Shown here piece by piece: positions 1 through 64,000 of a DNA stretch of 64,000 nt. This stretch comes from Macrostomum lignano (taxonomy: Eukaryota), in contig NIVC01001130.1 of the NCBI GenBank assembly GCA_002269645.1, positions 124,001-188,000 on the forward strand, read 5' to 3'. The notes under the pieces are model-generated. The model was not told where the DNA came from. It worked only from the letters and a program-made list of their open reading frames with translations, and ran no database searches. The stretch's first letter is position 1. Each line of letters opens with the position of its first letter. A program made the position numbers and the translations under genes.

Positions 1-194
1 CAAATACGTTTGATTTGATTCACCTCTGAAAACACAGATAAACTAAAACATAAAATGCGAGCTAGGTACTCAGTAAAGTGTAGTTTTAATGGATATTGCA
101 ATATATAATGCGTGAAAACTATTTTGCTTTACAGGCACTCAATGCGACAGTCGGTGACCCACAGTCAGCGAGGAGCAGGAGGGCAAAAACGCAC

Positions 195-8920
<8,726 letters not shown>

Positions 8921-10485
8921 CTAATAAAATAAAATTAGATAAATATAAACTGCAATTATTGCTGCTCAAATATGCACAATATGTTCAAAGAGTCCTTACC
9001 CAGAGGCATGGCTAGATTAGTCAGCAATAAAAACTTCCATTGAGTTGTTGAACAAAAAATACTGGAAAAATAAACTTTGCCTTATGTATTAAGAAATAAT
9101 GGCATTTATTGTGATGGCCCTAAATAAAAATTGATAAATTCTATTTTTATTCTATTTAGTATAGCTATAAAATATTGACATTTTTATTTGTTAGAAACCA
9201 TACCAGATTCAAAAAAGCATTTTTGTTTGGAACCTAATCTAACTATAGTTTGGGTTTACATAAATATTATCTTTCTAAGTTTTAAGCATATTAGTTATAA
9301 ATAGTGTTAGCTATAGACATAGGCCCTAAGACTCAAGTAAGGAAATTAAGGAAAAAAATACTAAGAAATTAGAATGCATCTGTTAACTTAGTTAACTTTT
9401 TCTAACAATACTCAACTATATCTATGACTGCTATTTAGTACTTGGCCTAATATGAGTATTAATACTAAATCTCCCTAAAATTACAAAAAATATTGCACAT
9501 ATATAAAGAAAAATAAGTGGCATATAAAATGTACATGTTAGTTCAAAACAAAATTATTCAATAAGCTATACTAATAAAATGTTATTAAGAATGAAGTTTT
9601 ACATGTGGCCTTATCTTGCTTTTGATTTAAAAAATAAGCAAAAACTAAAAGTATTCTTTTATGCCAATACAAAATAAAAATGAAATAAATAATTTTAACA
9701 TTAGGTAATAGTAGAGCCTAACTATGGTTTGAGTATTTTATATTCCTAAATATATAGGAAATAAGTATTAAGAGTAAGGAAAAGTTAACAGGATTCTTAT
9801 TTTTTTAATAAAAAATGAAAATGACAATAAAAAATGAAAAGTTCTAATATTGTAATTGCCTATGTAAATAACTAAGTAGCCCTATAAAAATCTAAATATA
9901 CTAAAAAAGATGAGATGTCTGGGTATTGCAATTTTTCTCCTAGACTACTGGCAAGTTGGCGTCAAAACTTATATGGGAAAACTGAAAATTTTCTAGGTTA
10001 GACTATGGCTATAAATTTTGAAAATGTGTAGATGCAAATCAAGGGTTCAGCAAAAATGTACCAAGGGGTCACTCTCCAAAGTACATGGGCCACATCAAGG
10101 CAGGTACCTTAAAGTCACTCACAAGTGGCTATAATCCAGATCATGCTGAGATTACATAGCATGCTGAGTGCATGCCAGAATGCTCTAAACCAATGCACAC
10201 TGATGCCAAGCAAATGCACACCAACACTAATAAACTTTTTGCAGTTGTAACAATAAAATAACTTTTTACAGTAACTATATTTTATGGTGTGGCCATTTTG
10301 TGCATGGCTGTTTTGACATGGAGTCCAAGCACTGCACTGCACCATTCTAAGCATCACCTCATAGAAAATATGCCATGCTGCAAGGTCATTTTGAAAATAT
10401 GCTAGATGGTTGTCTGCCATTTAGCAACTTTTTTCTAGTAGGGATAAAACAGGATGTTTATCATTATTACTAATTAGATAATAGA

Positions 10486-11403
10486 TGAAGAGTTTGAGAG
10501 TGGTGATCAGTCACTCAAAAACTCCCACTTCTAGACACGGGGGAACAAGTGCCTAGGTATTTATCTGTTCAAATAACTTACTTCAGCGGATCCTCTTGGG
10601 GTCGGCAGCCGGTGGAGTTCTGTGGCGCGTCGGGATAGCAAGCTTGCTGAGCGGTTACGGCGACCGGTTCCGGTGAACCACTGTTTTTCTTTGGTGTCCT
10701 TAACTTTATCTGTGGGTCGACCAAACGAGAGCGAATCAGAACTTCTTAACGGTCCTCGAGCTCGGAATTCACAATAGAACGTGCGCCCTAATGAACAATT
10801 GAATTCTCTAATTTTCTGTGATAGGTCCTCCTGAAGGGCGGCTTCTTCGTTACGTCCGAAACGTAACGGATAACTCAATTAAATCAATAAATCCTCTAGG
10901 AATATCCTAGGAAACAAGGAGGCCTTTCTCAAATGTATCGACAATGAACTGCTCTCGTATACTCAATCAATCACTTTATTAGCGCTATTAACAATTAACT
11001 AAATCGGGTAAACGCTTACCAATTGGACAGGGATGGTCCCTCAGAGATTGGTCTTCTTATTTCTTCGGTGTCTTCTTAGAGACCGCTCCGAGTCTGAATT
11101 TTTGACTTGAATTTTCACTTATATTTATAGCAAAATTTTGGAGAAAAACCGGTTTGGGATTGGGTATTTACTTAGGTCAAAAATGTTTGATTAAGCGGTC
11201 ATGCATGTTTGAGCATTACCATATATGGAGTTAAACAAATACAGCTGTTGAAATCCGGTTCCTTGATCAAACAATGTAGGGTTCTAAATCATTCTGTTTG
11301 CGCGTGATTCCTAAAATAGATATGACTCATTTTGAAAGAAATTGACTTCCTTAGAATATTACTTTAAGTAGAGCATTACGGTATGGTCTAATAACTCTCT
11401 ACA
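10486..11403 (-). repeat. 3' LTR (918 bp)
   Basis: Direct repeat of 12785-13702, preceded on the minus strand by the polypurine tract. Confidence 0.95.
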
Positions 11404-11406
11404 ATA

Positions 11407-11418
11407 TCTCCCCTTTTC
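11407..11418 (-). promoter_or_regulatory. Polypurine tract of the LTR element
   Basis: Minus strand GAAAAGGGGAGA lies 3 nt before the TGTAGAG start of the 3' LTR. Confidence 0.85.
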
Positions 11419-11612
11419 ACGAAAAATTCGTCCCGAATTTTAAAGTTAAAGCGGTGAAGTGGGGTTTTATCTTCTAATAAACATGAAAATGTATTTAAGG
11501 ATTAGAAATTTTGAACCAGTAGTAGTATAGTAGATGGATAGGTAGATAGGTAGGTCACATTGTTATTGTGTTGCTTGGCAGGATGCATTGTTATTGTTAA
11601 TAGGAAAGCGTA

Positions 11613-12419
11613 TTATTCAGTATATCGTTTACTTTGGTTGTCATTATATTGTCTTGGATTGCCACGTGATCGGCAGTCTCTGGCGTAATGACCAATTCTT
11701 CCACAGGTGTAACAAGTGGGTGGCGGAGCGTATCTCTGTCGCTGTGGCATGATTGCAGAAGTTTGGTACTGCTGCATGAGTTTGCTCAATTGTTCTCCCA
11801 ATTGTGTCGTATCACTACTACGAGAAGTCAGGAGTGGGGCACTTGCTTCCCATTGCATGCCGCAACGAATTAATTGTTCCTCTGTCTCAATGGTTTCTCT
11901 TAACAACCTGTCTCGCAGCGAAGGTTGAGCATTATTAATGACATGGAGGATTAGGCTTTGTTCTTGGTCAGCAAGGCGTTGTCTTTCTCGTGCAGCTAGT
12001 TCTGCTGGTCCGATAGGCTGAGCTCCTGGGTTCGGTGGTGGTGGCTGGTGCAACGCTTTAATAATTTTGCGGACGTCATCGACGAAAGTAAGGAAGGATT
12101 CCGTCGGACTCATTTTTCGATTATGAAGTTTGTGTAGAAGCACAGATCGATTGGTTCCACATCTGGCGAATTGTGCTCTCAGTTGTGTAACTAAAGTATG
12201 ATAGTCTTGCTGTGCGGCGGCATTTAGTTTGCCATAAATTTCTCGAGCAGTACCTTCTAACAGTGGAGGAAGAAGAAGTGCCTTTTCTGGATTTTGTAGT
12301 CCGTATTCGCGAGTTACAAGGTCGAAGTGTTCAATGAAGGTGTTAAAATCTTTATCCATAGTATACATTCCAACAGTTTCCTTGACATCGCGATGCACTG
12401 TAGGGTTTCTTCGAGCCAT
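11613..12419 (-). CDS. gag: Retrotransposon Gag (capsid plus CCHC zinc knuckle), 268 aa
   Basis: First ATG at 12419 (AAAATATGG context). Capsid-like FIEHFDLVTREYGLQ...LLEGTAREIY...DYHTLVTQLRAQF, MHR-like KMSPTESFLTFVDDV, and zinc knuckle CYTCGRIGHYARDC, ending in TAA. Confidence 0.9.
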   Translation of the reverse strand: MARRNPTVHRDVKETVGMYTMDKDFNTFIEHFDLVTREYGLQNPEKALLLPPLLEGTAREIYGKLNAAAQQDYHTLVTQLRAQFARCGTNRSVLLHKLHNRKMSPTESFLTFVDDVRKIIKALHQPPPPNPGAQPIGPAELAARERQRLADQEQSLILHVINNAQPSLRDRLLRETIETEEQLIRCGMQWEASAPLLTSRSSDTTQLGEQLSKLMQQYQTSAIMPQRQRYAPPPTCYTCGRIGHYARDCRSRGNPRQYNDNQSKRYTE

Positions 12420-12765
12420 ATTTTCAAATGGGAACGGCAAGAGGACCAGATCTGGATCAATTTCCAAAGGATTTTCCAGATTGGACTTTCAAAGTGGCGA
12501 ACAAGTGTTGTGTGTGTGTGCAAGCTCTTATTTACTTAAAGGAAGAAAGGAAAATGGACACGGGGCAAAAAAAATTCTGTGTTGCCTTTACCAAAGAAAG
12601 AAATTGAGATAGGATATTCGCAAATTTAACAAAAGTATAAAACGGTGCACGAAGAATCAAAGGGTCTCTATGCAAACAATGGCGGTTCGGTAAAAAGTTC
12701 AGAAAAATTTGCGCAAAGGACTTGTGTCAAAGTACTTTCAGCGATCTAGCCTGGTAGCGCTTGAG

Positions 12766-12782
12766 CCTGGGCGAGATCACCA
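12766..12782 (-). promoter_or_regulatory. Primer-binding site of the LTR element
   Basis: Minus strand TGGTGATCTCGCCCAGG starts 2 nt after the 5' LTR and is complementary to a tRNA 3' end ...CCUGGGCGAGAUCACCA. It resembles invertebrate tRNA-Val ends (identity inferred, not checked). Confidence 0.8.
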
Positions 12783-12784
12783 GT

Positions 12785-13702
12785 TGAAGAGTTTAAGAGT
12801 GGTGATCAGTCACTCAAAAACTCCCACTTCTAGACACGGGGGAACAAGTGCCTAGGTATTTATCTGTTCAAATAACTTACTTCAGCGGATCCTCTTGGGG
12901 TCGGCAGCCGGTGGAGTTCTGTGGCGCGTCGGGATAGCAAGCTTGCTGAGCGGTTACGGCGACCGGTTCCGGTGAACCACTGTTTTTCTTTGGTGTCCTT
13001 AACTTTATCTGTGGGTCGACCAAACGAGAGCGAATCAGAACTTCTTAACGGTCCTCGAGCTCGGAATTCACAATAGAACGTGCGCCCTAATGAACAATTG
13101 AATTCTCTAATTTTCTGTGATAGGTCCTCCTGAAGGGCGGCTTCTTCGTTACGTCCGAAACGTAACGGATAACTCAATTAAATCAATAAATCCTCTAGGA
13201 ATATCCTAGGAAACAAGGAGGCCTTTCTCAAATGTATCGACAATGAACTGCTCTCGTATACTCAATCAATCACTTTATTAGCGCTATTAACAATTAACTA
13301 AATCGGGTAAACGCTTACCAATTGGACAGGGATGGTCCCTCAGAGATTGGTCTTCTTATTTCTTCGGTGTCTTCTTAGAGACCGCTCCGAGTCTGAATTT
13401 TTGACTTGAATTTTCACTTATATTTATAGCAAAATTTTGGAGAAAAACCGGTTTGGGATTGGGTATTTACTTAGGTCAAAAATGTTTGATTAAGCGGTCA
13501 TGCATGTTTGAGCATTACCATATATGGAGTTAAACAAATACAGCTGTTGAAATCCGGTTCCTTGATCAAACAATGTAGGGTTCTAAATCATTCTGTTTGC
13601 GCGTGATTCCTAAAATAGATATGACTCATTTTGAAAGAAATTGACTTCCTTAGAATATTACTTTAAGTAGAGCATTACGGTATGGTCTAATAACTCTCTA
13701 CA
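12785..13702 (-). repeat. 5' LTR (918 bp)
   Basis: Direct repeat of 10486-11403; only one substitution seen by eye (11th base, G/A). Minus-strand TATAAA at ~13423-13428 and AATAAA at ~13274-13279. Confidence 0.95.
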
Positions 13703-13964
13703 TAGATAATATAAAAGTAATTTATTTAAGTCTTAGCAATAAAAAACTGTTAATATCAATATATTATTAAATTAATAGTTCATAATTTTTATACTAAAAT
13801 ATACTTTGGGCCATGTCTAGACTATAGCATAAGCTATAAAAAATTAAACCTTATTAAAATATTGCCTTTGAGATTAAAGAGGAGAGAGAGAGAGGGAAAA
13901 GAGGAGAGAGCAAGAGAAATGAAAGAAGAGAAACAGGCAAGAAAAGTGATATACAAAGTGAAAA

Positions 13965-14325
13965 TTAAGTCGCAATCGGGAGGAACTAAGTCGCAATCCA
14001 GAAGAACTAAGTTGCAATTGGGAGGAACTAAGTTGCAATTGGGAGGAACTAAGTCGCAATTGGGAGGAACTAAGTCGCAATCAGGAGGAACTAAGTCTCA
14101 ATCAGGAAGAACTAAGTCACAATTGGGAGGAACTAAGTGGCAATCAGGAAGAACTAAGTCGCAATCAGGAGGAACTAAGTTGCAATCAGGAGGAACTAAG
14201 TCTCAATCAAGAAGAACTAAGTCGCAATCGGCAGGAACTTAGTCGCAATCGGCAGGAACTAAGTTGCAATCGAGAGGAACTAAGTCACAATCAGGAGGAA
14301 CTAAGTCGCAATCGAGAGAAACTAA
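13965..14325. repeat. 21-bp minisatellite
   Basis: Unit GGAGGAACTAAGTCGCAATCA; explains ORFs 13862-14242 and 13874-14080. Confidence 0.92.
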
Positions 14326-16633
14326 GTAGTCTTGAATCCCATATTCTAAATCGTCTTAAAATCCTCTGTAAAGCCTTTCAAATACCATATTTTGTTTTCC
14401 TGTTTGCAAAAACTGTCTTCCATTGTCCAGACTCAGACTCTCATGTCTCCTTTGCATTCTTGCCGTTACTCTCTCTATTATTACTCTCCCTCTTTATTTA
14501 TCTCTTCTCCCTCGTGTTTCGTCTGTACCCTCTTCTCTCTAATCTTTAATGTGTCATCTCTAATCTGTCCTCTCTCATATCTACTCTCTTTTCTATCATC
14601 TCTCCTTTTTTGTTCACTCTTCTCTATACTTTCTCTTTTCTGACTCATTTAATGTGCCAAATCCATTGAAATCCTCTCTGTAAAAATGAGCTCTATCAAA
14701 ATCTCTTCATGAGACTGAACTTCATCAAAATCCCTTTTGATAAACTACAAATATATCTTTTTCTCGGAGGACTCTCACTTCTTTGGCCATCAGTCTCAGT
14801 CTCGGAATCTGAGTCCAAATGAATGGCTGTATTGTGGTTGGATATCAGCATCAATTGATGGTCAAGTTTCTATAGCAATAGATTTAGCATGAGCAGTGCG
14901 CTGTCGTACAAATTCTGTCTCAAGACTTCTAGTTTCTTCTTTATTTCAAAAACAGCTTCTCAGCTAACATTACTCGAGAAGAATAATGTCATTGCATCTG
15001 CACCATGAATTTCAATTTTTTGCATTCTGCATAGATAGATCTCTGTTAAAAGCAACAACCTCTGGATTTTGCACTGCCATTAACAGTCCCTCTCTGTGTG
15101 AGCTTGCTGAACATTGGGATGGTGGTGCATGCTTCTAGTTCCCTTGAATGTGCTGCAGCTGCACCATCAACTGATCCCCCAGGCTGCACTTAAGATTGCT
15201 GGTAAATTTTCTTCTAATATCCAATGCGTACCACAACAATCATTAACTTCTCCAGGAGTTACATGACCAAGTTTCCATTGTGTAAAGAGCAATGGCTTTT
15301 GCTCTTCAGCTGCAGAAAGGAGATACTAGTTGATGGAATAGTCTTCATGACCATTTTCATTCCATTCATGTGCAAGATTCAATACATAGTCAGGTGCAAG
15401 TCTATCTTTAAGTGAAGTATATAATGACTCAAAGAACGTACACCTATATATATATATAGGTGTACATATGAGTGTATATATACAAGTTAGTTTGCCAGAC
15501 ATACAGTACAGTATGTAGGGAGTATAGCCTACAGGGTATAGGCTACAATGCAGTTTAGTACTGCATAAGTGAATAAGTGAATAATAAATAAATCGGGAAA
15601 GAGAGTGAAGGTAGGAAAAGAAAAGAGAAATGAGGTACTTCCATTTTTCAATAAGTGTGCTACCCCTCCCCCTGGTCTTTCAGTGTGGTGGCACATAGGT
15701 AAGTCGCAAATCTGGACAAAACTAAGTTGCACTGGACAGGTGAAATTTTGAGGGAGGTTGGCCATGTATGTATCTATAATGAAGGTTATACTTGCTTTAT
15801 TGATCAATATATAGGCCTAAATATTTTAGCAATAGAAATTTATTTAATTCTATTGTTCTGTTGTTTTATATATTTAAATTTAATTTAAGTAGGCCTATTT
15901 ATTTAACTATTTATTTATTAACATTAGTATCAAGTCCTAAATATATTGTCAAATAGAAAAATTATAAAGCTACTAGACCTTATTTCATAATTAGGCCTAA
16001 ACTTTAAATTGATATTTAATTTGTTTAATAGAAACTGCTTTTAGTTTTTAGCTATATTTAAGTCTTTAAAGCTTAAATTAAAAAATGCTATTAAAGTTCT
16101 ATTATATTGAATCAAAATAATAAAATTACTAATAAAATAACAACTTAGACTCTAAATAAACTTATATAATATAGAATATATATATAGGCCTATTTTAGAG
16201 ATAATTAGAGATATCTTTCACTAAAGCATAAGACACTTTTTCTAGTCTTTTCTAAATTTTATATCTTAATTATAGTTTTTGAAATTAGATCTAATTCTAA
16301 TATTAATTCAAGATTTCTATTTTAGTAACCAATAGTATATACTAGAATTTATTTTGAAGACCCATAGCACCCAGCCTAGAGAAAGGGGTATAAAGGGGAT
16401 TTTTATTTGAAATTTTAAAGGGAGACTAGAGGGGATAATTTTTTCTTTGAATTATTTTGGCAAAGGGACCTAGGCCCCCTTCTCATGGCTATGCCATTGT
16501 ATGTAATATTCTATAGCATTAATAGTTACTAATAGCCAAGCAAAAAAGCCATTTAAATAGGGCATTTATTATTTGCCTAATGACTAGATGAATAGCAAAA
16601 TGGTTTTTATTTTGGTTACTAGACAAATAGCTA

Positions 16634-17698
16634 CACCATTTTACCTCCTATTTTAAACAAAGTCTTGTTCAAAAGAAACAAGCAGAACTTCAATTCAAAC
16701 ACTTTAAGAAATAACAGCCCTTGCGGAAATTCAAATTAAACAAAGTCCTTTTCTATTGACATAGAAGAACTTCAATTCAGACTGTCTATGGCCAAAATTT
16801 TCCCCAAATGACGCACATGCGCAGATTTGAAATTGAAAAGAAACAAAGTCATATTCTATTTCAACAGAGATTTTTGCACATAGATACAAGTACATTTTAG
16901 TACATTAATCTACAGTGTGCTATTGTTTTAAGCAACAGTGACAGAGACTGTATCATCAGGGCTGCTGTTTGTGGGGATGACTTGTGGAACTGGCGCACCA
17001 ACTTGGAGTCAAGAGGTCAATGGCAAATACGATTGAGAGGTCAGGGAGAGTGGAAAAGCAGTCTAAAAGATTGCGGACACCATTCAGGTCAAGCAGCTTC
17101 CATCATACAGTCCATTTTTTAGTCCTGTAGAGAACTCAATCTCCTGTTAGAAGGACACTCTGAAGAGAAAACTGGCAGCAGACCAGCAAAACTTCATTGC
17201 TCCAATAGCTAAGCAGCATGGGAATCAATCAATGGCGGTCTATTGGCGAGACATTCTGTACAACTTAGTGGACAGAACCATTGGCTTCATCTCTGTGGAC
17301 AAATGCATTGAGTGGTTCAACCATGTGTTTACATACATCCCTCGCTGCGTTGGTAGATAGGCAATTAATGGTTATTGGTTAGATGTCTCAAGTTGGCCAA
17401 CTGACACTGTCTTGTTTCTGTTTTTCATTTTATTCTTGTGTTAGTCAATATGCTGTGTTTTATTCCTTTGTTGAAATAGAATATGACTTTGTTTTTTTGA
17501 ACTTCAAATCTGCGCATGTGCATCACTTGGGGACAACTTTGGCCATAGACAGTCTGAATTAAAGTTTTTCTGTTTCAACAGAAAGGGACTTTGTTTGATT
17601 TGAATTTTGCAAGGGCTGTTATTTCTTAAAGTGTTTGAATTGAAGTTCTGCTTGTTTTTTTTAACAAGACTTTGTTCAAAATAGGAGGTAAAATTGTA
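16634..17698. mobile_element. Non-autonomous TIR element with ~230-bp TIRs and TA duplication (Tc1/mariner-type MITE)
   Basis: 16634-~16865 is the reverse complement of ~17465-17698 (CACCATTTTACCTCC...GGAGGTAAAATTGTA). TA flanks both sides, and an empty-site copy of the host repeat is at ~18670-18710. Confidence 0.8.
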
Positions 17699-18813
17699 TA
17701 TTATCATTATTTATCTAGTTTATATTAAACAAATAGCAATTTTATGTTTGTCTAGTTAAATTGCTAGCATAAGTGTCTCTTTGTTTAGTGATAAATATTT
17801 TAGATTTTTAAGATCCTTTCTTGTATCTTAATTAATATTTTGTTATACTATTGTAAGCAAAGCATATGTGTATGCAATTAGGCTTATAGTTGGTTACCCT
17901 ATTGGAATAAATGTCAAAAACTAACAGATATACACTTTAGAAAAAAGTCAAATTATTTTACTGCACTTTAAGATTATTAGAAATCATTCTACAATCAAAA
18001 TTTGCTAGCTTTTCAAAATTGTAATTGAAAATTTTTGAAATCAAAATTCAGAAAAACAAAGTTTAGTATGACTAAAACTCACCTTTTTACTCTTGATTTA
18101 CTGCTTATGCAAAACAAAATACATGCATATATAGCAAAATTTAGTTTATTTTTAGCCACTCTTTTGCACACTTCCAAAATTTTGACTTCCAAATATTTTC
18201 AAAATCAAATTTCACTCTTAAAAATTCCAAATTTTGGAAAATCAAAATTTAAATTTTGGAACAACTTTAAGCATTATATGAGAAATTATGAGTCTATAGG
18301 CCCCTTCCACAAAGGTATTAGACTCTTCCATGTAGGCCCCCTATATTTATTTGCTAGAGCAGTAGCCAGCAGCCAGCAAGAAAAAGCAGCACATGCGCAG
18401 GCATATGCTGTCTGCAATTTTACAACTTTTTTTAAAGGGGTTGCTTAAACTTTTTTCTTTTATATTTATAATTAATTTGATTTTTATAGGTATAGATTAA
18501 GTAAAAAACTAATCACAATGTAAGACACATGCTAATATAACAATATAATAATCAAGATTTAGATAAAAATAGTTACTAGGGCCTAATAGCCTAGCAAAAA
18601 AGCCATTTAAACAGGGCATTTATTATTTGCCTAATGACTAGATAAATAGCAAAATGGTTATTATCTTGGTTACTAGACAAATAGCTATTATCATTATTTA
18701 TCTAGTTTATATTAGACAAATAGCAAATTTATGTCTGCAATTTTAGGTATAATCTTTATTTAAAGTCCTAAAATATTCAATTAATTGTAAAATTGGTATA
18801 ATTAATATTATCC

Positions 18814-19407
18814 GGCGATTTTCCTCTTTGGTTTGTTAAATTATTTTTTCGATTTGAATCGGTGCGTAGACGCGAAAAAGTGACGTGGCAGCATTTGAAA
18901 TTGTGCCTATTGAAAAAATGATGTGGCAGTAGTGGAAAGGACATGGGGTTGCTGCTGACACATGTCTATGGCACTACTCACCTACTCAGTTCGTGGCAGA
19001 GTATAGGCACTCGCTCCTTGCTCCCCTTCCCACTCTCGCATGAGCTTTGACTTATCGCATTGAGTCTTCACTTGTTAAATTTTATTAAATTTTACTCGAA
19101 CTGCAACATGGCTGGGCGCCCAGCGGCACCTACATTCATCGTCCCTCCTGGACAACTGCGTCCCTCGCTGGAGCTGTGCGACATAAACTTTACGATGCGC
19201 GAGCTGGCCAACATCACCCAGACGCCTAGAGACTGCATCAACTGGATGGCAACCTTCCATCTTCTGGCCAACCAACAGACATGCATCCAACTTTCCGAGA
19301 AAAATTTAAGTCCCAGCACCCATTACTGTCGTTTTCTGACATTACTCAGTAGTCACAACTTGTTTCTGTCGAAAAAATAATTTAACGAACGAAAGAGGAA
19401 AATCGCC
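18814..19407 (+). mobile_element. Internally deleted Merlin (IS1016/IS1595-related) DNA transposon
   Basis: 39-bp TIRs GGCGATTTTCCTCTTT(G/C)GTT(T/C)GTTAAATTATTTTTTCGA; perfect 8-bp TSD TATTATCC (18806-18813, 19408-19415). N-terminal transposase-like fragment from ATG 19108 (TPRDCINWMATFHLLANQQTC). Confidence 0.82.
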
Positions 19408-20619
19408 TATTATCCATTTATTTAGACAAACAACAAAATTCCTAGGCCCTATATAGGTCTATTTGATAAATATTAACTAGATGAATAATGAAACATGGCT
19501 ATTTATCCATTAACTAGGCAAATAACCATATTGCTATTATTATTGGTCTGGTCACTAGACAAATAACAACTGCCTTTAATTTAAATAGGCCCACTTATAA
19601 AAATGTAGGCCTATGGCTATAAATATTAAAAAATAAGAATAGTACTAGGCCTATGCTATATTTTCATTTTTGTGTCTAACAAAAATAGTTGGCAAACATT
19701 AGACCTAAAAAAGGTTTTGAGTGTTTCATTGACACTGGTTTTTATGTAACATTGACCTGCCAAAATAACTCATATGTTACCTAACTAAATCATCAAAATT
19801 CTAGTCTAGACCAAGGCATAATGATTAGGCCTACTGTCACTGACTTGACTAAGAACAGCAACAACGAGTCTATCTTAGTAGGACTAGGACCTTTGTTGAT
19901 CATTAGGCCTAAGCCGCCTAATTAATATTGGTCCTGTTTTATCCGTTTTGACCTACTAGTAGTTCAATGCTTTCAAAAGTATAGATTCGAATGGTTCTGA
20001 GTCCTATCGTATGCCTACACATAGACTATGGGAAGGGAATAGAGAAATAAGAAATGCCTACAGCCTACTGTACTATCTGTTATTAGGCCAAGGCCTACAA
20101 CTCAAAATTCCAACCAACCAAAAGAGACCAACCAAAATTCATCGAACTAGGTCCATTGGCATAAGCCCCATTAACTAACGACATCAAGTTGAGATTATTT
20201 ATAGATAAAAATGCATCGCCAGAAAGAAGTTAAGCCTAGTCATCATATAACTTATGCATTAGCATATTTGGCTCCAAGTCCGGTGATTTTGTAACTCGTT
20301 TGAATTGCCAAATAATTTTCGTGGAAATAAAAAGAATCTTTAAAATTTAGTTAAAGTATATAACAACATAATTCGCATGACTAAGCGTAACTATTTAAAA
20401 AAGTAGGCCACTATTTTTTTCTTTTTTTACTGTGTTATTCTTCTGCACATACATTTCTTTAATGCTAATTAGACAAGTCGGCCCCCACTCATTAACATGG
20501 CGAAGGAAAATGACACCTCAAAGACCACTTTGGAGTATTGAGACTATTGTGTAAGGTTCACAAAACGTGGTTTAAAATGTTTCAGTGCTTGTTGAGAATA
20601 GTTATCTGCCTATCCTCAT

Positions 20620-21330
20620 AGCATAAAGATTATGCCGGCTGACATCCCAGAGGAACCTGGGGCATGACGTGCCGCGGGCGCAGACGGGCAGATGAGCAGG
20701 CTCGCACGCTGCCAGCGGTTTACCTAGCTGCGCAGAGGACTTGTCTGCGTGGCCTTTCCGCTCGATCCGAGCTATCTTCTAGTTGAAGCGCTGCCGACCA
20801 GACCGTTGGCCAGGCCGTACCATTTTTCTACTATGTATACGTCTATACAGATAAGATGATGTACATGTACGTATATTCACTTTCAGTAGAAAAAGTCTTC
20901 CTGGAGAATCAAAAGCCTCGTGAATGTTGTTGTGCGGGAATAAAATTATAAAAAAATCAGTCATATCAGTTTGTGGCACGCAGCTGCTTGAGAGAGCTCA
21001 CGGCTGGGCAGGCCGCGGTGATCGAAAGCGGATCCGGCAGCTGCTGTACATATGTACAACGCTGAGACGCGGACGCTGACGGCTACGCTGGAGCAGCAGT
21101 TGGACTCGGCCGCACTTAGGGCTACTCTGTGCGGCCTTTCGAGCTGACGAGAGCGTCGGGACCGAGGCCCCCTGTACGATCGGGCCAATTAGCTGCATCG
21201 CCCGTCCATCATCATCTTGAGCCGGCAGCGACTTCAATTCTGGCGGCCCAACGTGATCCGGACCGACTGCTATAACTGCCCATAAGCTGTTCAGGACGTC
21301 CTGCTGCTTAACTTTCAGGGTTCGTGCAGG
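20620..21330 (-). pseudogene. Degenerate LINE (CR1/L2/Jockey-type) reverse-transcriptase fragment
   Basis: Frameshifted pieces AVGPDHVGPPELKSL, VP...A...PKCG, ESNC..SVAV and SAFDHRGLPS...CHKLI follow the order of the KAxGPDG/VPxxWKxA/NYRPI/QxAY motifs that precede LINE RT. Many stops; manual alignment only. Confidence 0.5.
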
Positions 21331-21935
21331 TGGGGTCAGGCCCGAACCCGTCGATACGTGGACTGCCTGCTATGCTACGCTGGGGCGCTCGACACTGCAG
21401 ACAACGGCCGGCGGACTTCGTCCGCTCTCAGGCAGCTCTGCAGCGCGCCATCTGACGCGCCCTGATCTAACTGTGACCTTGTATGCGGCGTTGCGTGTTT
21501 TGTTGTTGCTGTTGAACATATGTAATATTAACTACATGCATGTTAATTATGCTTATATTTTTTTGTTATTGTACTTTCATAACAAAATATACGAGCTTAC
21601 AAGTATGATTTTTTCCTGCAATATTCTGCGTATATATTTTCTAATTCCATGCAGCTGTTAATAGAATATATGCACATGCAGTCCTGCAATACATACAATG
21701 CAATTCAGTAGACTGTACAATACATATACACTGCATATATTATGATATGACATAGTTAATAGTGTAATTCTTCGTCCATGTACTGGAAACAAAGCATAAA
21801 ATGACAGCGGCAATTGGTAAAACACTAGTATGCACTTGTATGTAACACATTTATACTTCGTACGTATTTGAATGTAGCATACATGTATGTTCCATGAGGT
21901 TGGCTAGGAAAAGGAATAACTAAAAATCCGATTAT

Positions 21936-24900
21936 CCCAGTGGCAAAGCCGAGCTCGGCCCGAGCTCGGTCCGCCGAGATCGGGCCGAGCTCGGCGGGTT
22001 GACGGCGGTTCTAGCTCGGGCCGACAACCTCGGGCCGAGGTCGGCTGACCGCGGTAATGCCGAGTAGCTTTGCACTATACTTTATTTAGCTTATTATAAA
22101 GCTTATATTGCTTCTTACAGATTGACTACATGTAGGTGCCACTTTCACTTTCTATATAATTTTACTGTACATGTACAATTCGGTATTACATGAAAAAGAA
22201 AAGGTGAATGGGAAAACGACATGACACGAATTGAAACCATCGAGTTAAAGATCCCATGTCATTCCTAGCATGTTAGTGCATTGCAGTGGTAATGTACGCT
22301 CGTATATGAGCCTAGTTATGGTGAGCCTCTAGTATAACTAGTTAATTGATTTCCCCTCGGAATTAGATACATATCCACCAGACTCAGTTCTCTGACCCAA
22401 CAAATATACAACCAACAACCATGTTCAGGATTAAATGATTGTGAAATAAGACAACGATTTAGAACTTAAAATAATTGAATTAAAAGAACACCGCAACAGT
22501 AAATCCACCACAAGCACACTAGTGTATTATCAAATGCTAATAATGATACAAGATTAACTTTCAAACCAATAAGCAAGAAAACAGAGAAAAAGTAGCTAAA
22601 CAGCTGAAAACAGAGGTTGAGTTAAGGGTTGCGATACGGATTTGGTTGAGCATTTATTAACATTATAAACTGTAAAGACTTCACTTTAGATTGTAGAACG
22701 AGACGCTTGATACGAGGAAAGCGACTGCAATTTATATTGTAAATATTGAGCACGATACATTGGGTGTAAGAGGCTTAAGGGTGGAAAGCAAGAGCGGCCA
22801 GAATGCAGAGCGCACATAAGAATGTACAGCGAAATATCGCAGAAGGGAGCACGCAGCGAAACTGGTAAAACACCACCTCAAAACACGGAGTAAAAACAAG
22901 CTAACAAAACAAACAACAATTTGCTCAGTCAAGTCACCACACTCCTCCCCACAAAGATTAAGCGTTAGATAAAAACGGGAATAAAAGACGCAAATCAGTT
23001 TACAGTCCATAGAGGAACAGTCCATAGTCACTGGTAGCGCAGCCGGTCAGGTTAAGCTCTTGCCCTGGTCGAACGTCAAAGTGGCGCCGCAGAGCTCAAC
23101 TCTGGCGCCTGGCCAGGCGTCTCCGCAGGGGCCTCTGGTTGATCGTCAGGCACCTCGGCACATAGCGGTTGCTCAACTTTGGAAGGCGCCGCGCAGGCAC
23201 TTGATTGATCTGCCGATGGACCTCTCGACCATCGTCAAACTGGCAAGAGACACAGCCCTGGAGCAGTCGGTCAGAACAGCAGGCTTCCAGCTGCCATCAG
23301 CAGCAAAGTCCCTCGCAACGACTGCGTTGCCCATCTCAATGTGGTGGTCATGGGCATGGGTGTCGTGCTGCTGCTTCTGGATCGCTTGTGGGGAGGCTTA
23401 GAATCTCGCCCCATTTTCTCAGAGTGTTGTATCTAGAACATCAAGGGGGTTAGAATTGAAGCCATATGATGAAAAAGTAAAAAAATTGATGTGCAAAACT
23501 TTGCAGTGCAAAACTGATGCCAAATATGGCATAGGGCCCTAGTATATAAAAATAGCATCAATATCTAGTCTATGGTGAAAAAATAAAGTAAAAACCTATA
23601 ATAGTAAAATAAGTATACTATAGTTATACTAAAAAGTCATTAGAAAAACAATATAGTATAATATGAATACTATGAATCTATTCAAAAGAGTAAAAAATTG
23701 GCATATATAGCAAAATTACATTAAATTGCCTGCCATAAAATGCACAATTGGCATTATATCCTGGCCTATAGTACATAAACAATGTCTTAAATTAACTGAT
23801 TGTATGTAATTCATGATGGCATTGCCATAGACAAATAAAAAATAAGAAGCTAGACCTAATATAGTAGGGATAAAAATATCATAGGAGCCTAAAAATCTGG
23901 CTTTATTTAGGCCATTTTAGACTTTTCAAATCACAGGATTTATGACCTAAGCTAGATATCATTCCTACAGTTAAGTTATGGTAACTCCTATTGCAATCCT
24001 ATACTTTTCAACATTTTATCATGAAAATATGCTTTTTGTAGATATTTATTCACTTTTAACTCCTAGATAACTATTTGATGGCCATTCTGAAAATAGCTGG
24101 TGAATTGCCATCGTAATATGTCTAATTATCATTAATGAAAACATATTTCATACGCCTATTCATAAATTGTAAGCAAATCTTCATTAAACCCAAAAAAAGC
24201 AAGTTTACATTGCATTACAGTGTAGCTATAGTTCAATTAGTTACGGCTTAACTGTAAGACTAAGTATGTCTCTGGAATTTTTGCCGAAACATCTAAATGC
24301 TTCCAAAGAACGTGTAATAAAAATAATAACTAAGAAGCTAAATGAATTGCCACGTTAAAAAGAGCCAAACACTGTTTACAATTGACTTGACCTGCACGGG
24401 AGCAATATATTCAAATGAATGGCAAAAAATGAGCAACAATTACGCATTAGGTAAATTCTAAAGCAGTTAATTATTTATTTATATTTTTACTAACGAAGCT
24501 ATGTTCTTTTATCTGGTAAATTACTCATATATATAATTGTTAAAATCCAGTACTTCGAATTTTCCGTACCTATAACGCATGCATTTCATGGTCGTCTCGA
24601 AGGAGAATAAATCCATAAAAGTCAAATCACCTACTCAACGAGGAAACTAATTCAGTAAAAACACAATTAGTATGTGTAAAAAGCACATTACACCACTTTG
24701 GTGGATCAAAAGTGCTGTATTATTGCGTTGTTTTTGTTCATTGCAAAAGAGTCACTTTTTCAGTGTAAATTATTCATCTATATTTATGCGGTGTTCTTTT
24801 TTAATCATATCGAATTCATTAGCGTAGGTAAATTCTGCTTAATTGATTAAAACTTTTAATCGGTTAACGGCGCGGCACCCCGAGGTTCTACCGAGTTCGG

Positions 24901-24994
24901 GCCGACGTCGGCTGGCCGACTTTAGTATGGCCGATCGAATGCCGAGTGGCCGACGTCGGCCCGAGCTCGGACCGAGCTCGGCTTTGCCACTGGG
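21936..24994. mobile_element. ~3.06 kb non-autonomous TIR element, EnSpm/CMC-like
   Basis: TIR CCCAGTGGCAAAGCCGAGCTCGG.CCGAGCTCGG at both ends in inverted orientation, with clustered subterminal CCGAGCTCGG-like palindromes. TSD is not clean (AT vs TA). Confidence 0.72.
22930..23390 (-). pseudogene. 3' remnant of a Gypsy pol (integrase C-terminus), PPT and start of an LTR, nested in the TIR element
   Basis: MGNAVVARDFAADGSWKPAV... then L*RSTRARA*PDRLRYQ*, typical of the Gypsy pol tail RRSTRxRxxPDRL. Minus-strand GTGGGGAGGAG is followed by TGTGGTG at ~22945. Confidence 0.65.
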
Positions 24995-25496
24995 TAATAT
25001 CTGCTGCACGTATTTTACCGATGGTTCTGTCTATTTTCGTCTACAGCCACTCATGAGGGGAGGGGGGTAAGTTAATTGTACAGTTAAGCAGTAGAGAAAT
25101 GTACAGGAGGGCAGCTGTGTACACTTTAAGGGATTGTGCTTGAGAGAATGTAAGGAATGTGCATAAAAAATGTTGTTGCGAGTACTCTTGATACACACAG
25201 TATATTCATGCCTGCCCGCAGCCCTCTCCCCCCACGTGTGCACTAGCGCCTGCACCGCATATATCATGACAGGAAAAGAAAGAGCTGTAGTGCGCGTCAA
25301 GTTTTTGTTTACCCAAATCGTAAATGCTAGCGAAATACAGCGGCAAATTGTAGCGCATGAGTTTTTACATGCAGTTCTCTACGCTTTTGTTTTTATCTAT
25401 CTGACACCCGGACGTTGTCCTCCTTTACTAAAAAATCATTACGCACAGACCTGTCCAGAATTTGAACTTGAAACGACCACGCCCAATAGCAAAAAC

Positions 25497-28400
25497 ATGC
25501 CACGCCCGCACCGTTTCAAAGAGTCGTCATCGGCGCCACAGTCGACGGACTTGCTGGCCTGCGCTTTCTTGTCCGACAGGCAGCTGGAGGAGCGCATGGT
25601 AGAGATGCGACGGTGCATTGTGAACCTGCGCCAGCGCTGGGACTCAGACAGGCAGCAGCAGGCCAAGCTGCTGCTGCGATGGCTGGAGACCGAGGCAGAG
25701 AATCGGCCACAGGCGGAAGCTCCACCGGAGTCCGAATGGCCACTAGTTTTGAATCGGTGGCGCGACATCCTTGCCGTTGATAGAAACTGGGCCGACCTGC
25801 GCGACGACAGCGAAGAATTCTTGAAGCAGTTTCGGTTGCTGGCGAATGAGCAGCTTCGGCAGCAGTTCTCTGTGCTGCGGGAGTACACTGATAATATTAC
25901 CTATTCGCTTGTGTTTCGCAAGGTGCTGCAGGTAAGTTTCATCCCTACCGAATCAATAGTTCCCAGCCAGTGGACAACAAAAATACTCGTACAAGGACGT
26001 TGCACTAGAAATCCAGACTATTATTTTAGTCAGTTTTAATAGCTAAATTTACTAGCAAGCTAAAAAGTAGAAGCCTTTTAGAACTAAAAATGACTATAAC
26101 CGGACCGGTTCAAGAACTTCTTGGAGCAATTATATGCTTTTTGTCGATCTATCGATTCAGAGGTGGATTCGCAAAGACAATTTCTTATCTGTAGCGTTTT
26201 TGCTGTAGCGGCTTTGTTGTTTTTGGTACTTTTGTTCCTTTGCAAGCCGGCTGTTCATTTTGTCTATGCCCATTCTTTAGTTGTACTTTCATCCTCTAAT
26301 TTTAATTTAATTTGTCCATTGTTCAATCCAACGTACAGGCCCACCCAAGCTATATTATAAGCCTTAAATCAATCACAAATCTGATATATCAAGGCTTAAG
26401 AGAAAAATTGCCGAGATGTCAAGGTTCATGGAAGGCAAATAAACATCGGGGATAGCTGAGATGCCAATGGTCAATTGGGAGTTGTTGGTAGGCCAAACAT
26501 CAAAGACAGAGTGAGAGTTAAGCCATGGCGTAAAGGGAGTCTTTGATGTCAAAGTCCAAGGGGATGCTGATATCTTAGACTAGATAGCTCCAACCTCAAA
26601 TACTGAAGTATGGTCTATATTATCTCTAATCATCACTCTCTAACCATCAGGCCTTCCGAACAAGGGAAAACTCTGAGGCTGAGCTCATGGTGTACGTCTA
26701 TCTAATAGAGCTTATAAATATCGATTTGTTCAATTACACACAATGCGGCTTGGCGCCGTCCTGCGAGAGGAGCTGCGTCTATCGCGGCCTCACAATGTCC
26801 AGCGATCACTGGCTGAGCTTTAAACGCGTGTTCAGCCAGCCAGTCAATGCCCGATTCGTTGCCGTTCCGCTGGCGCTGACTTCGGCCAGCCGCAGCATCG
26901 ACGTAGCGATGCAGTTCATGCTGAAGGAGTCCGCTAAGAACTCAACTGATTCAACTGGTGCAGGTAAGCAACGGTTACAGGTCGACTAAAAAAAGAAAAT
27001 TTATCCGTTTAACTAAAATTAATGAAGGAGAAAACTGTCCGATAAGAGAGCCGGCATCTTACTCGTAATTACTCGTAATTTGATTGCTCAATTCGCCGCA
27101 AGGTCCGCAAAGCGCCGACTCGGATGTGCCCTGCCTGCAGGCGATTCACGTGATTGGCGTGCCCGACCGGCTGATGGAGCTGTATCGGCGGCGCTTTCCC
27201 CAGAGTGTAGTGAGCACCATCTGTGCCGTGGACGTGGCTGGTGTGTCCGCTCACCCGGAGGAGCAGGAGGTCCTGCTCCGCGGTGCCTTCTACCAACTGT
27301 TGGGCATGCAGGTAAGTGAGATGTTTGTGTTACATGTACATTTAAAAGTAAAAACACGCCATACAAAGGAAAAAACATATTCAAGAAGCGTCAGATTTTA
27401 AGCAGACAGTCCACGTATCGATGGGTTCCGCCCTGGGTCTGACTTGTAGGCCAAGAACTTGCGGGACGTCTCAAAGAAGATTAGAGATACGTTCATTTCG
27501 GCGAAATTTTTTCTAATAAACTTTAATTTTTGTTGCAGATCATGCATGCATGCCTTCCTTATACACAATGTAAGTTTATAAAATACTTCAGTTCGGAATC
27601 AACAATGCTTTGAAGCAGCAAGAGCTGAGGGGCTGAAACAGCTCACTCTTTATTTGAGAAAGTTCCAAAGGTGTCACCACGGACATTTGTCGACTGGCTT
27701 GTGATTGACGTCGACAGCGCATCGAATTTTGAGAGAAGATCTTTTGAGGGAAGAAATCTCTAAGAAGTCAGCCGGTCCATATTGACCAAGTCATCTGGCA
27801 TTGGGACAACACCAAGCCTCACACAGCTGCAGAATCTTAGAATGACATGGAGAAGCGAGGTATACGAAGGCTGCTGCACCAGGCCCCCGTACAGCTCAGC
27901 TTTGAACCTTTTTGACCGCTTCCTGTTTTCCTGGTTGAACAGCGATATTTCCGGGATCACACTGAAGGTGCAAGAGGCGAAATTGCAAAGGGCAAGGGAC
28001 TTGTAGATTGCAAAACTTCAACAGGTTGCACCGACTTACCCGTACAGCGTATTGCGTCGTTATCCGTCGATATAATGAAAAAAGCACATATTTGTTTGTC
28101 ATCGCCAGGAATGTCAAGCAGAAGTCGCAACCGTCGGGTTGCTGTCACGGACTACTTAAGTGTCGTTTAAGTACTTAAGTAGTCAGTGATTGCTGTACGG
28201 GTTAGGGATCACAGTGACGCTTTGATTCAATGCCAAAGAGATTATGTTACGTTATGTTATGTTTTGCTGCAGCAGTTTCATTTGTTGAAGTTTTAATAAC
28301 TTTGGTACAAATTTGAGAAACATTGTAAAAGCCGAAAGTTACGAGTATCGAAAGCCTAACAGCGTGACGTAGCTACATCATTTTTTGACGTAGCTACAGT

Positions 28401-29004
28401 TTTAAGCTCGCATCTGAACTTCATTGATGGAAACAAGATGAGTGTAATTTTTATACGCTTAGCAATTTGAAACGTCATGCGCTAGGTTTACAGTCTGTTC
28501 CACACGCAGCCCATAGAGCGGCTCACATTTCCTCTATATTAGCTCTACGGGTCCAAGTTTGCTCAGATGCTCAAAAAATGTGTATGAAGCATGTTCTGGT
28601 GAATTAATTTAAAAACGATATCGGGGAAATACATGCATCTGTGTGAAGATATATATAGGAGCATCATTGCTATTTTTCTCCATCTCACCTCGTTACAGGA
28701 GTCGCAGCAGCTTCGCATCAGTGCAGGTGGAGAATCACCCGGAACTGAACCGCGACAACTGCAGTTGGTGACGGCCAACATCCTGGAAATTCTAATGGTG
28801 AATGCTAATCGCGATCATCTGAGCAACGGTCGCCTAGGAGACCAGGACGCCCCAGCTCGAGCCCTGTTCGCCACCATAGTTAGGATAGCCCGCTACGAGT
28901 ACTGCCTGCGCATCTGCAGAGAGCGCGGACTGGCGACAGACGAGAGTCAGTATGCGGCTGCCCTGAGCCAAGCGGAGTCGGAGCTGCAAAAGCTTCTGGC
29001 TTAA
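25497..29004 (+). CDS. Four-exon gene, ~420 aa, with an R-S-E type (C2/C3/ARTC-like) mono-ADP-ribosyltransferase domain
   Basis: Exons 25497-25931, 26651-26963, 27103-27311 and 28699-29004 join in frame (1263 nt) with GTAAG donors. Motifs in canonical order: EYTDNITYSLVFRKVLQAFR, VYRG (R at 26783), LTSASRSIDVAMQF (26879-), SAHPEEQEVLL (E-x-E at 27261/27267). The start may extend to the acceptor at 25448. Confidence 0.8.
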
Positions 29005-30984
29005 ACAACAGACTTCTCTGCTCTTGCATGGAGTCAACTGGACTTTTCAAATATCCAGATTCACTTTTGCTATTCCAAAGACACATAACTGCAATAACAA
29101 TAAATTAAATAACTAATAAAAACACACATTTAAGATCAGAGTTCCGTCACAACTTTATTTTTTTAGCACACGAAATTTCTTGTGATCGATCGAAGTGTAT
29201 CGACGGACATTGGACGCATTATGTCACCTACTTGGAAATTATTATTATAGAATTTTATCCAGTGGCGGCGCAGTATCTCTAATGGGGGCGGCGGTTGGGA
29301 AGTCACGCAGAATTTTGACAAGTTACGAGCTACAAGCTCTGACAAGTGACAAGCGAGAGGTGATGCGTGCTTGTTACGAGCGGTTTGTTTCATAGGCATC
29401 ACTTCATGAGAAGTGAATAGCACTTGATTCTCGACAAGTTTGAGTAGTTTAGAGAAGTTTGGCAGCAATTCGCGAATAACTATCAATGAAACTAGCAGAT
29501 TTTCCCAGTACTTTCAATTTGCATGTTCTATTTGGCTTACGGACGTTTCCCCTCCGGCATTTCTTCTCCAGAGATTTTCTGAAAATGGAAAAGCCCATTG
29601 GCAAGATCACTCTGACGGGAACGCTCTGGCAGAAGCACTTTAGCAAAAGGACTTAATGGGAGCACTTTGGCGAAAGCACTTAGGTTTGAGAACTTTGGCA
29701 GGGGAAATCTGCTCCACATGTCGTTGTAATAATATTGTCGTTTTAATAGTACTGTCGTTTTAATGATATAATCGTTTTAATATTACTATCGCTTTAATAT
29801 TACTATCGCTTAATACAATAATATATAATATCAGTCGGTTTAAAAATACTGTTTTTCCTTCTCTAACGATAAGTATTTAATAATACTGATTATTCTGTTC
29901 TCTGATTTTTTGGGTTCCTGTCCTCTCGTTATTTTGTTTCCTCGTTCATTAAGGCGTCCGTCACTCCGTCGTTAGATTTATTGACACATTATTGGATATT
30001 TAACTTACTTTTTAGCAAGAAAAGCAGATGGACGTGTTCGTCTTGCCCTCAATCAGCCAGCCCCCACAGTTCTTACTCACTAAAACCGAGTTTCCAGTCT
30101 CTTCTTATCTATTTTATGGGTAAATTTATATCGCAGAAGTCACTGCTTGAACTCAGTTGATTTTAAGATTTCAAGAGTTATAGCAGTTCTAGCATTATGA
30201 CAGTAAAAGAAGCTATCGAACCATTCGAGCCAAACAAGTTTGTAAATTTATTATAATTTCGAAGTTCAAAACAGCTACAGGCAAATTTGCTGCCAGATAA
30301 AACAACACCCGCACACAGAGACAGAGAGGGATTGATCAGGTGAGCAGAATAGAACAAAGCAACTTGACAAAGAAACAACTAATTAGCTAGCTGTGCAGTT
30401 AAGCAGAAAAACATATGCTACCAGTTTAAAGTAAACTGGACAAACTTAGCAAACTTGCGAAAGCGTGCAACATAAGATTAACAAAGCAAAACAATAATGT
30501 TGGGACGCAAAAAGGCTGAATATGGTTTCCGTTTCTAAATAGGCCTCTCATTATTGGGATTAAATAATCAGCAGAATAAAACCAAATTACCTGTAGATAA
30601 TAGACCAAAGGTGAATATTTGGAATTAATCGAACACAAGGCTAAACTTAACTACTTATGTAAGTAGACACGCAGGTGATAATGTTGCAGTTGACAGACAG
30701 ACGCGCTGGCAATACGACCATGCAGATGCTGTGTAAAGCACTAGTATGCAAATAATGTACTTTCTTTACTTAAGTCTACGCCAGCTGCCATCGTTATGTG
30801 CTGTGTATGTGCGCAGGTTATAAATAAACTTATATTACTCAATGTGATGAGCAGTGCCGAAAAAGATTAGGCCGCAAAAATTCCAAATAAAACAAAATAA
30901 ATCTAAAAATTCTTTTACAATCCAACATTTACTGGTATCAAAGTATTCTTTAATTCTAGAGCAAGTCAGCTGACACTTTAAAGT

Positions 30985-31785
30985 GTCAGACTGGAGCCAC
31001 ACTGACACCCTGACAGATGGTCAGACTGGAGCCACACTGACACCCTGACAGATGGTCAGACTGGAGCCACACTGACACCCTGACAGATGGTCAGACTGGA
31101 GCCACACTGACACCCTGACAGATGGTCAGACTGGAGCCACACTGACACCCTGACAGATGATCAGACTGGAGCCACACTGACACCCTGACAGATGGTCAGA
31201 CTGGAGCCACACTGACACCCTGACAGATGGTCAGACTGGAGCCACACTGACACCCTGACAGATGATCAGACTGGAGCCACACTGACACCCTGACAGATGG
31301 TCAGACTGGAGCCACACTGACACCCTGACAGATGGTCAGACTGGAGCCACACTGACACTCTGACAGATGGTCAGACTGGAGTCATACTGACACCCTGACA
31401 GATGGTCAGACTGAAGTCATACTGACACCCTGACAGATGGTCAGACTGAAGTCATACTGACACCCTGACTGGGGGTCAGACTGGAGCCATACTGACAACC
31501 TGACTGGGGGTCAGACCAGACTGGAGCCACACTGACACCCTGACTGGTGGTCAGGCGGGAGCCACACTGACACCCTGACTAGGGGTCAGACAGCAGCCAC
31601 ACTGACACCCTGACTGGTGGTCAGGCGGGAGCCACACTGACACCCTGACTGGGGTCAGACAGCAGCCACACTGACACCCTGACTGGGGGTCAGACAGCAG
31701 CCACACTGACACCCTGACTGGGGGTCAGACAGCAGCCACACTGACACCCTGACTGGGGTCAGACAGCAGCCAGACTGACACTCTG
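30985..31785. repeat. 35-bp minisatellite, array 1
   Basis: Unit TCAGACTGGAGCCACACTGACACCCTGACAGATGG, diverging toward the 3' end. Confidence 0.95.
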
Positions 31786-32629
31786 TCATCAACATAAGCA
31801 AACCGAAAAATAACAAAGTGTTACCGGGTAAACAGAAGAGAATAGAAGGAACAAAAAAATTCAGTTTCAAATTGGATAAATTTTCAACAGTTTTTGTACA
31901 AACGTTAACAATAGAACAGCCTATTACGAATAGCAAATAAACATTAGAGAACAAAGAAAAACTACACAATATATGAATAATATATATGTACATATCTATA
32001 TACAACAGTAGATAAAGTTGAAATAAATATGGTAAGCCACTGCTACAGAGCCCCGAATAAATTCTATGCTTGAGACAGTACAAAAATTAAAGCGAATATA
32101 TACGTTAAATTAAATCTTATATTTAAAGCAAGTGCAGTAAGAGCTGCCAATATAGAACTGAGTCAAAAAAATCTTTCTATAAGACTGGGCCACAAGCAAT
32201 TAACAATATGATTGGGTGTAAATAAACAATTCCTATTGTAGACTGATATGAGACTCGGGGGGAGGGGTTTTCCTGCGCATATAAAGTACACATAATCATA
32301 CATATACAGGACAAAAAAAGGGCCACCCACTCATATAGTAAACTGTGCCTGCTAATATTTGTTAAGGTAAAGTGACACGGATAAATGGATAGAACAGCGG
32401 TACACGACGCCTCTCAACTGGATGAGTGCTCACTCTACTGTATGGAAGTTGAGAATTGTTTGAGTTCTTAATCTCAGAAAGATATTACCGATCATTTATA
32501 GCTGGTAGCTAAGGCAAATAAATATTAAAAAAATATTTGATTATTCTTGTGCTACGCGGAAGACATCTGGTGTTAATTTCATTTGAGCCACTGTTTAAAC
32601 CAGGAATTCTAATTCATCATGCACCGATA

Positions 32630-33210
32630 CCCCAGATGGTCAGACTGGAGCCACACTGACACCCTGACAGATGGTCAGACTGGAGCCACACTGACACCCC
32701 TGATGGTCAGACTGGAGCCACACTGACACCCTGACAGATGGTCAGACTGGAGCCATACTGACACCCTGACAGATGGTTAGACTGGAGCCATACTGACACC
32801 CTGACAGATGGTCAGACTGGAGCCATACTGACACCCAGATGGTCAGACCGGAGCCATACTGACACCCTGACAGATGGTCAGACTGGAGCCACACTGACAC
32901 CCTGACAGATGGTCAGACTGGAGCCATACTGACACCCTGACAGATGGTTAGACTGGAGCCATACTGACACCCTGACAGATGGTCAGACTGGAGCCATACT
33001 GACACCCCAGATGGTCAGACCGGAGCCATACTGACACCCTGACAGATGGTCAGACTGGAGCCACACTGACACCCTGACAGATGGTCAGACTGGAGCCATA
33101 CTGACACCCTGACAGATGGTTAGACTGGAGCCATACTGACACCCTGACAGATGGTCAGACTGGAGCCATACTGACACCCCAGATGGTCAGACCGGAGCCA
33201 TACTGACACA
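32630..33210. repeat. 35-bp minisatellite, array 2 (same family)
   Basis: Same unit as 30985-31785, with a shorter variant recurring about every 5 units. Confidence 0.95.
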
Positions 33211-33396
33211 GTCTTGATTTTTCCTAATCGAAACTAAAATAGTCGTTAAATAATTTGACGCTTTTGAAGAGTTCTGCGTCCATTAGATTAAAGGACTTAC
33301 GTTTTTTTCCGAGCGAAGCAAACAAACTCTAAAAGCATTTCCCTTTAGCATTCGATTCCCCCTTTGGTTTCTTAAATGTTGCAGATATTAATATTA

Positions 33397-35130
33397 CTAG
33401 TTCTTTTCCTTCGCCGAAGACTTGTCGTCGGCGTCGGCAGCGGGCTCGGCAGCTGAGCCAGTCGCAGGCTGCTGCTGCTGCTCGGCAGGATAATAAGCAG
33501 CCATGCGGACGTGCCAGGCAACGGAGGTGACGGCGCTGATAGTGCGGAATTGGTGCACAACGCCGCGCGGTATGTAATAGATATCGTTGTCGCGAAGGTG
33601 CTGCCGGCTATAGCGGAATCCTTCGCGTCTTAGTAAATTCAATTCGGCGTCGTCTAGCCAGAGCTGGGGCGAGCACTGAGTCATTGGCGGCTCAAGGATG
33701 TCCAGCTGGAGCCGGATGATCAAGTCGGTGTAGTGGCGCGGATCGAACAGGATGGCGTCTTTGCACACCCGGCCGGGCTCGCCCAGGCCTGGCCGGCGGT
33801 TCTCCTCGGCGTGGACGCACTGCAGCATGCCGACGGCAGCGGTGGTGTGCCGGTCAAGACCGTCGTCGGCGTGATCGGCATGGGCGTGGGTCCGATCGGT
33901 GATCACCACCTGGCGTCGGCCGCGGGACCCGGTGCTGTACATCTGGGATAGGCTGTCTCTGCCGCTGCCGGAGCCGCGCTCTGAACCGCTGCACAGGGCC
34001 TGCAATTGAGGTGGATAATGTGAAAGCTGAACGTCTGGGAGTGTGGCTGCTCAGCCTGAGGATCTGGGAGGGTGGCGGACAAACTTAAGCGAATAGAAAT
34101 GAATGACATCTGGCTAGGAAAAGAATCACACGATTAAGCATCAAAGATGATAAATTAATCTAACCTGCTCGCCGGGCCTTGTCCACAAGATCGGGCCGTC
34201 ATTGGAGCTGCTAGGCTTGCTGCCAGCCAGATGGGACATTGGGCCCCAGGGCATGACGGGCGCCAGAAAGGGATTTGACTCAAGAGTAGCCAGCATGTCG
34301 TTCATTAGGCAGCCAGTCTCTTCACCTTTCGCACCAACCATGCTAACGGATTCCATCGAGCCGCTGCGAAATGTGCCGTGCGCGTAGTTGGCCCGAATTC
34401 GTTCCAAATAATCTGCGGCGGTTAACGATTCCACTTCGTTCTTTTTCTCTAGGTGACGCGATTTCACAGCGAGATTTGGCCGCTTCCGGCACAGTTCGGA
34501 TAGCAGATCCGGCAGGTCGTGAGCGGCGCCGTGAACCACTCCGACGCAATAGTTGCTGTGCATTCGGCCGGGCTTGCCGCGCTCTTTAACTAGTAGATTT
34601 CTTAGAAATAGGGTGGCAAATTTGGCCAGCTGGGCCCGGTCTAATCTGGCCAATTCGCCGGCGTAGGCGTGCAAAGCCAGCCCGCCGCCATTGGAATGCT
34701 TCTCAATGTACATTAGATCGATTAGTTTGCGGCGCGGCTGAGCAGTGAGCTGCATCATGTGCTGGTCGGGGCTGTGCCCATTCTTGGTTGCGTCATCTGC
34801 AGCGGCGGATGGAATGGCTGATGGCGGAGCGGTTGCTGGGGCCGGCTGAGACTCCTCGGAGTCTGGATGATGTCGATTATGCTTCTTTTTCTTCTTTGCC
34901 AAAGATTCTTCTGGTTGCCGATTTGCATCTAGTTCTCGTTTCAGCTGCTTGCCGCTGGGGCTGGTTTCGGCCTGTGGCTTTGCTGGCGACTCTTGCTCCA
35001 GCTGCTGCTTAGAGTCTGGCTCCAGCTTCATCTCCGATGGGGCCGGCTGCTCTATGGCGATGTGCTTTTGGCCACTGTCACAGTTGCCATTTGTGTTTGT
35101 GTCTGCTGGCTGATTTTCTGTTGCTGCCAT
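33397..35130 (-). CDS. RSBN1: RSBN1/RSBN1L-like lysine demethylase (KDM9), two coding exons, ~522 aa
   Basis: Exons 34165-35130 and 33397-33999 (phase 0). Diagnostic blocks NGGGLALHAY, GVVHGAA..LPD, PWG...S.DGPILWTRPGEQ, DRTHAHADH, LQLDILEPPMTQC, DNDIYYIPRGVVHQFRTISAVTSVAWH match RSBN1. Confidence 0.92.
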
Positions 35131-35769
35131 TCAGGCGTGGCCATAAAATGTCATTTAATATCTGTTTCAGATGAATTCTAGCAGTACTTCCTAAGTTAAA
35201 GCACTTTCCTGTCAGTAATTTATGAAAAAGTAATGACAGCAGGACATGCCTTATTTTAAAGCAGACATTGCTTATAATTTTTTTTATAATTTTAGTCATG
35301 TCATTATAGCATTAACAATTTCAGACTCAATTTTAGCATAGACAATTTTTCACATTGTAAGCATGGTATATCTATGCTAAACCCTCTGCATTGTATCTAA
35401 GAAATACATTTTTAGATATGTAAAATGTATACATATTTTAAGGTTTAAAGGTTTTTAAAGGTTTAAAGGCTTTTTTTACTGTATTGGCATTACATAAGAA
35501 ATAAAATATTAGATTGAAATAAGCTCAAATATATGCATATGTATGATTCAAGCAGACAAGGCTCTGTTTTTAGCTAAGTACTAATATTGCTCATTGTATT
35601 GTTTACTCTACTATTCACTTCACTATTCACTCCCACTGCTCAACTGCTATATTGTTGACTCTATTATTCACTCCATTTTTTATTCTATAGTTCACTCTAT
35701 ATTAATTTACACTTTACTCTACTATTCATTTGCTAACAAGTATCCTAAACCCCTAGATAATAGTTTGGA

Positions 35770-35805
35770 CTAGCAATCTAGTGCGGCCCCCTTCGGGGTG
35801 CCCAA
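35770..35805 (-). mobile_element. Possible Helitron 3' end
   Basis: Minus strand GGCACCCCGAAGGGGGCC hairpin, then ~12 nt and a CTAG terminus followed by T. The 5' TC end was not located. Confidence 0.45.
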
Positions 35806-36049
35806 TAAGAAAGGAGCAAAAATAGTTCATAGAAAACAACAAAAAAGCACATTTTCTTAAACACCAATTCCTTCTTCACTTTTAAAAATCACCTTAGCTT
35901 GTATTCGGGTAAAATTGTCACGGACAAAGATGTTTAAAAAGTGAAAGAATCACTTTTTCTCTAAAATTAACAAACAGACAACAAAATATAGCTTCCCCTA
36001 CATGTAAATAGAAAATATTCCCAAGACAGCAAGCACCCCCCTCCAAAAG

Positions 36050-36370
36050 TAAACAACCGCAGATAGCAAGCATCCTCTAATGCTCATAGCAAACATCACC
36101 CCAGATAGCAAGCATCTGCAGATAGCAAGCATCCCCCAGATAGAAGCATCCACCCAGATAGCAAGCATCCTGCAGATAGCAAGCATCCCCCAGATATTAT
36201 TGAAGCATCCACCCAAATAGCAAGCATCCTGCAGATAGCAAGAATCCCTAAATAACAAGCATCCCTGGATAGAAAGAATCCCATACATGTAGCCAGTACC
36301 CCCACTCCTAAATAGCAAGCCTCCCCCCTTGAGAGCAAGCATCCTCCAGATAGCAAGCATCTGCAAGACA
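36050..36370. repeat. Degenerate GATAGCAAGCATCC repeat array
   Basis: Recurrent 14-15 nt core. Confidence 0.85.
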
Positions 36371-36479
36371 GCAAGTAGCTAGTGCAAATGTTACCTCCGC
36401 TAATGCAATAATCGCTTTCTCAGGTTGTGCAACAATCCACATCTCAGTGAGCGCAATAATCTCTTTTTTAGACAGCGCA

Positions 36480-36745
36480 ATAATCAGCTTCTCAGCTAGT
36501 GCAATAATCATTTACTCATCAAGTCCAAAAATGGATGTCTCAGCTAGTGCAATAATCCTTTACTCATCAAGTCCAAAAATGGATGTCTCAGCTAGTGCAA
36601 TAATCCTTTACTCATCAAGTCCAAAAATGGATGTCTCAGCTAGTGCAATAATCCTTTACTCATCAAGTCCAAAAATGGATGTCTCAGCTAGTGCAATAAT
36701 CCTTTACTCATCAAGTCCAAAAATGGATGTCTCAGCTAGTGCAAT
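36480..36745. repeat. 48-bp minisatellite
   Basis: Unit TCAGCTAGTGCAATAATCCTTTACTCATCAAGTCCAAAAATGGATGTC, ~5.5 copies. Confidence 0.95.
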
Positions 36746-36799
36746 AGCCCTTTCTAATCGCTTAGAAACACTCGATAAAATAGCTTATCGAGTGCAATA

Positions 36800-37320
36800 A
36801 TCCTTGGTTTATCAAAAGCAATATTCTTTAATATCAAGTGCAATAATTGATGGCTTATCAAGTGCAATAATCCTTGGTTTATCAAGCGTTGTAATCTTTG
36901 GCTTATCAAGTGCAATAATTTTTGGTTTATCAAGCGCAGTAATCTTTAGCTTATCAAGTGCACTAATCTTTGGTGTATCAAATGCAATAATCTTTGGCTT
37001 ATCAAGTGCAATAATCATTGGCTTATCAAGTGCAATAATCCTTGGTTTATCAAGCGCAGTAATCTTTGGCTTATCAAGTGCAATAATGATTGGCTTATCA
37101 AGTGCAATATTCATTGGCTTATCAAGTGCAATAATCCTTGGTTTATCAAGTGCAAAAATCCTTATAGTAATCCTTGGTTTATCAAGTGCAATAACCCTTG
37201 GTTTATCTAGTGCAATAATCCTTGGCTTATCAAGTGCAATAATCCTTGGTTTATCAAGCGCAGTAATCCTTGGGTTATCAAGCGCAGTAATCCTTGCTTT
37301 ATCAAGTGCAATAATCCAAT
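36800..37320. repeat. 24-bp minisatellite
   Basis: Unit GGCTTATCAAGTGCAATAATCTTT; explains ORFs 36804-37322 and 36812-37327. Confidence 0.95.
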
Positions 37321-39232
37321 AAGCCAATACAACAAATTTGTCATTTTACACAATGTATCTATTGTCATTATTGTTAGGATATACTTTGATATATACTGAA
37401 AAATGGTAAGACCTTTGTTGTATGCTGGGAAATCTTGACATACATGTCACCTTCCAAACTATGGCCTTAGACAACCTTATGACATGTATGAGTCACTAAG
37501 TCAATGAGTGATTTTATAATATAAATATACAATGCCAAATTTATATTAAATTAGTAATTGCTATGACTATATCTAAAAGAATGGAGCCCCCTTTTTGGAG
37601 ATGGCAACATTCTATTTATTGTTAAACTTTAAAACAATGGTACAATGTGTGCTTAAATAGTAGACATGCCTAATAAGCTGAGCTCTAATATTATAGACAT
37701 GGTTGCTATTTCTTAAAGTACTCCATAAATTTAAATAGGTTCTTACTTGTCTTTTATCTATTGAAATTATAGTGTTATTTGAGATTGTTTATGTTATGGA
37801 ATATTGTTATGGAATTGTATGTTATGGAATATGGAGTATGTTAAGGCCTATAGAAAATTGTTATAGAATATTATAGAATATAACTTTTCACTTTAAATAT
37901 ATTATAGTAGGCATTTATTAAATCCACTACATACCATAACATTTGTGTACTATCATCATAACATGACATCATAGTCCCAAAAGTGACCTAGAAAATTTGG
38001 CATTCCTTCAGTTTATGATCACCTTCTATTTTGCCACTTTTGGTTTATGATCACCTTCTATTTTGCCACTTTTGGTTTATGATCACCTTCTATTTTGCTA
38101 CTTTTAGTTTATAATAATCACCTTATATTTTGCTCAATTGTAGCATGAAAATGGTGTGTTCAAAACAAAAAAACCAAAAATAGGCTTACACAAAGTTAAA
38201 AGTGTGGTTTGTTAGATAATGCTTAGGCCTTATATATCAGCTTTGGTATACAATCATTTGAATATGTAATGCAAAAGAAATGATTGTGAACTGAAGCTAG
38301 GTTAAAATGAATATTATATGTAATGCACATGCACTTAAGATAGGCCTATAGGCTTAATATTATTATACGAGCTTTCATTTGCGATCGTTTTAGTGGAGTG
38401 CATATGTGGAAATGATTGTAAGCCAAAGGTGAGGGGGGATATGAAGGTGAGAAGGGATTTCAATGCCCTTGATCTGGAATAAGCAGTGGTTTTCTGCATG
38501 TGACTATTTGTCATATTTGACATGCTTTTCTATAGCTAGCTTGGGTTTTGGGTTCACAATCATTTCAATGGGCAATATCCTACCCCCCCTAATATCAATT
38601 TGGGTAATCGTAAACCAAATGTGATATATATCAGGCTGCCAGCTCAAACTTGACAGTTATAATTATTTGATAGGCTTTCCTACAGCCAGCTTCAGTTCAC
38701 AATCATTTTAATGTTAATGGGCAACATACATTTGGCGATTTGGGTGATCATAGGGGCCTAAAACAAAGGTGAAATATAAGCTACAACAGTTTTTACCATA
38801 TTTTGAAATAAACAAAGTCAGTTTGCCAACTTTTGATTTTGTTTGATTGGAAACCACCATCAGGTTTTATGTCTTACAACTGTTTTTAGTGGTGATAGTC
38901 ACAGTTTGAGGCGATCGTCACTGTTTAAGGTGATTGTTAACCAAAGGAATGCCAAAAATTCTTAGGGCCTAAAATATACATTGCCAATATAATTGAGTTG
39001 AGATTGAGACACAACTATACAGCACTGTTTATATTTTGAAACAAGTTTGTATTAGCCTAATTTCTAAAGAATAGCATGCGCCAGCTGGCAGGGCATGAGG
39101 CATATTATACTTTATGTCGATTAGTAATTGTTACAATTGTTTAATTATATTATTTATTATCAATTATCATAAACTATGTAGCACCGGCAGACGAATAGCC
39201 CAGCAGGCGAATAGAACAACAGGCCTATCTCT

Positions 39233-39492
39233 GGACCTTTTCATATTATTAATTCCAGAACCAGAATCGGTTCGGAATTCCAAGAAAAACAGCAGTATAA
39301 CTATTAAACTCTGTTAATATTTGACTGCCTTAACAACCTAACTTAGCACAATTTTTCACTTTCTTCTTGGCGATTGTCATTCAATAATAAAAACTTTATA
39401 GCACGTATTTCCCTCTAGTTATGGAGACAAAAAGTTATACTTCACAAATTGGTTCTGGTTCTGGAACCAGAGCAAGCAATATGAAAAGGCCC
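39233..39492. mobile_element. PIF/Harbinger (Tourist-like) MITE, copy 1
   Basis: TIR GG(A/G)CCTTTTCATATT...AATATGAAAAGGCCC; 3-bp TSD TCT. Confidence 0.85.
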
Positions 39493-39539
39493 TCTAAATC
39501 TAAATGTCTAAAAACGGTTACCGCTAGCTTTAAGTCTTC

Positions 39540-39798
39540 GGGCCTTTTCATATTGCTTGCTCTGGTTCCAGAACCAGAACCAATTTGTGAAGTATAACTT
39601 TTTGTCTCCATAACTAGAGGGAGATACGTGCTATAAAGTTTTTATTATTGAATGACAATCGCCAAGAAAAAAGTGAAAATTGTGCTAAGTTAGGTTGTTA
39701 AGGCAGTCAAATATTAACAGAGTTTAATAGTTATACTGCTGTTTTTCTTGGAATTCCGAACCGATTCTGGTTCTGGAATTTGTAATATGAAAAGGCCC
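39540..39798. mobile_element. PIF/Harbinger (Tourist-like) MITE, copy 2, inverted relative to copy 1
   Basis: TIR GGGCCTTTTCATATT...AATATGAAAAGGCCC; 3-bp TSD TTC; near-perfect reverse complement of copy 1. Confidence 0.88.
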
Positions 39799-40068
39799 TT
39801 CGTAAGAATATTAACTATTTAAATAATTATTTATTAGATTTTTTAAAGAAAAGGTAAACCGTTATTTTTAATTAATAAAAAATTAGGAACTAAATTTATT
39901 TGTTAATAAAAGGTAAACTTTTCGTTTTTATTTATTTTTTGTTTTTTTAAACAGTTTTTTGCATACTCATAAAAAATAAAAAGCAATATTAAATCATATG
40001 TTTCTAAGAAATGCCTAATTTGCTGGCCCGCCTGGCGGCCTGTCTGAAGTTTGAACTAAGTATGGGAT

Positions 40069-40483
40069 CAGTGGCGGCGCAGGGGGGGGGGGCGGGGGGG
40101 GGGCGGGCTGCCCCCGGGTGACCACCCCTCACCACCCTCAGGGGTGACCACCCCCAGGGGGTGACCACCCACTTAAAAAAAATTGGTACTTTCGTCTTTA
40201 CCATATTTTTTCAAAAGTGTGGTCACCCCATGGGGCATCGCATGGGGGTGGTCACCTGAGACCTCAGGGGGGTGGTCACCCGGTAGGGCCTGTAGGCTGT
40301 AAGGGTGGTCACCCTTTGAGGGCGAACCGCGAACTGGGCCTGGGCGATAACGAATCCTAACGATTTTGGAAAGCTTTTTTTTTCTTTTTTTGATAATTTT
40401 TTCTGGGGGTGACCACCCAGCCGGGGGGGGGGGGTGACCACCCAACCACCGTCCCCCCAGCTGGAGGTCCTGCGCCGCCACTG
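40069..40483. mobile_element. hAT-type MITE (415 bp)
   Basis: TIR CAGTGGCGGCGCAGG...CCTGCGCCGCCACTG; perfect 8-bp TSD TATGGGAT; many subterminal GGTGACCACC motifs in both orientations. Confidence 0.92.
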
Positions 40484-41036
40484 TATGGGATTATGTTATA
40501 TTTTTATGGTATTATAATATTCGGCTTAAATATGTTTTTATAGAGGAGGAAAGTCAGTATAATATGCGCAATCTCCTAAATGCACTGCTGCTATAAAAAA
40601 ATATAGTGATAGTGCTGTACTGCTGTAGGCCTAGTCGTGTAACTCTACTGTCTCTACAATACAAATGAATTTTTAATTGCAGCTAACACACTAACAGGAC
40701 TGTATGAAATAAAGTAAAGCTAGAACTATCGTTTTATACAAATATTATTTTGTAAAGATAAATATACTATATTTATATTTATATGTACTTGAACTTCTGT
40801 ATAAATTAAATGTACAATTGAATTAGGCCCTATACTAGGCCTATATAATGTATGACTTATTAGGCCCTATGGTCTAAAAAATGACAAATGAATTGTACTA
40901 TGTAGAATAGTTGTAATGTACCATTAGGGCTAGAATTCCTAAATAAAATGCCCTGTTTACTCTTTACTAATAGAAAATAACAATTTTTGTTCTCTTAAGC
41001 CAAGGTAGTATAGTATCAATCTTGACTTTCAAATCT

Positions 41037-41831
41037 GGTACCGACTAATCTGCAGAAACGGATGCAGATATAGAATGGATTCACATACTAAAAATGTAGA
41101 TACAGATCATGGATGTGGATTACTATTTTGTGGAATCAATGTAGATATAAATAGCAAATGCAAAAAATCTCCAGATTTAGTTCTGTCAAAAATTGATTTC
41201 TATTCTGCTTTATATCTGGTTCTATTTAATTTTTAGATACATTTTTCTTATTTAAATTTGAATAATGATATTGATAGATAATTGTTGTCTCCATTTTCAA
41301 AAAACAAATCACAACCATAATAAAGAAATCATCAAGAGATTTACATGTACTTTACAGAATTGGCACAGGTACATTAAGACAATAAACTAGTCAATCTAGA
41401 CTTGAACTATCTGGTTGAACTATTTAGAATATTGTGGTCTCTGGAAGTACACATGTTATATAATATACATTTTTCTATTAGGGCCTATATCTAGCAACAA
41501 AAATAACTTTAATTAATCAAATTTCTTATTTTCTACTATCAGTAGCATATCTTGGAGCAGTTTAATTTTTGAAAACAGAGAAAAAGATTTTCCCTCATCA
41601 TTTTACAATAAATTTAAATGAGAACAATTTATCTGAAAATAGGGCCTAAGTAGAAATAGAAATAAAGTATAATATAATTCCATGTTATAACAGAACTAAA
41701 TCTAGAGATTTTCTGTATCTGCTATTTATATCCACATTGAGTCTGCCAAATAGTAATCTGCATCCATATCTGCATTTTAGTATATGAATTTATTCTATAT
41801 CCACATCCATTTCTACAATTTAGTTTGTACC
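41037..41831. mobile_element. Old fold-back/MITE with degenerate ~150-bp TIRs
   Basis: 41037-~41190 (GGTACCGACTAATCTGCAG...) is a diverged reverse complement of ~41688-41831 (...TTAGTTTGTACC). No clear TSD. Confidence 0.6.
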
Positions 41832-44800
41832 ATAAAGTCTTATTGTATATAACTTATAAGTTATTTTCTATTTTTACTTAAAGTTAAATAGCACTGCAAT
41901 GGAAATATTAATTTAAAAAATTATAGGTATTTAACTCATATATGCCCAACTTCAAAATTTCATATAGCTTTGCAATTTACATTTTTTACAAAAAATGCAA
42001 TTTATCTATGAAAGAAATTCTAAAGTCCAAATTAAAATAGCTTTAGCTTAGGCAAATAAATAGCTGGAAAACAGCCTATCTATATGTCTATATTATTAAG
42101 GCAAAATGCATATTAGTTAATTACTTATTGTACTATTTTTATATTTTTAGGTTAGCAGTTTTGCAACTCACTTGGCTAGACTAGGCCCTAGACTACCATA
42201 CTTTGGATCATGTAGTATACTGAGGTGGGGTGGATTAAAAGAAAGATAATAAAAGAAAGATTATTTTATGGTTAGGTGATTTTAACTTTGAATTGCCACC
42301 TTTGTTATCTTGGCATTTGTAAAGCTGGAAAATTTGCAATTTTGTTGCAGAAGTTTTCTCCTTATGTACTCTGACTGCTGGGGTACTCAATTCCAGGGGG
42401 AAGGTAGTCGTAATTGTAGACGAGAGGTCGTTTAGCAGGCACGGTTGTTCAAATGGTAGACACCAAGGCTTGACACCATAAATTCAATGTACATTGATTT
42501 GCTCAGTAGCTTACTAACAGTAGAGTAGTGCTGCCACTACCATAATTCTTATATTATGGAACATAGAGATCTCAGAGCTTTTTTGGAGTTGAGATAAATT
42601 AGTAGTTTTATGCCCCATAGGCAAATGACTCAAGATAAACTATCAGGGCTTCAATTAATAAATGAAGATAAATGTGTCAGTTATAGTTATTATTGGTTAA
42701 TTATTTTTTATGATGACAGATTAACAGAGTTATTATAAATTCATGAAGCTTAATATTGCTGAGCCGCTACTAGAGATTAATATCTAGCATGCCAGGGTGC
42801 TAGATAATGAATTAAATGAGTATCAGGGGTCTTAGACTAGTAACTCATAGACAAAAGGAAGGAAGAAAGGCATAAGGAGGAAGGAGCATAAAGAAAATTA
42901 GACACCATTTTAGAGTTAAAATAGTCATGCAAAAAGGGGCGACACTCCAGTTGGGACACACTTTGGTTCCAAAAATGAGACAAAGCCAGGAGCCACAAAT
43001 GGTGCGCAAAATGAGCAAAAACAAACAAAACTTAATAACTAGGCAAAATAAAAATCCTACAAGAGGAGGCAACAAAGGGGCCACAATGGGGAAAAGAACA
43101 AGCCACAAAAGGGCGCAATGGGAGGGCCAACATAGGGAGCAAACCCGGGGGTGAGAGATGACAAAACATGTCATAAGGGCACCTCATAGTAGATAGAAGG
43201 GACCAAACCTAGGAGAAAATAAAAAAGCACAGTAGTAGCCCTAACTACTATTCATACATGCATAGGGTAGTCAACAAAAATAAAAATAAAACAAAATAAA
43301 ATTTGCCTGGGCAAGCTCACTCCTCAAGGGTTCAAAAGTGTCTGGAGGCTTGTCCACCTTGGTGGGCTGGGTGTCCACACTGGTCTCTGGCCGCGGCATC
43401 TTTGTAGGGGTCCTTGAGTGCGCCAAGCTGCTGGCCACGTAGGCTTGCTGGAAGAGCTGCTCCAGAGCTAGCCCGCCAACAGCCACATGGTCAATGGCCA
43501 GGCCCAGTAGGCTACACACCAGGCTGGTCTGTGGGCTGGTGGTCTTGCGGAGCCAGTTGCCAACAACCTCAGCCACTATGTTGAGAGCGCACTGGGTGGC
43601 TAAGGCACTATAGTGGTGAGCCAATAGTGAGGGGAGTGGGCTTGCTGGGCCCTTGGGCAACCTGGGACTCTTGGCTTAAGTCATTAGTCCAGGCCATCAG
43701 TGGCATTGGGGGTGTGACATGTTGGTCCGGCTCTAGCAAGTGCACTGACTCCGGCTTTGGCATAATTTGGGTGGCACTAACCATGTCAATGTATCCATCT
43801 ACCCATGCAAACGGGCTGTTAGCCGGTGCCATTGGTCCGTTGATGTCAGACTCTAGGGCCTCAAGTGGCCCATTCATCAGATCTAACAGCATGGGCGCAG
43901 ACGGCAATAGTGCAGCCAAGGGAAGCCATGGATCATGCTCCTGCTGACTGCTTCACTTGGAAAAAAGTCATCCATGCTGCGTGTTGCTCTCAGGGTGGTT
44001 ACAAATCAACAGGGTGCAAAAAAGGATGCTTTGGAAAATTACAAAAAATTTGATGCAAGTTGCAACTGATTGAGCAAGAGGTTCACAAAATTACAGAGCC
44101 AAGCATGGGGCCTATTTACTTAAATACAAAAATTAGTGAGCCAACTGCCAGTCAAATAGGACCAAATACAGAAAATGGACACCCGCGTGCATATATTCTA
44201 CTGAGGGCTTGCTTGGCAGGGGTGGGTGAGTGAAATCAAGGAGCAATAAAAATGATAACCATGTGGCAGGGGGTCTGGAGTCACCTAGCCCCGAGCTAAG
44301 GTTGCATTTGATTGAAAATGGGGGCATCCAAATGGCTTACATTAAATGGGTTAGCAAAGAAAAGGGGCATTTCGCATAAACACAGGTTTAGATAATAATA
44401 ATTTAGTAAGAGGGCAGTTTGGCAGGCTCCTCCTTACTAAAGTTACAATAGCAAAATAGATAATGGGTTAGTGGCCAAAATAAGAAATATTAAGCATAGA
44501 ATTCTAGATATTAACCTGGAAGTGAAGGCTTTTTTAGGTATACACAACTGGGCCAAGATAGAATTGCTTAATTATATTGTTCTGAATGGCCAATTTGATT
44601 TTTAAAAAATTTCTTTCAATTGATTTTTGCATAAATTGTTCGCTTTATCAGATTTTGCAGTAATTAAAACCAAAAGTCAGTCCTATATGCATTGTAAATT
44701 AAAATATCAGTATTCACTGAAAGCATTCAATTTGCTGAATTGAGAATTATATCCCGAAACAACAGAAAATGGCATGAAAAATTCATATTGGAAAACTCAC

Positions 44801-45034
44801 GGTTACTTGATTGTTCATTAATTAAACTTGGCTACTTTTTGACCAGACCAGCTTCTGTTGATGCAGTCAGGCAACTGGTCAAATTTTTTACAGCAGTATT
44901 GAATATCTTCCAGAACAGTGGCTGCAAAATTTGGTGCTGGAACTCACAGTGTGTTTGGAAGCATAGATTTGGAAGGCACTCCAAGACAACTGAACTTATT
45001 GCTTCAAATAGAGCAACATGTCGATGCTAAGAAT

Positions 45035-46560
45035 TCAAAAACTGCTGGCAGGTCTGTAACTGAGAGATGATCCCCAGGCTGCCTTGCAGGTGGAAAAAGC
45101 AAGCTCTAAAGGTTCAGTCAACCTGCCACAATTTATTTGTTGCATAAAAGTGGATGATCCATTGATTGCTGCATCTGTTGGAACAGACAATAGCAGCTCA
45201 TTGCATGGATGTACCACTTTTTTGAGCAGTGATGGCTCTAACAAACCTGCCTGCGACATAGTAGACAACATTAGTGCATCTGTATCTTCAATTGGTTCAC
45301 CCAGGGTCAGCTGACTGGCAATCTCTTCAGCCTCCATCGCCTGACCACGACTCTCAACGCTTGCATTGGCAGACAGGGCTTGGATGGCCAGTGGCTGGAC
45401 ACTGTTGAACTGCAATAACAATACTGATTGGATAGCTTTCTCAGCATCTAGAACGTCCTTGCAAGACACATAGTAGTTTAATCCTTTGCGGTGCCAATAC
45501 CACCCAAATTGTCCTTCTAGTGGATCCGATTGCAGGGCTCCAAGGAGGACATACTGAAACATCAGATTGGAAAGCAGGTACCAAGACACCTCAACCATGG
45601 CTTTGCAAAGCAGAGAGTGTGGCTTAGGGCCAGAAATGTTTTGTCACTCAGGCCTCGGCTCTTGCTTTCTTTCCACTTCCAAGTATAGTCTAGGACGTCA
45701 GACAAATATTCTAGCTTCCAATTGGTGTCCAACATAATGGGATCTCTGCTGCAATTCCTTTTGAGCTTGCCGATTGTCATTGTTTTTACATTTAACACTT
45801 GCTAGAGCTGCGTGACCACCATAACAAAAGTTGCAGTGTTGTTCCACTGCTGGCCCTGGTGTCTGGTATAGTACAGCAATGCACTAGCAGTAGACTCCAA
45901 AAATATGGCTAGTGAAATTTTGGTTTGGTCTTCTGGATACTGTTTGGATCCATGACGCTTGAGTTAAGCTTTGGTGCTAGCTTTAGTGGCTTCTTTTCCA
46001 ATTCAAACAGCTCTCGATACTCCCAAATTTAGCTACAATGAAAGTCGCCATGGTCCCTTAGATTCAGTTGGTTGACAAAGAACTGGCTCTCCAGGATGGG
46101 AAGGTCAAGAATTTTCCTTTTTTGAAAGTTGTTATAGATGTTTTTAATTGTGTGAGTTGGATCGAATAGCAAAAATATCTTCTTATCCACATTGTAAGGA
46201 TGAGTAATCCACATTTGGAGAATGCCGCCACAAAGCTTGTGGATGAAAAAAGCTCGATTAGCCAAATGGTTGTTGACTAAGATAGTGACAATGTTGAGAT
46301 TGGTGCGCTGAAGCATTTCCATGATGCTCTGGTAATGCGCATGCAGAATGTCTGTTGTCAGCTTGCTTAGAGGAAAGAGCATGACAATGTCACGGAACTT
46401 GCCAGCAATCGACTTCACCATGAAGCAGAGCATACGGCGCTGTTTTACTCTCCTGCATGCCGGCGATATTTCTAGCAGAATATTCAATTCTTCTGTTAAG
46501 ATGAATTTCGTCGAAAATTCAATTTATGTTGGATTCCATGATCGGGAGATCTTGAGCTCT
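45035..46560 (-). pseudogene. Decayed P-element/THAP9-like transposase
   Basis: MLCFMVKSIAGKFRDIVMLFPL, IFLLFDPTHTIKNIYNNF and LLGALQSDPLEGQFGWY...NYYVS..DVLDAEK match P-element transposase blocks; broken by stops and frameshifts. Confidence 0.82.
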
Positions 46561-47124
46561 AAGATGAAAGTACTTTTTGTCGAAAACACTAGCAGTAACT
46601 GAAAGCGGATTGGCAATTGCTGTTAGTCACTGCACCGATAGTAGAATCAGCACCTCTTGCTCCAACAACTGATAGCATGCCATTCTTGTGGACTTGGGAA
46701 TCAAAGCGAAGACAATCAAATCAGGAGAGTACCGCAATGAAGGCTTCTTGATGTAAGACAGCTTCAGTTGTTTGATAATAAATTGAATCCATTGATGAAG
46801 CAGCTTAGAGGTGTCCTAACACACTTCTGTCCATCTGGTTAGACAATCAATTGTGTCCTCAATTAATTTATTGTCTTCATCTCAATTGGTTGTATTCGAA
46901 GTCGTCTAAGCTTTAATTTGGGCAAGCAGATTTTGAATTGCAAAAATAGCCGAACTTGACCATTGTCCAAAAATTGAGCCAATCTCTTCTGCTGCACCGA
47001 CAGTCCTTTGATGCTTGCAGAAACGGTCAAGTCATCGCAAATTTGCAGAGAGCAGAGTATCTCAGGGACATCTTAACTGTCTACACAACAAGAAGAAATG
47101 TAATGCTGGCTGTTTTTGCCACAA

Positions 47125-47261
47125 NNNNNNNNNNNNNNNNNNNNNNNNNNNNNNNNNNNNNNNNNNNNNNNNNNNNNNNNNNNNNNNNNNNNNNNNNNNN
47201 NNNNNNNNNNNNNNNNNNNNNNNNNNNNNNNNNNNNNNNNNNNNNNNNNNNNNNNNNNNNN
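47125..47261. other. Assembly gap (137 N)
   Basis: Run of N. Confidence 0.99.
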
Positions 47262-47599
47262 GAAAATTAGAAAATTAAACATTGCTTTTATTCCTCAAGC
47301 ATAAGGAATTGGAAAATTAGAAAATTAAACATTGCTTTTATCCCTCAAGCATAAAGAAATGGGAAAATTAGAAAAATTAATCGTTGCTTTTGGAAATGGA
47401 AATGGAAATGGAAAATTAGAATTTGGTTTCAGCACATAACAGGTACAGAGAAAGCTTACAGTGGCAAAATTAAAATTAGAATGCGTTTGCAAACTTGACT
47501 ACTAATAGTAATGTGCATTGTTAGTTAGCAAATAGGGGCAACATTAAATTCACTGGTAAATACCTTTAAATCTCAACTTCTATGCCAATGCCAGGCAGA

Positions 47600-50500
47600 T
47601 CTGGGTTGCCTTCAGGCAGCACTACCAGATGGCGGAGGCTCAGCTCAAACAGCTAGCTGCCTTGCAGGTCAGGCTGAGCGTGGTGGGCTGTTCTGGGGCA
47701 GGCTGATTGGCAGGGTCGGCTTCGCTCTCATCGCTCGACTCATAGGGTAGCATTGGCCTCTCAGTTTGGCGCAGTGGCTCCTGCGTTCAGTCTGCCATCA
47801 TCTGCGGCACCTTTATGATGTTGTTATGGTGAACCAAAATTTCCGCTGGGCATCCTCGTCGAGCTGTAGCAGGCCTAATCCAATACACCACTTCGCCAAC
47901 TTTCCTCACAACCTTGTATATGCTTTTGTATGGCCGGTGAAATTTGGGCAGCTCTCCCAACTCGAGCTTCGGGTTGGCCAGGCAGCCAAGGTTGCCAGGC
48001 TGCAATTCCACGGGCTTCAGTCAATTCTCGTAATACTCTTCTCGGCGCTGGATCTCAGCCTGCAGTTGCTGTCGTACAATCCTCTTGGTCTCGGCCAGTC
48101 TGCACTGATGCTTGGCAATGTATTCTGGGAGATCAGCCGATACGTCCAGGTGGTCTAGGGTGTTATCAATAGGATATTAATAGGGCACTCCGTAGATGAC
48201 ATAGTGCAGCAAGAAACCAGTAGTATGATTGACGGCTGATCTTAGGGCAGTCAAAGCAGCTGGCAACATCTTGTCCCATTGCTGATGATCTTCGAGTGAC
48301 AAGTGAGCACCTTCTTGATGTTCTAATTGCACGATTCAGCTTGTCTATTAGCCCAGGGCAAATATGGCAGCATTGTAGTCTGTTGAATGCCATATACTTC
48401 ACAGAAATGTTGGAACTCATGCCATGTGAACTGTTTGCCTTGGTCCAAATGGATCCATGCTGGGATTCCGGTGATTGGGAAAACTTGTTCTTGCAGGAAA
48501 GTTATTATTGTCTTGGCGCACTGATTCTTCATGGCAAAGGCGAAGGGATATTTCGACGTAGTGTCGATGTAGATCAGTATGTACTTGTTGCCTTGGTCTG
48601 TTAGATCTCCAATGGGGCCCAGGATGTCGATTGCGCATCGCCCATAGATTTTGCAAACCGGGAATGACTATACATGTGCCAGAATTCGTCGCCGTCCTTT
48701 GCTCTGAGTGCAAGTCTGGCAGGAAGTGACATAGTTGGACACTGCCTTGGCCAAGGCAGTTCGCCAGAACCTTTCGCACACTTTAGTGATGGTGAGGTCT
48801 CGGCCCATGTGTCCACAGTAGGGCAAACCATGCAGGTCGACGAACATGGTGGCGTGATCAGTTAAGTTCAATGTATGGCGTCTGTCAGTAGGATTAGTTG
48901 GCGCAGCTTCGGCTATGGCAGCATGGTTTGGGGTCTAGAGCTCCCTCCGCACGATCGCTACTCTGACTGGTTGCCGGGTTGTTGAGGTGCCCAAAGGTCA
49001 ATCTTCATTGGTGGCTTCGGCGTCACCGTCGTCGGATCTAGATTTGTCAGCCAATGATAATGAGGTGCAGGAGCTGTCAGCATCACTGCTAAACCTCACT
49101 AGCTTGAACACCAGATGGCGAGTGGTTGGCAGCAGTCATTGAGGAGGGCTGCGCTGTGGTTGCCATTCTTGTCGTCTCTAGGAGTAGTTGGCGGCTCCTA
49201 GTAGGGCAACATATCGTGCTACTGAAGCTAGTAGGCAACTCCTATGAGTCCAGCAGGTGCAGCTCTGTCAGTGGCTTGCTGTTGGCTGGCAGTGTTGCTG
49301 GCAGCAAAGCCTTGCCATTGGACTCCTTCAGCTTTGTCGGAAGTTTTCGTCGCTTCTTGCAGGTCGATGGCTTCTTGCTCGGTGGAGGGCTAGGGTGGCT
49401 GCTGTTGAGGACCTTCGGGGCCGCTGCGCCAGATATTGCAGCTGGCTGCTTACTTTAGTCCTTATTGGCTGCCTCTCATTGAGCCTCCTCTATGTATTCG
49501 GTGTCATCCTCAGGCCATCTCGAGAAACTGTCGGCATTTTGATGCTGACTCAATTTGCGATGCTGGATCTTGAACTCAAATTCGCTCAGTCTCTTTAGCT
49601 ATTGTCCGAAGATGCCTACTTGCTGAGTTCCTCTAAGGATCCAGGTCACAGCTACATGGTCAGTTTGGCAGATGAACTTCTTGGCTAGCAGGTAGAAGCT
49701 AAAGTGTCGCATTCTATCTACAACTGCCAATAGTTCTTGTTTTGTAATTGGATATCGGGCTTCAGCTGGTTTTAGTTGCCGGGAGAAATAGCCAATTGGG
49801 CGCTCAATCCCTTCAGCTTGGCGTTGGCTCAGGCAGGCTCTGATTGGTCGCAGAAGCATCCGTGTCAAGGACGAACATTACGTTAGGATCCTCGCTGAAC
49901 TGTAGATACGCGAGCACTGATGTCAAAGTCATAGCTGCTTTGAGCTGGTTGAACGCATCTTGCTGGGCTTTTCCCCATAGACAATTAAAATTGCGGATTT
50001 TCTTCTCCTTAATTAGATTGTGGAGCGGAGCTGCAAGTTCTGCGTAGCCAGGTACAAATTTAGCATAGTAAGCACATGTGCAGACAAAACTCTTGAGTTG
50101 TTGAGCTGTTCTTGTCTTGGCCAGGTCTGGATCGCTTTGATCTTTGCCAGATCAGTCTTGATGCCGGCTTTAGTTATTAGGTGTCCCAACTATTTGCCCA
50201 AAATAAATGGCACTTCTTGCCTTTGAACTTTAGATTAGCTTCCTAAATTCGTTTGAAATTCTTCCATATGTCATAGATGGTTGGTGACTTTCTTAGAATA
50301 AACGATTATGTCATCCAGATAGGCAATTGCACTTTTATAGGCAATCCCATTGAGCACAGCATTCATGAGGCGCATGAAGCTGGCTGGAGCTGAGCTTAGT
50401 CCCATTGGCATAACATTGTAGGCAAATTGTCCGCGATGCAGTGTAGCGAAGGCAGTCCAATCTTGATCTTCTGGATGCAGAGGAATCTAATAGTAGCCGC

Positions 50501-51720
50501 TATTTAAATTGAATGTACTAAACAGCTGGCTTCCTTCAAGGCTGGCAAATGCTTCTTGGATGTTAGGAATCGGATACTGGGTACGGGTACTCACATTTCT
50601 GGTTCAGACTCCAGAAATCTTGTACAATTCTCAGGCTGCCGTCCTTCTTTGGGATGATCACCAGCAGAGTTTTGTAGCTGGAGAAGCTCGGTCGAATCAC
50701 GCCTTTGGCAAGCAGATCGTCAAGCAGTTGGTCCACCTTGGGCAGCAGATGCGGCAGAATCCTTCAGGTCAGCAGATGTACAGGATCCTTGTCCTTCAAT
50801 ACAATGTTGTGGGTGACCAAGTGGGTGCAACCAAGATTGTGTGGCCCCTGAGAGAAGATGTTCTTATACTTCTTTAGTAGCTCGATGACTTAAGCGCGCT
50901 GGTCACTGGACAGGTCCTCGCCAATGTCAATCTTCTTGATCCAAGCATCAGGATCTTCATCTTGGACTTGATTGACTGAGGCTTCTAACTTTAGAAACGG
51001 AAAGAATTGTAGCTTGGGCAGTCTGATTGGTCTCGCTATTCTGACTAGGACATTCGCTTGCACTTTGATGGATGTAGTGCCTCAATTGATCATCTTAAAA
51101 GTGCCTTCTCCGTTCGCCATAGAAATTAGGGTAGGCGCGGCATCCAGGTGCTGCACATTGTCTTCGCGTTGAGCCGGTTTCAGCGGCTCAATCACAGCGG
51201 GTGTCCCTTGATTCTCTTCTCATCCTTGGCTAACTTAATCTTGATTCAGGCTAATGATAGCAGTGGCACAGTGGTACTCTTAGCTGTGTAAATCCTGCAT
51301 GTGGTAGTTTCAGTTCGCGTGTAGCGAAGTGGTGCGGCAGTGCCATCTTTAAAGAACAGCATCCCGGCTGCGAGGTCCAGTGAGGTGCTGTACTTCTCCA
51401 GGAACTCAAAGCACAGGATGTTGTCATGCGATCCTTTCGCTAGCAGAAACTTGACAGTAGGCTTGAAATTACCGATCTTTACTTTGATTGATAATTGGCC
51501 TGCCATCTGAATAGGTTCGCCATTGTAGGTCACAATGTGCTGCAGACAAGGCTCAATTTGGCCACGCAGGGTTGGGTCTTTGGTACATAGTCAGTGCCAA
51601 GTGCTGAATCATAGGACTTTGCACTTGGAGCTGGTGTCGAGCAGAAAAGCAAAATAACACCCTTGAATCTCACCAGTTAGAAATTGATTCCTTTGTGGGC
51701 ACTTGGGTGCAGAGTTCTGT
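47600..51720 (-). pseudogene. Decayed Ty3/Gypsy pol (protease-RT-RNase H-integrase)
   Basis: FLLDTS protease (~51640), AYLDDIIVYS RT (~50310), YFSRQLKPAEARYPITKQELLAVV...TDH RNase H (~49700), H..GHMG...CQTC zinc finger (~48750), IHLDQGKQF...NRQAESCN integrase core (~48400). Gypsy domain order; many stops; no LTR or gag found. Confidence 0.92.
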
Positions 51721-52600
51721 ACAGGTGCGGCTGCGGTTAGACAGTTTTATTATCTAATTGTTCAGTTTAACTATTTTTGTCTCTCTTTGGCCAATGTGCA
51801 ATGTAGAATGTATATTCACAATAAAGCTAAAAGAGTTTTATGACCCTTTGTGTGGCAAGCTTGCAATTTAATTGCAGTTTTGACTGAATTTTATAGTTTA
51901 CCAACCAATCTAATTGACAATCAATGAAAGAGAATGAGGGGGTTATAAACCTGGCCTAAGAAGCTAAAATGTGGTATGCAAAGTCTTTTTTCATCAATCC
52001 CCTAATCTGCTTTGATCTTGTTTGTTATTTTATAACACATAGAGGATGACACAGTTGCAGATGGGGGCAGTATCTAATGAGCCCAATTAATTCATATTCA
52101 TTTGGCAAATTGATATATTAAACATATACTACAATTAGAAGTGGGTCAAATATTTGAAAAACAAAGTTTTTCATTGCTTACAATATTTGAATTTTGAATT
52201 TGAATGCCCCATAGGGGCTTAATATACTAGTATAAACTGTTTTTTATAAGAAAGAATGCATAGATTGCACATAATATTATATAGATAATGTATATAAATA
52301 ATCTTCCAAAATTTATTCCAGTGTATACTATGCTACCTTCTTAGCTATACCAGTAGTTTAATATCCGAAATGAATAAATAACCAGAGGCTATTTGGTTAA
52401 ATGGCTATTTGGCATAATTTCAAAAATACTTAGTATAATAATATCCAGGTTTAAACATCTATAACAAAGAAAGAACAACCTTTTATTTTGTACGTTTTTT
52501 ATATTTATTTGGCATACTTAAAGAACTCTCAGTACAAAATACTTTTATTTGTCATCCTGTGTTTAAATTGAGTGATTCTGATGATGCTTAAAAAAGCCAG

Positions 52601-55600
52601 TTTTGTACTCAAGCCAGTAATGCATTCCTGAGACTGTTTAGTGCGCGCCAACTTTGCGCCTGTAGGCGTTGTCTAACGCGCAGTCCTCGCACTTGGTTAG
52701 CCGCCTGCGTACTGCTGGTACTGTGCGTTCACTATCTGCTGCTGCTGCCTCGGCCGTTGCTGACAGCCAACTCTGATGCTGCCCGGCAGCGTCTGGCAGG
52801 ATCGGCTGGACCAGCTGGCAGCAGAGACGGCAGCAGCCAGCGAGGTAGCGAAGGAGGCGGCGGCAACAGCGACAGCGGCACACCGCCGCGTCATCCTCGA
52901 CTGCAGTTCGCCTGCCGTCGCAGCGATGCGCCCGAGTGGCCTGTTGACCTCGGCCCCCTTCCGGCCGGCCAGCTGAAACTGAGGAGCGACGCTAAAATCC
53001 TATTATTAGTTGATAACGAGAACGGCCCGGTTATTAGGCAGCTAATTAACCTGCTGGAGCATATGCGACTGTCGTATAAGACTGCCCCGACTTGGAAACC
53101 GTTGCCGCATCTCACTAGCAGCGATCGGGGCCGCTTTGGAGCCATTCTGATGGATAGCCTGTCCGCCTACCTTAATATGGACAGGTAATTTTGTTTATAC
53201 TGTACCAGAGATCTGCCGTAAAACAAAATTGTATCAGAAGATTTTGACTCAGACAGAAATGAGTTCCCAACTTTGGACTGCCAGTTACTCTTTGAGTTCC
53301 CGACTGTTAACTGCCAGGCACTCTTTGAGTTCCCGACTGTTAACTGCCAGGCACTCTTTGAGTTCCCGACTGTTGACTGCCAGTTACTCTTTGAGTTCCC
53401 GACTGTTAACTGCCAGGCACTCTTTGAGTTCCCGACTGTTGACTGCCAGCCACTCTTTGAGTTCCCGACTGTTGACTGCCAGTTACTCTTTGAGTTCCCG
53501 ACTTTGGACTGCCATCCACTCTTTGAGTTCCCGACTGTTAACTGGCAGCCACTTATAAAACCTACGCCGCCTTACAGGTGGAACCGTGGCCTCCTAGACC
53601 GCTATTGTCGGGATTACGCTGTCGGCCAGGTGGCCGCAATGCTCGCCAGCGGCGGCGGCGGCAGCGGGGGTGTTCGTCGTCGTCGTCAGCAGCAGCGTCG
53701 CCGCAGGCAGCAGCAGAAGCTCTACCGCAACGGCCGCCTCGGCGACCTGCCTGTCTGGGCCTCCCCAGTGTCTATTGGGGATTTAATCAACTCGTCATCT
53801 TCAGGTAGTGCAAATATCGGCATTCACGTTAGCAGGTTAAGCCCGGTCACCCGGCTGACCAAATCCGGTATTCTGGCTGAACTGCCGCTGCCTGGCGACA
53901 CTGGCGCCGGGCATTGGATGACATTCAATACCAGCCACGAGGGCTACGGCTACGTTGCTTGGTTCAAGTCGTCAAATAAAGCCAACGGCGATAGCGGAGG
54001 CGACAGATTGGCCACCGTGCTGTCAGACAGCGGCCGATACGACGGCATCGCCCGGGTGATTTTCGGCTACGATTTCTCGCCTTGGCTGCACGCCGCTCTG
54101 CTGGCGGACGCCCTGGCCTGGACTAGTCGGGGTCGGTTTGCCCAATCGTTGGATAGATTTGTACAGGTAAAATTAGCCTCATTGGTGAGATTTAGTTGTC
54201 ACTGGCTGTTAAATTACAGCAGTCAGTTGTCATTGGCTGTCAAATTACAGCAGACAGTTGTCACTGGCTGTCAAATTACAACAGTCAGTTGTCACTGGCT
54301 GTCAAATTGCAACAGTCAGTTGTCATTGGCTGTCAAATTACAGCAGTCAGTTGTCACTGGCTGTCAAATTACAGCAGTCAGTTGTCACTGGCTGTCAAAT
54401 TGCAACAGTCAGTTGTCATTGGCTGTCAAATTACAGCAGTCAGTTGTCATTGGCTGTCAAATTGCAACAGTCAGTTGTCATTCATTGGCTGTCAAATTAC
54501 AGCAGTCAGTTGTCGCTGGCTGTCAAATTGTAGCAGTCTATCATCGTGTCTAGGCAACGTGACTTTCGCAATTCTTTATAATGGAGCTTAATTTTTTATT
54601 GCCAATTTAAATAAATGCGATAATACCCATCTCGATGCTACTGTTCAGTAGGCGATCTGTAAACAATGAATCATCGCAATTACTCGTATTCAGGTGGACA
54701 TTGACGACGTGTTCGTCGGCCCCAGTGGTCTGCGCATGCTGCCTAACGACGTCGACGCATTAGTTGCTACGCAACGGCGTTGGCGCAGTCGCTTCGGCCT
54801 GTCTGGTTTCACCTTTCAGCTGGGTTTCTCCGGCCGCTATTTTGGTCGCGGCAATCCGGCCGAGAATGCCGGCGACGCCAGGCTGTTGACTTTGAGGCGG
54901 CATTTTCTTTGGTTTCCGCACATGTACAAGCATAATAAGCCGCATACATATGCTAGCGCTGAGGCTCTGGAGGCTGTCATGCTCAAGAATAAAGATTGGG
55001 CCATCGAAAACGTGAGTGTTTGCTTTGTTAGTGCCAGTGCTTAGCTACTTTGTGCTGTTTTGTTTTCTTGCTGATTGTGTCTCCTCATGTGTCATTGTGT
55101 CACTGATTGTATCACTGATTGTGTCTCCCATGTGTCATTGTATCACTGATTATGTCACTAATTGTGTTATTTATTGTGTCACTGATAGTGTTATTTATTG
55201 CGTCACTGATTGTGTTATTTATTTTGTGTCACTGATTGTACTTTGTATCACTGATTGTGTCTCCCCATGTGTCACTGATTGTGTCACTGATTGTGTTATT
55301 TATTGTGTCACTGATTGTGTCACTGATTGTGTTATTTATTGTGTCACCGATTGTGTTATTGATTTTGTGTCACTGATTGTATCACTGATTGTGTCTCCCC
55401 ATGTGTCATTGTGTCACTAATTGTATCACTGATTGTGTATCCCCATGTGTTACTGATTGTGTATCCCCATGTGTCACTGATTGTGTCTTCCCATGTGTTA
55501 CTGATTGTCTTCCTATGTGTCACTAATTGTCTTCCTATGTGTCACTAATTGTCTTCCTATGTGTCACTAATTGTGTCATTGATTATGTCTTCCCATATGT

Positions 55601-58600
55601 CAATAATTGTGTCACCGATTGTGTCACTGATTGTGTCACTCATTGTTTTTCCAAGTGTCACTGATTGTGTCTTCCCATGTGTCACTGATTGTGTAATTGA
55701 TTATGTCTTCCCATGTGTCACTGATTGTGTATCCCCATGTGTCACTGATTGTGTCTTCCCATGTGTTACTGATTGTCTTCCTATGTGTCACTAATTGTCT
55801 TCCTATGTGTCACTAATTGTGTCATTGATTATGTCTTCCCATATGTCAATAATTGTGTCACCGATTGTGTCACTGATTGTGTCACTCATTGTTTTTCCAT
55901 GTGTCACTGATTGTGTCTTCCCATGTGTCACTGATTGTGTAATTGATTATGTCTTCCCATGTGTCACTGATTGTGTCACCGATTATGTCACTGATTGTGT
56001 CACTCATTGTTTTTCCATGTGTCACTGACTGTGTCATTGATTATGTCTTCCCATGTGTCAATAATTGTGTCGCCGATTGTGTCACTGATTGTCACTCATT
56101 TTTTCCATGTGTCACTCATTGTGTCACTCATTGTGTCACTCATTGTTTTTCCATGTGTCACTGATTGTGTCACTCATTTTTTCCATGTGTCACTGATTGT
56201 GTCACTCATTGTATCCCATGTCACTGATTGTGTCTTCCCATGTGTCACTGATTGTGTAACCGATTGTGTCACTGATTGTATCATTTATTGTGTCATTCAT
56301 TGTCCCACTCATTGTGTCTTCCCATGTGTCACTGATTGTGTCTTCCCATGTGTTACTCATCTGACACCGATTGTCTGATTAATCACGTGACACTGATAGC
56401 ATCGGCCTCTTCGATCGCAAAAACCCGGCAGGACCTGCCCATCAGCCCTGGCTACGCAGTCTCGCCGCACCACTCCGGTGTCTACCCGGTGCACGAGCCG
56501 CTATACGCCGCCTGGCGCAGCGTCTGGTCAATCAACGTCACGTCAACTGAGGAGTATCCGCACCTACGACCGGCCAGGCGTAGACGCGGCTTCGTCTATA
56601 ACGGCGTCCGCGTGCTGCCCGGGAGACCTGCGGCATCTACACGCACACGGTCCGGCTGGCGGACTACCCCAGAGGGCAGCAGCGGCTTCGGCAGCTGGTA
56701 CTGGGCGGAGAGCTGTTTCACACAGTGCTACTTCACCCAATCTGCGTGTTCATGACCCACATGCCTAACTATGCCAACGATAGGCTAGCCTACTACGTAT
56801 TCGATGGCCTATTTAACTTTCTGACCTGTCACACCAATATCCGACTGCGCTGGGCCGATCCGCAACGCTTAGCGACATTATATTTCAATTCGGCGCACAG
56901 GGAGGAGCGCCAGGCGCCGCTCTGGCTCAGCCCGTGCGCCGATCCGCGCCACAGAGAGATCTGGGCCGGCCCGAAGGATCTGTGCGCCCGCCTGCCCTCT
57001 CTACTGATTGTCGGACCGCAGAAAACTGGCAGTACGGCGCTGCACACGTTTCTAAGCCTGCATCCGCAACTGCTGCCCTCTATTAAGCATCCGCGCACCT
57101 TTGAAGAGGTCCAGTTTTTCACCGATCCAAACTACGCCAAAGGCTTGTTGCACTATTATTCGTATTTCAACTATACTAGAGAGTTCACCGTGAATTTCAC
57201 CGCCGACCCCGGCGCCAGGCCGATTTATTTTGAAAAGTCGGCTAATTATTTCGATCAGGCCCGGGTGCCAGGCCGAGTGAAAGCCCTGCTGCCCAGTGCC
57301 AGAATTGTGGCCATACTCATGGACCCAGCGCAGCGGGCCTACTCCTGGTATCAGCACCAGCTGGCTCACGGAGATCCAGCCGCTACTAATTATTCATTTT
57401 ATCAGGTGCGCTTCTTTGTTTCTGATCAATATTTTCATGCCAGTTTATCATTAACCAGTTGATCATCTCTCTCCTCATTTCTAACAGCTGTGATCTAATC
57501 TATACTTTCTCAGATCTTCTCTACTATCTTCAGTGTCGTCTTTACCCTCTCCAATCTCATCTCTACCCTCTCCGATCTCATCTCTACCCTATCTGATCTC
57601 ATCTCTACCCTCTCCGATCTCATCTCTACCCTCTTTGATCTCATCTCTACCCTCTTTTATCTCATCTCTACCCTCTCCGATCTCATCTCTACCCTATCTG
57701 ATCTCATCTCTACCCTCTCCGATCTCATCTCTACCCTCTTTCATCTTCTCATCTCTATCCTCTCTGATTTCATCTCTACCCTATCTGATCTCATCTCTAA
57801 CCTCTCCGATCTCATCTCTACCCTATCTGATCTCATCTCTACCCTCTCCGATCTCATCTCTACCCTCTTTCATCTTCTCATCTCTATCCTCTCTGATTTC
57901 ATCTCTACCCTATCTGATCTCATCTCTAACCTCTCCGATCTCATCTCTACCCTATCTGATCTCATCTCTACCCTATCTGATCTCATCTCTACCCTCTCCG
58001 ATCTCATCTCTACCCTCTCTGATCTCTTCTACCCTCTTTCATCTTCTCATCTCTATCCTCTCTGATTTCATCTCTACCCTCTCCAATCTCATCTCTATCC
58101 TCTCTGATTTCATCTCTACCCTATCTGATCTCATCTCTACCCTATCTGATCTCATCTCTAACCTCTCCGATCTCATCTCTACCCTATCTGATCTCATCTC
58201 TACCCTCTCCGATCTCATCTCTACCCTCTCTGATCTCTTCTCTACCTTCTTTCATCTTCTCATCTCTACCCTCTGATTGCATCTCTACCTTCTCAGATCT
58301 CGCCTCTACGTACCATCTTTGATATCATATTTACTGTCTCTGATCTCATCTGAACCCTTACTAACTAATCTCTTCTACCATCCCTAATCTCATCTCTCAC
58401 CTGACCAATCTCTCATATTGCTTACTAAATTCATCCACCGCAGGTGATCACATCTGACGACGCCGCCCCGCGGGAGGTCCGGCAGCTCCGCCATCGCTGC
58501 CTGCGTCCCGGCCGATACGCGAACATTCTGAAGCGCTGGTTTCGTCAGTACAGGCCGCGCAGCGTCTACCTTGTTGATGGCGACCAGCTGCGCAACAGTC

Positions 58601-58923
58601 CGGCCCAGGCTGTGCACCGGCTGCAGCGATGGCTCGGCCTCAAGCCTCAGGTTGATTACACCCAGCTGCTGCTGTACAACAAGCGCAAAGGTTTCTATTG
58701 CTACAGGCCTGTACTGTCTGACCTCACCGTTGAGCGTCGGCCTCGCTGTCTGGGCAAAGGCAAAGGCCGACGCTATCCGGCTATTGACGAGGCCAGCTTA
58801 GCCTATCTGCGAACCTATTATAGGCACGATAATGCCCAGCTGTACAAACTGTTGCGCAGGCACTCTTACAAGCCGCCGGGCTGGCTGTTGGCACTGCAGA
58901 ATGGCGGCAAACCTGTTGCATAG
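52601..58923 (+). CDS. NDST: Bifunctional heparan sulfate N-deacetylase/N-sulfotransferase; 5' end uncertain; apparent 1-bp deletion at ~56618-56620
   Basis: Exons ~52601-53184, 53578-54166, 54694-55011, 56432-57405 and 58444-58923. Motifs [50 protein letters not shown] loop [29 protein letters not shown]; N-terminal TM anchor [18 protein letters not shown]. Confidence 0.95.
53245..53545. repeat. 33-bp minisatellite, NDST intron 1
   Basis: Unit GAGTTCCCGACTGTTAACTGCCAGGCACTCTTT. Confidence 0.95.
54190..54535. repeat. 31-bp minisatellite, NDST intron 2
   Basis: Unit CAGTCAGTTGTCATTGGCTGTCAAATTACAG. Confidence 0.95.
55060..56370. repeat. Degenerate GTCACTGATTGT-based satellite, NDST intron 3
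   Basis: 12-nt core with CCCATGT variants and a duplicated ~246-bp block (55549/55795). Confidence 0.92.
57520..58310. repeat. 21-bp pyrimidine-rich minisatellite, NDST intron 4
   Basis: Unit TCTCATCTCTACCCTCTCCGA. Confidence 0.95.
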
Positions 58924-59029
58924 TTTGTTGGAGTTGCTTCCAGCTTTGCTTGGCTTGGCTTTTTATCTGTTTTACAGCCTTTGTACAAATTTTCAGTAGC
59001 CAAACATAAGCGGCTATTGGAGTGCGTAC

Positions 59030-59930
59030 ATCTGGTAACTAAGTTGGTAGATCTGGTAACTGAGTTAATTATAGATCTGGTAACTGAGTTAATTATAGAT
59101 CTGGTAACTGAGTTAATTATAGATCTGGTAACTGAGTTAATTATAGATCTGGTAACTGAGTTAATTATAGATCTGGTAACTGAGTTGGTAGATCTGGTAA
59201 CTGAGTAGGTAGATCTGGTAACTGAGTTAATAGATCTGGTAACTGAGTTAATAGATCTGGTAACTGAGTTAATTATAGATCTGGTAACTGAGTTGATAGA
59301 TCTGGTAACTGAGTTAATAGATCTGGTAACTGAGTTAATAGATCTGGTAACTGAGTTAATAGATCTGGTAACTGAGTTTATAGATCTGGTAACTGAGTTA
59401 ATAGATCTGGTAACTGAGTTTATAGATCTGGTAACTGAGTTTATAGATCTGGTAACTGAGTAGATAGATCTGGTAACTGAGTTAATAGATCTGGTAACTG
59501 AGTTAATTATAGATCTGGTAACTGAGTTGATAGATCTGGTAACTGAGTTAATAGATCTGGTAACTGAGTTAATAGATCTGGTAACTGAGTTAATAGATCT
59601 GGTAACTGAGTTTATAGATCTGGTAACTGAGTTAATAGATCTGGTAACTGAGTTTATAGATCTGGTAACTGAGTTTATAGATCTGGTAACTGAGTAGATA
59701 GATCTGGTAACTGAGTTAATAGATCTGGTAACTGAGTTTATAGATCTGGTAACTGAGTTTATAGATCTGGTAACTGAGTAGATAGATCTGGTAACTGAGT
59801 TAATAGATCTGGTAACTGAGTTAATAGATCTGGTAACTGAGTTTATAGATCTGGTAACTGAGTAGGTAGATCTGGTAACTGAGTTAATAGATCTGGTAAC
59901 TGAGTTGGTAGATCTGGTAACTGAGTGGGT
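59030..59930. repeat. 21/24-bp minisatellite downstream of the NDST stop
   Basis: Unit AGATCTGGTAACTGAGTTAAT(TAT). Confidence 0.95.
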
Positions 59931-60694
59931 AAATCTGATTAATATTGAGTGAGTAGATCTGGCATTGAGTGAGTAGATATTGGGTGGGTAGATGGGAGTT
60001 AAAATCGTATCCAGAAGGAACTGGGTAGAAATGTTATTGATTTAATTGGTCGTATACAAAGCAGCTGTATTGTTTTTTAGTTGTTGAAAATTTCAATTTC
60101 AATTTCGCTCAAATGCTGCTCATCTTCACGCTTTCTGTGTGATGGCGATTGGGATACTTAAATTATATAGCATGCATATTTACACCTGTTGTAGTTATTC
60201 GCTTCGCTCTTGCATGTCAACAAAAGAGAATTAATCTTCTTCAACTGCTTTAAATGCTTTTATTTTGCCAGTTTTGTTGCTTTTTATATGATTTATTGTT
60301 TATATTTTGCTGTATGCAGCACAGATTGCTTCTGTATATACACGGAATCACGGCACTGATTGTTTTGCATTCTCGTCAACGAATGATTTTCTAATATTGT
60401 TTTCTAGCATTTTGTCTCAGTTCAAAGCGTTCAGACCAGACTGGCACTAGCTACTGCTACTAGTAGGCAGTATTGAAACTTTTCTCTTGAATAATAAAAA
60501 CATTCAATGCTTGTTTAATAATTATAGTTCTTGCCCAAGTTTCACTTGTCAGATGCCGAGGAGTTAGTGCATTCAAATACAGTCATATCTACTCCCGCCC
60601 TTTACTCGTGAGTCCAAGGGCTCAGAAAGCATAAAAAGATTCACAAGGACACAACAGAATCTCATTAAAATCCCAATTTCTCTCCGCAGCCGAA

Positions 60695-63050
60695 ATGCTT
60701 CCCCGCCAGTCTATATTGTTGTTGATCCTTCAATTGATTGCATCATCATCCACCAAAACTGCCCGGCAAAGCAACAATAATTCCCGTAGTAACCGCCTAG
60801 CAACAATTAACGATGCCAACCAGTTGGCCAACTTGTGCATGATGGGGCGGCTGCACAAAGCTGAGCCGGGCCCGGAGCCTGGCCTGACCACCGGGCCTTG
60901 CATCGGCTACTCCGACAGTTCCTGCTGCACCGCCGAGGTCGGCAGTCGATTAGGCAGCAACGACGAGTTCGCACAGGCCGCGTTCCGGCTCGACCACTGC
61001 GGCAGGCGACTGTCGGCCGAGTGCGAGAAATGGTGAGTGACCGACCATTGAGCACGTGGCTGCTCTCTGGGCTACTCAGTGGTAACACCTGTTTGGTTCA
61101 GGTGAATAAGCGCGCATCGATATCAATCGATACTGGAATAAGTGCTGATCGATATTAATCGATACTGGAATAAGTGCCGATCGACATCAATCGATACTGG
61201 AATAAGTGCCGATTGATATTAATACATGCTGGAATAAGTGCCGATCGATATTAATCGATACTGGAATAAGTGCCGATTGATATTAATCGATACTGGAATA
61301 AGTGCCGATCGATATCAGTCGATACTGCAATAAGTGAAAATCGATATTAATCGATACTGGAATAAGTGCAAATCGATATTAATCGATACTGGAATAAGTG
61401 CAAATCGATATTAATCGATACTGGAATAAGTGCAAATCGATATTAATCGATACTGGAATAAGTGCAAATCGATATTAATCGATACTGAAATAAGTGCAAA
61501 TCGATATTAATCGATACTGGAATAAGTGAAAATCGATATTAATCGATACTGCAATAAGTGAAAATCGATATTAATTGATACTGGAAGAAGTGCAAATCGA
61601 TATTAATCGATACTGAAATAAGTGCAAATCGATATTAATCGATACTGGAATAAGTGAAAATCGATATTAATCGATACTGCAATAAGTGAAAATCGATATT
61701 AATTGATACTGGAAGAAGTGAAAATCGATATTAATCGATACTGGAAGAAGTGAAAATCGACATCAATCGATACTGGAATAAGTGCCGATCGATATTAATC
61801 GATACTGGAATAAGTGCTGATCGATATTAATCGATACTGGAATAAGTGCAAATCGATATTAATCGATACTGGAATAAGTGCTGATCGATATCAGTCGATA
61901 CTGGAATAAGTGCCGATTGATATTAATCGATACTGGAATAAGTGCCGATCGATATCAGTCGATACTGCAATAAGTGAAAATCGATATTAATCGATACTGG
62001 AATAAGTGCCGATCGATATTAATCGATACTGGAATAAGTGCTGATCGATATTAATCGATACTGGAATAAGTGCAAATCGATATTAATCGATACTGGAATA
62101 AGTGCTGATCGATATCAGTCGATACTGGAATAAGTGCCGATTGATATTAATCGATACTGGAATAAGTGCCGATCGATATCAGTCGATACTGCAATAAGTG
62201 AAAATCGATATTAATCGATACTGGAATAAGTGCCGATCGATATTAATCGATACTGGAATAAGTGCAAATCGATATTAATCGATACTGGAATAAGTGCAAA
62301 TCGATATTAATCGATACTGGAATAAGTGCCGATCGATATTAATCGATACTGGAATAAGTGCTGATCGATATCAGTCGATACTGGAATAAGTGCCGATCGA
62401 TATCAATCGATACTGGAATAAGTGCAAATCGATACTGGAATAAGCACGCATTAGTATAAATAGCCCTAACTAAGCTAACTAATATCACTCGCTTGCAATC
62501 AACCTTGACTCAAAGGTTCGAGCGCAGCCGCTGCCTGTACGAATGCTCGCCGAATCTCGGGCCCTGGCTGGTGAAAGTGTCCGGCTACAGCTGGCGCACA
62601 GAGCGAGCCTACGGAGTGCCGCTGTGCCATTCCCAGTGCCAGGCCTGGTACGCCGCCTGCGCCGCCGATCTGAGCTGCGTGCCCAACTGGAGCAGCGGCT
62701 TCCGCTGGATCCGCCAGGCCAACGGCAGCGGCTACGTGAACGTGTGCCCCGACGGCGGCCTGGCACAGTGCCGCAGTATTGCCCAGCTGCACAATCATAA
62801 GGCGGAACAATTCTGCGAAACTGTCTGGGACGGCGAATTCAAAGTGGTGCCAGACGGGTCGCCCTGCTTCCAGCTGGACTGGTCCACGGCCACCCGCAAG
62901 GCCAATCCGAACTTGGCTGTGACGCGGGCCGCCAGCCGGGAGAAGGTGGCCGCCTTCTATTATTCCCATGCGAGCGTTTTGAAGACGGCCAGCTCTGTGC
63001 TGTTTGGCTGCGCTCTGCTTGTGCTGCGTCTCTGTTTTGTTGCTTTCTAG
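60695..63050 (+). CDS. FOLR: Folate-receptor family protein (FOLR/Juno/riboflavin-binding fold), two exons, 290 aa, signal peptide and likely GPI signal
   Basis: Exons 60695-61032 and 62516-63050 (phase 2). C...HKAEPGPE, SCCT, DHCG, CLYECSPNLGPW, SWRTER, VPLC...C..W...C, NWSSGFRW, FCETVW; hydrophobic N- and C-termini. Confidence 0.93.
61125..62445. repeat. 32-bp minisatellite filling the FOLR intron
   Basis: Unit TCGATATTAATCGATACTGGAATAAGTGC(CG/AA)A. Confidence 0.96.
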
Positions 63051-63059
63051 TTTTGAAAA

Positions 63060-63570
63060 TTGCTGTGATCCCCAATATCAAAGGAATCCCAATCATTAAG
63101 ATCCCAAACATCAAAGAAATATTAAACTTAAACATTAAAATTCCCAATATCAAAGGAATCTCAATCATTAAAATCCACAATATCAAAGAAATCCCAATCA
63201 TTTATATCCCCAATATCAAAGAAATCCCAATCATTAAGATCCCCAATATCAAGGGAATCCCAATCATTAAAATCCACAATATCAAAGGAATCCCAATCAT
63301 TAAGATCCCCAATATCAAAGGAATCCCAATCATTAAAATCCCCAATATCAAAGGAATCCCAATCATTAAAATCCACAATATCAAAGGAATCCCAATCATT
63401 AAGATCCCCAATATCAAAGGAATCCCAATCATTAAAATCCACAATATCAAAGGAATCCCAATCATTAAAATCCACAATATCAAAGGAATCCCAATCATTA
63501 AAATCCCCAATATCAAAGGAATCCCAATCATTAAAATCCACAATATCAAAGGAATCCCAATCATTAAAAT
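63060..63570. repeat. 33-bp minisatellite immediately after the FOLR stop codon
   Basis: Unit AATATCAAAGGAATCCCAATCATTAAAATCCCC; explains ORFs 63053-63703, 63161-63610 and 63202-63579. Confidence 0.96.
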
Positions 63571-64000
63571 CAATATCAAAGGAATCTCCTATCACATCAG
63601 CGAATCTCAATGCCGAACAATCTCGCTCCAGGCTGCGTGCTACTACAGTTTGTTGTTAGCTTCAATTGTTTACAAACTACTACTAATAAGTAGCTTATAC
63701 TAATGTCAACGATATTTTTATAGCTCTTTGGCACTTTTCTTTCCTTGATTTATAAAAGCGTTAAGGAGTAAAAATCACCTGTAGCGTTGCCTCTCTGATA
63801 AAACAGTCTGCCAACTTTTTGAATTGTTTACAGTATATTTATAAAAGTTTAGTGTTAGTCTCTACTGTTATTAAATCATATATCTACTAGTTGTTGTATG
63901 CATACGGTATATTCTGAAACAGGTGCTGGCCATATGCTATACACTGCTGTCATTCGCTTCAAAATTAGCATTAACAAAGTTAGGAATTTTCCTGGCTACC

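Follow-up and report, generated by a model that had tools for sequence, protein, structure and literature searches.

A spliced nuclear gene of the flatworm Macrostomum lignano encoding a predicted intracellular R-S-ExE ADP-ribosyltransferase of an undescribed family

The genome of Macrostomum lignano contains a real, expressed gene whose product, judging by its modelled structure and conserved motifs, is a soluble and most likely cytosolic mono-ADP-ribosyltransferase (ART) of the R-S-ExE type, i.e., cholera-toxin-like and similar to the ARTC, C2-C3, and ExoS enzymes. The full reading, in which the locus (Mlig029772.g1) is a functional nuclear gene and encodes such an enzyme, is considered probable. 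The gene is located within a window of 64 kb, the whole stretch of DNA that was analysed, and it belongs to a protein family that is unnamed and undescribed; the literature on the locus tags, on ARTs in Macrostomum, or on the family yielded no description and no characterised member.

The coding sequence is divided into four exons, all joined in phase across GT-AG introns (Table 1), which together form an ORF of 1263 nt encoding 420 amino acids followed by TAA. Over its whole length this product matches, with 100% identity, the C-terminal 420 residues of the GenBank protein PAA71870.1 (BOX15_Mlig029772g1, Macrostomum lignano). Since the GenBank annotation of M. lignano is based on RNA-seq transcripts processed with StringTie, TACO, and TransDecoder (PMC5730564), the three exon junctions are transcript-derived. 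The GT...AG joins and the identity to PAA71870.1 confirm the four in-phase exons and the product of about 420 residues proposed in an earlier note on this DNA, and the junctions 25931^26651, 26963^27103, and 27311^28699 are present in the GenBank model; of the coordinates proposed then, 25449–29004, the end stands, while the coding sequence starts at the ATG at 25497 and not at 25449. The GenBank protein is 515 aa long and flagged 'partial' because the 5' leader is open in frame. Upstream of the ATG the two genomic copies described below differ by 12/492 substitutions and 17 gap columns, which equals the intron rate, and the differences include amino-acid changes and a 3-nt indel; the in-frame stretch before the ATG can therefore be considered 5' UTR. 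The homologues start at an R-x-x-R-F motif located just after M1, and exon 1 aligns with them up to the conserved F147-R148 spanning the first junction.

Table 1. Features of the M. lignano ART-like gene and their positions in the window.
Feature	Position	Strand	Remarks
5' leader (5' UTR), transcribed	25212..25496	+	start of PAA71870.1 (P0001), LPAALSPH..., maps to ~25212
Exon 1 CDS, aa 1-145	25497..25931	+	ATG at 25497; donor CAG|gtaagt; N-terminal helical region and first ART helices, E-Y130-T...Y
Intron 1, 719 nt, GT-AG	25932..26650	+	also in the paralogous locus (L018)
Exon 2 CDS, aa 146-249	26651..26963	+	ELINIDLFNY helix, VYRG, R213, PLALTSAS
R190 in VYRG (codon)	26783-26785	+
S223 in TSAS (codon)	26882-26884	+
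Intron 2, 139 nt, GT-AG	26964..27102	+	splits codon 250
Exon 3 CDS, aa 250-319	27103..27311	+	STICAV strand, ARTT-like loop, E303-Q-E305, VLLRG
E303-Q-E305 in PEEQEVLL (codons)	E303 27261-27263; E305 27267-27269	+
Intron 3, 1387 nt, GT-AG	27312..28698	+
Exon 4 CDS, aa 320-420, and TAA	28699..29004	+	last beta-strands, N356-R-D-H359 (28807-28818), R373, C-terminal helical hairpin
Two AATAAA hexamers	29099-29104, 29115-29120	+	~95-115 nt past the stop; likely poly(A) signals by sequence match

A near-identical duplicate of the gene, Mlig013588.g1, is located on a 950-kb scaffold, the gene studied here being on a scaffold of 354 kb; the two copies are collinear and their introns are conserved. 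Between them 4/1263 substitutions are found in the exons versus 49/2230 in the introns (Fisher p = 2e-6), a 7-fold lower value for the exons, which contain no indels at all. This lower divergence of the exons indicates that the ORF is under clear purifying selection. A tblastn search found no further paralogues within the 64-kb window. The neighbours are ordinary animal genes, NDST and a folate-receptor-like gene, together with a weak, sub-threshold JmjC-like ORF. The description of the surroundings as a transposon-dense interval is loosely true: by inspection, not by a systematic scan, one gag-like ORF was seen 13 kb upstream of the gene and several tandem-repeat arrays nearby, but the ordinary animal genes are there as well. 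The assignment to a spliced host gene is upheld by the introns, the animal genes alongside, the second collinear copy, and the transcript-derived model.

The motifs of the catalytic set, EYTDNITY (with Y130), VYRG, TSAS, and PEEQEVLL, were located in the order in which they had been claimed, and the residue of the former 'E27267 codon' is E305. An alignment of 48 family sequences shows R190, S223, and E305 without exception, and E303 with a conservation of at least 90%; as far as the alignment can tell, such conservation of the triad across the family far exceeds a chance motif match. N356-R-D-H359, R213, and R373 are also invariant across the family, and C290 is near-invariant. The AF2 model of the full-length protein has a pLDDT of 86.1 and a pTM of 0.87, and a core-only model has a pLDDT of 84.1. 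In the model R190 is held by strand 185–195, as part of the aromatic-R-G sequence V-Y189-R190-G191 on core strand β1; strand 214–225 holds S223 and is closed by S223-A-S225 (S-x-S, STS-type), with helix 228–246 next; and E305 is the first residue of strand 305–327, right after the ARTT-type loop 294–304. This placement corresponds to the β1/β2/β5 pattern of the R-S-E class (PMC3102197).

In a Foldseek comparison of the core model with the PDB, the top eight matches were all R-S-E ARTs (E 8.8e-7 to 2.2e-2), the next match having an E of 0.37; they include Vis (4xzk, E 8.8e-7, TM 0.51/0.59), HopU1 (3u0j, 1.8e-6), C2-I (2j3z, 8.2e-5), VsdC (3nts, 8.6e-4), and SdeC/SidE, the TM-scores being moderate (0.4–0.6) and the rmsd high. 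The full-length model retrieved the same leading families, and the top matches in BFVD include some that are named ARTs of phages and giant viruses, others being left uncharacterized. The check proposed in the earlier note, a comparison of an AlphaFold model with ART structures, thus came out in favour of the ART fold: in the prediction the core takes up the R-S-E fold, R, S-x-S, and E-x-E lie on the secondary-structure elements where this class has them, and the in silico support for an intracellular R-S-ExE ART is good. As the flatworm protein has no direct sequence match, the assignment combines the predicted structure with transitive, mostly weak Pfam links.

Helices occupy positions 27–176 and 359–419 of the AF2 model, so that both the helical N-terminal region and the C-terminal tail noticed earlier are present; they are not add-ons, however, but are conserved family-wide, bacteria included. 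The insert before the ARTT loop, put earlier at about 25 residues, exists, but it is flatworm-specific and comprises ~12 residues (~247–259); a second flatworm-specific insertion is located at ~325–338, and both have low pLDDT. No signal peptide or TM segment was found, as had been claimed for the former: the N-terminus is hydrophilic and the maximal 19-residue Kyte-Doolittle mean is 1.27. The homologues in the family alignment likewise have no leader.

The flatworm protein has no match in Pfam (E <= 10), NCBIfam, or, by phmmer, the PDB, and the family profiles found no solved ART among the PDB sequences. Weak matches to a 'superantigen' and to the kinase STK17B were discarded, being short, due to chance, and confined to helices or loops; LRRC9 and Lart1, known from the literature, belong to different families. 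The family is rare, with 266 clusters among 1.84 billion representatives, and the homologues align over 88–100% of the length with 27–40% identity. Pfam PF01129 (ART, NAD:arginine ADP-ribosyltransferase) is matched below threshold by 30 of the 48 members (best 3.1e-5), and four further family members pass it with 25.7–28 bits against a gathering threshold of 22.3. These matches jointly cover profile positions 31–205, including the ...S-x-F-P-x-E-x-E-V-L-[LI]... ARTT/ExE stretch, and the stretch encoded by exon 3 is the part that matches positions 170–205 in family members. The flatworm protein itself gives no match to PF01129 at E <= 10, so it is not a member by the Pfam rule, and its link to this family is a transitive one, drawn through the sequences of its relatives. 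PF03496 (ADPrib_exo_Tox, threshold 23.4 bits) has no match in the flatworm protein and is matched by two of the 48 members, both sub-threshold (best E 0.029, 14.2 bits); structural similarity is nonetheless highest to the PF03496 group (C2/C3/VIP2/ExoS-type). In the members extended N- or C-terminally no domain fusions were detected by Pfam, delivery domains included. Going by the alignment, the invariant N-R-D-H and the helical regions at both ends are features of the family that are new here.

The distribution of the family is patchy, comprising a few Actinobacteria, Cyanobacteria, Spirochaetes, and others, Agaricomycete fungi, cnidarians (Hydra, sea anemones), and M. lignano. The bacterial members, of 330–400 aa, open with the family's own helical region. 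Seven of the 17 bacterial loci, spread over four phyla, have next to the family gene one that encodes a TM protein with a receiver-like domain; other bacterial neighbours are DUF6236 or an unnamed membrane-associated protein. A custom HMM detected the receiver-like domain, minus its anchor, at the N-terminus of six of the extended family members, one of them from the fungus Obba rivulosa. This adjacency and fusion suggest that the enzyme either is under the control of its partner or acts on it; the partner may be a regulator, a substrate, or an antidote. When the window, the loci of the paralogue and of Hydra, and two metagenome loci (L019 and L020) were translated in all six frames, neither receiver-like nor DUF6236-like domains turned up, and the flatworm gene, like other animal copies, stands alone. 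The absence of TPR repeats, remarked upon in the earlier note, is not relevant to this family, whose recurring partner is the receiver-like domain, itself absent from the flatworm locus.

No secretion, translocation, or delivery module of the kind present in polymorphic or secreted ART toxins was found in the bacterial members, and tblastn detected no homologues in phage and plasmid collections. Searched against PADLOC-DB 2.0, the flatworm protein matched no component of a known anti-phage defence system, and neither did two of the receiver-like partners or four homologues that are bacterial or of unstated origin. These searches lend no support to the part in innate immunity or genetic conflict that the earlier note proposed for the gene. 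In a neighbour-joining tree with 200 bootstraps the flatworm sequence, which branches as the most divergent of the family, grouped in 40% of cases with P0039, from a prokaryote-type contig, and in 26% with a cyanobacterium, the rest being scattered. The patchy spread together with the partner fusion points to horizontal transfer.

In the proposed mechanism NAD+ would be bound by the core (~117–355) through R190, located on its first strand, and S223-A-S225, which closes the following core strand, E305, opening the strand after the ARTT-like loop, would act as the catalytic glutamate, and E303, two residues before it, would steer the transfer to the arginine guanidinium of a protein target. The N-terminal helical region (~27–115) and the C-terminal helical hairpin (359–419) would wrap the core, with the N-R-D-H motif at the site where the core meets the hairpin; since they are kept family-wide, these flanking parts and the motif probably form a substrate-recognition or regulatory surface. 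In bacteria the enzyme and a membrane-associated partner, most often the TM-anchored receiver-like protein, form a small cassette. Both the use of NAD+ and the cytosolic location are predictions. As to the acceptor, the top structural neighbours, Vis, HopU1, C2-I, and VsdC, are all arginine-directed enzymes. Together with the ExE rule, by which, in paired R-S-E enzymes, E at position -2 tracks arginine specificity and Q-x-E or other residues go with other acceptors (PMC3102197), this analogy suggests specificity for arginine.

An active ART-fold enzyme might nevertheless have an acceptor other than protein arginine, such as nucleic acid or some small molecule, act mainly as an NADase, or perform the first step of a SidE-like ubiquitin pathway. 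The fold and the triad alone do not fix the acceptor, and ExE enzymes are also known to act on small guanidino compounds or, as in the SidE family, as a step in other chemistry. Vis, the best structural match, was crystallised with agmatine (4xzk), the SidE/SdeC mART is among the matches and has the most aligned columns with the full-length model, and no role has been assigned to the family-specific, invariant N-R-D-H or to the near-invariant C290. We regard such an acceptor as unlikely, because the ExE glutamate E303 is at least 90% conserved and ExE tracks arginine in R-S-E enzymes (PMC3102197), and because a Pfam search of the flatworm protein revealed no phosphodiesterase or other SidE-type domain. 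That the protein is a catalytically dead pseudo-ART, serving as a scaffold or an NAD+/ADP-ribose sensor, is very unlikely: all the invariant family positions, including R190, S223, and E305, as well as E303, are kept in it, its exons are under purifying selection, and pseudoenzymes usually lose the triad. Still, probable pseudoenzymes are known among divergent eukaryotic ART-like families, e.g., LRRC9 (PMC7955679), and the flatworm sequence, being so divergent, escapes Pfam wholly.

The same protein bears in UniRef the name 'Ubiquitinyl hydrolase 1' (A0A1I8H2J2), and the near-invariant C290 and the invariant D358-H359 do exist; a deubiquitinase is, however, highly improbable, as the name was assigned automatically and is unreviewed, Pfam gives no DUB or peptidase domain at E <= 10, and the structural neighbours are all ARTs, with no cysteine protease among them. 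That the gene stems from contaminating bacteria or fungi, or is a dead remnant of horizontal transfer, would agree with the patchy distribution, the many bacterial homologues, and a position in the tree often beside prokaryote-type sequences, but deserves practically no credence in view of the three spliceosomal GT-AG introns, the animal genes (NDST, folate-receptor-like) on either side on the 354-kb scaffold, the second collinear copy on the 950-kb scaffold, the intact ORF under purifying selection, and the transcript-derived annotation.

For bacterial toxins and vertebrate ecto-enzymes the ADP-ribosylation of arginine is well understood. According to a standard review, no intracellular arginine-specific ART had been characterised, such enzymes seemingly lacking in worms, insects, yeast, and plants, and intracellular arginine ADP-ribosylation in animals has been detected biochemically with no cytosolic enzyme assigned to it (PMC3102197). 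For M. lignano both RNAi and transgenesis are available (PMC5730564), and a conserved, expressed, signal-less R-S-ExE enzyme in such a tractable flatworm would open the question of intracellular ARTs to testing. It is possible, if only tentatively proposed, that the proteins described here constitute an undescribed cytosolic arginine-specific mono-ART family that in bacteria, and in some fungi, works together with a receiver-like domain as one module (the domain being membrane-anchored when it is a separate bacterial protein), a new signalling or conflict system passed horizontally into Agaricomycetes, cnidarians, and the flatworm. If this is true, the flatworm enzyme would be among the first endogenous 'writers' of intracellular arginine ADP-ribosylation in an animal. 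At the level of the family, the adjacency to and fusion with the receiver-like domain suggest a new hypothesis, namely the control of a toxin-type enzyme inside its own cell, and the family would be a further example of how an enzyme of the bacterial-toxin type has been domesticated in several lineages of eukaryotes. If the protein lacks activity or has a trivial target, what has been found would amount to one more divergent ART-fold family.

Among the known ARTs, the predicted core is structurally closest to Vis (Vibrio splendidus), HopU1, C2-I, and VsdC (E 8.8e-7 to 8.6e-4), which share with it a helical N-terminal subdomain, a split β core, R, S-x-S, and ExE after an ARTT-type loop, but the identity in structural alignments is 12–15% and there is no HMM match. 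Signals for secretion or translocation and delivery domains are absent from the flatworm family, which, unlike this group, carries ~90 extra N-terminal helical residues, a C-terminal hairpin of ~60 residues, and N-R-D-H, and is present in eukaryotic nuclear genomes with introns. The vertebrate ARTC family (PF01129) is the only curated sequence family touched by the new one. The ARTCs are secreted or GPI-anchored ectoenzymes (PMC3102197), whereas the flatworm protein has no signal peptide, GPI signal, or hydrophobic segment, and the flanking helical modules differ.

The mART of the Legionella SidE family (SdeA/SdeC/SidE) recurs among the matches and aligns with the full-length model over 391–498 columns, which suggests that the flanking helical parts superpose too. 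It is an R-S-ExE enzyme modifying R42 of ubiquitin. The flatworm protein differs in having no DUB or phosphodiesterase domain and no sequence similarity to SidE, and the TM-score normalised to SidE is 0.16–0.19. Another Legionella protein, Lart1 (Lpg0181), was likewise found only by remote fold recognition, is of the R-S-ExE type, and targets arginine in a cytosolic enzyme; like the flatworm protein it contains an R-S-ExE domain and then a helical/coiled-coil C-terminal region, and its homologues are limited to Legionella and Fluoribacter (PMC7949102). In Lart1, however, the ART domain is N-terminal with no helical region before it, and no Legionella is among the 17 bacterial species of the present family. 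The R-S-E ARTs of invertebrates include the pierisins of Pieris butterflies and CARP-1 of clams, which are nuclear-encoded, toxin-type, and thought to be of bacterial derivation; they ADP-ribosylate guanine in DNA and have other catalytic-loop signatures and lectin-type domains. Compared by description, the pierisins and CARP-1 resemble the flatworm gene as toxin-type ART domains residing in invertebrate nuclear genomes.

The four exon segments proposed in the earlier note join in frame into an ORF of 1263 nt (420 codons, TAA stop), and all three introns have canonical GT...AG borders, with the donors CAG/gtaagt, CAG/gtaagc and CAG/gtaagt. In a search of 5.8 billion proteins the product was 100% identical to GenBank PAA71870.1, titled 'hypothetical protein BOX15_Mlig029772g1, partial', from the free-living flatworm Macrostomum lignano. 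The GenBank annotation of this assembly was built from a genome-guided RNA-seq transcriptome with StringTie/TACO, boundary trimming and TransDecoder (PMC5730564), so the gene is expressed and its three junctions are transcript-derived; those read earlier from the sequence, 25931^26651, 26963^27103 and 27311^28699, match the deposited model. The deposited protein has 515 aa because the transcript stays open in frame 5' of the first conserved Met.

A second copy, BOX15_Mlig013588g1, is located on a different scaffold. Collinearity of the two loci extends across at least 19 kb at ~95-98% identity, with the introns retained, which fits the large duplicated fraction of the M. lignano genome (PMC5730564). 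Their exons differ at only 4 of 1263 positions (two synonymous changes, K57E and F112L, no indels) and their introns by 49 substitutions in 2230 positions plus 32 gap columns (Fisher exact test, p = 2e-6), which indicates purifying selection on the coding sequence. The 492 nt 5' of the ATG carry 12 substitutions and 17 gap columns; the in-frame leader, not being under such selection, is thus a 5' UTR, and translation starts with the ATG at 25497. The R-x-x-R-F motif right after this Met is the first conserved sequence in all homologues of the family alignment.

The flatworm protein has no match in Pfam (E <= 10), NCBIfam, PADLOC or PDB sequences. Its assignment to the ADP-ribosyltransferases (ARTs) is based on three independent lines that all agree: the predicted fold, the placement of the motifs and a sequence bridge through the family. 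The AlphaFold2 full-length model, computed from the 48-sequence family alignment, is compact (pLDDT 86.1, pTM 0.87), and the core-only model of residues 112-362 has a pLDDT of 84.1; within the core, confidence drops only in two flatworm-specific insertions of ~12 residues. The comparison with ART structures suggested in the earlier note returned the ART fold: the best eight Foldseek matches of the predicted core in the PDB, with moderate TM-scores, are all R-S-E ARTs, namely the Vis toxin (4xzk, E 8.8e-7, TM 0.51/0.59; also 4y1w and 4xzj), HopU1 (3u0j, 1.8e-6), C2-I (2j3z, 8.2e-5), VsdC (3nts, 8.6e-4), SdeC and SidE, and the next match has E 0.37. With the full-length model Vis and SidE-family proteins rank first, and in the viral library BFVD the top matches include phage and giant-virus proteins named ART or 'NAD(+)--protein-arginine ADP-ribosyltransferase', along with uncharacterized ones.

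The R-S-E class is defined by the arrangement of R, S and E on beta1, beta2 and beta5 (PMC3102197). In the model R190 lies on strand 185-195, S223-A-S225 ends strand 214-225, ahead of a helix, and E303-Q-E305 occupies the transition from the loop into strand 305-327; the predicted placement is that of the beta1/beta2/beta5 pattern. The glutamate codon singled out in the earlier note is indeed that of E305, starting at 27267. As for the sequence bridge, PF01129 ('NAD:arginine ADP-ribosyltransferase') gives sub-threshold matches to 30 of the 48 aligned members scanned singly (best 3.1e-5), which lie at profile positions 170-205, the ARTT/ExE stretch, or 31-97, the N-terminal helices; PF03496 matches two of the 48, likewise below threshold. 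Four further members, which the family profile retrieves with E-values of ~1e-75 to 1e-80, exceed the PF01129 gathering score (25.7-28 bits versus 22.3; profile positions 52-167). The flatworm protein itself is not a PF01129 member by Pfam's rule, nor a PF03496 member by threshold; via these relatives it is by transitive homology a divergent relative of the ARTC/C2-C3 proteins.

Its homologues, all unnamed 'hypothetical proteins', are full-length (27-40% identity, 88-100% coverage). They come from Agaricomycetes (Tephrocybe, Termitomyces, Tricholoma, Lyophyllum, Obba and others), from the cnidarians Hydra vulgaris (LOC101237262), Actinia tenebrosa (LOC116296517) and Sanderia malayensis, from bacteria and from many metagenomic contigs. 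Some fungal genes form tandem pairs; in the pairs P0010/P0266, P0025/P0281 and P0026/P0292 of Lyophyllaceae and Tricholoma, the two locus tags follow one another on a single contig (e.g., H0H87_002523/002524), suggesting tandem duplication. The family is rare: at E <= 1e-3 it makes up 266 clusters in 1.84 billion representatives, and its carriers number 17 of 185,579 prokaryotic species genomes, from Streptomyces, Actinomadura, Actinokineospora, Rubrobacter, Solirubrobacterales, two cyanobacteria, two Treponema, and one member each of Desulfovibrionaceae and Acidobacteriaceae. No homologues were found in the phage and plasmid collections. This patchy distribution suggests horizontal transfers. 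In a neighbour-joining tree (200 bootstraps) the flatworm branch joins P0039, a member from a prokaryote-type contig, in 40% and a cyanobacterium in 26% of replicates, and is not grouped specifically with the cnidarians. The Hydra gene and the metagenome-derived homologue P0002 are intronless, as opposed to the three introns in the flatworm. Junction 1 of the latter sits within a tightly aligned block (...VLQ/AFR...), and junctions 2 and 3 adjoin the two insertions, at ~247-259 and ~325-338.

The family alignment is conserved end to end, so the helical N-terminal region and C-terminal tail, earlier regarded as additions to the catalytic core, turn out to be integral features also present in bacteria. 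Invariant in the 48 sequences are E165, L166, L171, R190, R213, P218, S223, E305, N356, R357, D358, H359 and R373; positions at least 90% conserved include Y130, F147, R148, Y189, G191, C290 and E303. Nothing in the classical R-S-E signature corresponds to the N-R-D-H motif, which comes after the last core strand, or to C290, R213 and R373. Members of 500-640 aa (P0111, P0116-P0120, P0122 and P0125) carry a C-terminal extension of 130-270 aa, which may be a further domain; a Pfam scan of six of them (P0111, P0116, P0118, P0120, P0122 and P0125) gave no match.

Directly adjoining the family gene in seven of the 17 bacterial loci, from four phyla, is a gene for a receiver-like protein of ~200 aa; in the three loci inspected closely (L003, L005 and L012) the two genes are tens of nucleotides apart or overlap by 4 nt. 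In this protein a transmembrane helix at the N-terminus precedes a receiver-like domain with the motifs 'LWVDDxPxNN' ... 'ISD' ... 'FYT', in which the conserved Lys normally found ahead of Pro seems to be replaced; it scores 24.6-38 bits against Pfam Response_reg (cut-off 30.2). According to an HMM of the neighbour, six longer members (P0142, P0158, P0078, P0126, P0012 and P0180) bear its receiver-like domain as an N-terminal fusion to the ART-like module, one of them a protein of the fungus Obba rivulosa. Adjacency and fusion are good evidence for a functional link, and the fusion argues for a putative regulatory or substrate role of the receiver-like domain over that of a simple antidote. 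The six full-length Streptomyces loci (L001, L002, L004 and L009-L011) have a downstream DUF6236 protein instead, Pfam-confirmed in L002, and Rubrobacter (L006) and the P0039 contig (L023) share an unnamed upstream protein of ~300-360 aa whose C-terminal hairpin is hydrophobic. Each of the three partner types looks membrane-associated. Other flanking genes vary, e.g., plasmid ParB, Uma2 nuclease or a DUF433/PIN-like pair. The partner domains were not found in the flatworm window, the duplicate locus or the Hydra locus; the animal genes stand alone.

Features of the flatworm window and of bacterial and metagenomic loci (L numbers)
Feature	Locus	Coordinates	Strand	Remark
Flatworm gene, four exons	window	25497-25931, 26651-26963, 27103-27311, 28699-29004	+	in-frame junctions
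R213 codon	window	26852-26854		invariant
C290 codon	window	27222-27224		near-invariant
N356-R-D-H359 codons	window	28807-28818		invariant
R373 codon	window	28858-28860		invariant
AATAAA hexamers, two	window	29099 and 29115	+	3' of the stop codon
Heparan-sulfate N-deacetylase/N-sulfotransferase gene	window	53273-57462 (segments 53273-54553, 56725-57462)	+	HSNSD_N, Sulfotransfer_1
Folate-receptor-like gene	window	62493-63050	+	
JmjC-like ORF	window	33397-35130	-	weak, sub-threshold match
Gag-type ORF	window	11613-12467	-	CCHC zinc knuckle; PF00098, E 1.8e-7
Periodic-peptide long ORFs	window	644-1213, 6871-8657, 36804-37327, 57533-58276, 63053-63703		
Assembly gap	window	47125-47261		137 N
Receiver-like neighbour	L003	7090-7686		
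Receiver-like neighbour	L005	7132-7833		
Receiver-like neighbour	L007	2889-3503		
Receiver-like neighbour	L008	5234-5914		
Receiver-like neighbour	L012	5303-5914		
Receiver-like neighbour	L016	569-1192		
Receiver-like neighbour	L017	3104-3844		
DUF6236 protein	L002	7112-8338		
DUF6236 protein	L009	7149-8375		
DUF6236 protein	L011	~7160-8387		
Hairpin protein	L006	4421-5317		53% identical to that of L023
Hairpin protein	L023	84-1175		

Within the window the gag-like ORF is a retroelement remnant and the only transposon-type coding sequence confirmed. The periodic ORFs, encoding peptides such as CLSV..., EVDIEMDIH... and SSLPSPI..., are tandem or satellite repeats rather than genes. BLAST ladders offset by ~35 nt against the paralogous locus, at 30985-31785 and 32633-33209, point to ~35-bp tandem-repeat arrays just 3' of the flatworm gene in both copies. 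The heparan-sulfate N-deacetylase/N-sulfotransferase, folate-receptor-like and weakly JmjC-like genes are ordinary animal genes of the host, and the JmjC-like one also adjoins the second copy.

The flatworm protein is probably an active R-S-E mono-ART. R190 and S223 would bind NAD+, E305 would provide catalysis and E303 would direct the enzyme to arginine, while the helical modules conserved at both termini may form a target-recognition or regulatory surface. Arginine or guanidino compounds are the known acceptors of all the closest structural neighbours of the core. Within the R-S-E class, the ExE form of the triad is an established sign of arginine specificity (PMC3102197), and from this rule and those neighbours we infer the same specificity here. 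The absence of a signal peptide, noted earlier, holds: neither it, a GPI signal nor a hydrophobic segment was detected (highest 19-residue hydropathy mean 1.27), and the N-terminus is hydrophilic; all of this is true throughout the family alignment. By default the protein can thus be read as a soluble intracellular enzyme, and the balance tilts slightly towards a predicted cytosolic, protein-arginine-specific one. Unlikely, though deserving some weight, is a non-arginine or non-protein acceptor, or NADase activity. The role of innate-immune or genetic-conflict effector put forward in the earlier note can reasonably be guessed from the bacterial toxin ancestry of the family and its patchy occurrence; the PADLOC, phage and plasmid searches brought no specific support for it.

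That the protein is a pseudoenzyme is improbable, as all catalytic and invariant residues are retained and the exons are constrained. SidE-family proteins join deubiquitinase (DUB) and mART domains, and one may speculate that this pairing was the route by which the same M. lignano protein, UniRef100_A0A1I8H2J2, was automatically named 'Ubiquitinyl hydrolase 1'. The name would favour a deubiquitinase, but a DUB or peptidase domain or fold was sought with Pfam and Foldseek and not found; this reading is very improbable, and the name looks like an automatic misannotation. Least credible of all is contamination, which is excluded by the introns, the flanks and the duplicate locus.

Neither the family nor the gene was found described in the searchable literature, the main comparative survey of ART families aside. 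The LRRC9-type pseudo-ARTs (PMC7955679) and Lart1 (PMC7949102) were considered and rejected as different families. According to a 2010 review, arginine ARTs 'seem to be lacking in ... worms, yeast', and an intracellular arginine ART had not been characterised so far (PMC3102197); a flatworm gene in a host amenable to transgenesis and RNAi allows a direct test. The enzyme is predicted to work like an arginine ART of the C3/ExoS/Vis or ARTC type. Unlike vertebrate ARTCs, it is devoid of secretory features, and unlike the bacterial toxins, of delivery modules; the conserved flanking modules, the motif and the partner domain peculiar to its family set it apart.
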